A DNA stretch of 64,000 nucleotides from Leucoraja erinacea (lineage: Eukaryota), in contig NC_073381.1 in NCBI RefSeq assembly GCF_028641065.1, positions 19,406,001 through 19,470,000 of the forward strand, given 5' to 3'. Below the pieces are notes generated by a model, which was given only the letters and a program-made list of their open reading frames with translations, had not been told where the DNA came from and ran no database searches. A program made the translations under genes and the position numbers. Below are positions 1-64,000 of the stretch, piece by piece (positions within the stretch are counted from its first letter, which is position 1; every line of letters begins with the position of its first letter).

Positions 1-368
1 AAGATCACCCCATGGATCGGGAACTTTAGAGGGGGTGGAAGGAGACGGTGACCATGGAAAAAGGGCACGTTGACAGGATCCAGGAGAGGATCTACCCTTG
101 GGGCCCGCTGTGGAAGGTGGGTCCCCCAGGTCTCTAGTCCACGGGGAACGAACGACCGGAATGGAGGAGGTGATGGCTGCAAGGCGCATTTTAACCCGCT
201 GTAGCTGACTATAAAATGGCGCCTCTTGCATATGGACTCGATGGGCTGTTCTGTACCGACTGGGGCGATTGTGCTTATGTATGGGGATAGTCTTGCTGAG
301 CTGTATACAAAAAATGTATTTCACTGTACCTGGTACACGCGACAATAAGGAAACCATTGAATCATTGA
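1..368 (+). mobile_element. 3' part of a non-coding retroposon with a Rex1-like tail
   Basis: GC-rich body ending tttcactgtacctggtacacgcgacaataa plus a short repeat tail; the same tail type occurs at about 13400-13440 and 45120-45150. Confidence 0.5.
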
Positions 369-590
369 GGAGGATGAACTCTCGGAAAGCGTCTGGACTT
401 AATGATATACCAGGACGTGTTCTCAAAACTTGCGCGACCAACTGCTGGAGTTTTTTGCGGACATCTTCAACCTCTCATTACTGAGGTCGGAGGTTCCCAC
501 CTTCTTTGAAAGGTCATCAATAATACCAGTGCCCAAGAAGTAAGAATAAGGTGACATGGCTCCAGAACTATCAGCTGGTGGCACTAATAT
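366..590 (+). mobile_element. Rex1/Babar LINE RT fragment
   Basis: Degenerate RKASG..DIPGRVLKTCA...IFNLSL...IIPVPKK...Y..VAL. Confidence 0.75.
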
Positions 591-1334
591 CCTGCCTTGA
601 TTGCACTAAGGATTTGGGACTTCCTTTTTGTATTTCCACTATATTCAGGACATATGACCATAAAACACTTTTGAATCTTTTGAAATCTAGCAACTTTGGA
701 GCCTCTGTTCAAGACATTAAATTCATTCCAACTTCTTTGTTGAAACAGCAAACCTATATGTCTGAGAAATAGCTTGTAAAGGTATTGGCAGTTCTCCTTC
801 AGAAGGGTTACTTTAGACACATGGCAAATCATTTAAAATTGCAAATCATTGCTCCTATATACCATTCAAGGACACATTTTGTCAGTTACACATAGGCTTT
901 AAAATCTATAAAGACATTCTACTATTTGCAAGAATATAAAGTGAAATAACACATTTCCCAGAACCTTAAATTTGTCACATTCGCAGAAACGAAGAGTGTG
1001 AAATTAATTGTTTTTGAAAAATAGCTACGGATCGGCAACAATCTCCTAAATATGATGCCTGTGTAAATATTTTACTGTGGGTACAAATCTCAAAATATAT
1101 CTGTGGAAGTACAGTCAACTTCACATATGACCATAAAATCGAGGAGGATCTTGGTGATCCGATACTTGTTTAAAAAAAGGTTCCTGCTTGGGAATCTTTT
1201 TTAAGAAAGGCATGTTAACTTTGGAGAAATCTTTTGTTTTATGGCGACAGAATTTTATTCACTGGGTTCCATGTAGAAATCACTGTTGAGACTTTTTTCT
1301 CTTGCCAGTTTAAATCTTGCCATCTATTTAACAA

Positions 1335-1612
1335 GGATGGCTAAAACTAGATGGCATTGGTTTAAGGTGGGAGTGGGAGGAGGTTTAAAGGAGATCTGAA
1401 GAACACAAAGAGTAGTTGGTATTTGAAACAGGCTGCCAGAGTTGGTGGTAGAGGTAGGATAGTAACAACATTTGAGAGACATCTGGACAGATACATTAAT
1501 GAGCAGGGCACAGAGTGAAATGGAAATAGAATTAATGGCGGTCGGTGCCAGATGGTCGGCACAAATGTGGTGGGCTAAAGGGCCTGTTTCGAAGTGGTAC
1601 ACTCTATGACTA
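1335..1612 (+). mobile_element. Old CR1 LINE 3' end
   Basis: TR.H..KV-type terminal coding remnant and 3' UTR gggctaaagggcctgttt...ctctatgact. Confidence 0.7.
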
Positions 1613-2082
1613 AGTGCCGGGTTTTCATGAAAGTGCAGTTTTGTAGCAAAGAAAGATTGGAATAAAAGAAAGGTTTTGAGGACTCTTTCAAAGATGGTGG
1701 TGGCCAGGATTCTCTATTGGTTCAGATAATTTTCCACTGAAACATTATGCTGCATGTTGGGTTACCTCCAGATCTGACCATACCAATGCTCTCCTGATCA
1801 GCTTCTTACCTCCTATATCAACTCTTCGGCCCGTTATGTTAATTTGGTTCAATTTTGTTCAGCCATTACACCAACTCTCCCATCTACGCTGACATTCACT
1901 TTAATAGTGCTTCAGCTTTTAAGTTATCATCCTTGTTTACAGGTCATGTCTTGGGATCATTTTATCGCCGCCCCCTAGCCATTCCATCATGTCTGACCAC
2001 CTCTGAAATCTCTTCCATCTTTGCAAACCTTGGAGATCTCAGCTCTCTTCCAATTCTGACCTCTGGCACATCTTCAAATTTA

Positions 2083-2341
2083 AGGGCCTGTCCCACTTGG
2101 CGATTTTCTTCGGTGACTGCCGGCATCATATCTGTGTCGCCAAAAGATTTTGAACATTTGAAAATCCAGCGGCGACAAAAAAATGTTGCGACACTTGAAA
2201 AGACACCGCACGTCATACATCATCATGCCGCGTCACTGCCGTGTGTCATACGTCATCACGCTGCATATTTTTCGGTGACCTGATACGTCAGTCAATGATG
2301 CCAGCAGTCGCCGAAAAAATTCGGCAAGTGGGATAGGCCCT
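2083..2341. mobile_element. PIF/Harbinger-type MITE
   Basis: TIRs AGGGCCTGTCCCACTTG / CAAGTGGGATAGGCCCT with longer imperfect sub-terminal inverted repeats; TTA TSD at 2080-2082 and 2342-2344. Confidence 0.8.
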
Positions 2342-3355
2342 TTAAATGCCCCATCATCGGTGTCCTTGTATTGAGCTGCTGAGACCTAAGCCTTAGAATT
2401 CTCATCCCCCCCCGCCCATCCTCCCCAAATCTCAGCTCACTGCCTGACTCCATTACTTTAACAAAAACCTAGATACCTGCCTGAACCTCTGGTTATCTGA
2501 CACAGCCAGACCAACACCTTCTATTGGTCAGTGCTACCTGCTCAGCCACTCGGGAGGAGCAACAGTGTGGCATATTGTTGCTGGTGAATGAATCCAAAAC
2601 AATGGATTACAGAACCTTAAAAATAGAGCAAAGATGTTGAAGGGAAATGACAGGAGATCTACACACAGAGGATGGTGGAAATCCAGAACTCCTCCCTCCA
2701 ATAAGCTGTTGAGAGTGGAGGTCAATTAAAATTCATAAAGTGTCAAAACTGCACGATAGATTTTTCAGAGCCAATCTAGAGTGTAATTAAGGTAGGTAAC
2801 AATATGGAGGAACCTTCGGACAAGATCTTTCTGATTGATGTGTCAGGTTTGAGGGGCAGAATGGCATGCTTCTTTAATTTAGAGATACAGCGCAGAAACA
2901 GGCCCTTCAGCTCGTCCATGCCAATCCCCACACACTATCCTACACACTAGGATTGTAGATGTTCTGTAGAAATGTTACAGTGAAAATCTATTAAAAAAAC
3001 AGAAAGTTGATATCGAGTGTCAGCAACCAGAACTGAATGTAATTGACAGTAAAGTGCTCTTTAACAATTACACTGAATAATAAGGATGGTAAGAGTATCA
3101 GCACATTTTTCTAATGCATATTTAATTGGTATAAAGAGTAGAATGCATATTACTCCCTCCTAAAGTTGTCAAAAAGTGTGTTTTTTTTAAAAAGGTGCTA
3201 ATAATATTCAAAATTATACAGTGCCTCATTAATGTTTGCACCCTGGTACCAAGTCACTGCACTCTGAGAACCCTACCTGTGCTGCTGGAACAGAAGACAT
3301 ACAGAAGCAATGTGTTGTTCAGTCGCTGCATTCATGAACTAAAACCTCATTTGCG

Positions 3356-3648
3356 TTTTAGTTATAGAGATACTGCATGGAAGCAGGCCCTTTGGTCCAC
3401 CTAGTCCACACCGACCATCCTGTACACTAGTTCTATGCTACACACTAGAGACAGTTTGCAGAAACCAATTGACCTGCAAACCTGCACGTCACTGGAATGT
3501 GGGAAGAAACGGAGCACCTGGAGGAACCCCATGTGGTCAATGGGAGAACACACAAAATACGTACAGACAGCACTCATAGACAGGATCAAACCCAGGTCTC
3601 TGGTGCTGTGAGGCACCAGTTCTTCCGCTGCACCACTTTGTCGCCCCG
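3356..3648 (-). mobile_element. tRNA-derived V-SINE (HE1-like) with CR1-type tail
   Basis: The reverse strand shows a tRNA-like head, central gttctccc...gtgggt...ctccg.tttcttcccacattcca domain and ggcctg...tgtatctcta tail. Same family as 12556 and 52805. Confidence 0.8.
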
Positions 3649-4209
3649 CCTAATCAAATATTGTTCCTCCTTTTTTGAGACAAATTAAGTTAAACATGCC
3701 ACGCAGACAAATCGCTGACCTTCCGTTATACTCAATGTGGCTCATTGTTCTCGAGCAGCCTACGCTGTATTTGTACCAGTTATGTCAAGCTCATCAACAT
3801 TAGCTCATTTGTCAATTTAAGTCAGATTTGGGTTTGAAACACGTCATGCTTAATTGTATTGCGGTATCACAGATAATGATGTACTAGTCTAACACAATTT
3901 CAAAAAGCATTGTTCTGAATTGTTTCATCACGGAAATATCCTGTAATGTCTTTACTAAATAAACAATGTGAATTATTTTCTGCTTGGCACAGTAGCAAAT
4001 TTGGGAACTTTAAAAGAGAATCTACCTCTTGAAAGGCCAATCATTAAAAAAAGATTATTATTATAAGCAGGATTAGTTCAAAGAAAGGTATAACGTTACA
4101 ACAACTTGAAAGCCACCACAATTTTAAGTAATACTTCCGATAGAATGTAATTTCCGAACTGCAAATGTACCCATTAGACAACGGTATTCCTTTCAACTGA
4201 GTCACTAAC

Positions 4210-4434
4210 CTTCCACAATCAGCCATCTCAGACTCCTCAAGTGTAGGGCTTCTGTCTAACTTCTTCCAGCCAATAACGTATTTGTTGACAGGACCTTGAC
4301 AATGATATGATCCTGATAAAGACCCAAGCATTTGTTGACTATTGTTCTGAGATACTATGTAGACTTTTGATGCATCAAGCGATCCGCTGGTTTTAGAACC
4401 ACGAGGTGCTGGGCTTCCTGAATGATGAGAACCA
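4210..4434 (-). CDS. sipa1l2: SIPA1L2 coding exon (GSHHSGSPAPRGSKTSGSLDASKVYIVSQ...VNKYVIGWKKLDRSPTLEESEMADCG)
   Basis: Acceptor ttgtttctttag and donor AG|gttagt; 225 nt, phase 2-2. SGSLD.SKVYIVS and VNKYVIGWKK match SIPA1L2. Confidence 0.93.
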
Positions 4435-6395
4435 CTAAAGAAACAAGTTTATGGGAGGAATGGAAAAGAGTGGTCATAGAGTTAACAATTAGAACTGATG
4501 ACTACTCCAGAGCTCGTTACTGATTAGGTTAATTATTTACGCCAGCAGCATTGTTTACAGTAATCTTAAATCATGATCACAGAATATTTAGATATGTAGC
4601 ACAAAACCATTTTTGGACCACGGTGAAGAGGCTCTTCTGCAAAGTGCGATGGAATGGTTTTGGATTTAGAGAAGTAAAAAAGTCAAAATCATAATCAATT
4701 GAGATATGAATGTTGCAAGAAGGGAAGAGCAAGTTTAGGTGGATTGACAACAAGAAGGGAGTGATTGATCTTCCTTGGATATGTTTTTTTCATACAACCA
4801 TGGCATTGATGCATTACAGATGGGAGATGCGAATGTGGCTTTGGATTCTAAATTATATTTGGCAGATCCATTACTGAGGACAACAAACCTATCCAACAAG
4901 AATTTGACTTTACATCAAATTTCTCTCCAGTGCAATATTAGAGTAAAAAATCCTTATCGTTTTCATCGTTAAAGTTTAAAAGTATGCATCTTTTGTACCC
5001 CATTTAATATATGTTGCCATCTTACAAATCCACACTAACCTTTTCTGCAATTTCATTTTTTCCATCTAACCAGTTATCTGCTACAGTATTGGTATATTCC
5101 TTACTTAAGCCACAAATGACAGCTGTTCAGCATTACAGACCTATTGGTATTTATCGAGATTGTTGGAAAATTAGAGTGTATATTCAGTCAGACTACATTG
5201 CACTGGGGTAAAATGAAGATTATTAATTCATCTGCATAGCATTTCAAAAATTGAAAAATCACTTTTCACAAACAGTTATTGCAAAAACAAAGAATTAAGT
5301 CCTGCATGGATACATGAGTGTTTGACAGGGCAGCAATTGGCTAATCAAATGGGAAAGATTAAAATTACTTTAATGCAAGTAGTTGTCATCATTTTAAATA
5401 AACTTTCTAAAAGTATGGTTGAAGCAGATTCAAAAATTAGGTGGGGAGGAGTGGGGTGGCAGATTTCTGGTGCATGGTAAAAGACAGGAGAGTGAATCAT
5501 TGTATAGCTCTTTCAGAGCAGACATTGGAACAATGAACAAAATGGTTTGCAGTACAAGATTCTATAATGAAAGAAAACTGCCTGTAAATATTGTAGTGAC
5601 GAGTTTACATAGCACTTTAATCCTGGCAAATCAATTCACGGATGCTTTCATAAACCTTCCAATTTTAAAACTCATATGGAAAATTGTTATTCTTCGTGTA
5701 TTTTAGAAAGTATTCATATAACTAAAGATAGGGTTAACCTCCCATAAAGAGGATGTTAGAGCATGGAATGCTTGCCATTGGGATTTACTGAAGCAACAAC
5801 CGTTGCATCTGTCGAGGCAGAATTGGATAAATATTAGACCAAGAAGTGGGGTCAAGAGCAAAACAAGTCAGTGGAATTAGTTTGGATATGACAAGGCAAA
5901 GGAGAGATTTAAACAACGTGATTAGTTTGATTATAATAAGTAGCTGGCGACAGAGTGGGCAAGGAAAATTTGGGACTGAAACATTTTGGGCGACATTAGG
6001 GCAAATGAATATGTTTTAGAATGATGCAAGGCTAGGAAGAAAAGGTGGAGTACAGAATAGGTTTTGGATTGATCTAATGCCGGTGAGGAGGAATAACTTT
6101 ACCTGAATTTTCCTGTCAAGGTTCAGTACAAATGGCCCAGACGGTCCCCAACAATAATCCAGGATTCCCATACTTTAATGTTATGATTTCCTGAATGGTC
6201 CAATGGAATCCTGAGAGTTTACATTTTCCAACACAAACACAGCAAGATGTTGTTCCCCATTAATCAGTGACATGCAACTTTTAGTTGGTAGTTTGTGACA
6301 CTATATATGCACTGTTTTTTGTAGTGATAATTTACTTATATGTGGTATATGCAGTAAGGTCACTGGATGGCCGCAATCATTAAAATACACTGTAC

Positions 6396-6793
6396 CTGGA
6401 GTGTGATGAGATCTCGCTTAGATCACCAGTACTTCCTTGGGTGGCAAGGCCAGCGGAAATGGCAGCAGCATAGTTGTGAACGGCATAAGATTTTGCTTGT
6501 CCATCTTCAGGCCCTCCATCTTCTGTGTGCTCCCCCCACTGCACCATCTGCTCTGCCCTGCTCTGGACAGCCGACCTGTTTCCAGTCAAATGAACAGTGG
6601 CCATCAATGGTGCTGGGATACAGGGATTTGTGTCGATCCCACTGTCGGTGGAGGCCCCTTTAATGTACGTCAATCCAAGTAATTCTGGATCCATTAAGTC
6701 ACCTGAACCAAACTGCTTGTCATCGCTATTGCTGGAGGCATTGCTGGAGAGAGTATTACTGCTGGAATGGCTTGAACAATTATTATCTGTAAT
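6396..6793 (-). CDS. sipa1l2: SIPA1L2 coding exon (ITDNNCSSHSSSNTLSSNASSNSDDKQFGSGDLMDPELLGLTYIKGASTDSGIDT...GDLSEISSHS)
   Basis: Acceptor ttccttactcttag and donor AG|gtacag; 398 nt, phase 0-2. Contains the SIPA1L-family motifs SSHSSSNTLSSN and DSGIDT. Confidence 0.95.
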
Positions 6794-7791
6794 CTAAGAG
6801 TAAGGAATAAAAGTTAACACACACTAAGAATTGAATGTGGTTCTGAATTTAAACATATTTAACTACAATTTTATCCTAATATTCCCTCATGTTTGGGCCA
6901 AGTCTGTATCACATTCCTGTGACAAGATTAATAGCATTTTTTAGTTTTCCATTGGTATTAATAGTTTAAAAAATTGCAATATACAAATGGAACTGCCAAT
7001 TATAGGCAACATATTGTTTTCAATTAGAGCATCAAGCTACAAAAATATATAGTGGTGCATTTGCATTATAAGACCCATTTAAACTATATTCATAACCATT
7101 GGCTTTAAATGTCTGTGTTTGAACTTAACTATACCCAAAAGGAACCCAAGAACTTCAGGTTCAGCCTGTGAACATGTTAATTCACAAAAAGGTTGTATTG
7201 TAGTTAATGCAAAACAAGGCGTTGGTTCAAATATAGGATAATAAGCAAGTTTCTATGGCCTTTCCCAAACTAATTTTACAAAGGGATAATTCATCATCGA
7301 ATTCAATAATTGCATTCATCGGCATAGTTACCTTTGACACAAAGGGTGTGTGAGATTGATGGAGCTTTTCTTTGTTGGCACTAATGCTTTCTTTGAATTT
7401 CAATGAAAAAGTGAAGCCACTTATGCTAATTGTTTCTAATTAAATTGAAAATGATTGGGAGGAAATGCCCGATGGCACGGTTAGAATAAACATCCAATTT
7501 GCTCCACACATATTTTTGATTCTGAGGCAATTAAATTGTGAATGTAATTATCTGGAGCAGAGCAATATTTACCTTGTTAAAGGAAGGATAGCTCGGGTCA
7601 ATATGTGATGAGAAATTGGAAATGATGAATGGATTCACAATTTTATTGTGCACAGCAATCAGAGCCCAACTTCACTGGTGCAATTCAAATATTGCTCTCA
7701 CCAACCGAAGACACCATAGGTTGGGAGCGGAAGTCAAGAGTAATCAAGAGCACTTAATGCCAAGTTTACAAACATAATCCTTCCCTTGCAG

Positions 7792-8028
7792 ATAGACCCA
7801 AAATGCATGAGTAACGCAGCGGGACAGGCAGCACTGGATAGAAGGAATGGTTGACATTTCAGGTCGAGACCCTTCTTCTGTCTGAATTACTCCAGCATTT
7901 TGCGTCGGCAGTTCCTTCCTACATCCTTCTCTTGTAGACATAAAACGCTGGAGTAACTCAGCGGGACAGGCAGCATCTCTGGAGAGAAAGAATGGATGAC
8001 GTTTCGGGTCGAGACCCTTCTTCTTACA
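7792..8028 (-). mobile_element. Two adjacent Penelope-derived short elements
   Basis: Two copies of ctggagtaactcagcgggacaggcagcat...gacgtttcgggtcgagacccttcttc, bounded by three copies of a ~15-bp target (7777-7791, 7922-7937, 8029-8044). Confidence 0.75.
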
Positions 8029-8281
8029 CATTCTTCTCTTGTAGTTCATTTAACTGTACTGAGTAGTCCGGTTTCACACCATACAAGAGGAATAAAATTC
8101 ACAGAGCTAACCTTGGCGTTTGGCTAGATAACTAACATGACAGGGTTGGCAAAGGAGATTGCAAGGGGCAAACACTGTCAATGTCCACAGTGAGGGCCGG
8201 GACCCACTCTCTACATTCCCCTTTCCATTTATAAAATGTGACCAAATGGAGATTTTCACAAAGTACAGCGAAGTTAAATGA

Positions 8282-8359
8282 AGCTCAGTGCAAAGTACAT
8301 CAATGAGGTACAATAGCTCAGTGCAAAGCACATCAATGAGGTACAATAGCTCAGTGCAA
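8282..8359. repeat. 33-bp tandem repeat, about 2.4 copies
   Basis: Unit agctcagtgcaaag(t/c)acatcaatgaggtacaat starting at 8282, 8315 and 8348. Confidence 0.9.
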
Positions 8360-8784
8360 GGCAGTGGAGGTCAGTGCAGTACATGGTATGTAATCAGTGC
8401 TCAGCGCACATTGTAGCACAGGTACTGGGAGCTCAGCACAGTGAGAAACACAGGTCTGTCATTGATGTAATATGTACATGTATATAATGTTTGTCTAAAT
8501 AAATTAGTCTGTTTAGATATTCTCCCTCCTAACATTCACATGACACCTCTTGCCCAGCCTGAGCCAGAGAACTTCATTATTTTGGTTCAAAATTCTCGAA
8601 TTCACTTAATTCTCTTCCATTGATGAAGAATCAGTAAATCATCTTATATGGCCCCTTATAAGTCAAATGCCAAATGATAGCTTGACCATATAAGGTGAGG
8701 AGAGGACAGCAGTAGTATTGCAAGCGAAAACAGTGCAAACATAAAACCACCAATGACATTTTGGCAATAATGAGTGAATCTTAC

Positions 8785-8882
8785 GTGTAAAATTTTATTT
8801 GGGGACTCTTTGCCCATAGTTTCCCTTTGCAGTCCTTTGTAGGAGCTCAGCATTTTTGTTGAAGGAACATGCCATCTTGCTT
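8785..8882 (-). CDS. sipa1l2: SIPA1L2 coding exon (EARWHVPSTKMLSSYKGLQRETMGKESPNKILH)
   Basis: Acceptor tttctctttcag and donor CAC|gtaag; 98 nt, phase 1-0. Resembles remembered SIPA1L2 ETKWHGPPSKVLGSYK...KDSPNKLSH. Confidence 0.88.
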
Positions 8883-9039
8883 CTGAAAGAGAAACATTTA
8901 AAACAAATGCTGTAATCAGTTCCTTTTATGGTCAGAGATTAAAAGCAAGACAAAAAGCTCAAAATTACTAGCAAAATGTCTATGCAGATTTTGACTAGCA
9001 GTGCATTCAATATTTTTTTTCATAATTCTCTCCATTTTG

Positions 9040-9150
9040 TTAGCTGTGACTCAATAGTTTGTATTGTCACTTCAGAAATAAAAGGTTCTGGATTCAAATC
9101 TTGAGCACAGAAGCTGAGGCTGACGTTCTAATGCAGATTGAAGGAGTGCT
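9040..9150 (+). mobile_element. Head of an old Deu-domain SINE (SacSINE1-like); probable continuation at about 12380-12430
   Basis: Degenerate A/B boxes (tgtgactcaatag; ggattcaaatc). A Deu-like tgtccaatatttatttctcaatcaacatc follows the Tc1. Confidence 0.5.
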
Positions 9151-9420
9151 ATAATGTTTGGGACAAAGACACATTGTTTATTTATGAATTGTGTATTCCA
9201 CGTCATAGAAAAAAAATCACATGTGGTTAAAGTGCACATTGTCAGATTTTATTAAAGGGAATTCTTATACATTTTGGTTTCACTATGTAGAAATTATAGC
9301 TGATTATACATAGTCCCCCCATTTCAGGGCACCATAATTGTTTGGGACACATGGCTTCACAGGTGTTTGTAAGTGCTCAGGTGTGTTTAATTGCTTCCTT
9401 ACAATACAATACAATAAATT

Positions 9421-9497
9421 CCCGAAACGTTGCCTATTTCCTTCGCTCCATAGATGCTGCTGCACCCGCTGAGTTTCTCCAGTTTTTTTGTGTACCT
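9421..9497 (+). mobile_element. Penelope-derived short element (subfamily B) inserted in a microsatellite tail
   Basis: cccgaaacgttgcctatttccttcgctccatagatgctgctgcacccgctgagtttctcc between two acaatacaata runs. Confidence 0.75.
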
Positions 9498-9600
9498 ACA
9501 ATACAATACAATTTTTATTTGTCATTTGAACCTCATTGAGGTTCAAATGAAATGCTGTTTCTGCAGTCATACACACAAGAAGTATAAGTGCAAGACATTT

Positions 9601-10636
9601 TGCAGTGACTAGTGGGGTACCCCAAGGCTCAGTACTGGGACCCCAGCTATTTACAATATATATTAATGATCTGGATGAGGGAATTGAAGGCAATATCTCC
9701 AAGTTTGCGGATGACACTAAGCTGGGGGGCAGTGTTAGCTGTGAGGAGGATGCTAGGAGACTGCAGGGTGACTTGGATAGGCTGGGTGAGTGGGCAAATG
9801 CAGTATAATGTGGATAAATGTGAGGTTATCCATTTTGGTGGTAAAAACAGGAAAGCAGACTATTATCTAAATGGTGGCCGATTGGGAAAGGGGGAGATGC
9901 AGCGAGACCTGGGTGTCATGGTACACCAGTCATTGAAGGTAGGCATGCAGGTGCAGCAGGCAGTAAAGAAAGCGAATGGTATGTTAGCTTTCATTGCAAA
10001 AGGATTTGAGTATAGGAGCAGAGAGGTTCTACTGCAGTTGTACAGAGTCTTGGTGAGACCACACCTGGAGTATTGCGTACAGTTTTGGTCTCCAAATCTG
10101 AGGAAGGACATTATTGCCATAGAGGGAGTGCAGAGACGGTTCACCAGACTGATTCCTGGGATGTCAGGACTGTCTTATGAAGAAAGACTGGATAGACTTG
10201 GTTTATACTCTCTAGAATTTAGAAGATTGAGAGGGGATCTTATAGAAACTTACAAAATTCTTAAGGGGTTGGACAGGCTAGATGCAGGAAGATTGTTCCC
10301 GATGTTAGGGAAGTCCAGGACAAGGGGTCACAGCTTAAGGATAAAGGGGAAATCCTTAAAAAAACCGAGATGAGAAGAACTTTTTTTTTCACGCAGAGAG
10401 CGGTGAATCTCTGGAACTCTCTGCCACAGAGGGTAGTTGAGGCCAGTTCATTGGCTATATTTAAGAGGGAGTTAGATGTGGCCCTTGTGGCTAAGGGGAT
10501 CAGGGGGTATTGAGAGAAGGCAGGTACGGGATACTGAGTTGGATGATCAGCCATGATCATATTGAATGGCGGTGCAGGCTCGAAGGGCCGAATGGCCTAC
10601 TCCTGCACCTAATTTCTATGTTTCTATGTTTCTATG
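9601..10636 (+). mobile_element. Young 5'-truncated CR1 LINE
   Basis: [46 protein letters not shown] motifs and (TTTCTATG)n tail. Confidence 0.95.
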
Positions 10637-11365
10637 TAAGAAAGAACCAAGACACAACACAATTTACACAAACATCCATCACATCGCATTTCCTCCTCGC
10701 TGTGATGGAAGGCAAAAAACGTATCCCTCCCCTGCACTCCCCGATGTCAGAGTCAAAGCCCCCGGCGGGCGATGGTAATTGTCCCGCGGCCATTAACCCC
10801 GCGCCGGGCGCTAGCAAAGTCCCGCAGCCATTCCAAGCCGCGCGGGGCAGTGATGTAAGGAACCGCTCCAGGTCATCTTCAACCCCGCAACTCGGACGGG
10901 AGAAGTCGCCGTTGCGGAAGCCCCGAAAAGCGGTCTCCCAGCAGGGACCCGCGGGCTCCCGGTGTTACTGTCTACCAGACCTGCGGCAAGCCTCCGAATC
11001 TCCAGGGTCGGGTCGCAGCAGCTCGCCACCACTGCTCCTCCCACTCCAAACTCGGCCAGCTCCACGATGGTGGGTAGGTAGGTCGGCAGGCTCCGCGACT
11101 GGAGCCCTAGGTCGTTCCTGCTGGAGGCCGCTCCACGTTGCTCAGCTCCAACGACAACGGAGACCTGACAAGGAAAAGGTCGGGTTCTCCGTGCAGGGGA
11201 AAGATTTTTAAAGTTTCCCCACCCCCCCCCCCTCCCACCCAACATACCCCATCAAAAAAAAAAATTATTAAAAAAAAATAATGCAGGTATAAGTGAGCTA
11301 TCAGCACCTAGTCTTTCCTCCAGTCTTTCCATCACCTTTGGAAACATTTATTGCTGTTTATCAAC

Positions 11366-12380
11366 ATGAGGACCAAAGTTGTGCCAATGAAAGTCAAAGA
11401 AGCCATTGTGAGACTGAGAAACAAGAATAAAATTGTTAGAGACATCAGCCAAACCTTAGGCTTACCAAAATCAACTGTTTGGAACATCATTAAGAAGAAA
11501 GAGAGCACTGGTGAGCTTATTAATCGTAAAGGGACTGGCAGGCCAAGGAAGACCTCCACAGCTGATAACAGAAGAATTCTCTCTACAATAAAAAACCCAA
11601 ACACCTGTCAGACAGATTCCAAATACTCTTCATGAGTCAGGTGTGGATATGTCAATAACCACTGTCTGCAGAAGACTTCATGAACAGAAATACAGAGGCT
11701 ACACTATAAGATGCAAACCACTGGCTAGCTGCAAAAATAGGATGACCGGGTTACAGTTTGCCAAGAAGTACTTAAAAGAGCAACCACAGTTCTGGAAATA
11801 GGTCTTGTGGACAGATGAGACGAAGAGTAACATATCAGAGTGATGGCAAGGGCAAAGTATGGAGGAGAGGAGGAACTGCCCAAGATCCAAAGCATACCAC
11901 CTCATCTGTAAAACACGGTGGTGGGGGTGTTATGGCCTGGGCATGTATGGCTGCTGAAGATACTGGCTCACTTATCTTCATTGATGATATAACTGCTGAT
12001 GGTAGTATCATAATGAATTCTGAAGTGTATAGACACATCCTATCTGCTCAATTTCAAACAAATGCCTCAAAATTCATTAGTCAATGGTTCATTCTACAGC
12101 AAGACAATGATCCCAAACAAACTGCTAAAGCAACAAAGGAGTTTTTCAAAGCTAAAACATGGTCATTTCTTGAGTGGAAAAGTCAATCACCCGATCTGAA
12201 CCCAAATGAGCATGCCTTTTATATGCTGAAGAGAAAACTGAAGGGGACTAGACCCCAAAACAAGCATAAGCTAAAGATGGCTGCAATACAGGCCTGGCTG
12301 AGCATCACCAGAGAAGACACCCAGCAACTGGTGATGTCCATGAATCGCAGACTTCAAGCAGTCATTGCACGCAAAGGGAC
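11366..12380 (+). pseudogene. Frameshifted Tc1 DD34E transposase
   Basis: HTH (ISQTLGLPKSTVWNIIKK), GRPRKT, WTDE, VKHGGGGVMAW, and QQDNDPKQ...SPDLNPNE with exactly 34 residues between D and E; split across reading frames. Confidence 0.92.
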
Positions 12381-12555
12381 AGATGTCTTGTCCAATATTT
12401 ATTTCTCAATCAACATCAGTTTAAAGCAGCACTAATATTGGAACAATTTTGGCATGCATTAATCATTATTTTGTTTAACACATTGCCTCAGCAACCACAT
12501 GTCAAAGATACTTAATTGGTTAAAAAGGTCCATGGAATTTTCTGAAAGAAAAATG

Positions 12556-12870
12556 TGAGGTGACACAGTGGTGCAGAGGTAGAGTTGCTGTCTTACAGCA
12601 CCAAAAGAGCTGGTTTGATCCTGACCACGGGTGCTGTCTGTACGGAGTTTGTACGTTCTCCCCGTGACATGCTTGGTCTTTCTCCGGGTGCTCTGGTTTC
12701 CTCCTGCACTCCAAAGACGTACAGGTTTGTAAGTTAATTGGCTTTGGTAAGATTGTTAATTATCTCTAGTGTGTGTCGGATAGTGTTAGTGTGCAGGGAT
12801 CGCTGGTCAGCATGGACTTGGTGGGATGAAGGGCCTGTTTCCTCGATGTATCTTTAAACTAAACTTAAAC
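12556..12870 (+). mobile_element. V-SINE (HE1-like)
   Basis: tRNA head gtggtgcagaggtagag...ggtttgatcctg, V domain gtttgtacgttctccccgtg, tail tgtatctttaaactaaac. Confidence 0.85.
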
Positions 12871-12924
12871 TACAATGAAAGGCACTATATAAATAAACAT
12901 CTTCCTGTTTGTTTTACTGCTCTG

Positions 12925-13235
12925 GGGGGTGACTTGTTGGAGTATATATGATTATGAGAGGCATAGATAGGTGGATGGTCAAAATATTTTTCCCATGGTA
13001 CAGGTATGAAAAACAAGAGTCCATAGTTTTAAGATGAAATGAAAAATAGGAGTTTTAAAAAAGACCTAAGGAGCAAGTACTTTTTTTTTCACACAGAGAG
13101 TGGTTGATATTTGGAACAGGCTGCCAGACATGGTTGTTGAATCAGACCCAATTACAATGCTTAAGAGACATTTATACAGACACTTAAACAGGCAAGGCAT
13201 AGAAACATAAGGTTCCAATGTGGGCAAATGGAACC
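12925..13235 (+). mobile_element. Old CR1 3' fragment
   Basis: GDLL.VY.IMRGIDRVD and FFTQRVVDIWN remnants. Confidence 0.7.
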
Positions 13236-13524
13236 AGAGGCACGAAAAGCAGCAAAACTCCATGACTCCATGCAATACGTTAACATTTTGAAGGTACAAT
13301 ATATTGAGCAACACAAATGTGGGATGAGTGACAACCATAAGATCATAATGGCTGGATTGTAATCATGTATTGTCTTTCTGCTGACTGGATAGCATGCAAC
13401 AAAAGCTTTTCACTGTACCTCAGTACATGTGACAATAAAATAAACTGTAATAATACTCAAGGACACATTAAATGATTAACAGTTGCCAGATTCTTACCAA
13501 ATTCATTCCAAAAGCAAGACTTAC

Positions 13525-13631
13525 CAACACTTCTGGTCCTCTCCAACGTCCCATCTCTTTCTCTTGGCCCATCATACTCTGTCAGTGCACTAGTGGAACC
13601 TTGGTGATCATGTAGAACAGGTGATTGGCAC
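13525..13631 (-). CDS. sipa1l2: SIPA1L2 coding exon (CQSPVLHDHQGSTSALTEYDGPRERDGTLERTRSV)
   Basis: Acceptor aattaaaag and donor G|gtaagt; 107 nt, phase 2-1. Joins the upstream exon to give GYDGCQSP, as in SIPA1L2. Confidence 0.88.
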
Positions 13632-14378
13632 CTTTTAATTACAAGCAGAATTACTTTTAATACCAACGCCAGGCATATTTATCAATTTTCTGTAGAGTGA
13701 TCACAACCTAAGAAAGATAAGCCTACGTGTATACACAGCCAATATTGATGTTGTCATTGCACTGCCCTTTGCAATGTTTTACATAGTGCTAGATTTACTA
13801 TTTGAGTGCAGCAAGATTAAATTTGTATTTACAAACATTTCATCACTTCATCAAAACTCCTGAAGACAATGCTTTCATTTTGTAGCAGTCATTTTATGTG
13901 TAGGCAAACACAGCACTCAACTTTCAAAGAACAAGCTCCAGAGATGAATCAGCTGACTGATTGCTGATGCAGTACTGGTTAAGGAATGAACAAAACACTG
14001 CATGAATTATTTCATGGCACTGAATAGGCAAGTAAAGTTTGAAGTGATCATTAATTGAGAGGTTGCGTTGACATAAATCTCTGCTATTGACTGATAATGT
14101 CTTCTGAATTCAAAACCTAAGTAAAACTCTAGTTATTCATCCTCAGGAGATGTTATCATTGATTACCCCGCACAACAACAGAGAGCAGAGTTCAAAAGTA
14201 ATGCTTTGGCTGTGAAATGCTTTGGGAATTTGTGGTCAATATTAAAGCATGTTGTCCTTCTTTAGTGAATTATACTACTCCTCTCCCTGACAAAAATGAA
14301 TTTCTCAGTGTAAGCTAAAATGGTTGATGCAAACGTACAGCACACATTAACCAAATACAAAGAGCTCAGTCAGAACTT

Positions 14379-14695
14379 CGGGCGGTATAGTGGTGAAATT
14401 GTACAGTGATGGAACGTGCCAGAGACTGGATTCAATCTTGACCTCAAGTGCTGTTTGTGTAGAATTTGCAGGCTCTCTCTGTTACTGTGTGGCTTTCCTT
14501 CTGGTGCTCTGGTCTTCTCCCACATACCAAAAAACTGTGGTTGATAGTTGAATGGCTACAGAAATTGCCCCGGGTATGTGGGTGAGTATTGAGTCAGAGG
14601 AGAGTTGATGGAAAAGAAGGAGCATAAAATGGGGACTGATGATTTGGAATGGACTTATTGGGTTGAAGAACCTGCTTTCTGCTGTATTTCTCTGA
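14379..14695 (+). mobile_element. Degenerate V-SINE
   Basis: ggattcaatcttgacctc...tgtgtagaatttgca...ctcccacatacca, similar to the copy at 12556. Confidence 0.65.
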
Positions 14696-14772
14696 GATCA
14701 TCTCCTCATGAACAAATTACAATGCTTTCAAAATAGTCATTGCATGCTCTAAAGGATTCCGTAATTATAATA

Positions 14773-14924
14773 TGTAAGAAGAAACTGCTGCTGCTGGTTT
14801 AAACTGTAGACACAAAAAGCTGGTGTAGCTCAGTGGGACAGGCAGCATCTCTGGTGAGGAATAGGTGACGTTTTGGAAGAAGTCTGAAGAAGGGTCTCGA
14901 CCCGAAACGTCACCCATTCCTCCT
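14773..14924. mobile_element. Penelope-derived fold-back element with an intact hammerhead core on +
   Basis: 11-bp TSD taattataata (14762-14772 and 14925-14935); CTGAAGA (14884-14890), aGGGTCtcGACCC, GAAAC GTC (14904-14911). Confidence 0.8.
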
Positions 14925-15379
14925 TAATTATAATAACCTATTGGAAAGTGGCAAATTAGAAATTACAAAATGGCATTTAGTACAAATCACACTTCAATCA
15001 GATTAACAGTAAAGGATTGTTCTTTCAACTTAAATGCAAAGTAAAGCTTATGTTTACTTATCTACCTCCAAGGAGCACAGAAATCTCTTGCATTCTCCAG
15101 AAATCAATCGAAAAAACATCTTGCCCATCTCTGAAAAATGCTCAATAATTTTTTTCTCCAATTTCCCACAGTTAAGTAGTAAACTCATTTCCTACATTTA
15201 CACAACACAGTCATGTTCCACATATAGATCAATTGGTCGCAGTAGACACCAGATCAATTTAAACTAAACAGCAAATTAAAATAAAAGAAGTAGGTTGAAA
15301 GAAAGTCTTTCAAAAGTGTATAGTGATGACAATGTGTAAAACTTGAAGCACGTGCTCTAAACTGACAAGTGATGCGGTG

Positions 15380-15690
15380 ATGGGGAGTGCTACATTGTCA
15401 GAGGAGTGCTGCTTTGTGAGAGATGCTGGTTCTTGGGTGAGATGTTAAACTGAGATCCCATCTGTCTGTAATAACTCCCATTGTACTAGTTGAACAAGGG
15501 ATGGGTAATTGTCCCTTGTGGTCTGGTAATATCTAATTTATACTAGAATTGATTATCTTGTCAAGCTTGTCCACGGGAGTGAGTGCTGCATCTCTTATAT
15601 TAAACCAATGAATACAATTCAAAAGTACGTGAAGAGCATTGGGATAGTCAGAGGTCTTGAAAGGTATTATAAAAATGCAGCTTTTTGGAG
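15380..15690 (+). mobile_element. Old Deu-domain SINE remnant
   Basis: gagtgctacattgtcagagg, gagatgttaaactgag and gaaaggtattataaaaatgcag-type segments. Confidence 0.55.
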
Positions 15691-16732
15691 CATTCTAATA
15701 TTCCTAATAAAGTAAATCTGTCTCACTTTGAATGGTCAAATATAAAATATGTCCTGTAACATTAGATTATATCATCAAGAACATTTAATCACATGTATCT
15801 GCTATAAAAACACTTGAAGACCATGAAATAATCTAAACATTATGAAAATATTTACTTCGGTCTCAAAAAATAAATCAACTAGCGTTTTCTGTGTTTTTAA
15901 ATATCTTGTGATTAGCTTGATTTGAGACGTTGTACACTTTGTGTATCCTTTTGAAGCCTGCTGACAAAAGTCCCTGGCCCAAGAAAGGAATTTTATTAGG
16001 AATTAGGAAGAAATGGCACATAGAATGCTACCCTCGCTTCATCATAGATTCATGGTTATCCAGCACGGATATGCCGACCAATGTCAACTTTATACAAAAT
16101 TCCGTCTTGATACAGGCCAAGCCCAAATTGTGACCGTCTGATTTATGGACACCCATAGTCACAAACGAGCTCACATAATATTATTAAATTTCATAAGTCT
16201 GACATTGGTACATACATTAATTCCAACAAATAGCAGAAGTATTCTCTCTCTGCACTTTTAGTCTTTCTTATTCATCTTATGTGCTTTTGATGCAATTCAT
16301 TACAATACTGTAAAGGTATGGTTACAAGTGAGTAATTTCTGTGTATCTTCTAACATGAACAAATTGACTTATGGACATCTGTAAAGCCAGAACCTGTTCA
16401 TTACTCTGGAACAACCAGTATATATTTGATTTAGTTTGTTACAGTATAACAAATAATTTTAAAGTGATGCAGTTTGAACATTTCCTCAAAAGCATCTGCA
16501 GAGAGTGTATAATATACATCTACCAGCTAGTTATTGAAAACTGTACCCATTTAATTTTAAGTGGATTGCCTTGTTTGTTAAAATACCCTTTCTTGGCTGG
16601 TAGCATTGCCAGAGCTGAAGCAATATTTGAGACCCTCCGCATGCATCTCTAAGTTATTATGGTAGAATCTGTGGAGCGTTCAGGAGACCAAACTCAGCTT
16701 TCTGTAAATACAAGTCGAAAGTAATTGCATAC

Positions 16733-16885
16733 CCATCATATCCAGATTGTTGCCTCCAATGACTACTGCCACTCGGCCCCGGATCACTGGAAGATGACTG
16801 GTTGCTGGGAGAGCTTCTGTAATGTTGACTGGAATCACCAACATTGGATTGCGAGAGCTGAGCATTTTCTACATCTTGCATAGAT
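16733..16885 (-). CDS. sipa1l2: SIPA1L2 coding exon (SMQDVENAQLSQSNVGDSSQHYRSSPSNQSSSSDPGPSGSSHWRQQSGYDG); the acceptor may alternatively be at 16816
   Basis: Acceptor ttttcctcttgcacacag and donor GG|gtatgc; 153 nt, phase 2-2. SSPSNQSSSSDPGP...GYDG matches SIPA1L2. Confidence 0.88.
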
Positions 16886-18094
16886 CTGTGTGCAAGAGGA
16901 AAACAAATGCTTTCAGTGTTGGGTGAAAAGAACGCTTGTTTGAAGATGCAACTCAGTGACTATTATGCACAAATCAATGTTCTTAATTTAAAGATAATTA
17001 TATTACATTATACATTAAATAAATTTACACCACCAAATTGGCCATTCAGCCGACTTGACGATGAAAGTATTATTTATGATCCACACAAACCTTTTCATCT
17101 CGTCTTTCCGTACCAAACTATGCTTTTGTGACTTAAAACAAATGTTATTTTTCTCTTTCTGCCATTATTTGCCACCAGTATCATCCATTCCTTCCAACTT
17201 CATCAGCTCCCTATACCACCGAAAACCTAAACTGATACATTTTACAGCAGCTGATACAACGCAGTACACAAATGGTTAATTAGAAAGTGAAGAAAGACCA
17301 TACTGGTTTGTTTGTCCTAGATTTTTACAGAATGGCCAAAGTCATATGGTGGCCTGTCACTGAGTGTTTGGTTGACGATAACAACGTATGTCACTTTGTG
17401 TGCAGGATGTTTAACCTGGAACAAGAGCACTAATGTAAAAGGGATGATTATATTAATATTTAAGGGAAGATGCATGACCAGCAAAGCTGCTGCACTGAGA
17501 GACCAGTACAAACCAGCATTAAAATGTCCCACTGTTCAATGTGGAAATTCTGCCTGTTGACCATGTTACGTTTGAAGAATCATGGGGCAGAGAAGAGTTA
17601 TGCAGTGATGAGTCTGGAATTTTCAGAATGACCTTAAGGAGCTTTGAGTTATGGATGCTTTCAGAATGCTTATAGAGGGGCTGATGGAGATGAAAGTCTC
17701 TCTTACGGCAAAGGGAGAACTTTGGATAGTGATAAGCTGTTCGTTCAGTCCAACAAAGGTCCACGGTAGCTTACAGCCCACCACGTGACTGGGATAGGAA
17801 GAAGGCTCCAGTCTGAGGTGGCAAAGGTAGTGTTGAGTCTTCAAGGTAGCAGAGGAAGGGGTTGGGATTGATCTCTAGGCAAGTAGATGTATCCCATTGT
17901 GTAAAGAAATATAAGATGAATGGTGTTCATGCAAGATTCCTTGAAGTTAGAGGAAGGTACATGCGTCACACCAGCCCACCAACCTGGATCTAATTGCATG
18001 GTGATCATGTGATTTGGGATTGGGAGGGGCAAAGTGAATAGCCATTGATATCTGTGGAGCTTTCCCGTTTCTGGATACCCTGCATCATTCGTCA

Positions 18095-18393
18095 CAGAAA
18101 CATAGAAAATAGGTGCAGGAGGAGGCCATTCGGCCCTTCGAGCCAGCACCGCCATTCATTGTGATCATGGCTGATCGTCCCAAATCAATAATTCGTGCCT
18201 GCCTTCTCCCAATATCCCTTGATTCCACTGGCCCCTAGAGCTCTATCTAACTCTCTCTTAAACCCATCCAGTGATTTGGCCTCCACTGCCCTCTGTGGCA
18301 GGGAATTCCACAAATCCACAACTCTGGGTGAAAACAATTTTTCTCACTTCGGTCTTAAATGGCCTCCCCTTTATTCTAAGTGTGCCCCCTGGT
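18095..18393 (-). mobile_element. CR1 3' end, same or sister family as 9601-10636
   Basis: agaaacatagaaaataggtgcaggaggaggccattcggcccttcgagcc is the reverse complement of the 10570-10630 tail. Confidence 0.9.
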
Positions 18394-19959
18394 TAGTATT
18401 AGTACCACAGTGTCCCTCATGCACTTTGGAAAGGATAAAAATCTGGTTCTTGAAACTGGTCGGGGTGGTTAAACAGATTGAGCTCACACCTATGGCTTCA
18501 CTGGGCAGTGGACTGGGCTACTATGCTCAGCAGTTACTGAACCACATTCCAGGGAGAGAACCAATGTAGTTAAGAGAGCACGTATATTAAGACAGCGATA
18601 AAAAAGTAAAAAACATTGTCTTCCAGAAAAAATATTTAACCAGTACTATCACTTCCAAATACATTCTAAAATGAACTAAAATGAAAATGCAATGAACTGA
18701 AGCAACTTCAGTTGGAACAGATATCACCTCATTAATAAAAATGTACCTTGTGAAGACAAAAGATGGACGATATTCCCTTGATCAAAACTAATGCTAAACT
18801 GCGACCTTTTAAAGTACAAAGAAAATATCTGAAGCATAATCAACAAACTGACAATGAAACTGTCCTTCTTGTTTTATACAGATTGATCTATATAATAGTA
18901 GAAAGAAAAGGTCTCAAGGCTGTTAGTGCAGTCTACGAACAATTAGGTCACATATAAAATGTTTAATACACATCCGCGCATTTGATTAAAATAAGAAAAT
19001 AATGACAATGTGAGCGGGGAGAAAATGCATCGTTCGACGCTGGATAATGTGCACACCTGCACTTGCTCCACGACTGATCTCAAAGCAGGGTTTAGTGTAC
19101 AAAAATATTCCTTCTACACATATATGATGAGAGGAGAGAGTTTAATTTTGACTACGTTATCCTCTATAAGTCTCCCTTCCTCTGCACCCCACTACACAGA
19201 ATGGTCATCCGGCACAGAGTCAGCTTCAGTATAGGTCTGGCTGAGGAATGGGTGATCTTCTGATGCTCAGGATGCATCTTTCACCAATTCTTTTGCTCCT
19301 TCCCAATGCAAATGCAGCCATTAACACTATAGAAAGACCATTCATCTTGTCATTTGCCTTTCTCAAAACATTGGATGATGCTACAATCCATGATTAAAAG
19401 TATTTTCTACACAATATTACCTGTGGCCCAGTCAGAAAACCGTGGGCTCGAGTTCCACACCAGAGATCCCTGAGCAATATTTAAGAGTCCCACACTCTCA
19501 GAAATATCATGTTTTGGTCCTCGTTCAGTTAAAAATAAAATTTCCCATTGCAGCATTTTGTACAGGCCTGGTCAATACTTGAAATCATGATTACAGAGAA
19601 CAGATTATCTGATCATTGTCAGTGCTGACTTCCAAAGCAAGTGCAGATTTATCTTGTGTGAATCACCTAGAGGGATAGATAGATAGAACACACATAGAAG
19701 AGTTCGGCAATGCAAATGCCACCCTCTACTTGGGGAGAAGGGTTGGGGGCCAGTGGCGAAGGAGAACCGAATAAACCCAGCCTGCACAACTGCTGAAAAA
19801 CTGACAATCCTTTAAGTTATTTCCATTTATTTATCTGGCTGTCCAAAAGTTTGAAAGCGGCAGATGCTTCTGACTTCCAGAAATATCTAATAAACTCTAT
19901 TCAAACAATTAAAAATCAATTATAATTAATTAAAATTAAGAAAAATGCAAATTTATCAT

Positions 19960-20700
19960 CAAGATGGAAAGAGAGCAGAGAAGATTTACAGGACTTGAGG
20001 GCCTGAGCTATAGGGTAAGATTGGGGAAGCTAAGATCTTCATCCTCAGAGCACAGGTAAAGACTCTGGGGTGATCTTATAGAGGTGTATAAAATGATGAG
20101 GAAGATAGATTGAGTGAATGTCCAGGGGAAGAGAATCAAGAACCAGAGGACATAGGTTTAAGGTAAGAGGGGAAAGATTTAATAGGAACCATAGGGGCAA
20201 CTTTTTCACTCAGAGTGTGGTGGGTATATGGAATAAGTTTCCAGAGGAGGTAGTTGAAGCTGGTACAATAAAAACATTTAAAAGACTCTTGGGCTCGAAC
20301 ATGAATAGCAAAGGACGACAGGTAGCACAATGGGCTAAGAGTTCGGCTGGCGACCGGAAGGTAGCCGGTTCAAATCCCGCTTGGAGTGCATACTGTCGTT
20401 GTGTCCTTGGGCAAGACACTTCACCCACCTTTGCCTGTAATGGAATGTTACGGCGGGCAGGCGCGGGCACACCACGACGCCCTGTGTCTCCCTTTCAAGG
20501 GAGATGCTAAAAATGCATTTCGTTGTCTCTGTACTGTACACTGACAATGACAATAAATTGAATCATTTCATTTTTTCATTTTTTTTTCATTAGAGGAATA
20601 TGGGCGAAATTCAGACTAATAAAACAAGCTGACATAGGACATTTTGTTCAGCATGGAAGAGTTGGGCTGAAGGGCCTGTTTCCATGCTTTCTGACTATCT
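19960..20700 (+). mobile_element. Old CR1 3' fragment interrupted by a SINE
   Basis: RTRGHRFKVRGERF...NFFTQSVVGIWN; the 3' UTR resumes at about 20591. Confidence 0.8.
20313..20591 (+). mobile_element. Well-preserved tRNA-derived SINE with CORE-like centre and Rex1-like tail
   Basis: A box TAGCACAATGG (20323), B box GGTTCAAATCC (20367), tgtgtccttgggcaagacactt, tail atttcgttgtctctgta...gacaataaa plus tttcatt repeats. Confidence 0.8.
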
Positions 20701-22269
20701 AAGTAAACTAAAAATCATTGTGAATTTTAAAAATCATCTAAATTAATTCATCATTATAATGCCTTCCACTACTCATTCTGTTTCATTGAAATGTATAGGT
20801 TCTGTCAAGTCCAACCTGTCATATCATCTCAAGTGGTGGAAAATTGCCTCTCTCTTCTGAATGAGCGTCAGATCACTCAGCAAAACCACAGAACAAGCTG
20901 AATTGCAACAATTGGACATCCACAACTGCGTAATTATTTCTAAGTTGTTGCTGGTTGCTTGGACAAACATCAGCAGTGAAGACGAGAGCACTGGACGCTT
21001 CCATACAAAATCTGGGAAATCATAGTTTGTGGAGATTGTTCTGGCCAAATTGGTTGTTGAATTTCACAACATTAAGTATAAGTTTAAAATGACTCAATTG
21101 ACAGTAAATACCTTGGGACAGATCGAGATTGTGAAATGTGTTATAGAAATGGAAGTCTTTTCTTTAATACACTACAAACAATTCAGTTTAAAATGTTGAC
21201 ACGATTTCTCGAATATATTAGGTGCAGGTAATGTATAAGTGAAATGTATGTGAAATGTTAAGACAATCAGGATCCATGTATGATTTTGGTGTCAATTTTA
21301 TTACCAAAGTATTACTGTGGCTATGAAAGACCGATTTATCTTGCTGCCTAGCTTGCTATTTCAATTATATATGTTTTGTCATATACAAATATCTGTAATA
21401 GATAATTTAAGAAATACAGCAGACAATTCTGAAATTAGATATGTGCAGGTAATAGTTGGTTGATTTGTACATTGCATTTCTGCAAGCATTTCATGAACAC
21501 AATTAGATTTCCTCACCTCCAAATGAAACCGATATTCCACACCTGCCTTGCAGCAGATGGTCTAATCCTATTAATAGAAAAAGTAAATTGCATCTCTCTG
21601 TATCGCTGATCAGACAAATCCAGAATCCCAATATGAAATCTGACACACAATACTTAAGGCTAGAGACCTCTGGAGTGCTGATAGCCCTAGAGGACTGGTG
21701 TTACCCAGATCACTGAAGGAACTTTCAAGGTCAAAAGAGGAATGAATGATTAAAGTGGTCTATTTATTATTACTTCGATCTTGTAAACCATCGCTGTTGT
21801 CAGTGAGTGACTAATCCTTACGGTTGAAGGTGTGTTTGAATGTGTTATTGACTATTTTTTTGAAATTCTCCACCTGTGTCTATTTTAGATAATTATGGCA
21901 CCGTGGAGAGACACTGACTACAAAAGGCTTACGCTTATATAATGCATTTTATTATCTAATGCTTGCAAAACACTCCCAAACACTGAACACTTTTTAAGTG
22001 AATCTACACTGTGTGAAGCACAAAAGCCAATTCTCACATAGCCAGATCCCAAATACCATAATTATTAAGCAGTGATTTTGGATGAGGAACAAATAAGACA
22101 ATTTGAACATGAGAACTGAAAGGAAGTGGGCCATTTGTAGTGGACTCTTTGAACCTGTTCGATGTCATGGGGCATATAAGGGTTGATAAATCCCCAGAGC
22201 CTGATGAGATCTATCCTTGGATGCTATGGGAAGGGAGGGGAGAGATAGATGTGACCCTGATAGAGATTG

Positions 22270-22448
22270 TGTAGGAAGAACCTGCAGATGCTGATTTACA
22301 CTGAAGATAGACACAAAATGCTGGACAGGCAGCATCTCTGGATAGAAGAAATGGGTGACATTTTGGGTCAAGACCCTTCTTCAGACTGAGAGTCAAGGGA
22401 GAGGGAGACACAGAGATAAGGACGGGTAAGGTGAAAACAAGACATCAA
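22270..22448 (-). mobile_element. Penelope-derived short element
   Basis: tgtaggaagaacctgcagatgctg...gggtcaagacccttcttcagactga followed by a purine-rich UTR-like stretch. Confidence 0.75.
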
Positions 22449-22759
22449 GTGATGCTTTTTCATTAATCACAAGAGAAGGTGCCAAAAAGATTAGAGGATA
22501 CCTAACGTTGGTTCCCTTTATTTAAGCTGGGCAGTAGGAATAAGTCAGGTAATTAGAAGCCAGTGAGCCTTGCATCAGTGGGAGGAAAAGTATTGGCGAG
22601 AATCCTAAGGGACAAGAATTATATACATTTTAAAGATAGGGTGGTAGTTAAACTGTAAGGCATTTGACAAGATCCTGCATAAAAGGCTGGTCCAGATGGC
22701 TATGGCATTTCGTATCCAAGGCAAGCTGGCTAATTGGATCCAAAATTGGCTTAGTGATA

Positions 22760-22929
22760 AGATTCAATTCAAGATTCAAGATTCAAGAGAGTTTATTGTC
22801 ATGTGTCCCAGATAGGACAATGAAATTCTATGCTTTGCTTCAGCACAAATTCTTGTTTTGCTTCAGCACAACAGAATATTGCAGGCATCAATAAATACAG
22901 AACAGATCAGATCAGTATGTCCATATACC

Positions 22930-22990
<61 letters not shown>

Positions 22991-24110
22991 ACACACACAT
23001 AAATAAGCATTTAAAGTGCAACAGGTTAATTAAAGTTCAGTTGAGTTGAGTTTAATAGTCTGATGGCTGTGGGGAAGTAGCTATTCCTGAACCTGGTTGT
23101 TGCAGATTTCAGGCTCCTGTACCTTCTACCTGAAGGCAGCGGAGAGATGAGTGTGTGCAGCCAAGATAGTGTGGGTCCTTGAAGATGCTGCCAGCCTTTT
23201 TGAGGCAACGACTGTGGTAGATCCCCTCGATTGTAGGGAGGTCAGAGCCAATGATAGACTGGGCAGTGTTTACAAGCTTTTGCAGCCTTTTCCGCTCCTG
23301 GGCGCACAAGTTGCTGAACCAAGCCACGATGCAACCGGTCAGCACGCTCTCTACTGTGCACCTGTAGAAGTTTGAGAGAGTCCTCCTCGACATACCGACT
23401 CTCCGTAATCTTCTCAGGAAGTAGAGGCGCTGATGTGCTTTCTTTATAATTGCATCAGTGTTCTGGGACCAGGAGAGATCTTTGGAAATATGCATGCCCA
23501 GGAATTTGAAGCTCTTGACCCTTTCCACCATTGACCCATTGATATAAACGGGACTGTGGGTCCCCATCCTACACCTTCCAAAGTCCACAATCAATTCCTT
23601 GGTTTTGCTGGTGTTGAGGGCCAGGTTATCGTGCTGGCACCATTTGGTCAGTAGGTCGATCTCACTTCTATACTCCGACTCGTCGCCATCAGTGAAACGT
23701 CCCACAACAGTGGTGTCGTCGGCGAACTTGATGATGGAGTTTGCCCTATGACCAGCTACGCAGTCATGAGTATAGAGTGATTACAGCCGGGGGCGGAGCA
23801 CACAGCGTTGAGGTGCTCCCGTGCTAATTTTTATCGCGGCTGACACATTTCCACCAATACGAACAGACTGTGGTCTGTGAATGTGGAAGTCGAGGATCCA
23901 ATTACAGAGGGGCGCGCAGAGACCCAATTCTGAGAGCTTGGTAACCAGAGGGAATGATTGTATTAAATGCCGAGCTGTAGTCGATGAATAACAGCCAGAC
24001 ATATGAGTTTTTGTTGTCCAGGTGGTCCAGAGCGCAGTGGAGAGCCAGCGAGATTGCATCCACCGTTGATCTGTTGTGGCGGTAAGTGAACTGCAGTGGG
24101 TCCAGGTCTA
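22760..24110 (-). mobile_element. Rex1/Babar LINE, 5'-truncated
   Basis: [56 protein letters not shown]; repeat tail at 22760-22790. Confidence 0.92.
22935..23000. repeat. (TA)n/(CA)n microsatellite in the Rex1 3' UTR
   Basis: About 23 AT units followed by AC units. Confidence 0.95.
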
Positions 24111-25942
24111 GGACAGTGGCAGAGTGGTGAAGGATGCTTTTCTGAATCGAAGCCTGTGACATATGGTGTTCCACAGGTATTGGTGCTGGGACCCATGCTG
24201 TTTGTGATAACATTTATAATTTGGATGTGAATGCTGGTAATTTGATTAGAGTGTTCACAGATGACAAGGAAGTTGGTGCTTTGTGGATAGTGAGAAAGTT
24301 TGTCTAAAGTGTCTTAGGTTATCTAAGCTGCAAGGTGATGCATTGTGAGAAATCAAATAAGGATTGATCAGCTACAGCACATGGTAGTGATGGTAGGCAT
24401 TGATAACCTTGGTGTTCAAAACCATAGTTCCCTGTAACCGATTATACACACAGATAGAGTAGTAAAGAAGGCTCATTTGCATGTTTACGTTCATAGGTCA
24501 GGGCATAGAATATAACATTTTGAAGTTCTGTTGCAACTTTACAAGACAGACTGTACAGATGCGGCTGGACTGGAGAGAGTGCAGAGGAGATTTACCAAGA
24601 TGTTGCCTGGGTTGGAGAATGTTAGTTATGGTGAAACATTGGACAGGCTAAGCCTGGTTTCATTGGAATAAAATAGATTATGGGGTGTCCTCAGAGTATT
24701 TAAAATAAAAGACATAATAAAGGGTAGATGGAACCCTTTTCCTATGCTAGGGTTATCAATATCAAGAGGACTTAGGTGAAAGGTAAGAGGAAGAAGTTTT
24801 AAAGGGAATCTGGGGACAAGATTTTGATTGATATCTGAAACTCACTGCCATAGGTGGTGTAATCTAATATAATTTACTGCATTTAAGAAACATTTAGACA
24901 GACACTTAAATAAGAAAGTCATAGAAGAAAATTAACCTAACGTGGGCACATGGGATTAGTGTGGATGGGTAAAAAGGTCGGCAGGAGATGGTGGCAGAAG
25001 ACCCTTTTCTAAGACTCTACTAAACTTCAAAGAGTGTCTGCCCAGTGTACTCGTTTTCCATCTTCAATCTAGTGAACCTTCATCACCGCTAGTGCAAGTA
25101 TATCCTGCCTTAAGACCAAAACTGCATGCAATATTCCAGATGTAACCTCACCAGAGACTAGTAAAGTGGTAGCAAAACTTCCTTTCTCCTGTAATATATT
25201 CCCCTCATAATGAGAGGCCACATTCTGTTTGCTTTTTTTTTGCTGGAAGACTGTGCTGCTTTTCCTCAAAATTGTGCCACAGGATCTTTACACCTGAAGG
25301 AGCAGACTCAGTTCAATGTTTCGTGTTCAAGTGGCAACCCGGCATGCATCACTCACGCAACATTGTACTCGAGTGTCAGCCTGAATTATGTGTTCCGATC
25401 TCTGGAGTGGAAAGTTCATGGAAATCAAAATCAATGGGGAACCCTGTATGGAGGACTGATAATGAGCAGCTGGTATAAAAATGGTTGATAAGGAATCTGG
25501 AAAAGGTATTCAGAAAGAAAAATAAAGCACATATTTAGTAAACACAAAATAAAATTCCGCTTTTATATTATTTCAAATAAAACCAATTCCTAAAATCCTA
25601 ACTGGAAAACATTGATTCTCAAGGAAGCATGTAATTACCTCAAATACAGACAGTGGTGATGTACATTTGAAGCTAGCCAGTGCTTTATTTAGACATAGCT
25701 TTGCAATATCATCCTGTCCCTTCACATCTGTATCTATGTTTGTGACACAGAAATCGCAGCAAAGTGCCTGCGATATATACAGTGCAATGCTATCACCAAT
25801 GTACAAACCAGGAGAGGTTGATATAATCTCCCCAGGCCTGGAAGATTAAAAAGCCACAAACCTCAGGAAGTTCAACAACTGCTTGGTTAACACCTCCAAC
25901 TCAGGATGAGAATGACACCAGAAGAGTGCAGTGTAAAGGTAA

Positions 25943-26167
25943 NNNNNNNNNNNNNNNNNNNNNNNNNNNNNNNNNNNNNNNNNNNNNNNNNNNNNNNNNN
26001 NNNNNNNNNNNNNNNNNNNNNNNNNNNNNNNNNNNNNNNNNNNNNNNNNNNNNNNNNNNNNNNNNNNNNNNNNNNNNNNNNNNNNNNNNNNNNNNNNNNN
26101 NNNNNNNNNNNNNNNNNNNNNNNNNNNNNNNNNNNNNNNNNNNNNNNNNNNNNNNNNNNNNNNNNNN
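25943..26167. other. Assembly gap (225 N)
   Basis: Run of n. Confidence 1.
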
Positions 26168-26550
26168 CACTGGGCATGGGGTGAAGGAGCGAGCAGATGC
26201 CTTGGTGGGGAGGTAGAAGGGAGCACGGAGGGAGGGTGCGCTATCCCAGGAATGGGCAGCAGTGGGGGGCAAGTAACGGTTATAAAATAAAGATATCTTA
26301 GAGGGAAGAAAGTTTAGCAAAGGCAATCATTCTGTGAGCTGGAGAGTTGGAGGAGCGCAGGTGCTTTGGATGTTGAAGGGCAGGAGGAGATGGAGATCTA
26401 GAAGAGGCATAGGCAGATTTGGAAAGATGGTTGAGAGCTTTATCATCAATGTTTTGCTTAACCTGGAGGCAACCCACATCAGCAAGCACGGGCTAATGTG
26501 AATGGGACTTGTTGTAAGTAACGACACGGAGGGCAGTTTTTGATGATCTG
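26168..26550 (-). mobile_element. Degenerate L2 LINE 3' fragment
   Basis: The reverse strand gives HISP.LAD...L.VKQ.ID.K and a later ..WDS.P.SLR motif. Confidence 0.6.
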
Positions 26551-29500
26551 ATCGATAGAGAGCAGCATCAGGATCCCTGCATCATCTACAAGGCACAGCC
26601 ACTTGCCAAGGATTTTTGGGGTGCACACCTCCAAGGGCAGCATTTAAACATGACCACTGCAAGCAGCAAGCTTTCTTTCGAGTGACACATCATCCAAACC
26701 TACAAATACAATGCTCGTCCTTTGTGATTGCCAAGTAAATGTTGTGTTACACCCTGCACCAAAGGACTAGCTCTAACAGTGTTTTCAATGGTTGTACAAG
26801 GGAGTTTATCTTTACCTTCTCTAGACCAATAGTTGTGAACCATATAGAAGAACTACAATAATCAGCTATGTGAGCATTTGGGATCTTGATGGCTTAGCCT
26901 GTAATGTTCGCAGCAGTCCTTCTTACTCACTATGCTTCCTGATTTCCGTGCTCACTTCCCATTCGTCAGCACCTTAGTAACGGCGCTCCTCGTCCACTCA
27001 CCAGGGCCCCAGGTCGCACACTTCCTTTGGACTCATAGGGGGGCCCCACTTTTCCACACACCGGGAGCCGTGGTTCCCACACTCCCTTCCAATTCACCGG
27101 GGATCACACTCAATTCCCATTCATTGGGTCCTTTGCTTGTGCCCTAACTAATGCTGAGCCTTAACCCGTCCTTAAAACTGATCAGGGCACATCCCGCCAT
27201 ATTGTCATTTCATAGAACTGCCCTCAACTACTACTTTATAACCTCCACCCTTTTCTTCACATCCATACAGATCAAAAGTGAACTTGCTGCAAGGATAATG
27301 TTTGTGTGGCCTTTCCATAACTCTTTTGCACAAATGTTAATAAAACCAGCAAGTTGTCCGTCATTAATAGCATTCAGTTGGATCCTCTGGCTTAACTACT
27401 AAATTGTTTCCACAATATTTCTGTGATATCAATGTTAAGCACATGCAAAGCTTGGATTTGTAAAGCCTGAATTTAAATATTTCCACACCTTTCACTTTTA
27501 ATAATTTGCATTTCTTTTCATTCTCAATAACCTTTGCGGTGCTGTTTAATACTGTGGTGCTTCATATCAGTTCTCAACAATTGCCAAGATTGATTTTGAC
27601 TGAAGTCATTTCTATAAATTATTTATACACCTTCCTCATGGTTGGATTCGGGCCATTGTTCCTGTGGTTTGTTACATTTCCTTTTGAATTACAATTGAAA
27701 TAATATTATAAGATAAGCATTTCCTGGCACTGTTGAAATAATCAATTAAGTAGCTATATTAATTTAATCTTCCTATTTATTGAATTTATTGTTTGTGATG
27801 TAACTGTAAAACAATGATTATAATGAGCCCTCATTGTTAAATAGAATAAATAATGCTATTCATGTCAAAGCTGTCAGCTCCACCCTATATTCAGGTCAGG
27901 TCAAGTGACAGATCTGACATGTATTCTTTGCAGCCGAGCTAAAATATGCATTCAGTCTGCAGTATATTGGGACTGGCTTTCATTAGGTCATTCATTGAAT
28001 TAGTCTGCCATAAAGGAGTCTGTGCTGCTCTTATTACATCACAACACACATTTTTGACAGATTTGGGGAACCTGCTACATACAATAAAATTTTGGAAATA
28101 TGACTCGGCTTGCTTTGACAACAAAATTTTAATCCCTTGCAATTAACTTATCACAAATTTCATTTGAGGGATTATAATCTTGTCCTCAGACATTTTTCTT
28201 TATTTTTGCTCATTTAAAAATAAGAGTAAGAAATTCACACTGGAAGTGACTGTTATATTCCATCTGTAGATGTCCACCTTACTTTTTGGGGGAGTGAGGG
28301 AAGGCAGGCTGAACAGCTTCTAATTGCATTCTCTTGTCTCTGTGAGCACCATTGTTGTCCACAGGGTTCACAATTCTCGCAGTCCAAAGGGAGTAATTAA
28401 CATAAACCGCTCGAGGGCTGGTTAGGTGGGGGAGGTGGTTCAGTACAACCAGGGCAGAAATAAAAAGAAATCAATCAGAAATTAACAGCATTGTTTTACA
28501 ATGTAGCTCAATCAATAAAAGTCATCAATTTAAATTGTGTTTTAGGATTTCCGTTTTGATTTCTGCATGCTATTTATTTGCAAAAAAAAATTATCCTGTG
28601 TTCGTGTCAAAGTGATCCAGTTTTGTTAGTACCAAGGAAAGAATATATAAAATAATGAATGAGTGAATGGGCTTCCTGTTTACCTTTATTTGAAAAGACC
28701 CACACAATGTAGTGTATACATTTTTGTAAAGTTGATTAAACAGTCAATGCCCCATGTGAAATTGTTGCTGATGGCTACACAAAGCACACGGATTGCACTG
28801 AGACCAGAGGGCAAAAACAAAAAATTATCACCGCTATTGCACATTGTGCCAACATACCAGTACAGGTTGCCTTTCATAAAAACAGGAGGGAACACTAGGC
28901 AACAACTGCTTAACAGACAGTAGATGTAGCCTGCACCAGCACTCCGTATAGATCCTGCTGAGATTTGGTGTGAACATGGATAAGTGCTTGAAGGTTTAGA
29001 AATGCTATCCCAGTCAAATAATTTGAGGGAAATAAAAAAAAAATAATGTATAGCTCTCTGAAGGGGTAAAGTACAATTTTATTATAATATCATACCACGG
29101 GTTTTTTTCCCACTTCAACAGAACCGGCTCAACTTGAATTTTTCCTTCCTAGTAGAATCAACTTGCATAGTACTCATTTATGAATCATCTTGGGAAGAGT
29201 TATTTTTGTATACTATAGGAGTCATTATATTGTAAAACTGCTATTGGGAATCAATAATACATAGCTTATATCCACACATGCTATTATAACAAAACCCGCA
29301 AAGGCAGCGCGGCAAATTGTGGGATTTTTCGTGGTGCAAATTGGTTGCAGTGTTTTCCCACATTCCAAGTAAGCACACTTCAGAAATGTTTCATTGGCAG
29401 GAGACCCTGGGACACTACATAAATACAACTTTTTTATCATTTTCCTTCAGCAGTGTCCCAAACTCTAATGGCAATGATTCTGACTGCTTTTTGTAACGTC

Positions 29501-30171
29501 GCAACAGTTCTCACACAATTACTTCAAAAGGAGTGTCTGTTCTCAAGGAAAGAGAGATCCTCTGCCTTTTCCACCACTAGCCACAGCTGACCCTGAAAGA
29601 AGAATGAGGTTGAGAGAGCCTTTGCAGCATTGCTCAGAGGGTAATCCTCTGTAAATCTGGTATCCCCAGGGTTCAAACTGCAGTTAGTATGCCTGAACTG
29701 GTGCTGATATCTTTAAATGTACTCTTCCCCTCATCCCACTGTCTGGTAAACTGGGGCCTTTGAAATAAATGCACACATCATTCTATTGAGATAAATATTT
29801 ACACTTACAAAGATCACTTAACAAGCACATCCATAAATGAATATAGAAAACATCTGAGAACACTTTAAATTCTTCAATGGAATACAAATGGCTAAATAAA
29901 TCATCAGTGCAACTGCTGTCAAGGTTTACCTTTGATACCCCCTAAAGCTACACAGCAGTTCGACAATTCACAGCTGTCTCTCCTTCAGACAACTCACATT
30001 TTAGTTGCTAACCTACTGGGGTTGCTGTTTTAAATCCACCCTCAGAGTATTATGCACCCTTCAGCATTGCATACATTTAGCAAGCGAGCTTCATTTGCAG
30101 CCCCTTGTGTTGGCTGTGGCACCACAGAGGCAAAATTCCAGCAGTGCAATAGGAATTAATAAGAGTATTAC

Positions 30172-30429
30172 CTCACGCCATCTGGCAGCTTTCTGTCAAA
30201 GGAAGTACTGCGAGGGATAGCTGTGTGGACCTGCTGCAACATTTGCTGAGATTGTAGTCTTTCAGCTGCTCCTTGTATGGGGGAGGACCGGGAAACTGGT
30301 TGCCCTGCAGGAGTAGCTACTCGGTGCCATGTGGTGTTTCTTCTGAACGGGGTTTTGAACTCGCAAGGTGTGCCTTCATTGTCCACTTTGTATTCAACCA
30401 TTGGTATCCTGTACAGTTCTGAGCAGCCT
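30172..30429 (-). CDS. sipa1l2: SIPA1L2 coding exon directly downstream of the PDZ domain (GCSELYRIPMVEYKVDNEGTPCEFKTPFRRNTTWHRV...IPRSTSFDRKLPDGVR)
   Basis: Acceptor ttctttgttgggcag and donor AG|gtaat; 258 nt, phase 2-2. The peptide matches remembered vertebrate SIPA1L2 (TPFRRNTTWHRV, PRSTSFDRKLPDG). Confidence 0.93.
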
Positions 30430-31177
30430 CTGCCCAACAAAGAATATTTGGTTTGTTAGATGAGGGCATAATAACCTTGACTACGGTACAACCACCCAAC
30501 CCCCACCTTTAGAAATAATCGGAACAAAATAATGAAACACAGAACACGGTTTACACTGCTGTACAATAGGGGTGATTTTGTTTTCCATGATTAAAGCAGA
30601 CCTCACAACACCTATAGATGCAGCTGGCTGGTCTGACTGTGCTGCAGGGACCCATGCGGCTCCAGATTTAACCCTATGAATAACACACAATAAACCCAAG
30701 CGTGCAGAGTAAAATATATTCATCAACAAATTTCTGCCGAGACCAGTGCTGAAGGAAAAACTGTCAGAAGCAGTGATTTGAATGTGTTGGGTTATTTATG
30801 GTGTACCATAGATACAAAACATATTGCTGAATCAATGAATAAGCTGAGGCCTTGTTTATAACTATACTTTTGTCCTCTCAGTGTGATAAGCAGAGTGGGG
30901 GTTTGGGTGTTCGTGAAGAGAGGGGTTAAGACTCCCATATGTGACACATGGATAGCACCAACTACAAGATACCACAGCTGCTTCAGTTATATTTTTACCA
31001 TAAGTATGGGGGCACTAAATATGCTTACCATCTGAAAAATCATAACCCCTCATACCAAGTGAGTCAGCTGGACTTGTTTCTGAGCACAGCTAGACTTCAG
31101 CTATGATTTATGAATTCACTATAATCACCTATTGCTCAGTAAAAATATCTGAAAAAGTCAGACAAAACTTCCAGAAG

Positions 31178-31263
31178 TAGACACAAAGTACTGGAGTAAC
31201 TCAGTGGGTCTGACCTGCACCTGTATTTTTTTGTTAAACAGCACCTGCAGTTCCTTGTGTCTC
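31178..31263. mobile_element. Short Penelope-derived fold-back remnant
   Basis: agacacaaagtactggagtaactcag ... gcacctgcagttccttgtgtct. Confidence 0.55.
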
Positions 31264-31672
31264 CTGGAAGTTGAACTGTGGTTCAAGAAAATGAGAATGT
31301 GATCTTGATTTACCAAACCAGGCTGTGATGCAACCAGACACTTTGCACCTGAAGGTTTGATAGCATATTTGGTGACATACTGACTTTCCTCAGACTTCTT
31401 TATACGTTCATAAGTGATAGGAGCAGAATTAAGCCATTCGGCCCATCAAATCTACTCCACCATTCAATCATGGCTGATCGATCTCTCCCCCTTAACCCCA
31501 TTCTTCTGCCTTCTCTCCATATCCCCTGACACATGTACTAACACAATTTGAAGCATTGATGAGCATTCACTGCGACTGCATCAATGTGCTGTGCCCTAGA
31601 GATGTCTTCAAAGATATTCAAGTTTTTGACTCTCTCCACCATTGTCCTGTCAATTAATACAGGTTTGTAGAT

Positions 31673-33695
31673 CATAGAAACATACAAAATAGGTGCAGGA
31701 GTAGGCCATTCGGCCCTTCGAGCCTGCACCGCCGTTCAATATGATCATGGCTGATCATCCAACTCAGTATCCTGTACCTGCCTTCTCTCCGTACGCCCTG
31801 ATCCCTTTAGCTACAAGGGTCACATCTAACTCCCTCTTAAATATAGCCAATGAACTGCCCTCAGCTACTTTCTGGGGCAGAGAATTCCACAGATTCACCA
31901 CTATCTGTGTGAACATTTTTTTTCTCTCATCTCGGTCCTAAAAGACTCCCCCCTTATCCTTAAACTGTGACCCCTTGTTCTGGACTTCCGCAACATCGGG
32001 AACAATCTTCTTGCATCTAGCCTATCCAACCCCTTAAGAATTTTGTAAGTTTCTATAAGATCTCCCCTCAATCTTCTAAATTCCAGCGAGTACAAGCCGA
32101 GTCTATCCAGTCTTTCTTCATATGAAAGTCCTGCCATCCCAGGAATCAGTCTGGTGAACCTTCTCTGTACTCTCTCTATGGCAAGAATGTCTTTCCTCAG
32201 ATTAGGAGACCAAAAATGTATGCAATACTCCAGGTGTGGTCTCACCAAGGCCCTGTACAACTGCAGTAAAACCCCCCTGCTCTTATACTCAAATTCTTTT
32301 GCTATGAATGCTAACATACTATTTGCTTTCTTCACTGCCTGCTGCACCTGCATTCCTACTTTCAATGACTGGTGTACCATGACACCCAGGTCTCGTTGCA
32401 TCTCCCCTTTTCCTAATCAGCCACCATTCAGATAATAGTCTACTTTCCTGTTCTTGCCACCAAAGTGTATAACCTCACATTTATCCACATTATACTGCAT
32501 CTGCCATGCATTTGCCCACTCACCCAACCAAGTCACCTTGCAGCCTCCTAGCATCCTCCTCACAGCTAACACTGCCCCCCAGCTTCGTGTCATCGCAAAC
32601 TTGGAGATGTTGCATTCAATTCCCTCATCCAAATCATTAATATATATTGTAAATAGCTGGGGTCCTGGCACTGAGCCTTGCGGTACCCAACTAGTCACTG
32701 CCTGCCATTCTGAAAAGGACACGTTTACTCCTACTCTTTGCTTCCTGTCTGCCAGACAGTTCTCTATCCACATCAATACTGATCCCCCAATACCGTGTGC
32801 TTTAAGTTTAATAATCTCTTATGTGGGACCTTGTCAAAAGCCTTCTAAAAGTCCAGATATAACACAGCCACTGGTTCTCCCTTATCCACTCTACTAGTTA
32901 CATCCTCGAAAAATTCTATAAGATTCGTCAGACATGATTTACCTTTCATAAATTTATGCTGACTTTGTCCAATGATTTCACCACTTTCCAAATGTGCTGC
33001 TATCCCATCTTTAATAACTGACTTTAGTAGCAGTTTCCCCACTACCGATGTTAGACTAACTGGTCTGTAATTCCCCTGTTTTCTCTCTCCCTCACTTTTT
33101 AAAAAGTGAGGTTACATTAGCTACCCTCCAATCCTCAGGAACTACTCCAGAATCTAAAGAGTTTTGAAAAATTATCACTAATGCAACCACTATTTCTGGG
33201 GCTACTTCCTTAAGCAATCTGGGATGCTATCTGGCCTTTAATCCATTCAAATTACCTAACACCACTTCCCGACTAACCTGGATTTCACTCAGTTCCTCCA
33301 TCTCATTTGACCCCCGGTCCCCTGCTATTTCCAGCAGATTATTTATGTCTTCCTTAGTGAAGTCAGAACCAAAGTAGTTATTCAATTGGTCTGCCATTTC
33401 CTTGTTCCCAAATGATCAATTCACCTGTTTCTGACTGCATTTGTTTTAACTAATCTTTTTCTCTTCACATATCTATAAAAACTTTTAGTCAGTTTTTATG
33501 TTCTCTGCCAGTTTTCTTTCATAATCTATTTTTCCTTTCCTAATTAAGCCCTTTGTCCTCCTCTGCTGGACTCTGAATTTCTCCCAGTCCTCCGGTAGGC
33601 TGCTTTTTCTGGCTAATTTGTATGATTCATCTTTTGTTTTGATACTATCTCTAATTTCCCTTGATATCCATGGATGCACTACCTTACCTGATTTA
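31673..33695 (-). mobile_element. Young CR1 LINE (about 2 kb, disrupted RT)
   Basis: GKSCLTNLIEFFEDVT, YLDF, VPQGSV.GP, VRPHLEYC motifs; the 3' kilobase is a close reverse complement of 9601-10636. Confidence 0.95.
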
Positions 33696-33845
33696 TCTTT
33701 GTATTATCCTTCCAGAAATCACCTCCTTCGTCATGCAAATGTTAGAGCACAATTGTTGTTCTGGTACCATTTAATCAGATTATTAATCTCCAAGATTTGA
33801 AAATCTAATTTTCAAAGGCCCACACCACCCTGGCCATGCTCTCAA

Positions 33846-34830
33846 AGAGTCATAGAGTGATGCAGTGTGGAAACAGGCCCTTCGGCCCAACTTGCCCACA
33901 TGAGCTACACCAGTCCCAGCTACACTAGTCCCATCCTGCCCTCCCCTCCCCCACGACCCCCCTCCCCCACAACCGATCCCGCCCCCCAACCCCCCCACCC
34001 CCACAACCCTCCCCCCCCCCCCCCCCCCGCCCCCACAAACCCTCCCTCCTGGCCCCACAATCATTGGAGAACGGGTTGCGTTGGGGGAACGGGTGTGGTG
34101 GAATATTGCATTGGGGAATGGGTTGCGTTGGGGGACCAGGCCTCCCCTGTGACTGGGACCCAACGGGTCCCACTTAGTCTAGTGATTTTATACACCTCTA
34201 TAAGATCAGCCCTCATCCTCCTATGCTCCAAGGAATAGAGTCCCAGCATCCTCAACTTTTCCCTCTCCCTATAGCTCAGACCCATCTAGTCCTGGCAATA
34301 TCCTCGTCAATCTTCTCTGTACCCTTTCCAACTTCAAAATCTTTCCTATAACATGGTGCCCAGAACACAATACTCTAAATGCGGCCTCACCAACGTCTTA
34401 TACAATTGCAACATGACCTCCCAACTTCTATACTCAATACCCTGACTGATGAAGGCCAATGTGCCAAAAGCCTTTTTGACCACCTTATCTACCTGCGACT
34501 CCACCATCAAGGAACCATGAACCTGCACTCCTAGATCCCTCTGCTCTGCATTTCTACCCATTTAGAAATCTCTCCTTGGATCCCATGCAATTTAACCTTC
34601 CAGAGCAGCCTACCATGCGGAACCTTGTCGAATGCTTTATTGAAATCCATATACAACATCTACACCTACAGCTCTGCCCTCATCGAGCTTTTTGGTCACG
34701 TCTTCAAAAAACTCAGATTTGTGAGACACAACCTCTCATGTACAAAACTATGTTGACTATACCTATTCAGCTCTTGTCCATTTAAATGTCTGGATATCCT
34801 ATCCCTCAGAATACTCTCTAGTAACTTTCC
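33846..34830 (-). mobile_element. CR1 fragment with an internal insertion/deletion at about 33940-34182
   Basis: EQRDLGVQVH, VRPHLEYCV, RRMRADLIEVYKI; tail at 33846-33935. Confidence 0.85.
33940..34182 (+). mobile_element. Probable non-autonomous Helitron 3' end
   Basis: Hairpin TGGGACCC-aac-GGGTCCCA (34154-34172), 6 nt spacer, terminal CTAG (34179-34182) followed by host T; no TSD. Confidence 0.65.
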
Positions 34831-35280
34831 GTCTCACTACCATTGGGAAAAATGTAAAGGTGGCTGAAAACCATTAACTTCAAGTTTTCCAGAAATCTAG
34901 CTGTTGAACACAACACTAACTACCTCAGCCACCATGATCTGATCTACTGTGGATTTTGTTTGGGGTGCACTGCATACTTTGGCTCTGCACTAGTATGCTC
35001 TGGTTACCTTGTGTTACTGATTAATAATTTATTGTATTCATGATATCCATTTGTGTGTTATCGCTTTAATGGGCCTGTAACGCTGCAGCAAGTAGGCATT
35101 TCATTGTTCTGTTGCCCAGTACACATGACAATTAAATATTCTTGACTTTTGAGATCTTCTCCCCATCATACACCAGTTAAAGCAGACATCAACAAAGCTA
35201 CTAACAAGTAATGAAAATTTGCCTTGATGCGCACTGTTCCAGCATAGATCTTATGAAATCAAACTACTCAAATGGTAGTC

Positions 35281-35368
35281 ACCAAATGCTGAAGTGACTC
35301 AGCGGGTCAGGCAACTTCTATGGAGAGAAGGAATAGGTGACTTTTCGGAACGAGACCCTTTCTTCAGT
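35281..35368 (-). mobile_element. Penelope-derived short element, degenerate
   Basis: actcagcgggtcaggca...ggaataggtgacttttcggaacgagaccctttcttcag. Confidence 0.7.
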
Positions 35369-35440
35369 GTTAGGTGCAAGCACAGTCTCTAGACCAGCTT
35401 AAAATCAACAGATGTGTAAAATAAGGTGAACACGACTGTT

Positions 35441-35760
35441 GTGTTAAAGAAATATCTGCAGATGTTCGAAAATCGAAGGTACACAAAAATGCTGGAGAAA
35501 CTCAGCGGGTGCAGCAGCATCTATGGAGCGAAGGAGATAGGCAACGTTTCGGGCCAAAACCCTTCTTCAGACTGATGGAGGGTGGGGGGAGGCGGGGAGA
35601 AGAAAGGGTAAAGGAGGAGGAGGAGCCCGAGGGCTGAGGGAGAGGTAGGAAGGGGAGGAGACAGCAAGGGTTAACGGAATTGTGAGAATTCAATGTTCAT
35701 GCCGCCAGGATGCAGACTCCCCAAGCGGAATATGAGGTGCTGTTCCTCCAATTTCCGGTG
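35441..35760 (-). mobile_element. Penelope-like element 3' end: GIY-YIG endonuclease C-terminus, UTR and hammerhead-bearing pLTR
   Basis: 35760-35671 translates to HRKLEEQHLIFRLGSLHPGGMNIEFSQFR*, the typical PLE E..I..L....P.G.N ending; CTGAAGA-aGGGTTttGGCCC-GAAACGTT follows at 35570-35543. Confidence 0.88.
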
Positions 35761-35824
35761 TAACTGTCCTCCAATTTCAGGTGTAACAGTCTCATCAATG
35801 ACTGTTGATGAGAAACCGCTAATC

Positions 35825-36005
35825 TAGTTTGGATATTGATTGAATGATATAGAATGGAAACGCCTTCGGCTCACCAACTCCATGCCGACTATCGATCACT
35901 CATTCATGCTAGTTCTGTTATCCCACTTTTACATCCGTACCTACCAGGGGCAATTTATAGAGGCTAATTAACCAACAAAACCATGTGTTTCGAATGTAGA
36001 AGGAA
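35825..36005 (-). mobile_element. V-SINE 3' fragment
   Basis: ccttcggctcaccaactccatgccgac...ggcaatttatagaggctaattaacc. Confidence 0.6.
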
Positions 36006-37072
36006 ATTTTCAAACAATTCTTTGTAATTATATTTCCTAATGGAGTATGGCACCACTTTTCATCAAATCGTCAAAATCAGGATGGATTTGTGGCTTGTTC
36101 TGATTAGCTGCTACCAAGTCAGAAAATTCCTGAGGAATTTCCTCTTGGTATATGTCACCCAGCTCGATGCCCAGCTTTGCCTCTCCCATTAGCAAGACCA
36201 AGGTTGGAAGATGGTCCTGTGAAATATCAGGAGCATCAACACATAATGATCATTATGGCACAAACACAAAGCTTGATAAACATTTGTAGCAGCAGTCATG
36301 CAATCTAGAGTACAACTTTAAGAACTTACAATTATTCTCCCTTTTAAAATGAGTAAAAACAATAAATATCCATTTTTTAATGGACTTTTTTTTGTAAGCA
36401 TTGTATAATCTGTTAAACCATTGGGAAGGAAACCATCTGCAATGACAACAAAATGCAGGGCTCATTATGCAAGTGGTACTGAGAATACCCTGGATCATTA
36501 GTTTCTCTTCATTGTTGCAGCTGGTAAATCCTTTGAACCAAAACCCTGACTAAATAATTATAATTTGTTCCAAAATCTCAGGGATCGAAATAGTGAACTT
36601 GGTTTGAAACAATTTGATTTCTAAAAGTAGACTCTTTCTAATCTTTAATAGACTAATGGCATCCAATTCAAAATATCAAAAAATGTATTTGCACTGAGAG
36701 GGTATGGATTAGTGAGGGAAACAGTGCAGGTGTAACATAGAGATGGACAGAAGTAACTGAAGTACAGAGAGAGACAGAAATACTGGAGAGACAAGGGGAG
36801 ACAGAAAGATAGGATGCAAAGCGAGACAATAAAAAATAATATAAGAGAAAGACAATGACAGAAAAGGGGAATGGCAGAGAGCGAGGGTGGAAAAATTACA
36901 AAATATAATCCTGGATTCAGAAAACAGAAGGTCCCATATTAGCAAATCCTGGAAGATTGTGCAGATAACAGAGAACTCAAGATGATTATTTGAAAACAGC
37001 AATGAAGGAATACCAAACCAAATCATAGTAGGTTGTAACTACTGGGTGACAAATATTCCCCAATTCTATTAA

Positions 37073-37870
37073 TGGGGCTGTCCCACTGTACGAGCTAATT
37101 CAAGAGTTCTCCCAGGTTTTCCCTGATTCGAACTCGAAGAATTAAGATAATAGCCACTCGTAGGTACTCGGGGACATTTTTCAACATGTTAAAAAATCTT
37201 CACGAGTCTTCCCGAGCTTACCATGTTTCCCGAGTACCTGCCGTTAGCGTTACGAGCCGCTATGATGGTCCTATTCTACACGGCCACCATAGATTCTGTT
37301 CTCAACTTCTCCATCATGGTTTGGCTCATTTGGCTGGTTTGGCTCAGCCACCAAGCACGACACCTGGAGGCTGCAGCGAATCGTATAATCAGCAGAGAAG
37401 ATTATTGGGTGCAACCTTCCCTCCAATAATGAACTGTACACTGCAAGGGCCAGGAAGCGAGCGTACATCTCTGACCCCTCTCACCCTGGCCACAAACTCT
37501 TTCAATCACTTCCCTCTGGAAGACGACTCCGGATTGTCAAAGCTGTCACAGCCAGACATAAAAACAATTTTTATCCACGAGTAGTTGCTCTACTCAACAA
37601 TCAAAAATCTGTAGCCTCCCTTTGATCTGGTATTTTGTTGGTTCGTAAACTGTCACTGTATGTCATGTTGTTACTTGTGGGCGGAGCACCAAGGCAAATT
37701 CCTTGTATGTGAATATTTGGCCAATAAACTTACTTACTTACTTACTTACTTAAGAGATGTCCCGAGCTCCGACGTACCTGCAACGTACATTCTACGTGCT
37801 TACCATGAGTTTGATTTTTTTTTAAACTCGGGAAAGCTCTTGAATTAGCTCGTACAGTGGGACAGCCCCT
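37073..37870. mobile_element. PIF/Harbinger-type MITE carrying a nested LINE fragment
   Basis: 33-bp TIR GGGGCTGTCCCACTGTACGAGCTAATTCAAGAG / CTCTTGAATTAGCTCGTACAGTGGGACAGCCCC; TAA TSD at 37070-37072 and 37871-37873. Confidence 0.85.
37263..37750 (+). mobile_element. Rex1/Babar-type LINE 3' fragment with (TTAC)n tail
   Basis: MVLFYTATIDSVLNFSIMVW, DPSHPGHKLFQSLPSGRR; aataaa then (ctta)n. Confidence 0.8.
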
Positions 37871-38139
37871 TAACAGCTATTGGAACGGCTTCCCATAACA
37901 CATTTCTAGTTTTACCTGGAGCTCATTTTATTAATCTTTCATGACATTAAATGTATTAATTTAGAAATTGAATCACCGACATGCATTACCCTAAATTTGA
38001 AACATAGAAACATAGGTAAGAAGTGTTATTTCTTACAATGCAACGTCAAAGTGAACAATGACCGTAAAATACAGATGTTCCTTCTTCAGCAAAAATTATG
38101 AGAAAGTTTTCATAACATATTTCATTTTGATTTGCATAC

Positions 38140-38265
38140 ATAGTTGTGCAGCAGTAGAGTTGCTGCCTTACAACGCCAGAGACACGAGTTTGAAACTGCG
38201 TGGGTTTAATCCAGGTGCTCCGGTTTCCTCCCACATTCCAAAGACGTGCATGTTTGTTGGTTAAC
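38140..38265 (+). mobile_element. Internally deleted V-SINE
   Basis: gcagcagtagagttgctgccttaca...ggtgctccggtttcctcccacattccaaagac. Confidence 0.7.
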
Positions 38266-40059
38266 CAGCCTTTAACTGCTATGTACCTCCTCCAATGCCA
38301 AGATAATCTTGATGGGATCTAATTATTAATGTCAATTAATGTCAATTAATCTTGGGGCTAAACAGAACTTTATGCAAAGGAAGAATAATGTCTATTGGTT
38401 GTATTCCAGTAAAACTGAAGGAAATGTCTCAGCAGCCCTGTAAATTATTTGTGTCTATTCCCTACTCGTGATCTTGAATCTTGATCTTGATCATTTCTGC
38501 ACTTGAACTTTTAATCTCTCTGCTCATCCAATTTCCAGCTCCCTTCCAAATAAAAAAAATATCATGAGATTGAAGTTCATCTTTGCCCATTGGTACTAAA
38601 TGTTAATATAGTTGTAGCTGTGCATTGTAATCTACTCCTGAAATTTGGTTTGGAAGAACAATGCAACATGCACTACATTCCACGTTTACAATCGCCCTTA
38701 AACATATATAATACCTCATAGCTTCTGGCCATGCTCCTGTTGTCAGCAATTCCAAATGGCAGTGATCGAGACCACAAGAACTATCGCTTGGCAGATTTGG
38801 AAGATCAAACCCACTATTTACAGAAACCGCAGCATGTGAGAGTGAAGGCCATTTGCCAACTCCCTCACTTCAAACCAGCAGCCAAGTAACAAACATCATT
38901 CTTCTTACGAACTACAAAAGCATGAACCCAACATTACTGCAACAGAATAACCCCCCCCCCCCCCCCCCTCACCCCACCCCACACAATAGGGGTGAGAGCT
39001 ACTTTAATTTCTTACTGATACTGATGCACAGCTAATATTGCCAATTCAACCTAAATTATGCCTATTATGTCAGTCACTTTCTTACTCTGAATTCTCCCCA
39101 GATTAAAATGACCTCTTCCACCAGACGCTAAACCACAGACTCTTAAGGATAATCATGAGATAGCTATCACTGGAATGAGTAATCCCCTCACTCTTTTGGA
39201 AACATTTCCAGAGATCAAGAATCTTTTGCCATGATCCCCACCCACAACACTATACTATGCAACATTTGTGTTAATATACCCCTGGAAGATTTAAGTGAAG
39301 AACAAATACAAACAAGGATCACCTTTGTGCAAGGTCAGTGATTCAATGAGCAACCGGGTTAACCTGGTTCTGAAAATAAGGCCAGTTTATCAAACTAAAC
39401 CATAGGGAAAGAAAATACACGTTCCTGTTACAGAGCTGTTCATGAGCCTGCAAATGGCTGCAGAGCAGTCAATCTGTACAACTGTGATAAACAATGCCCA
39501 TCTCCTCCACCAGCACTTCATTGGTAAGCTGCTAAATGTTCACTACTAGCCTCATGGGTAAAATGCTGGTGAGCACCTATGGCACCATGTAGGATGATGG
39601 TTTTATTCGAGAATACTAGGTAGGGCTAGGAGACATATCATTATCATTAATGGTTTGAAAACAGCATTGTAGGACTCAGCGATGCTAATTGTGAAAAACA
39701 CATTAAGAACAAGAATTGTGATGTTCTTGAGAACAGCCTAGTTGAGCTGAAACTAACATTGTTGGCTGCTGCATGCGGTTTCCTGTCAATCCTTGCTAAG
39801 AAGTGCTTCCTAACATCACCCACCAAATAGTATAGTGCTAATTCTAACGTCTTGCCTTATTTGGATTCCACCACCAGAGGAAAAGTGAAATACTGATTGC
39901 AATCTTTACAGTCAGCTCTTTATAGAAACATAGAAAATATGTGCAGGAGGAAGCCATTTGGCCCTTCGATCCTCAGATTCAGATTGGCCCTACAGAGACA
40001 ACGAAATACATTGCAATCCTGAAACGCCATTCATTGTGATCATGGCTGATCATCCACAA

Positions 40060-41517
40060 CGACAATCAAAACTGCCTTTCCTTTCAAAACCCTTGAAAAG
40101 GTAATTTTAAATCAACTTATGTCTCACCTTCACCAAAATATTATCTTGGAAACTTTCCAATCAGGTTTCAGGGCCCACCACAGCACAGAATCTGCCTTGT
40201 TGAAGGTACATAATGACCTACTGCTCACCGTTAATGACCTACTGCTCACCGTTGACTCCGGCGACTGTGCAATCCTGCTCCTTCTCAACCTCAGCGCAGC
40301 ATTTGATACTGTCGACCACACCATCCTAATTGACCGTCCCTGGTACGGGGTTGCCCTGAGCTGGTTCATCTCCTACCTCAAAGGTAGGGGTTTCTCTACT
40401 AACATAGGCAACTCTTTGCCCTCCCCAGCTAGCCTCTGCTGCGGGTTTCCATAAGGTTACATCCTTGGCCCCATTCTCTTCTCCCAGTATATGCTCCCCT
40501 TAGGCCATCATTCAAAGGCACGGCATTTCCTTCCATTGCTATGCAGCCGATATACAACTCCCCCTGAAGTCCAAAAACCGATCAAATCTACTCAGCCTTA
40601 TCCACTGCCTCGAGGATATAAAGTGTTGGATGGCCCAGAACTTCTCCAACTAAACGAGAGTAAGTCTGAGGTCATCCTTCTCGGCCCCTCAGACTCAATC
40701 AAAATGATAGCAGGCAGCCTTGGAAGACTTACCCCATTACTCAAACCTCACGTCAAAAACATTGGCGTGATATTTGACTCAGCATTGAAATTTGACAAAC
40801 AAGTCAATGCCGTGGTAAAAGCTAGCTTCTTCCAGCACGATAGCTAAAATAAAACAATTCCTCCAGTTTGACGACCTCGAAAAAATCATCCACACATTTA
40901 TCTCCTCCCGCCTCGATTACTGCAACTCCCTTTACACTGGAATCAGCCAATCTTCCCTGTCCCACCTGCAACTGGTCCAAAACACCGCAGCAAGACTCTT
41001 GACGGGCACCCGAAAAAGGGACCACATCACCCCGATTCTGGCCTCTCTCTACTGGCTCCCTGTGCAGTTCCGAATAAATTTCAAGATCCCTCTTTATGTC
41101 TACAAAGCCCTTAACGGGCTTGCCCCACCTACATCAATAGTTTGCTTACCCACCACACCACCTCCAGGTCCCTCAGATCGGCCGACTTGGGGTTACTGAA
41201 CATCCCGCGGTCTAGGCATAAACTCAGGGGCGACCGCGCCTTTGCGGTTGCAGGTCCTAGACTGTGGAACAGCATCCCCCTTCCCATCAGAACTGCCCCC
41301 TCCATCGACTCCTTTAAGTCGAGACGTAAAACTCATCTTTACTCTCAAGCCTTTCCTGACGTCATCTGAGGGAGGGCTATATGTATGTATTTATGTATGT
41401 ACTTAATCTATGAACCAATGTTGTATAACATTAGTACCTCCACCAATGTAAAGCACTTTGGCCAACGAGAGTTCTTTTTTAAATGTGCTATAGAAATAAA
41501 AGTGACTTGACTTGACA
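40060..41517 (+). mobile_element. L2 LINE, 5'-truncated, inserted in a CR1 tail
   Basis: FQSGFRAHHSTESALLKVHND, LSAAFDTVDH, DHITPILASLYWLPV, GDRAFAVAGPRLWNS; (GACTT)n tail. Confidence 0.93.
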
Positions 41518-42276
41518 GTAACCCGTGCCTACCTCTAGCCCCTAGAGCTCTATCTATCTCTCTTTTAAATGCATCCAGTGAATTGGCCTCTACTGCCTTC
41601 GGTGGCATGGAATTCCACAAATTCACAACTCTCTAGGTGAAAACGTTTTTTCTCATCTCAGTTTTAAATGGCCTCCCCTTTATTCTTAGACTGTGGCCCC
41701 TGGTTCTGGACTCCCCCAACATTGGGAACATTTTTCCTGCATCTAGCTTGTTGAGTCTTCCAATCTTTTCTCATCCGCCATCCCAGGGATTGACCTCGTG
41801 AACCTACGCTGCACTGCCTCAATAGCAAGGATGTCCTTCCTCAAATTAAGAGACCAAAACTGCACACAATACTCCAGATGTGGTCACACCAGGGCCCTGT
41901 ACAACTGCAGAAGGACCTGTACTCAAATCCTCTCGTTATGAAGGCCAATATGCCATTAGCTTTCTTCACTGCCTGCTGTACCTCCATGTTTACTCTCAGT
42001 GACTGGTGTATAAGGACACCCAGGTCTTCCGTTTTTCCTAATCTGACACCATTGAGATAATAATCTGCCTCCTTGTTCTTGCCGCCAAAGTGGATAACCC
42101 CATATTTATCTACATTATACTGCAAATGCCATGCATCTGCCCACTCACTCAACCTGTCCAAGTCACCCTGCAACCTCCTAGCATTCACTTTGCAGTTGAC
42201 ATGGACACACAGCTTTGTGTTATATGCAAATTTGCTAGTGTTCCTTTTAATTCCATCATCTAAATCATTAATATAT

Positions 42277-43076
42277 CAAGAAGAACTGCAGATGCTGGTT
42301 TAAATCAAAGGGAGACACAAATTGCTGGAGTAACTCAGCGGGTGAGGCAGCAGCTCTGGAGAGAAGGAATGGGTGACGTCACCCAAGAGCTTCAAATTCC
42401 TGGGCGTGCACATCTCTGAAGATCTTTCCTGGTTCGAGAACACTGATGCACTTATCAAGAAAGCACATCAGCGCCTCTACTTCCTGAGAAGATTACAGAG
42501 AGTCGGTTTGTCAAGGAGGACTCTCTCTAACTTCTACAGGTGCACAGTAGAGAGCATGCTGACCGGTTGCATCGTGGCTTGGTTCGGCAACTTGAGCGCC
42601 CTGGAGAGGAAGAAACTACAAAAAGTAGTAAACACTGCCCAGTCCATCATCGGCTCTGACCTTCCTTCCATCGAGGGGATTTACCGAAGTCGCTGCCTCA
42701 AAAAGGCTGGCAGTATCATCAAAGACCCACACCATCCTGGCCACACACTAATCTTCCTGCTACCTTTAGGTATAAGGTACAGGAGCCTGAAGACTGCAAT
42801 GACCAGGTTCAGGAATAGCTACTTCCCCACAGCCATCAGGCTATTAAACCTGGCTCGGACAAAACTCTGAACATTAATAACTCATTACTTGTTATTTGCA
42901 CTTTATCAGTTTATTTATTCATGTGTTTTGTAGTCAATGCCTATTATGTTCTATGTGCTGAAGCAAAGCAAGAATTTCATTGTCCTATCAGGGACACATG
43001 ACAATAAACTTGAACTTAAACTCCTTCTCTCCAGAGATGCTGCCTCACCCGTTGAGTTACTCCAGCATTTTGTGTC
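42277..43076. mobile_element. Penelope-derived fold-back element split centrally by a Rex1 fragment
   Basis: Arms 42277-42383 and 43021-43076 are inverted; 20-bp duplication catctaaatcattaatatat at 42257-42276 and 43077-43096. Confidence 0.8.
42384..43020 (+). mobile_element. Rex1/Babar 3' fragment, same family as 22760-24110
   Basis: Open frame KSFKFLGVHISEDLSW...RFRNSYFPTAIRLLN; tail gacaataaacttgaactt. Confidence 0.92.
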
Positions 43077-44499
43077 CATCTAAATCATTAATATATTGTA
43101 AATAGTTGCAGTCCCAGCACCAAGCCTTGTGGCACTCCACTCCCCACTGCCTGCCATTCTGACAGGGACCCTTTTATTCCTAGTCTTTGTTTCCTGTCTG
43201 CCGACCAATGCTCTATCCATGTCAATACCCTATCCCCAATATCATGTGCTCTAATTTTGCCCACTAATCTCATGTGTGGGACCTTATCAAATGCTTTCTG
43301 AAAGTACAGATACACTACATCCACTGGCCCTCCTTCATCCATTTTACTTGTCACATCCTCAAAATATTCCAGAAGATTAGTCAAGCAGGATTCCCCTTCA
43401 TAAATCCATGCTGACTTGGACCAATCCTTTTACTGCTATTCAAATGCGCTGTTATTGCTTCTGTAATAATTGACCCCAGCATCTTCCCCACCACCGATGT
43501 CAGGCTAACTGGTCTGCAATTCCCCCTTTTCTTTCTCGCTCCTTTCTTGAAAAGTGGCATAACATTAGCTACCCTCCAATCCACAGGAACTGATCCTGAA
43601 TCTACGGAACATTGGAAAATGATCACCAATGTGTTCACGATTTCTAGAGCCATCTCCTTGAGTACCCTGGGATGCAAACCATCAGGCTCTGGGGATTTAT
43701 CAGCCTTCATTCCCATCAGTCTACCCAATACTATTTCTTGCCTAATACAAATTTCTTTCAGTTCCTTTGGCTTCCTTGACCCTCTGGCCTCTAGTACCTG
43801 TGCAGGTGAATTTATGGGATATACCCCACTTTTAACTAAGGAGTGCATGGAATTTACAATGATAGGTAGTGTTGGGAGAGCTTGAAAAACTTGAACATGC
43901 TTACATGTACTTTCTGTATGGTGCTCAGGAAGACTCTGCAAGGCTGTAGCCGAATGCCAGGGATACACAAGATTGCCAGGGAAGTCCCCCAAGGATGCGA
44001 GTGCAGTTCATGGTTGCTTGGGGAAATATGCAATCCCCGCTTGGTCTGCTCCAATGGGCAGAAGTATGAGAAGGTGAGGTCTCCACTCCTTCAATATAGC
44101 ATTCCCATGCAGCTTTGATTAGCAATTTGAGATTGTGTCATAGATCACAGCAGCTTGGAACAATCCTGTGGCTGGAGAGGAATGTGTGACTGTAACCTTA
44201 ACCTCTAAAAAGAAATCAGTCAGGCATGTGTGTATACTTGTGTTCGCAGGTAAGATGGCGATGACAATGAATGCTGCTCAAGGAATGGTCCTCTAAACAG
44301 CATGGTTTTAGGGTAAACAGCAATTCTGCATATTGTTCTTCTTTTTCGGGCTTTTGCAGGAATTTTACAACAGAATGAAGGTTTAGAGCTTGAAAGAGAA
44401 ACATGAAAGTCAATAAAAAATTGTTATTTTTCAATATTAGGTGTGTAAATGTCACCAATAATTTGACTGGTCCAACTACATTGGCGACACGGCCAAGAA

Positions 44500-45165
44500 A
44501 CAAAACCAATGCCTCTACTTCCACAGAATACTAAGGAAATTTGGCAAGCCATAATCATAGCCCAATACAGCACAGAAACAGGCCCTTTAACCCACCTTGG
44601 CCAGCTGACGATGTCCCATTTGCCTGCATTTGGCCCTTAGCCTTCAGGATGACTTCCTAGCCAATGACTCTTACCAATTTCTATAGATGCCCCATAGAAA
44701 GCATCCTATCTGGTATGGCAACTGATCTGCCCAAGATTGCAAGAAATTGCTGAGTTGTGGACACACCCCAGTCCATCACACAAACCAGCCCCTCCATTCC
44801 ATCTACATTGCATGCTGTCTTGGGAAAGCAGCCAACATAATCAGGGACCACTTACACCTTGCTCATACTCCCCTCTCCCGTTGAACAGAAGATACAGAAG
44901 CTTGAAAGCACATACATACCACCAGATTCAAGGACAGCTTCTTCCCCACTGTTATCAGACTCCTGAACGGATCTCTGATATGTACCACTGATCTTCCAAT
45001 CACCTTGAAAGCACTTGCACTTTTATTCAATCTGAATTTTCTCAGTAGTTTGTAACACTATATTTTGCACTCATGTTATACTCATGGCATGATCTGCCTG
45101 GATAGCATGTAAAACAACATTTTTCACTGTATCTTGGTACGTGGCAATAATAGATCAATACCAAT
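44500..45165 (+). mobile_element. Old Rex1-type 3' fragment with a SINE/CR1 tail inserted
   Basis: NFYRC.IESIL, RRYRSLKA, RFKDSFFP remnants and tttcactgtatcttggtacgtggcaataa tail. Confidence 0.65.
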
Positions 45166-46063
45166 GCAGAGGAAAATAAGTGTTCGGCACGGACTTGTAG
45201 GATCGAGATGGCCTGTTTCCGTGCTGTAATTGTTATATGGTTATATGGTTATAGGTGTGGTCCAAAGGAGCTATTGTTCTATGTCAAGTCAAGTCAAGTT
45301 TATTCGTCACATACACATACGAGATGTCACATACACATACGAGATGTAATATGTTTCAACAAACTGTACATTGACGTACAAAGAATAATTTAGAGGTTTA
45401 AAGATAATACAAAATCTGGAAATAAGAATAATAATAACAACAACAGATTAGCATAGCATATTCAGCCTGAAAAAGTGGACACATTTGTGGCAGTTCAAAT
45501 TTAAGGCAGGAAAATGTGAAATGATCTATTGTGAAAGCAAGAATATGGAGAAAGAGTACAAACCATACAATAAAATTCCACCGGGAATACTTGAACTGAG
45601 ACACTTGGAAGTATATTTACCCAAGTCTTTGAAGGTGACAGAGTTGAAAAGACTGTTATGAATACTTTTGACGAGATTGAAGTTGAGGCTGTTCTCTTTG
45701 AAGCAGATAGGGATCAGAAAAAGTATGATAAAAATATTAGATAATTATGGATCTTTACCTGAATTAATATGGGGGGATGTTTTCCAGATGCAGAAGGGTT
45801 GGTAACCAGAGGACTGATGTTGAAAGTGACTAACAAATTAAGGAAGACGTGAATTTTAATCTGGCCTCCCACTGTGATGTGTAATTCTATGATATTATGG
45901 CATCACTGCAAAGGGGAAAGGATTGTAAATTGAGTAAACAGGATGTTATTCTCACTTAATTCCTGACCATCCAGATTTCCCTCCTTGGTCCTGTAATAAA
46001 TGGTGAGATCATTGAATCTCTATCATCATGCTCGTGCGCTTCTCCCTCAAATATTTTACCAAC

Positions 46064-46490
46064 TCAAGTCAAGTCAAGTCACATTTATTTATATAGCACA
46101 TTTAAAAAACAACTCTCGTTGGCCAAAGTGCTTTACATTTGTTATAAGAATAGCACAACAAAACAAACTACATACATATATACATGTAGCCCTCACTCAG
46201 AGGACGTCAGGAAAGGCTTGGGAATATAGATAAGTCTTTAGTCTTGACCTAAAGTAGTCGATGGAGGGGGCAGTTCTGATGGGAAAGGGGATGCTGTTCC
46301 ACAGTCTAGGAGCTGCAACCGCAAAGGCGCGGTCGCCCCTGAGCTTATGCCTAGACAGTGGGATATTCAGCAACCCCAAGTCGGCCGATCTGAGGGGCCT
46401 GGAGGTGGAGTGGTGGGTGAGAAGACTTTTTATGTAGGTGGGGGCAAGCCCATTGAGGGCTTTGTAGACATGGAGGAGGATCTTGAAGTT
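46064..46490 (-). mobile_element. L2 3' fragment, same family as 40060-41517
   Basis: GLLNIP.SRHKLRGDRAFAVAAPRLWNSIP; (AAGTC)n at 46066-46080. Confidence 0.92.
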
Positions 46491-46689
46491 TTAACTATCT
46501 ATTCTTCAACAAAAAGCCTTAAATCCTCCATCCATGCAAACCATCCCATCTCTAACTCCTAGAATCGCTTTACTCAGGCAGCCACCAATTAATTAAAACC
46601 AGTGTGGTATGGGCAATTATAAGGTCATAAGTGATAGCATCAGAACTAGGCCATTCGGCCCACCAAGTCTACTCCGCCATTCAATCAAG

Positions 46690-48312
46690 ATTCAAAGAAG
46701 AGGAAGTACTGACATTTATGAGAAATATAAAAGTGGATAAGTCTCCAGGTCCGGACAGGATATTGCCTAGGACATTGAGGGAAGTTAGTGTAGAAATAGC
46801 AGGGGCTATGACAGAAATATTTCAAATGTCATTAGAAACGGGAATAGTACCGGAGGATTGGCGTACTGCGCATGTTGTTCCATTGTTTAAAAAGGGGTCT
46901 AAGAGTAAACCTAGCAATTATAGACCTGTTAGTTTGACGTCAGTGGTGGGCAAATTAATGGAAAGGATACTTAGAGATAATATATATAAGCATCTGGATA
47001 AACAGGGTCTGATTAGGAACAGTCAACATGGATTTGTGTCTGGAAGGTCATGTTTGACTAATCTTCTTGAATTTTTTGAAGAGGTTACTTGGGAAATTGA
47101 TGAGGGTAAAGCATTGGATGTTATATATATGGACTTCAGTAAGACCTTTGACAAGGTTCCTCACGGAAGGTTGGTTAAGAAGGTTCAATTGTTGGGTATT
47201 AATGGTGGAGTAGCAAGATGGATTCAACAGTGGCTGAATGGGAGATGCCAGAGAGTAATGGTGGATGGTTGTTTGTCAGGTTGGAGGCCAGTGACTAGTG
47301 GGGTGCCACAGGGATCTGTGTTGGGTCCACTGTTGTTTGTCGTGTACATCAATGATCTGGATGATGGTGTGGTAAATTGGATTAGTAAGTATGCAGATGA
47401 TACTAAGATAGGTGGGGTTGTGGATAATGAAGTAGATTTTCAAAGTCTACAGATAGATTTATGCCAGTTGGAAGAGTGGGCTGAAAGATGGCAGATGAAG
47501 TTTAATGCTGATAAGTGTGAGGTGCTACATCTTGGCAGGACAAATCAAAATAGGACGTACATGGTAAATGGTAGGGAATTGAAGAATGCAGGTGAACAGA
47601 GGGATCTGGGAATAACTGTGCACAGTTCCCTGAAAGTGGAATCTCATGTAGATAGGGCGGTAAAGAAAGCTTTTGGTGTGCTGGCCTTTATAAATCAGAG
47701 CATTGAGTATAGAAGTTGGGATGTAATGTTAAAATTGTACAAGGCATTGGTGAGGCCAATTCTGGAGTATGGTGTACAATTTTGGTTGCCTAATTATAGG
47801 AAGGATGTCAATAAAATAGAGAGAGAGTACAGAGGAGATTTACTAGAATGTTGCCTGGGTTTCAGCAACTAAGTTACAGAGAAAGGTTGAACAAGTTAGG
47901 GCTTTATTCTTTGGAGCACAGAAGGTTAAGGGGGGACTTGATAGAGGTCTTTAAAATGATGAGAGGGATAGACAGAGTTGACGTGGATAAGCTTTTCCCA
48001 CTGAGAGTAGGGAAGATTCAAACAAGGGGACATGACTTGAGAATTAAGGGACAGAAGTTTAGGGGTAACTTGAGGGGGAACTTCTTTACTCAGAGAGTGG
48101 TCGCTGTGTGGAATGAGCTTCCAGTGAAGGTGGTGGAGGCAGGTTCGTTTTTATCATTTAAAAATAAATTGGATAGTTTTATGGACGGGAAAGGAATGGA
48201 GGGTTATGGTCTGAGCGCAGGTATATGGGACTAGGGGGGAATACGTGTTCGGCACGTACTAGAAGGGTCGAGATGGCCTGTTTCCGTGCTGTAATTGTTA
48301 TATGGTTATATG
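46690..48312 (+). mobile_element. Young CR1 LINE with near-intact RT domain, inserted in another CR1 tail
   Basis: About 390 open codons ([42 protein letters not shown]), one frameshift near 47825, (GTTATATG)n tail; host tail at 46626-46688 resumes at about 48311. Confidence 0.95.
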
Positions 48313-48771
48313 GCTGATCTATCTCTCCTTCCTAACCCCATTGTCCAGCCTTCTCCCCATAACCCCTGACACCCGGCCAACATACAATGTGATGAACTAC
48401 ACCATCCTTTCTTCACCCACCTTGTATTATTCTCAGCTACCCAGCCATGGCCAAAGAATCATCTGCAAGAGATTCTCTTCCTGCAACCACATCTTTATCT
48501 CTGGCATTCCCCAAAGGTTTAGCCTTGTCTTCTTGTGTAATGAACGTTCAATCCTATTTTTCATCTACATTTAAAAACACAGCATCACTTTCCAAAAAAT
48601 ATATTTTTGATGGTGAGCTCTTCTTCATTAGACACTTACTCTTCCACTGTAAATTGTCAGACCGTTTGCATGACAACCAGTAGAGGGTGAACTAGAACTG
48701 TAACTAAATCATGGGAAGCTTGAATCCATTACCACAAGCTGCATCCCTGAAGCCACCCACTCCATTCCTTT

Positions 48772-48870
48772 GTGTAGGAGAGAACAGCAGATGCTGAGTA
48801 ACTCAGCAGGACAGGCTGCATCTCTGGTGAGATGGAATGGGCGACGTTTCGGGTTGAGGCCCTTCTTCAG
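48772..48870 (-). mobile_element. Penelope-derived short element
   Basis: 13-bp TSD actccattccttt (48759-48771 and 48871-48883); hammerhead-like core at 48843-48870 on minus. Confidence 0.8.
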
Positions 48871-49746
48871 ACTCCATTCCTTTCCCTAGGTTCGGTCTGA
48901 AATTGACCCAGACTGTTTGCAACCAGAGTATTGCATTCAATCTCAAGATGAACATCAGTGCATACATCTGCACTATTCCCAATACCATTTATTTCTGCAT
49001 CTGTAACCACTTCCAATTTCCCCCTTGCTTAGTTATTTCATGCATTTGTTACTTCCGGGCTTGTAACTATTACAAAGCTTGTAACTTGTAACTATTACAA
49101 AGAATTCCTGGATGTCATACTTTTGTTTTACTTGTTATATGCTCAAGGGCATTTGAACTCTGCTGTCCTCCAGTTCAGCTATCTGAGCAATTCAAAGATC
49201 GTAGCTCCTCCACTGGAGATCATTTCCTCAGCTGCCAGTGCCCCAATTTCTGGAATTCCATTGCTGAGTTATTCTAGCCCCCTTTCCTCTTCTGCTTCCT
49301 AAAATGAATCTCTTTGCATAGCTTTCGGTGATCACTTGTAATGCTTTGCTTGGTGCAGCAAATATTGCTAGATAATGTTAAAATGAAGCACCGAGAGATA
49401 GTTTGTTTTGCTGAGTGTACTCTTAAGAATACAATTACCGTGTGGGAAATAGAAAGTGTGACTGTATGAGATGAAAAGGGTCCACCAAGCAATGACTGCA
49501 TAAACACGACCATTGTGAAAATCTTTACTGTGAAAAAAAAGAATATTGCAATTGGAACAATTATGTCAACGTAATATATTTTAAATTAAAATAGAAAACA
49601 TTCTATTGTAACTTAGTTTTAACTCAATAGAAATAGGAGCCAAAGCATCCGTTTTTTTTACACGCCCAGGAAACTAACCTTTGGAAAAGTTGTGTCATAT
49701 CAAAGCCAGAATTTCAAACCCCATTACACCATCACTGTATTTTAAT

Positions 49747-49825
49747 GTGTAGGAAGGAATTGCAGATGCTGGTTTAAACCAAAGTTAGACACAAAAAACT
49801 AGAGTAACTCAGCGGGATAGGCAGC
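49747..49825 (-). mobile_element. Penelope-derived short element (extreme 3' end only)
   Basis: gtgtaggaaggaattgcagatgctgg...actcagcgggataggcagc flanked by attttaat on both sides. Confidence 0.7.
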
Positions 49826-51799
49826 ATTTTAATTTTGGATTTACTTAAACCAAATGAACCAAACTTCAGCACACACAGATTGGTGGATTTGGAACCAACT
49901 CGGGAAAGAAACATTTTGTACCTAAACTGAAATTTCTAAAACTCAATCCAAATTATTCAAAGGAGCTTGAAATGTGTGAAAGGGCAGAGAGCCTGAATAA
50001 CTTCAATACTCTTTTGTTCTTACAACAAATAATCTCTGCATGTAAATGTTAACTCTTTTCTTGGGTACAATTTAGCATGGTTCACAAAGTCATGTGAAGC
50101 ACAGGAAGAATAAAGAAAAGGAAACATTCAGTGCATTCTGCAATACAAGAAATCTCTTGTGCCAACCTTAAAATAACACGTGACTGCTGACTCAAGCTTG
50201 GCAGGAGAACCAAGTATATGTGTCGGGTTCAGGTTGATGTGGACAAGACCTCAGGCTTGTGTCATGTTCAGGTTGGATTCAAGGTTTCATTTTATCAGAG
50301 CCAAACACGCGTAATATTCAAAATTCAGGCACTAAAGAAAACGCCAAAGATCTGAAATTCCTTTGATCCAACAAGGAGTTCAGTGGCGCAGGCAACTTAT
50401 CAAGCACCTCTATCAGACCATCATTTCCACCTTCATGGGAAAACAAGCCATGTTTAGGCAACATATCCTCATAATCACGTTTCTAACCCTTGGGTATCAT
50501 TCTGATTAATGACAAGTATGTAAAGTTACAGGAAAGGCTGCAGTAGCAGGAAAATATCACTCCCACTCATCACTTTCAGCAACATCAGGGTAGAAACCAT
50601 ACAGATGTATGGTATGAGAGGTATATTTTTTTTTTGGGGGGGGGGGGGGGGGAAGTTATGTTGGAAGGAAAGAGGGGTGTGTCCAGCATCCACCTACTAA
50701 TACAACATAGACATTCACACTCCTCTGCTCAAGTAGGTCCAGATCTAAAACTTTTTACTTTTAAAATGGAACTTTGCCCTGGTGTGTTTAGTGACTATTT
50801 TTAGTCAACCCATGCTAATGGGATTATTTATTAAATGGGCTGACCAAGCCAAGCTGCTTTTAGTGGAACACTCGCAGTAAATATCCACCATTGGCAGTGG
50901 AACTCAGGATACAACTAGTTAAACATCTGTATGGTTTCTATAGCTCCGATAATGTAGATAATCTTAGATGTACAGAAGAATCAAGCCTTCTTATAATTTA
51001 TGAATAGATGTTACAAGGGAATTTAAAAATGTTTGATCCTTACATGCCTGAAAACATGAAATGAGCAACAATTCTAAATTATAAGCTGTTAGTAGCATTG
51101 TGACCATGTTCCATCATTAAATTTAATAAACCGGAAAGTATAAAAGATATATTTAAACTAAATGATTACCTGTACATCCTGTTGAAATCCTGTTGAAATT
51201 ATTCCATACAATAATGTTTAATTTATAATACTTTGTTTTAGGATAGATCGTCAAACTCAATATGTTTTTTCCTCATCCTGTGTAATTCATATGATCTAAA
51301 CCAGAGACACTGCATTTGGCACAGATTAACTGAGCAGCTGTTTTGCCTGCAGGATATAAAAGAAGCTCAGATTTTCAATGTGAAGCCTTACATGGATGCT
51401 TCCAACTCTCATTTGTAAAAAAAAAAGGGCCACAATGCTTGTGCTTCTGAAAAATACAGTGACTGCAATTACAGCTCGAGGAGATGGAAGAACAAAGCTT
51501 ACGTCTGCTTGTGAACAAAGCAACTGAAAGCTTTTTGGTCATTCTCTGGTCTAGTCAGACAGGAGAGCACCGAGCAGAGCATGGCCTTGATTTTTATGGT
51601 TTACAGATGGAGTGCTTACTTCGATTAGAAGCCCAGATAATGGGAAGGGTGGAGAATCAGGAATGATACATGTATATTGGAACAGTATAAACGAACACTC
51701 TCCCACAATGACAATTATTTGGAATTAAGTAAACATAATCAGGGGAAAGAACTGACTGACCAAAACAAGATTATCCAACTGACGATTTGAACAATTCAT

Positions 51800-52085
51800 T
51801 TCTTTGATAAATGGATAAAATCCACTGCGATTGTTATGCACCGACTCCCAAAGTTATTTTGATTGCACCTCTTCCCAGCCGGTTCTTTTCAAGGATACAA
51901 TCCCCTTTTCCCAGTTTTCCTGTCCCCTCTCCATTGGCTCTCAAGGTAAGTCTTCCATTCCAGGATGTTTGAAATGAGTATCCATTGCAAGGTTACCATC
52001 CCTTTCTTTCAGTTTATTTCTCTCCTCCACATCTGCTCTCAAGATTAGGCCTTCCATTCCAAGACATAGAAATGTCCTCCTTCTG
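51800..52085 (+). mobile_element. Degenerate Penelope RT-thumb coding fragment, partly duplicated in tandem
   Basis: Remnants resembling PTDS.SY.D.TSS.P...K.TIPFSQF, then CK.TIPF.QF..L.HICSQD.AFHSKT..MSSF. Confidence 0.55.
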
Positions 52086-52411
52086 TCATGGGCAAGATGG
52101 TGGTGAGCCACCTTCATGAACCGCTGTGAAGCTACTCCCCCTGGTCCTCGATGACAGAGGTTTTGAGATTGAGGTGTGCTGTCTTGGTAGCTGAGATAAT
52201 TACCAGCAATTCATTTAGGGTCATTAACAGGGTGCCAATCAAATGGGTTCCTTTGCAATAGTTGGTGAACTTCTTAAGAGTTGTAAGAACTGCACTCATT
52301 CGGGCAAGTATTCCATCAGATTCCTGCTTTGGTTCTTAAGGATGGTGGAAAAGTTTTACGGTGTCAGGAAATGAGTCGCTTATCACAAGATTACTGATCT
52401 CTGACCTACTC

Positions 52412-52509
52412 TGTTTAAGAAGAAGGGTCTTGACTCCAAACGTCACCCATTCCTTCGCTCCATAGATGCAGTCTCACCCGCTGAGTTTCTCCAGCATTTT
52501 TGTCTACCT
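52412..52509 (+). mobile_element. Penelope-derived short element
   Basis: 12-bp TSD tctgacctactc (52400-52411 and 52510-52521); begins at a decayed hammerhead core. Confidence 0.8.
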
Positions 52510-52804
52510 TCTGACCTACTCATGTAACTGTAGTATCTATGGCCGGCATTGTTTAATGCTGAAAATGTCTTATGTAAACATCATGCTGTATTTGCACAAT
52601 TTGGTCACTAGGTGTCCTGTGAAGCAAATGTTTTGAGGTATTTTTTCCAGCCATGGCACCATCTTGGTTTCCCCACTCGATCAAGATCCGAACAAAATTT
52701 GAACAAGATCAGTTGAATTTTAAACGCTATGCTTAAAAACACCCAACATATCCCTATAGGGAACTAACAACAATGAATTCTTTGGATGCAAGAATAGGAA
52801 AATG

Positions 52805-53122
52805 TTAGTTTAGTTTTAGAGATACAGCGCAGAAAAAGCCCCTTCGGCCCACCGAGTCTGTGCCAACCAGCGATCCCCGCACATTAACACAATCCTACAC
52901 ACACTAGGGACAATTTATATTTATAGAAAGCCAATTAATCTACAAACCTGTACGTCTTTGGAGTGTGGGAGGGAACCGAAGATCTCGGGGAAAACCCACG
53001 CGGTCACAGGGAGAATGTACAAACTACGTACAGACAGCACCCATGGTCAGGATTGAACCCAGGTCTCTGGCACTGAGAGCGCTATAAGACAGCAACTCTA
53101 CCGCTGCGCCACTGTGCCGCCC
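52805..53122 (-). mobile_element. Full-length V-SINE (HE1-like)
   Basis: Reverse strand: gggcggcacagtggcgcagcggtagag (A box), gggttcaatcctg (B box), V domain, tgtatctctaaaactaaac tail. Confidence 0.9.
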
Positions 53123-53399
53123 TAATGGAGGAATAAATTTCTAGCTCCATTTCGGGGTAAATGTTATTATACCACAAGGATATATGCAGCAGTTTTCCGC
53201 GCTGTATCTCTAAAACTAAACTAAAATTTCCCAATTCTTGCATTAATTAATTTAGAAATATAGATGTTTAGAAATAGGATACAAGTTCTGTAGTTAAAAG
53301 CATATTTTTTTTAATAAATTGCAAATGTCGTACACTAAGCAAAAATGTAAGGGATAAATTAAGCAAGTCCAGTGGGCATAGCAAGCAGTGGGAGCATGG

Positions 53400-56300
53400 G
53401 AGGGCTGACAGGCTCAATTGCATTTACTTTAATGCAAGGAGCCTTACATGCAAGTCAGAGGAGTTTAGAGCATTGATTGATCAGCTCCTGGAGATATATT
53501 TTGGGTAGCACTGACATCTTAATGTTCCAGGATATAGACTTTTTCAGATATGACAGAGGAGGAAAAAGAAAGATCGCATTACTGATTAGACAGAACATAG
53601 TGACAGAACATAGTAGAGTGGACATCTGGAAGGATTGCCCAATGAGATGAATTGGGTAGAATTTAGGAACAATCTAGGGCAATCATTTTTTGCTGGTGTT
53701 ATACTAAAGGCACCTCCTTAGTCAATGGGAATTAGAGGAACATATTTGTTAGACAATTTCAGAAAGGTGTTAAAGCAATAGGGTTACAATGATGGGGGAT
53801 GTAAATCTTTCCCACTATTGAGTGGGATTGCCTCAGTATGAGGGGCAGAATTCGTTAAGTATGTACAAGAACATTTTCTGACTCAATATATAGATTCTTA
53901 ATAAGAATGAGGCAGAACTCAACCTAATTTGAAGAAATGATGCTGGCCAATGGTGGAAGTGTTGCTGGGGGAACAATCTGAAAACTGTGAGCATAATTAT
54001 ACAAGGTATTATGGAAAGGGACAAATTTGATCCTAAACAGGGGATTCAATATCATAAGAGAGGACCAGGCAAAACTGGATTATAAACTAAATTTGGCAAC
54101 GTTCCACATGTTAGGTTGGCCCAGAAGATTAAGGTATGTGGCATCAAAGACAAACTGACTAATTTAATGTAAACTTAGCCTGGAAAGAAAAGACAGTGGC
54201 GGAAGATGCTTTTCTAATTAGGTCTGTGAATTGTAGTGTACAGCAGGGATCAACGCTGACCCTTCTTGGCTGTGAAATAAATGAATGATTTAGATGCGAA
54301 TGAAGGAGGAATGGTTAGCAAGTCTGCAGATGACAGGAATGATGGTGTTTTTGTGGATAGTGTGGAAAGTTGTCGAAGGTTACAGCAGGATATAGATAGA
54401 TGGAAAGTTGGACAGAGTATTGGCAGGTAGAATTCAATCCCGACAAGTGCGAGGTGATGCATTTCGGGAAGGCAGGTCGAGGTAGGACTTGTACAAGGTG
54501 CTAAAGAATGTTTATCAACAGAGAGAATTTGAAGTTCAAGTCCATTGTTCAATGAAACTGGTAACACGTGGAGACAGTGCGGTGAAGAAGTCACAGAATC
54601 ATGTGCCACTTCAGCCCAACCTATTCATGCTGCTCAAGATGCCCCATCTATTGCCCTTGCCTGGCATATCAGACTAACCTTTCCTATCCATGTACCTATC
54701 CAAATGTCTTTTAACTATTATTGTAACTGCCTCAATGTCTTCATCTGGTAGCTCATTCCATATAACGATCACCCCTCCTTTGAAAAAGTTTAGCCTGGGT
54801 TTCTAATTAAACCTTTAACCTCTCACCTCATGCCTATGTCCTCTAGTTCTCGATTCTCCTATTCTGGGAAAACACGTCTGTGCATTCACCTGTGCTTCTG
54901 TTCATTCACTTCAAAATTGCATACATTTCTATAACATCACCTTTTAACCTTCTGTGCTACAAGGAAAACAACTCTAGCATACCCCACCTTACCATATAGC
55001 TCGGGCCCTTGACTCCTGGCAAAATATTTTCTGTTTAATTGCATCTATCCTATAACAGGGTGACCAAAACTAAACACAATACTCCAATTGCAGCTTCACC
55101 AACATCACATACAACTGTTAACATAATATCCCAATTTCTATACTCAATTCCCTGAATGATAAAAACCAGCATGCCAAAAGCTCTCTTCATCATTCTACCT
55201 CCAGGGAACAATGTACTTGATTGTCTATACTCTCCACATTCCTCACAGCCCTACAGTTCATTGTAAAGGTCCTGCCCTAGTTTGACTTCCCAAAATGTAA
55301 CCTCACACTTATCTGAATTGCAACTCCATTTGCCACTTGCACGGCTGATCAAGATCCCTCTGTAATTCTTGATGATCATCTTCACCAACTATGATGCCGT
55401 CTATTTTGGTGTCATCTGCAAACATACTAATCGTGCCTTGTACATTCTCATCTAATCGTTGATATAGATGACAAACAGCAATGGGGCATACCACTCATCA
55501 CAGACCTTCCACCACCCCCTCTGCTTCCTACTAGAATGGAAAATTCTATACCCAGTTAGCTGGCTCTCCCTGGATCACATGCAATCTAACCTTCCAGAGC
55601 AGCCTATCATGATGTGGAATCTTATGAAAGGCCTTGCTCCATGTCCATATTGACAACATCTACGGCACTCTCCTCATCAACCTTCTTGGGTTTTCTCACT
55701 TCGCTGGAGGAGTTTCACCAGGATGATGCTTTGATTGTGGAGAAATTTAATGTGGGGGGAAGTTTGGACAGGCCGTGTTTGTTTTCCCTGTAGTGGAGGA
55801 AGCTGGGAGGTGATCTGATAGAGGTTGTAAGAGGCAGAGATAAGGCAGATACTCGGAATCTTTTCCCCATGGCAAAGATAATGAGAGTGAGAGGAATGAG
55901 TTTTAAAGGGAAATTGAGGAGGAACAACCCCCCCCCCCCCCACACAGAGTATGGCTAATATTGGAGGAGGTGGAATCAGATACAACCATTATATTTAAGG
56001 TACAATGAGACAGACAAATGGGCTTAAATGGACAAGGCATGAAAAGACACGGACCTTGTACAGGCAAACAGGATTAGTGGTAGATAGCAAAAAGGTTGGC
56101 ATGGCTGGAGTGGGCTAAAGCAGTGGTTCCCAACCTTCTTTAGCTCATGGCCCCCTTGGGATCTTTTAATTTTTCTGTGGCCCCCCCTGACATTATTAGC
56201 GGAAAAATAGTGCTTTAATATTATAATACCTTCCATAAAAATATCAGTCTATTAATTGCACATATATTCTCTTTTATTCTATTCCACAAACATCAAAAAT

Positions 56301-56450
56301 ATTTCAGCTACATAGATTTAAATTGATTAGAACTGAAATTTAGGAGGCAACAGGGTGGTAGCTCATTGAACCTGTGGCCCCCCTGAAATGGCCCCAGGTT
56401 GGGAATCACTGGGCTAAAGGACCAGTTTCTGTGCATGACCACTATGACTA
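53400..56450. mobile_element. Cluster of old CR1 fragments (+ about 53400-54590, - about 54590-55690, + about 55700-56450)
   Basis: Degenerate APE (NARS, NVPGYR.F, .MGD.N) and RT (FADDTKI, D..RLQ.DID) motifs, plus 3' UTRs. Confidence 0.7.
56121..56411. mobile_element. hAT (Charlie-like) MITE
   Basis: TIRs CAGTGGTTCCCAACCT / AGGTTGGGAATCACTG; 8-bp TSD ggctaaag at 56113-56120 and 56412-56419. Confidence 0.92.
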
Positions 56451-58662
56451 TCAGTGAATGTAAAGATAAGTATTAATAATTTATAGCAGAGGAAAGCCAT
56501 TTGATCTTTCACGACCTTGATAGTCAAGCTCCACTTCAAAGCCAACCAAATGAATCATATTTCCTTGTTTGTTCTCAAAAGGAAATTATTTTTCCTCAGT
56601 CTTTTAATTAGCTCTTAAATATCACCGGTCTTGTCTGCATCAACAACCTCTTTGGGTAATGCATTCCATATTCTAATTATATATTATATGAGATGAAGTG
56701 TTATAAATTCCTCCCTTATGTTTTCAAAGGGGCATAGTTGTTGGTCATGCATAACACCATTTCACACCGGCAGAATCGTCCAAAAATACCTTGCAATAAT
56801 TAAGTTACTTTTGAAGTGCGATTACAGTATGAAATGTAGGTGTATGGATCTCTCAATCAGCAACTAACAAACGGTTTTTGTCCTTTTGGTTAAGGGTTAA
56901 ATATTAGATAAACTCTTGAGCTCTTTGTTGAATCACACAATGGAATCTTTTACAGATAAATTAATAGGGGGATGTGGGTTTTTTTATACAAGAGAAGCAA
57001 AGGGTTGAGAATGAATTTTCTTCTCCCCAATGAGTTAATTAGCATGGTGATTATAAGAATGCTACAAAAATGCATACAATCCTGTAGATTTGCATGAATT
57101 TAAAGAGAAGAGTATGCATATGGTCTACTAAATACTATTCCTCTACCAAACACTGCTTTGACATTGCACTTACATCCTGTATCTATCCTCTGTTTCCCTT
57201 AGGAAAACAATTCTCGTAAACTGTAAAGGGATAGAATGGACTATATATCTAATGTTACAGTCTGCATTCAAGAACAGATGTAAAATGAATTGAACCACAG
57301 GGTTCAGATATTTCCCCCCCAGGTACACAGCACTACTCGTAATTCCTTTTCAGATTATGTTTTCAGAACAGCAGCTATTTCCTTCCACAGTCTATCAGTT
57401 GACTAATGAAATAGTCTTAAATTCTCCACGTATCCAGAGGGAACCGTTCTTACACACAGCATTGCCAAAGATAAATGTCTCACAATAACTGCAGTCGGAT
57501 AAGACATGATTGCGTCTCTCAGCTTCTGGGATCAGTTCACACACAATATTCACTAAATCCCTTATATGTACATCCACTCAACAAATGTTTTGCCATTAGA
57601 TCACTATTACATTCACATAATTCATCTTGTGTGATGTTAGGACTCCCAGTCTTGTGACACAAATCACTGGGAATGGAAGCAGCAGATACATACACAGATT
57701 TTTGAAAGGGACAAAGGAAAATGCAAGGCTATAAATCCAGCAAGTTTCAAAGCAAGAAAAGCCAACTATAATGTCCATGCATGGATCACCTCTAACAAAA
57801 CATAACACAAAGAACCATTATTTTTTAACAAATCCAGCTATGATGTTGCAGTTTTCTAAACACAGTGATGACTTTGAGTGAATAATTTTAACATTGTGTT
57901 GGGATGTTATTTCCAGTTGATGGACTGGGTCAGAGCAGCAATAATTCAAAAGAACATTCACAGTCATTATTATTTTCTCACAGAAGTAAAGCCCTGCAAT
58001 TTATAGACTAAGGAATGCTAATTTAAAAAATGAAATTTAAAGTAATTGAATAATTGCACTAACAACACAATGGCAAATTCTTCAAATAAGCAGAATGCAC
58101 AGATTGATTGAAAGCTCCCAGGAAACTTTGATCTCTTTAGGTAAAATTACCCCTTTAAAGGAATGAATACATTTTATTGAAGTTTTTTTGACTAAGTTTT
58201 CATCTAAAAATAATTGTGATGTGGACATTATAATCTTCAGGAAATTGGCAGAAAATGGTGAATGATAATAATATTTTGCACGATTCATTGAGTTAATCGA
58301 CAAACCATGATGGTATGAAGTGACATGGGAAAACAACCGAGAAAATCTGGCACAATTTATAAATGGAAGGGTAAACAGAAAAAATGATTATGGCCGTAAA
58401 GAAGTTACTATAGGCGGGACAGGGATAGAATGTAGTCGGAATGTAGTCGAAATGTAATAAAGGTTGTAAATTGGAAATGCCTTCAGATATAAGGTATAGA
58501 TTAATCTACACCCTCAAACAAGGAAAATAATCAGTGGTTTGTAATTGGATGCCATACTGAATCACTTTTTGGGAAGAAAACATATACAAAATTAGTTATT
58601 AATTAAAGGTGTGCAGAACAGGATGTATCGAGTATTAGCTAAAAGTGTAAAAACAAAGTCTT

Positions 58663-59221
58663 CAGTCGAGTGGCGCATGGAGTGGCGTGGAGGAGTGTGG
58701 ACTACGTCCTGCACTAAATCTTCGCGCGCCACCGGCCTGTCGCGTAACTGACGGCTAAAGTGGGACAGGCCGAAGACCCTGGCGTAACGCGACATCTCAC
58801 CTCCAACAGCAGCAGAAGCAGGCAAACGATCGCCAAGCTCGGCCTGGGGCTCACGGCCGTTGCGGATCCGGATCCGCCCCCACTCCTACTCCCAGAGCGG
58901 GGCCAAGACAATTGAAGATAGACACAAAATCCTGGAGTAACTCAGCGGGACCGGCAGCATCCTTGGAGAGAAGGAATGGGTGGCGTTTAGGGTCGAGACC
59001 CTTCTTTCAGACTGAAGAAGAGTCTCGACCCGAAACATCATCCATTCCTTCTCTCCAGAGATGCTGCCGGTCCCGCTGAGTTACTCCTGCATTTTGTGTC
59101 CATCTTCAAATGACGTCACGAGCTCCAGACGGCTGTGATGGCGCATGATGACGCGCGCGACTCTCGCGGGACCGTCACTACCGGCCTGTCGCGGAAGTGA
59201 CGGCCCAAGTGGGACAGGCCC
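58663..59221. mobile_element. Left-truncated Harbinger-type MITE with an internal copy of its terminus
   Basis: Right end AAGTGGGACAGGCCCT+TTA as at 2341; the internal repeat accggcctgtcgcg...tgacggc..aagtgggacaggcc occurs at about 58731-58771 and 59180-59220. Confidence 0.65.
58912..59109. mobile_element. Near-perfect 198-bp fold-back Penelope-derived element
   Basis: ttgaagatagacacaaaat...cccttctttcag | actgaagaagagtctcgacccgaaac...attttgtgtccatcttcaa; the two halves are reverse complements. Confidence 0.88.
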
Positions 59222-59224
59222 TTT

Positions 59225-61330
59225 AACTGCACACAATACTCCAGGTGTGGTCTCACTAGCGCGCTGTAGAATTGCAGAAGGACCTCTTTGCTCCTATACT
59301 CAACTCCTCTTGTTCTCTTGTTGCCATTCGCTTTCTTCACTGCCTGCTGTACCTGCATGCTTACTTTCATTGACTGATGAACAAGGACCCCCAGATCCCG
59401 TTGTACTTCCCCTTTTGTACTTTCCAACTTGACATAATTTAGATAATAATCTGCCTTCCTGTTTTCGCTACCAAAGTGGATAACCAAGTCAAGTCAAGTC
59501 AAAGTCAAGTCAAGTCAAGTTTATTTGTCACATACACATACGAGATGTGCAGTGAAATGAAAGTGGCAATGCTCGCGGACATTTGTGCAAAAGACAACAA
59601 CAAAACAACCAAACAAATTATAAACACAATCATAACACACATATTCTTTTACATAATAAATAATAGAAGGAAAAACGTTCTGTAGAGTTAGTCCCTGGTG
59701 AGATGGGCGTTTACAGTCCGAATTGCCTCTGGGAAGAAACTCCTTCTCAACCTCTCCGTTCTCACTGCATGGCAACGGAGACGTTTGCCTGACCGTAGCG
59801 GCTGGAACAGTCCGTTGCAGGGGTGGAAGAGGTCTCTCATGATTTTGTTTGCTCTGGAGTTGCACCTCCTGTTGTATAGTTCCTGCAGGGGGGTGAGTGA
59901 AGTTCCCATAGTGCGTTCGGCCGAACGCACTACTCTCTGCAGAGCCTTCTTGTCCTTCGCAGAGCAATTCCCAAACCAGATGGTAATGTTCCCGGACAAG
60001 ATGCTTTCCACCGCCACTGCGTAGAAGCACTGTAGGATCCTCGGAGACACTCTGAATTTCCTCAATTGCCTGAGGTGGTAAAGGCGCTGCCTTGCCTTAC
60101 TCACCAGTGCTGAGGCGTGTGATGACCATGTCATATCCTCAGAGATGTGGACTCCCAGATATTTAAAACAGTTCACCCTATCCACAGGATCCCCATTTAT
60201 ACTCAATGGAGTGTACGTCCTCGGATGATGTGCCCTCCTAAAGTCCATGATCAGCTCCTTCGTTTTTTTGATGTTCAAGAGGAGGCTGTTCTCCTGGCAC
60301 CAGAGTGCTAGATCAGCCACCTCCTCCCGGTAGGCCTTCTCATCATTGTCTGAGATCAGGCCCACCACCACAGTGTCATCAGCAAACTTAATTATTGAAT
60401 TGGAGCTGAACCTAGCCACAGTCATGTGTGTACAGGGAGTACAATAGGGGGCTGAGGACGCAACCCTGGGGCGATCCTGTGCTCAGGGTGAGGGACTTCG
60501 ATGTATTCCCTCCCATCTTGACTACCTGGGGCCTGGCGGTGAGAAAGTCCAGGACCCAGGCACACAGGGAGGTGTTGAGCCCCAATTTCAGTAGCTTCCC
60601 GGCCAGTCTGGTGGGGACTATCGTGTTGAAGGCTGAACTGTAGTCTATGAACAGCATCCTCACGTAGCCCCCCTTCTGGCTGTCCAGATGGGAGAGAGCG
60701 GTGTGCAAGACCTGGGAGACCGCATCGTCCGTGGACCTGTTCGGACGGTATGCGATCTGCAACGGGTCCATGTTCCGAGGGAGGAAGGCGCAGATTACCT
60801 CACATTAATCTACATTAAACTGCATCTGCCCACTCCCCCAACCTGTCCGTCACCCTGCATTCTCATAGCATCTTCCTCACAGTTCACACTGCCACCCAGC
60901 TTTGTGTCATCTGCATATTTGCTAATGTTAATTTGAATCCCTTCATCTAAATCATTGATGTACATTGTAAATAGCTGCGTTCCCAGCACTGCGCCTTGCG
61001 GTACCCCACTTGTCATTGCCTGCCATTCTGAAAGGGACCCGTTAATCCCTACTCTTTGTTTCCTGTCTGCCAACCAATTTTTGATCCATGTCAGCACTCT
61101 ACCCCAATACCACGTGCCCTAATTTTGCCCACTGATCTCCTATGTGGGACCTTATCAAATGCTTTCTGAAAGTCCAGGCACATCGGCTGGCTCTCCCTTG
61201 TCCATTTTCCTAGTTGCATCCTCAAAAAATTCCAGATTAGTCAAGCATGATTTCCCCTTCGTAAATCCATGATGACTCGGACCAATCCTGTTACTGCTAT
61301 CCAAATGTGCCGCTATTTCATCTTTTATGA
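59225..61330 (-). mobile_element. CR1 fragment split by a Rex1 insertion
   Basis: VRPHLEYCVQ at the left; SGVPQGAVLG, YADDTKL, KAFDKVP at the right. Confidence 0.88.
59486..60795 (-). mobile_element. Young Rex1/Babar LINE, 5'-truncated, one frameshift
   Basis: [17 protein letters not shown]...[12 protein letters not shown]...[20 protein letters not shown] / KFADDTVVVGLI...RRSFFPEAIR; (CTTGA)n tail. Confidence 0.95.
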
Positions 61331-62293
61331 AAGTATATCAGCTACTGCTGATCTCGGTCAGATCTCACTTCTGCATTAGGTTGGGCACCCAAGCTCCATA
61401 CTCAAGCTCAGATAGAGCAGGTCTGATACCATGCAAGTGTTGCTATTGACTTCACTCATGTTGAATTACTACTTACAGAGGCCTCCCTAGCAACCTCCTG
61501 CAGGAGTGCCCATCTTTCGTTCAGGACTGTCTGAGTGACCTCCCCTGCATCAAGAACATGCCTACTGTGAGTACTGATCTCCACCAGCCCAGCCAAATCC
61601 CTCTGATCACCTGTGAGTACCCCCCCCCCCCCCCTCCATTTACCATAATCACACAATCACTCCTGAGCAGCAAAAGAATGCAGCTGGAAGTGGGCTGCTT
61701 GCAAAAAGAGTAATTCCTTCAAGAGCTGTTTCCTTGACCTTGTAGCTGCGAGGCTAAATGATGGCAGCTGTGAGAATTTGCAATAGGTCAGTGCGATAGC
61801 ACATGAAGAAACTGACACAGCACGGCGCTATGCATGGGAACCCTGGGAAAACTGTTCTGAAGACTTTGCAATGGTGGATCACAATCTTTATATGACTTAT
61901 ATGAAGTTATGCCAGCACACAACTTTGAAGAAGAGTTGCTAGACTGAAATGTTCAGCTTATTCAGTTCTGACCACTAAATACTTATCAGAAGTGGTGTGT
62001 ACGGGTCTGAATAAGTGTAGTCGGAAAAATGGCCGAACCAAACACACGATAACAGAACAAGATTGTTTCTTTTATTGTACAATTTCTGTGCTGCTTCTAA
62101 TTTTAATCCTAATACCATTCTTCCTCAGTTTTTATACCACACTTTTTGAATCACTCAGAATTACACACAAGTTTCCACACCCTTTCTCTTTCTATTTGCA
62201 TTAAATGTGTCTTTACTGATGGTGCCAAATATAACTTTTCTCGATTGGTATATTTGGCTGCAAGCAATAAATGGGACTGGGGATATTAAAATG

Positions 62294-62604
62294 TCTGACG
62301 AAAGGTCTCAGCCCAAAAGTCACCCATTCCTGTCTCTCCAGAAATGCTTAAGAAGGAACTACGGATGCTGGAAAATCGAAGGTACACAAAAATGCTGGAG
62401 AAACTCAGCGGGTGCAGCAGCATCTATGGAACGAAGGAAATAGGCAACGTTTCGGGTCTGAAGAAGGGTTCCGACCAGAAACGTTGCCTATTTCCTTCAC
62501 TCCATAGATGCTGCTGCACCCGCTGGGTTTCTCAAGCATTTTTGTGTATCTCCAGAAATGCTGCCTGTCCCGCTGGGTTACTCCAGCATTTTGTGTCTAT
62601 CTTC
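62294..62604 (+). mobile_element. Penelope-derived element (subfamily A) containing a nested subfamily-B fold-back copy at 62349-62548
   Basis: Outer TSD atattaaaatg (62283-62293 and 62605-62615); inner TSD tctccagaaatgct (62335-62348 and 62549-62562). Confidence 0.88.
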
Positions 62605-64000
62605 ATATTAAAATGCTGCTGCTTATGTGGGTGGGAAAGATAGGTCAGCTGGATGAAGGATCTTGGAGTATTTGTAAGTGCCACACAACAGCAACAACAC
62701 ATGTTCCAAGAGGCATACAACAGATCCAGCTACAGATAAATTTCAGATAAAAATGCCCAAAACCTCGGGGTATAAATAGTAAATGGGGCGCTTACACATT
62801 GCATCTTTGGAATCAACTCTCAGCATTAGTATGTTAGTTTATTTCTTAAGCAGAAATACAGGTTTTCAGTCTTTTTGACATATTGAAACCAGAATATGGT
62901 TTGTAAAGTTAAGAAACATTTGTAATTATTTGTGGTCATTACTCTTTGCTTATTCAGTAACACTTTGGCTTCATTGGAAAAGTCAAATCTTAATAACAAT
63001 CCAGTTCCTTATTAAATTCGCATTTTTAGGAGAGACTTATGCCTCACAAAGTTCATATTGGAATTAAGTAATCTTTCTAATCTTCACTTCACTCAGATAT
63101 TATGGTCAGAGCCCATAAAACATACCATGGATACTCCGCAGGTATGACCTCATGTTGTTAAATATTTAACAAATCACTCTCAATAGCTTTGCCAATCTCT
63201 TTGTTTTCCCGAAGTACCCAATGTCTGGGTTTCATTACACAGCTGCCAAAGTTCTATAAACTGTACTTTTGTCACGTCCCTACAAATAAGTTGCAGACTG
63301 AATTGAAAGCAACCACCACACATCATTGAATAAAAAACATTCAATTAATTTTGTTGATGATTTGGTCATTTTATTATAGAAAACTAAAGCACTAAAATAC
63401 CTTGTGAAACCTTGCCCGATGGTTATGAAAGCATTCTGGCAACTGAACAGTATGGTCCAGTCATTGACTAGGGAACCAAACAAGCAAGTTTATAGCATGG
63501 ACGGGGACCATTTGGCCCTTCATGCCTAAGCTGACTCTGCAAATAATCGTATTGCTTTTGGTCTTCCTAGAACCTTTTTTATTTCTTTGCTTCACTCAAA
63601 ATGTAATGGTTGTTTGCTTGTTCTAAAGCTTTGCATGTTTCAATTAATCTGTTGTGCGTATAACATTTCTGCTAACCTCTTTCCTCACTGTCAATTACTG
63701 TTTGAAATTGGCAACTCCCATCACTGTCTCTGCAATCAGAGGAAATAGTCTTTCCTGAGTCACTTGTTAGGATTTTTAACAAAGCTTTTAATTTTAAAGG
63801 GAGCACAAGAATAGGGGAACTTTTAAGATGACAAGACAAACTTACAAATTAATTTATTTAGCTTATGGGTTTCATAAACATAGAAACAGACAAAAGACAG
63901 GAGGTTCTGTTAAACCTATACTCAACTTGTTTGACCTAGCTTTAGAAAGAATAAGGGGCCATGGAAGGCCATAGCAGATAGTCTGAAGGTGGAATTATTG

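What the first reader, a model, noticed from the sequence alone, without database searches (positions are those of the whole stretch)
14773..14924. Abundant short mobile element carrying a minimal hammerhead ribozyme (Penelope-derived, retrozyme-like)
Seen: at least 13 related inserts of 80-320 bp (7792, 7938, 9421, 14773, 22270, 31178, 35281, 35441, 42277, 48772, 49747, 52412, 58912, and two at 62294), many with 8-20 bp TSDs. The best copy reads CTGAAGA-a-GGGTC-tc-GACCC-GAAAC-GTC, which is the hammerhead core CUGANGA / stem II / GAAA / NUH. Stem III has no loop and is a self-complementary ACGU. Stem II stays pairable in subfamily B (GGGTT-tt-GGCCC, with G.U pairs). Known: Penelope-like elements carry minimal type I hammerheads thought to cleave as dimers. 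Inference: this is a high-copy, mostly non-coding ribozyme-bearing retroposon family (about one per 5 kb here) mobilised by a PLE. Caveat: stem I is very short (GU/AC), so activity is unproven.
Basis: partly seen in the sequence, partly recalled or inferred. Interest (0 to 1): 0.85.

Follow-up and report, generated by a model that had tools for sequence, protein, structure and literature searches.

The report
Penelope retrotransposon tail copies with hammerhead motif
The short repeats are broken-off tail ends of a Penelope-like jumping gene that carry that group's known minimal hammerhead-ribozyme motif, an ordinary product of the family with no sign here that the motif cuts RNA.

Summary
All 15 listed inserts exist (22 arms by nhmmer), 10 of 15 have 9-18 bp target-site duplications, and the quoted hammerhead core is at 14884-14911.

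The inserts are 3'-terminal copies ("tails") of an endonuclease-bearing Penelope-like element (PLE).
- One copy (35446-35775, minus strand) runs upstream into the last ~30 codons of an ORF. That ORF piece is 83% identical to the C-terminus of a little-skate protein with RVT_1 and a weak GIY-YIG match.
- The family shows the published PLE insertion hallmarks: two alternative 3' ends about 30 nt apart (11 short, 9 long), inverted second arms in 6 of 15 events, and AT-rich duplications.

The motif fits the PLE minimal hammerhead, except that helix I has 2 bp and helix II has 4 bp.
- No Rfam hammerhead model matches it.
- Covariation is nil.
- Only 2 of 12 motifs are intact.
- The flagged copy folds as a long hairpin that buries the core.
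- Raw RNA reads of a related organism show abundant transcripts on both strands but no read ends at the predicted cut sites.

No head-to-tail arrays occur, so "retrozyme-like" is not supported. Earlier follow-ups of this scan, on other pieces of this genome, reached the same reading.

The parts
14773..14882 (-). Inverted arm of the flagged insert. PLE-sense on the minus strand, profile columns 18-132, ending in the long (tail) 3' end.
   Evidence: nhmmer E 1.6e-26; alignment
14881..14924 (+). Short arm of the flagged insert that carries the hammerhead motif, profile columns 3-46. Its outer end is not one of the two usual 3' ends.
   Evidence: nhmmer E 2e-10
14884..14911 (+). Minimal hammerhead motif: CUGAAGA, bulged A, helix II GGGU/ACCC with loop CUCG, GAAA, then CGU-C. 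The predicted cut lies between 14911 and 14912.
14762..14772 (.). Left copy of the target-site duplication TAATTATAATA. The right copy is at 14925-14935.
7786..7923 (-). Fold-back insert. One arm spans columns 2-103 on the minus strand; the inverted arm 7882-7923 (+) spans columns 70-132 with the tail.
7934..8028 (-). Solo tail copy, columns 3-97. It has a 17-bp duplication with 1 mismatch and lies next to the previous insert.
9421..9502 (+). Subfamily B tail copy, columns 23-104, with an 18-bp duplication.
22270..22388 (-). Tail copy, columns 2-132, with a 14-nt internal deletion. It continues upstream into a pyrimidine-rich tract.
31173..31256 (-). Small fold-back made of two truncated arms, columns 55-101 and 70-126.
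   Evidence: second arm E 0.04, weak
35268..35367 (-). Older tail copy, columns 6-104, with a damaged motif.
35446..35574 (-). Subfamily B tail with an intact motif (C3 at 35570). The predicted cut lies between 35543 and 35542.
35575..35670 (-). 3' UTR between the stop codon and the motif. The 99 nt measured (35572-35670) are 86% pyrimidine and end in CAG directly before UCUGAAGA.
35671..35769 (-). End of the PLE ORF (...RKLEEQHLIFRLGSLHPGGMNIEFSQFR, stop codon at 35673-35671).
42277..43079 (-). Fold-back insert with a perfect 17-bp duplication. The arms are 42277-42386 and 43021-43079, with a 5'-truncated LINE 3' part between them.
48774..48874 (-). Tail copy, columns 2-131, with an internal deletion and a 14-bp duplication.
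49748..49829 (-). 5'-truncated tail copy, columns 53-132, without the motif.
52417..52514 (+). Tail copy, columns 6-104, with a 13-bp duplication.
58910..59112 (.). Nearly complete fold-back of two arms, columns 2-105 and 2-106, joined at the motif's 5' edge.
62292..62613 (+). Outer tail copy (duplication TATTAAAATG), split by the nested insert.
62349..62552 (.). Nested subfamily B fold-back. Its arms span columns 20-130 and 3-100; the duplication is 18 bp.

Best explanation
The inserts are dead-on-arrival 3'-terminal copies ('tails') of a canonical endonuclease-bearing Penelope-like retrotransposon of an elasmobranch genome, made by that element's own target-primed reverse transcription.

Shown here:
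- The unit lies about 100 nt downstream of the stop codon of a PLE-type RT/GIY-YIG ORF.
- Copies end at one of two 3' positions about 30 nt apart.
- Six of 15 events carry a second, inverted arm.
- Duplications are 9-18 bp and AT-rich.
- The minimal hammerhead motif sits 65 nt (short end) or about 100 nt (long end) from the 3' end.

Inferred by analogy with the Anolis element (PMC11167929):
- The element's protein binds the RNA segment just downstream of the motif and nicks both target strands.
- It starts cDNA internally at either of two sites, which gives the optional tail.
- It can extend from both nicks, which gives the inverted arms.
- Most cDNAs stop at the 5' edge of the motif. This is probably the 5' end of the commonest template RNA, for example when priming occurs in the 5'-proximal terminal repeat of a full-length transcript.

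The motif is the family's known minimal hammerhead. If it cuts at all, it would cut after GUC or GUU, and only as a dimer through the ACGU palindrome or with protein help. In the flagged copy the core is locked in a long hairpin with the inverted arm, so that copy is very unlikely to cleave.
For: Family anatomy:
- 22 arms in 15 events.
- 3' ends: 11 arms at profile columns 97-110, 9 at 125-132 and 1 at 46, out of 21 assessable arms.
- Inverted arms in 6 of 15 events.
- Duplications in 10 of 15 events, 72% A+T against 59% for the window.

Link to a parent element:
- The ORF end is contiguous with the subfamily B tail.
- A 32-aa query found 14 proteins at E<=1e-3 among 1.84 billion. The single-stretch matches at protein C-termini whose source I looked up are all elasmobranch.
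- The best clean one, P0003 of Leucoraja erinacea, is 83% identical. It has Pfam RVT_1 at 5.6e-19 and GIY-YIG at 0.008, which is below the curated cut-off.
- Short subfamily B copies share the diagnostic bases of the ORF-linked copy.

Motif features match PMC4209133.

Published PLE hallmarks are 5' truncation, an inverted adjacent copy, a 30-40 bp tail, two RT start sites, and nicking and extension of both strands. Sources: PMC8557442 (passages) and PMC11167929 (parts 1-2).

RNA:
- 32,251, 33,302 and 34,119 reads laid in three raw RNA runs.
- Equal depth on both orientations in the two bulk runs.
- No place where molecules begin or end.
Against: - Only about 30 codons of the ORF are in the window, and no RT domain of this element is present, so the parent is inferred from one copy plus homologues.
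- GIY-YIG in the homologue scores below Pfam's cut-off.
- No partial-tandem terminal repeat is seen here.
- Ten of 21 arms end within columns 2-6. That is too sharp for random 5' truncation and would equally fit a discrete short template, that is, a non-autonomous lineage.
- The outer end of the flagged 44-nt arm (column 46) is not a normal start site, and the two-start-site model does not explain it.
- The RNA runs are from 'organism A', whereas the DNA holders of the window are 'organism C'. The reads therefore test the family, perhaps in a relative, not this locus.
- They are oligo-dT or single-cell libraries, and the tool lists ends only above a fifth of local depth.
Confidence: 0.82

Rival explanations
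1. A distinct non-autonomous, SINE-like lineage. A discrete RNA of about 100-130 nt starts at the motif's 5' edge, parasitises the PLE machinery and amplifies on its own.
For: Ten of 21 arms end at columns 2-6. In reads and contigs of other organisms most family members diverge right after ...CAGACTGA, with 2,959 to 3,952 loose ends per RNA run and 631 contigs at 35360. Depth drops about 30-fold in RNA and about 22-fold in DNA word depth across that edge.
Against: Subfamily B short copies carry the same diagnostic bases as the ORF-linked copy. The depth drop is confounded by divergence of the UTR between subfamilies at the 80% likeness threshold. No promoter or tRNA-like head was found. Priming in the 5'-proximal repeat of a full-length RNA would give the same discrete end.
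Confidence: 0.15
2. An animal non-LTR retrozyme: tandem hammerhead units transcribed, self-cleaved and circularised, then reverse-transcribed.
For: A go-back joint (35346 to 35287, plus 6 letters) is seen in 367 reads of X23, 615 of X24 and 64 of X21, and in no contig of the DNA run X17.
Against: The 66-nt unit implied by that joint lacks CUGANGA and helix II. The window has no head-to-tail array of the family. No read ends pile up at the predicted cut sites. X17 is another organism, so the joint may simply be a genomic satellite of organism A.
Confidence: 0.03
3. The motif is kept as part of the RNA module that the PLE protein recognises or folds on, or as a passenger, and not as a working self-cleaving ribozyme.
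For: Helix I has 2 bp. The hammerhead-like fold scores -3.9 and -4.5 kcal/mol against competing folds of -9.3 and -9.4. No ends appear at the cut sites. In Anolis the motif needs protein to cut, is dispensable for insertion, and leaves no RNA-seq ends (PMC11167929, part 2). Naiad PLEs thrive without it (PMC8557442, passages).
Against: The core boxes are identical between subfamilies A and B (0 of 14 columns differ against 16 of 101 elsewhere), although one-sided p is 0.107. The G.U wobble in helix II of subfamily B pairs only on the sense strand. D. virilis PLEs also have a 2-bp helix I (PMC4209133).
Confidence: 0.45
4. A tRNA-derived SINE or a fold-back DNA transposon (MITE).
For: On the antisense strand ...GTAGCTCAGTGGG resembles a box A. 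The copy at 58910-59112 is an almost perfect 100-bp inverted repeat.
Against: ARAGORN finds no tRNA in the window. Single arms have their own duplications of variable length. Arms are truncated at variable inner points and end at two fixed outer points. One copy is joined to a retrotransposon ORF.
Confidence: 0.01

Closest known systems
Minimal hammerhead motifs (min-HHR) of metazoan Penelope-like elements (Cervera & de la Pena 2014, PMC4209133)
   Same: Type I order with CUGANGA and GAAA boxes, one unpaired nucleotide between A9 and G10.1, a G10.1-C11.1 pair, no helix III loop and a palindromic ACGU. They lie in the terminal region of PLEs, are mostly found as single motifs in truncated copies, and sometimes occur as two motifs on opposite strands 100-700 bp apart.
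   Different: Helix II here is 4 bp with a 4-nt loop, against 6-8 bp reported. Helix I is 2 bp against 4-5 bp; only the D. virilis variant is reported with 2 bp. I could not see the paper's supplementary descriptor or alignments.
Poseidon PAc of Anolis carolinensis (Frangieh et al. 2024, PMC11167929)
   Same: Two adjacent cDNA start sites explain an optional 30-40 bp tail. Both target strands are nicked and extended. The hammerhead lies about 90-125 nt upstream of the element's 3' ends. No RNA-seq ends are found at the cut site.
   Different: In PAc the ORF starts inside the motif. Here the motif lies about 100 nt downstream of the ORF stop, and no conserved ORF start follows it: subfamilies A and B differ by a 1-nt indel after the only ATG.
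Animal non-LTR retrozymes (Li, Clavereau & Pollet 2026 preprint, 10.64898/2026.07.22.740005)
   Same: Non-coding, PLE-derived sequences with a type I hammerhead. Monomeric 'solo' derivatives are described as dispersed.
   Different: Retrozymes are defined by head-to-tail arrays with a motif in every unit, and by circular RNAs. Neither is seen here.
Schistosoma Sm-alpha SINE-like hammerhead elements (as summarised in PMC6765202)
   Same: A short dispersed retroposon carrying a type I hammerhead.
   Different: Sm-alpha has a promoter and a canonical, active hammerhead with tertiary contacts. No promoter or tRNA-like head is found here, and the motif is minimal.

Membership tests
PLE minimal hammerhead (min-HHR) | CUGANGA and GAAA boxes in type I order, with H17 not G | tested here: met
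   14884-14911 and 35570-35543. All boxes are kept in 4 of the 12 arms covering the motif, and 2 of 12 are fully intact.
PLE minimal hammerhead (min-HHR) | [quoted passage not shown] | tested here: met
   The bulged A is present in 12 of 12 arms. G-C at the first helix II pair is present in 9 of 12.
PLE minimal hammerhead (min-HHR) | No helix III loop; palindromic 15.2-16.2 (ACGU) for dimer formation | tested here: met
   GAAA-CGU is present in 6 of 12 arms. The losses are CpG-type changes.
PLE minimal hammerhead (min-HHR) | Long helix II (6-8 bp) and helix I of 4-5 bp | tested here: not met
   Helix II is 4 bp plus a 4-nt loop, and helix I is 2 bp. A 2-bp helix I is reported for D. virilis only (PMC4209133).
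PLE minimal hammerhead (min-HHR) | Compensatory changes within consensus families | tested here: inconclusive
   0 of 6 pairs have changes on both sides. 85.5% of cells are paired, which 500 of 500 shuffles reach or exceed. The 12 decayed copies come from two subfamilies only.
PLE minimal hammerhead (min-HHR) | Self-cleavage after H17 | tested here: inconclusive
   No place where many molecules begin or end in three raw RNA runs at depths up to about 7,000. However, these are oligo-dT or single-cell libraries, possibly of another species, with a 20% listing threshold.
Endonuclease-bearing Penelope-like element insertion | [quoted passage not shown] | tested here: inconclusive
   Only the last ~30 codons are in the window. 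The homologue P0003 has RVT_1 at 5.6e-19 and GIY-YIG at 0.008, below the cut-off.
Endonuclease-bearing Penelope-like element insertion | Optional 30-40 bp tail (two alternative 3' ends) | tested here: met
   11 arms end at columns 97-110 and 9 at columns 125-132, out of 21 assessable arms.
Endonuclease-bearing Penelope-like element insertion | Inverted 5'-truncated copy adjacent to the insert | tested here: met
   6 of 15 events.
Endonuclease-bearing Penelope-like element insertion | Partial tandem copies forming pseudo-LTRs | tested here: not met
   No direct tandem of the family in the window. The only period-50 row, at 62500-62602, is the nested insert.
Animal non-LTR retrozyme | Head-to-tail array with a type I hammerhead in each unit | tested here: not met
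Animal non-LTR retrozyme | Circular RNA joined at the cleavage site | tested here: not met
   The only strong go-back joint (35346 to 35287) is not at a cut site, and its unit lacks the core. 260 further joints were not shown.
Rfam hammerhead families | Score against the curated covariance models | tested here: not met
   No hammerhead family at gathering score over the whole window, at E<=1 over the whole window, or at E<=10 on 14700-15000 and 35500-35620. This is expected for a motif without helix III.
tRNA-derived SINE | tRNA-like head | tested here: not met
   ARAGORN found 0 genes in the window.

The most novel reading that the evidence does not exclude
The ~100-130-nt tail may be a self-sufficient mini-template with a defined RNA 5' end at the motif's edge. 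That end would be created by RNA processing, not by random cDNA truncation. In both copies that extend upstream, an 86% or 78% pyrimidine tract ending in CAG abuts UCUGAAGA. This looks like a 3' splice site, placed just as the D. virilis Penelope intron end abuts helix I. On this reading the hammerhead-plus-tail module is a processed, SINE-like parasite of its own parent that outnumbers it 20-30 fold. The 66-nt go-back form seen in RNA would be a further derivative, either a satellite or a small circle.
Probability: 0.15. Interest if true: 0.5.

Novelty: new member of a known kind. Interest (0 to 1): 0.2.

Why it matters
It matters mainly for annotation. About 3% of this window (2,075 of 64,000 bases) is Penelope tails. 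Their fold-backs mimic microRNA precursors: one hits a plant miRNA model at E 8.6e-6. Their hammerhead cores invite over-interpretation.

For ribozyme biology the family adds an elasmobranch example of the PLE minimal hammerhead with the shortest helices. It also adds a second vertebrate case, after Anolis, in which RNA-seq shows abundant transcripts but no ends at the cut site. The sharp 5' boundary at the motif's edge is a small open point about how PLE templates are made.

Tried and rejected
- **Rfam models.** No hammerhead family matched at any threshold. The weak miRNA hits reflect only the hairpins.
- **tRNA-like head.** None found, so the tRNA-SINE idea was dropped.
- **Tandem arrays.** None of the family were found.
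- **Conservation of the core versus flanks among all arms.** Core boxes are 92.1% majority (175 of 190 cells). Downstream columns are 90.3%, 87.0% and 86.8%. There is no clear excess, as expected for decaying dead copies.
- **Subfamily comparison.** Five arms were left out of both groups as unassignable or too short: 52417-52514, 35268-35367, 31173-31220, 31210-31256 and 7882-7923. 0 of 14 core columns differ against 16 of 101 others, p 0.107, so the test is underpowered.
- **Covariation.** None found.
- **An ORF start after the motif, as in Anolis.** Read by eye on the alignment: subfamilies A and B differ by a 1-nt indel downstream of the only ATG, so I rejected it.
- **Snap-back of one cDNA as the sole origin of fold-backs.** Rejected, because in three fold-backs one arm holds columns the other lacks (7786/7882, 14773/14881, 62349/62455).
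- **Search of the window for the 66-nt joint.** One hit at 3 mismatches against 0.22 expected by chance, so it is absent here.
- **Literature search for a description in cartilaginous fishes.** None of the listed papers combined Penelope, ribozyme and a chondrichthyan term. One search listed only 10 of 697 papers, so absence from print is not shown.
- **Not available.** Lunse et al. 2017 was not held. Supplements of PMC4209133 (descriptor, alignments, cleavage gels), of PMC11167929 (Fig. S2) and of the 2026 preprint (species table) could bear on the helix-length criteria and on which chondrichthyan was sampled; I did not see them.

Full report
**Observation.** CTGAAGA-A-GGGTCTCGACCC-GAAAC-GTC lies at 14884-14911. 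The insert sits between two copies of TAATTATAATA, at 14762-14772 and 14925-14935. A degenerate core pattern with up to 3 mismatches gives 8 matches where 100 shuffles give none. BLAST of the copy against the window and a profile built from 8 natural copies find 22 arms at E<=1. Two of these are weak: 7882-7923 at 6.6e-4 and 31210-31256 at 0.04. Together they cover 2,075 of 64,000 bases.

**Anatomy.**
- Aligned in the hammerhead-sense orientation, the unit has 132 profile columns. These are: AGU; CUGAAGA (columns 6-12); a bulged A; GGGU, a 4-nt loop and ACCC; GAAA; CGU; C or U (column 33, the predicted cut follows it); about 65 nt more; and an optional extension of about 30 nt.
- Of 21 assessable 3' ends, 11 lie at columns 97-110, 9 at 125-132 and 1 at 46.
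- Of 21 5' ends, 12 lie at columns 2-6. Two of those copies (22270-22388 and 35446-35574) in fact continue upstream. The other 9 ends are scattered from column 18 to 70.
- Six of 15 events consist of two arms in inverted orientation: 7786-7923, 14773-14924, 31173-31256, 42277-43079, 58910-59112 and 62349-62552.
- In three of these, one arm holds columns that the other lacks. A single cDNA folding back on itself therefore cannot explain them all.
- Direct repeats of 9-18 bp with at most one mismatch flank 10 of 15 events. They are 72% A+T against 59% for the window. One of them, at 7786-7923, overlaps its neighbour's repeat and is doubtful.
- The flagged insert is one of the fold-backs: a 110-nt arm with the long 3' end, and a 44-nt arm that happens to carry a perfect motif.

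**Parent element.**
- On the minus strand, the subfamily B copy at 35446-35574 continues upstream through 99 nt that are 86% pyrimidine. Beyond that lies a stop codon at 35673-35671 and the reading frame ...RKLEEQHLIFRLGSLHPGGMNIEFSQFR.
- A 32-residue query found 14 proteins at E<=1e-3 among 1.84 billion representatives.
- Most single-stretch hits match at the extreme C-terminus of the protein. The four I looked up are from Leucoraja erinacea, Hemitrygon, Rhincodon typus and Hypanus sabinus.
- P0003 (little skate, 83% identical) has RVT_1 at 5.6e-19 followed by a weak GIY-YIG match at 0.008, below the cut-off. Several other hits are gene models that end in a captured PLE piece, for example a GPCR (P0006).
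- The window therefore most likely comes from a skate or ray. This is an inference, because the run names were coded.

**The motif as a ribozyme.**
- It has the boxes and the three idiosyncrasies that Cervera and de la Pena list for PLE minimal hammerheads (PMC4209133, main text read): the extra nucleotide after A9, the G10.1-C11.1 pair and the palindromic 15.2-16.2 without a helix III loop.
- Helix II is 4 bp, where they report 6-8. Helix I is only GU/AC, where they report 4-5 (2 in D. virilis).
- No Rfam hammerhead model matches at any threshold tried.
- The hammerhead-like fold scores -3.9 and -4.5 kcal/mol for the two intact copies. Competing folds pair GAAGAAGG with the CCUUC downstream and score -9.3 and -9.4. 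The dimer form with a 4-bp helix III scores -12.7 and -13.3, against dimer optima of -21.7 and -29.1.
- The whole flagged insert folds into a long hairpin (-56.7 kcal/mol, z -4.4) in which GAAACGUC is paired with the inverted arm.
- Of 12 arms that cover the motif, 2 are fully intact and 4 keep all boxes. Losses at the CG of ACGU look like CpG decay.
- Between the majorities of subfamilies A (13 arms) and B (4 arms), with 5 arms left out, 16 of 115 columns differ and none of the 14 core columns does. One-sided p is only 0.107.
- Helix II of subfamily B has a U.G pair that would be a C.A mismatch on the other strand. This is a hint of sense-strand constraint, but it rests on one substitution.
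- Formal pair counts show no compensatory change: 0 of 6 pairs, with the paired share no higher than in shuffles.

**RNA.**
- No listed RNA run holds the locus. The raw RNA runs offered carry the label 'organism A', whereas the DNA holders of the window are 'organism C'.
- I laid three raw RNA runs and one DNA contig set on 35150-35850 at 80% likeness. About 32,000-34,000 reads per RNA run were laid on the two copies, and none on the unique flanks.
- In the two bulk oligo-dT runs both orientations are equal, for example 6,808 against 5,739. The single-cell run is skewed about 5:1 to one orientation, in the tail and in the ORF piece alike. Its chemistry is unknown to me, so the sense cannot be named.
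- Depth falls about 30-fold from the motif to the UTR in RNA and about 22-fold in DNA word depth. RNA abundance therefore tracks copy number, as expected for copies carried passively in host transcripts.
- The table of places where many molecules begin or end is empty. The predicted cut sites are 35543|35542 and 35339|35338.
- Thousands of reads diverge right after ...CAGACTGA. This confirms the sharp 5' boundary outside this window.
- A joint going back 60 nt plus 6 extra letters is frequent in RNA (367, 615 and 64 reads) and absent from the DNA contigs of the other organism. Its 66-nt unit lacks CUGANGA and helix II and does not occur in the window.

**Comparison with what is known.**
- Craig et al. 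(PMC8557442, passages) describe PLE insertions as heavily 5'-truncated, often with an inverted truncated copy alongside and a 30-40 bp tail at one end.
- Frangieh et al. (PMC11167929, parts 1-2) show for an Anolis element that both target strands are nicked and extended, and that cDNA starts at two adjacent internal sites that explain the tail. They also show that the hammerhead needs protein and is dispensable for insertion, and that RNA-seq shows no ends at its cut site.
- Everything seen here fits that picture, except that no partial tandem occurs in the window.
- Animal non-LTR retrozymes are defined by tandem arrays and circles (2026 preprint, parts 1-2). That definition is not met.

**Mechanism.**
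- Shown: the link to a PLE ORF end, the two 3' ends, the inverted arms, the duplications, the motif's features, and the absence of cleavage ends in the reads examined.
- Inferred: protein binding downstream of the motif, dual priming, and a template RNA whose 5' end lies at the motif's edge.
- Unexplained: why the boundary is so sharp, and why in both upstream-extending copies a pyrimidine tract ending in CAG abuts it. This recalls the D. virilis intron end at helix I (PMC4209133). The column-46 end of the flagged arm is also unexplained.

**Verdict.** This is an ordinary member of a known kind. Earlier follow-ups of this scan, on other pieces of the same genome, reached the same reading.

Noticed in passing
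window 35287-35346 (seen in reads): RNA reads of organism A hold a head-to-tail form of a 60-nt piece of the tail plus 6 extra letters (66-nt unit). It is seen in 367, 615 and 64 reads in three runs and in none of the DNA contigs of organism C. The unit lacks the CUGANGA box and helix II. It could be a satellite born from the tail or a small circular RNA.
   Followed up: partly
window 42277-43079: One fold-back insert with a perfect 17-bp duplication has a 5'-truncated LINE 3' part (ORF end plus UTR, 42387-43020) between its arms. This is either a later LINE insertion without a visible duplication or a template switch during Penelope reverse transcription. The two arms meet at the ACGT palindrome of the motif.
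   Followed up: partly
window 35572-35670 (-) and 22386-22445 (-): Directly 5' of UCUGAAGA, both copies that extend upstream have a pyrimidine tract (86% and 78%) ending in CAG, like a 3' splice site. The sharp 5' boundary of most copies falls at this point.
   Followed up: partly
window 62405-62525 (-): The nested fold-back scores E 8.6e-6 against the plant MIR1507 precursor model, below its gathering score. This is a long-hairpin artefact, but such fold-backs could feed small-RNA pathways.
   Followed up: no
window 7923-7937: The insert at 7934-8028 landed right at the end of the fold-back at 7786-7923, and the nested pair at 62292-62613 is another tail inside a tail. This fits the reported habit of PLEs of inserting into or next to earlier copies.
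   Followed up: partly
window 9612-10373, 23109-23705, 31901-32776, 41841-42870, 46631-48234, 59116-60771; 11815-12435: There are many fragments of LINE reverse-transcriptase ORFs, and one ORF that by eye looks like a Tc1/mariner transposase. My one Pfam attempt on some of them failed for another reason, so none was checked.
   Followed up: no
window 13000-17000: Fifteen small runs of organisms A and B and of unnamed origin each hold the same 6% of the sampled words of this stretch. I did not find out which part it is; it could be a shared repeat.
   Followed up: no

What the first reader, a model, noticed from the sequence alone, without database searches (positions are those of the whole stretch)
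35441..35760. Missing link: the hammerhead element is contiguous with a Penelope GIY-YIG C-terminus
Seen: on minus, an intact 29-codon ORF end (HRKLEEQHLIFRLGSLHPGGMNIEFSQFR*) runs into a pyrimidine-rich spacer, then the hammerhead core and the same terminal sequence as the short elements. Known: this ending is characteristic of PLE endonuclease domains. Inference: the short hairpin inserts are PLE terminal-repeat (pLTR) derivatives, not DNA-transposon MITEs, and this copy points to the autonomous partner.
Basis: partly seen in the sequence, partly recalled or inferred. Interest (0 to 1): 0.7.

Follow-up and report, generated by a model that had tools for sequence, protein, structure and literature searches.

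The report
Truncated Penelope retrotransposon with hammerhead end
This is the clipped tail end of a very common jumping gene of a known kind (Penelope-like), still joined to the tiny ribozyme-like motif such elements are known to carry; it is ordinary, but its many relatives suggest the element likely copies one RNA onto both cut ends of the target DNA.

Summary
Confirmed and ordinary in kind. Minus 35760-35441 is a 320-bp 5'-truncated insertion of a Neptune-type Penelope-like element (PLE). It holds the last 29 codons of the GIY-YIG domain, a 95-nt pyrimidine spacer, a minimal hammerhead core and a 36-nt tail, with an 8-bp target duplication. Long RT+GIY-YIG frames with the same end exist elsewhere in the genome. 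The family has about 60,600 intact hammerhead cores. This copy is a stub of an older subfamily, not the autonomous partner. Hammerheads in pLTRs, tails and inverted ends are published. The short and hairpin copies are PLE products: 51 of 83 young events have variable TSDs, against 5 of 300 in the null. One correction: the 58909-59112 hairpin was amplified inside a true TIR MITE (642 identical junctions). The useful extra is the insertion signature. Of 34 classifiable head-to-head events, 29 pair one tailed with one untailed arm and none has two tails; TSDs centre on 15 bp. This fits twin priming at two RNA start sites (inferred). The scan noted this family and both readings before on other DNA of this genome. 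Ribozyme activity is untested; helix I is only 2 bp.

The parts
35800..35807 (-). Target-site duplication, 5' copy (8 bp)
   Evidence: Same 8-mer at 35434-35441; no empty allele seen
35762..35799 (-). 5'-junction filler: about 15 nt that look like an inverted copy of the adjacent target, and a 23-nt tandem duplication (21 of 23 alike) spanning the junction
   Evidence: Read from the sequence; origin by repair synthesis is inferred
35671..35760 (-). Last 29 codons plus stop of the PLE GIY-YIG endonuclease, with the conserved E and N positions
   Evidence: 28 of 28 identical to the end of a long RT+EN frame; motif conserved in homologues
35576..35670 (-). Pyrimidine-rich spacer (3' UTR of one unit, upstream region of the next); intron-like ends, splicing not found
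   Evidence: 87% C+T; spliced-junction patterns 0 and 1 match vs 7,352 unspliced
35571..35575 (-). TCAGT: boundary at which most short copies begin (candidate transcript start or RT stop)
   Evidence: 33 of 75 young arms in the grid start at -7..+5 of the core; initiator likeness is recalled
35543..35570 (-). Minimal type I hammerhead core; helix II at 35562-35551; predicted cut after 35543; helix I only 2 bp
   Evidence: not in Rfam hits; monomer fold z about 0
35477..35542 (-). pLTR segment from the hammerhead to the proximal 3' end (+90 to +94)
   Evidence: First mode of 3' ends
35441..35476 (-). 36-nt optional tail, ending at the distal 3' end (about +130)
   Evidence: Second mode of 3' ends; in tandems it runs on to the ATG of the next ORF about 33 nt later
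35434..35441 (-). Target-site duplication, 3' copy; first base shared with the element end
62345..62548 (.). Head-to-head copy of the young type: tailed arm (-) and untailed arm (+), 14-bp TSD, nested in an older short copy
58909..59112 (.). Older-type PLE hairpin carried inside a TIR MITE
   Evidence: Same flanks in L093, L101, L195; 642 exact junction matches

Best explanation
The stretch is a 320-bp, 5'-truncated copy of an endonuclease-bearing Penelope-like retrotransposon, likely of the Neptune clade, likely made by target-primed reverse transcription that began at the distal (tail) site of a read-through RNA and stopped 29 codons into the ORF. Shown: the anatomy, the family, the two 3' ends about 40 nt apart, the TSD. 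Inferred for the family: the protein cuts both target strands about 15 nt apart and leaves 3' overhangs. Each overhang can anneal by 1-6 nt to one of two AC-rich sites on the RNA (+90, +130). One primed end gives a single copy. Two primed ends on one RNA give the head-to-head hairpin with one tailed arm. Both sites lie only 95-135 nt from the hammerhead's 5' edge, so an RNA that starts (or blocks RT) there yields the mass of short copies. Only RNA that reads through a whole upstream unit yields ORF-containing copies like this one. The hammerhead is probably not cut in most templates.
For: Long frames with DKG, YIDD, a Cx4Cx2C linker, LIYCxxCxxC-YIG and this C-terminus. Pfam RVT_1 E=7e-6 and GIY-YIG E=0.009, both under the curated cut-offs. 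Partial tandems pLTR-ORF-pLTR in L051, L061, L065. 5' truncation gradient: 124,237 vs 3,163 first-look candidates for C- and N-terminal queries of different length. 3' ends are bimodal. TSD of 8 or more in 51 of 83 young events vs 5 of 300 mismatched flank pairs; head-to-head TSDs 11-18, median 15, found in 15 of 18. Tail asymmetry: 29 one-tail, 5 no-tail, 0 two-tail, 4 unclassifiable of 38 events; p about 1e-4 vs independence. Five more one-tail pairs in loci chosen for their ORFs, and one in the window. Two events have non-overlapping arms (L157, L224), which fold-back cannot make. Junction microhomology 1.9 nt (n=31) and 1.7 nt (n=34) vs 0.4 shuffled. The two arms are more alike than the median of other events' arms in 35 of 37. 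In vitro, the anole Poseidon protein nicks and extends both strands and starts RT at two sites that bracket the tail (PMC11167929).
Against: All mechanism steps are read from old insertions. The in vitro work is on Poseidon, not Neptune, and reports no homology between target and RNA start site. Three MITE-borne hairpins dropped before the count are no-tail/no-tail (one more independent exception). The microhomology null is lenient, because the TSD finder absorbs chance matches; a fair null may be about 0.8. 32 of 83 young events have no TSD by the rule used. Shared variants between arms also fit fold-back or later gene conversion. No RNA 5' end could be mapped: reads are swamped by copies inside host transcripts. 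No uninterrupted ATG-to-stop frame among 136 and 150 scored hits (longest 1,052 and 1,193 aa). No empty site seen for this insertion.
Confidence: 0.7

Rival explanations
1. Same element, but the hairpins form by self-priming or fold-back at the junction palindrome (on an antisense template, or by the cDNA snapping back), and the endonuclease trims the tail from one arm.
For: Proposed for rotifer PLEs (PMC3846280 passages); tail attributed to EN resolution in PMC8557442. Junctions often sit on local palindromes: 7 of 43 young head-to-head arms start at -5 and 5 at +10. Arms share variants.
Against: Non-overlapping arms in L157 and L224. Arm starts can differ by hundreds of bases (L115: +2 vs -265; L052: -645 vs -2118). 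The untailed arm ends where single copies end (+90), which needs no second cause under twin priming.
Confidence: 0.2
2. The short copies are a separate non-autonomous family (SINE, retrozyme or MITE) with its own masters, moved in trans; the ORF-linked copy only shows ancestry.
For: Short copies far outnumber ORF-linked ones (5 of 75 young arms reach the ORF). One hairpin is amplified inside a MITE. PLE-derived retrozymes are described (bioRxiv 10.64898/2026.07.22.740005).
Against: Short copies match the ORF-linked termini of each subfamily, up to 100%. Each hairpin outside the MITE has its own junction and TSD. The copies examined are single or head-to-head, not tandem arrays.
Confidence: 0.12
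3. The spacer is a spliceosomal intron, as in the Drosophila virilis Penelope pLTR, and its 3' splice site sets the 5' boundary of the short copies.
For: Donor-like GT at the stop codon in many subfamilies, a pyrimidine tract, and CAG directly before the core. The Penelope intron ends at helix I (PMC4209133).
Against: Spliced-junction patterns match 0 and 1 times vs 7,352 unspliced. No such joint among the listed RNA joints, though 68 were not shown. Short copies often keep 1-5 'intron' bases not explained by the TSD. PLEs are known to retain introns in DNA copies, so the genomic zero is weak.
Confidence: 0.2

Closest known systems
EN+ Penelope-like elements, Neptune clade (PMC8557442; passages)
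   Same: Single ORF with DKG, RT, CX2-5CxxC linker and C-terminal GIY-YIG with CCHH; partial tandems; inverted 5'-truncated copy; 30-40-bp tail often on one end only; hammerhead in the pLTR.
   Different: Not placed on a tree with named references. Very high copy number (about 172 arms per Mb), mostly 95-135-nt stubs.
Minimal type I hammerheads of metazoan PLEs (PMC4209133; parts 1-2 of 4)
   Same: Full core, extra base between positions 9 and 10.1, G10.1-C11.1, palindromic 15.2-16.2, no helix III loop, mostly dispersed single motifs.
   Different: Helix II is 4 bp and helix I only 2 bp, as in the D. virilis variant. 60,645 intact cores here vs about 4,000 (coelacanth) and 9,000 (Xenopus) there, counted with different descriptors.
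Poseidon of Anolis, PAc (PMC11167929; parts 1-2 of 4)
   Same: Two adjacent internal RT start sites that bracket the tail; both strands nicked and extended; hammerhead cleavage not needed for insertion.
   Different: Different clade. In PAc the ORF starts inside the hammerhead; here the ATG lies after the tail. Here junctions show short target-RNA microhomology.
L1 twin priming (recalled, no call)
   Same: Both target strands prime on one RNA and give an inverted 5' part.
   Different: Here the second site is fixed (+90) and the arms usually overlap, which would need strand displacement.
PIF/Harbinger (Tourist-like) MITE (label recalled)
   Same: Applies only to the carrier of the 58909-59112 hairpin: 16-bp TIR and 3-bp TWA flanks.
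   Different: Does not apply to the finding or to most short copies, whose TSDs are 8-21 bp and variable.

Membership tests
EN+ Penelope-like element | One ORF with RT (DKG, catalytic DD) and C-terminal GIY-YIG | tested here: met
   Relatives L051-L070; the window holds only the last 29 codons
EN+ Penelope-like element | CCHH motif with two Cys between GIY and YIG | tested here: met
   LIYCVRCSRCQQIYIG, then EH and HF; conserved in homologues
EN+ Penelope-like element | Partial tandems forming pLTRs, inverted 5' copies, optional 30-40-bp tail | tested here: met
EN+ Penelope-like element | RT groups with PLE/telomerase RTs in a phylogeny | not tested
Neptune clade | CX2-5CxxC linker between RT and EN (absent in Penelope/Poseidon) | tested here: met
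   CNRKRCNTC; shared with Nematis, so not sufficient alone
Neptune clade | Placement with Neptune rather than Nematis RTs | not tested
   By elimination only: the preprint (passage) reports Neptune and Poseidon in vertebrates; closest named hits are cartilaginous fishes at 65-73%
Minimal hammerhead ribozyme | CUGANGA / GAAA / UH core with helix II and palindromic 15.2-16.2 | tested here: met
   Window 35570-35543; 47 of 56 intact-core copies keep 4 bp of helix II, among 135 examined
Minimal hammerhead ribozyme | Helix I of 4-5 bp | tested here: not met
   2 bp in both subfamily types; only one-sided changes (U.G to U-A); monomer MFE is another hairpin, z about 0
Minimal hammerhead ribozyme | Self-cleavage (as dimer or protein-assisted) | not testable with these tools
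   5' ends at +28..+38: 1 of 65 young singles, 6 of 43 head-to-head arms; no clear cluster at the cut site
MITE (short copies in general) | Fixed termini, fixed short TSD, amplification as a unit | tested here: not met
   TSD 8-21 bp, own junction per hairpin
MITE (carrier of 58909-59112) | TIRs, fixed short TSD, many copies with one internal junction | tested here: met
   the window copy keeps one TIR only
Non-LTR retrozyme | Tandem units each with a complete hammerhead | tested here: not met
   This copy is single and ORF-linked; sampled copies are single or head-to-head; no genome-wide search for arrays was run

The most novel reading that the evidence does not exclude
The stubs record the PLE integration chemistry in vivo. 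A dimeric RT-endonuclease makes a double-strand cut with about 15-nt 3' overhangs and primes both ends on one RNA at two fixed sites 40 nt apart, by short telomerase-like primer annealing. This one rule would explain the one-sided tail, the inverted pLTR and the flood of 95/135-nt copies as run-off products from the transcript's 5' end.
Probability: 0.55. Interest if true: 0.55.

Novelty: new member of a known kind. Interest (0 to 1): 0.3.

Why it matters
The locus itself is one of several hundred thousand dead stubs. The family matters as a natural data set: how PLEs form tails and inverted repeats is still open, and tens of thousands of young copies with clean TSDs let twin priming be tested against fold-back by counting alone. 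For annotation, these short hairpins should be filed as PLE ends, except those carried by the MITE.

Tried and rejected
Rfam scan of the window: no hammerhead hit at E<=5. DNA search with an older-type arm: no match, because the tool skips very common words. A 14-bp palindromic target, my first idea for this site: rejected, the inverted 7-mer is part of the junction filler beside an ordinary direct TSD. Splicing of the spacer: not found. Transcript start from RNA reads: uninformative, depth follows genomic copy number and no start site is listed; no indexed holder is on record as RNA. Empty allele: no contig spans the site. Hammerhead cut site as a template end: no clear cluster. Monomer folding: no support. 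PDB sequence search: 0 hits. Literature: each listed 2 papers, and none of the titles or abstract starts deals with twin priming in PLEs (one is PMC11167929, read in part); one search found 0 papers for Penelope+Neptune+skate+shark+retrotransposon. These cover open-licence PMC and bioRxiv only. The RNA Biology paper on dimeric PLE hammerheads was not held. Repbase/Dfam could not be checked, so the family may already be catalogued.

Full report
Observation. A 95-nt spacer of 87% pyrimidines follows, then a minimal hammerhead core at 35570-35543. The core pattern occurs 4 times in the window against 0.01 expected. Rfam does not detect it. The element ends at 35441. An 8-bp direct repeat flanks it, with 38 nt of filler at the 5' junction. 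Positions below count from the first C of the core as 0; this copy spans -190 to about +130.

The family. The genome is 2.19 Gb. A search with this stretch gave 3,045 candidates, of which 40 were scored. The 19 other loci fetched match all 320 nt at 92-94% and extend upstream to different lengths. L012 extends into a 300-aa open frame with RT thumb, Cys linker and GIY-YIG. That protein found 124,237 candidates, 136 scored. Twenty regions around the longest frames show DKG, YIDD, a Cx4Cx2C linker and LIYCxxCxxC-YIG, ending in the same peptide. Pfam gives RVT_1 at 7e-6 and GIY-YIG at 0.009, both below the curated cut-offs. L051, L061 and L065 are partial tandems in which ORF end, spacer, hammerhead and tail run on to the next ATG. 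An N-terminal query found only 3,163 candidates. No scored hit has an unbroken ATG-to-stop frame; the longest are 1,052 and 1,193 aa. The closest named proteins are from cartilaginous fishes at 65-73%, which suggests the host group. By the features in PMC8557442 (passages) this is an EN+ PLE. The linker excludes Penelope/Poseidon; Neptune is by elimination, not by tree. The window copy is 83-85% identical to the long-frame subfamily, so it belongs to an older one.

Abundance. One 39-mer of the young end has 43,535 exact matches and the intact core pattern 60,645. A grid of 140 10-kb stretches at round coordinates holds 241 terminal arms, 172 per Mb. That extrapolates to roughly 375,000 in the genome, a lower bound. 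In the grid, 57 tblastn hits reach the endonuclease end; 30 have a core-like motif (up to 4 mismatches) within 450 nt, 9 of the young and 21 of the older type, and 27 have none. A few hits are duplicates of one place, and the most distant links may be separate insertions. Both hammerhead types are therefore ORF-linked.

Ends and TSDs. I analysed the grid plus 28 of the first 30 loci (two duplicates dropped, and L169 later as a duplicate of L168). 'Young' means at least 87% identity to L061. 3' ends fall at +89..+99 or +124..+132: the proximal end and the tail. 5' ends cluster at -7..+5 in 33 of 75 young grid arms; only 5 of 75 reach the ORF. TSDs of 8 bp or more occur in 51 of 83 young events against 5 of 300 mismatched flank pairs. 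Medians are 12 (tailed singles, 16 of 29), 13 (untailed singles, 19 of 36) and 15 (head-to-head, 15 of 18). Variable TSDs of this size point to retro-insertion and not to a DNA transposon (established knowledge).

Head-to-head copies. One search lists 41 events. Three are copies of one MITE-borne hairpin and were dropped; both of their arms lack the tail. Of the remaining 38, 29 have one tailed and one untailed arm, 5 have none, 0 have two, and 4 have a truncated arm. Against independence, with the tail share of singles (97 of 209), p is about 1e-4. One of the five (L086) has its tail split off by a later insertion, and one (L090) pairs arms that are only 81% alike. Five pairs in ORF-selected loci and the window's 62345-62548 follow the one-tail rule. 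In L157 and L224 the arms do not overlap: one is the tail alone, the other the inverted remainder. The first TSD bases continue the element by 1.9 and 1.7 nt on average against 0.4 when shuffled; the null is lenient. Arms are more alike within an event than across events in 35 of 37.

Mechanism. These patterns fit a staggered double cut with about 15-nt 3' overhangs, each able to prime RT on the RNA at +90 or +130 (inferred). PMC11167929 (parts 1-2 of 4) shows in vitro that a Poseidon protein extends both strands, starts at two sites that bracket the tail, and does not need hammerhead cleavage. PMC8557442 notes that the tail is often on one end only. PMC3846280 (passages) favours antisense self-priming for head-to-head junctions; the non-overlapping events argue against that. 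The cluster of 5' ends at the hammerhead's edge is best read as run-off at a transcript start, or a strong RT stop; RNA reads could not decide. The finding's copy then comes from a read-through RNA, primed at the tail and truncated early.

Hammerhead. The core fits the minimal type of PMC4209133 (parts 1-2 of 4). Of 135 copies examined, 56 keep the core and 47 of those a 4-bp helix II. Changes between subfamilies are one-sided only. Helix I is 2 bp and the monomer folds otherwise. Activity is untested, and template ends do not cluster at the cut site.

Correction on MITEs. The hairpin at 58909-59112 shares both flanks with L093, L101 and L195, and its junction has 642 exact matches. The carrier has a 16-bp TIR with 3-bp TTA or TAA flanks, which I recall as PIF/Harbinger-like. 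It is a PLE hairpin in origin, spread by a DNA-transposon derivative.

Prior notes and print. The scan's notes on this genome, read after my analysis, state the same family, double priming and short 5' copies; they are not independent support. Searches found no paper on twin priming in PLEs or on this family. The bioRxiv retrozyme preprint was read in part 1 of 5 and in passages; its supplements are closed and may list a cartilaginous-fish family like this one. Verdict: a real, correctly recognised PLE stub; new member of a known kind; interest 0.3.

Noticed in passing
window 58710-59222 and 2083-2341: TIR MITE family with 3-bp TWA flanks (PIF/Harbinger-like, label recalled). A subfamily carries a PLE hairpin (642 exact junction matches); 2083-2341 is a complete short member without it. 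TIR matches in 28 of 140 grid stretches.
   Followed up: partly
window 62292-62608: A young head-to-head PLE copy inserted inside an older short PLE copy; both have their own TSDs (14 and 11 bp, read by eye).
   Followed up: partly
window 35276-35367: A second, older short copy in the same orientation about 70 bp from the finding's 3' end; its core is broken.
   Followed up: no
window 51839-52079 (+): Decayed fragment of an older PLE RT-thumb region (tblastn E about 1e-4).
   Followed up: no
grid loci, ORF stop region: A donor-like GT motif at the stop codon is kept across subfamilies whose spacers differ in length (about 90-240 nt) and sequence; intron-like, but no spliced copy found.
   Followed up: partly
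L061:2531 and L065:2837 (oriented): Two partial tandems whose upstream units start at nearly the same place (-407, -406); L153 and L154 start at -382 and -381. May mark a re-amplified master or a second start site.
   Followed up: no
L044:3522-3558, L192:8480-8520, L138:3990-4037: Tail-only insertions that begin at or near the proximal site (+83 to +91); L192 has a 17-bp TSD.
   Followed up: partly
window 9602-10628, 31673-33227, 41123-43675, 60849-61328: Many dispersed copies of other long repeat families, probably LINE fragments; not examined.
   Followed up: no
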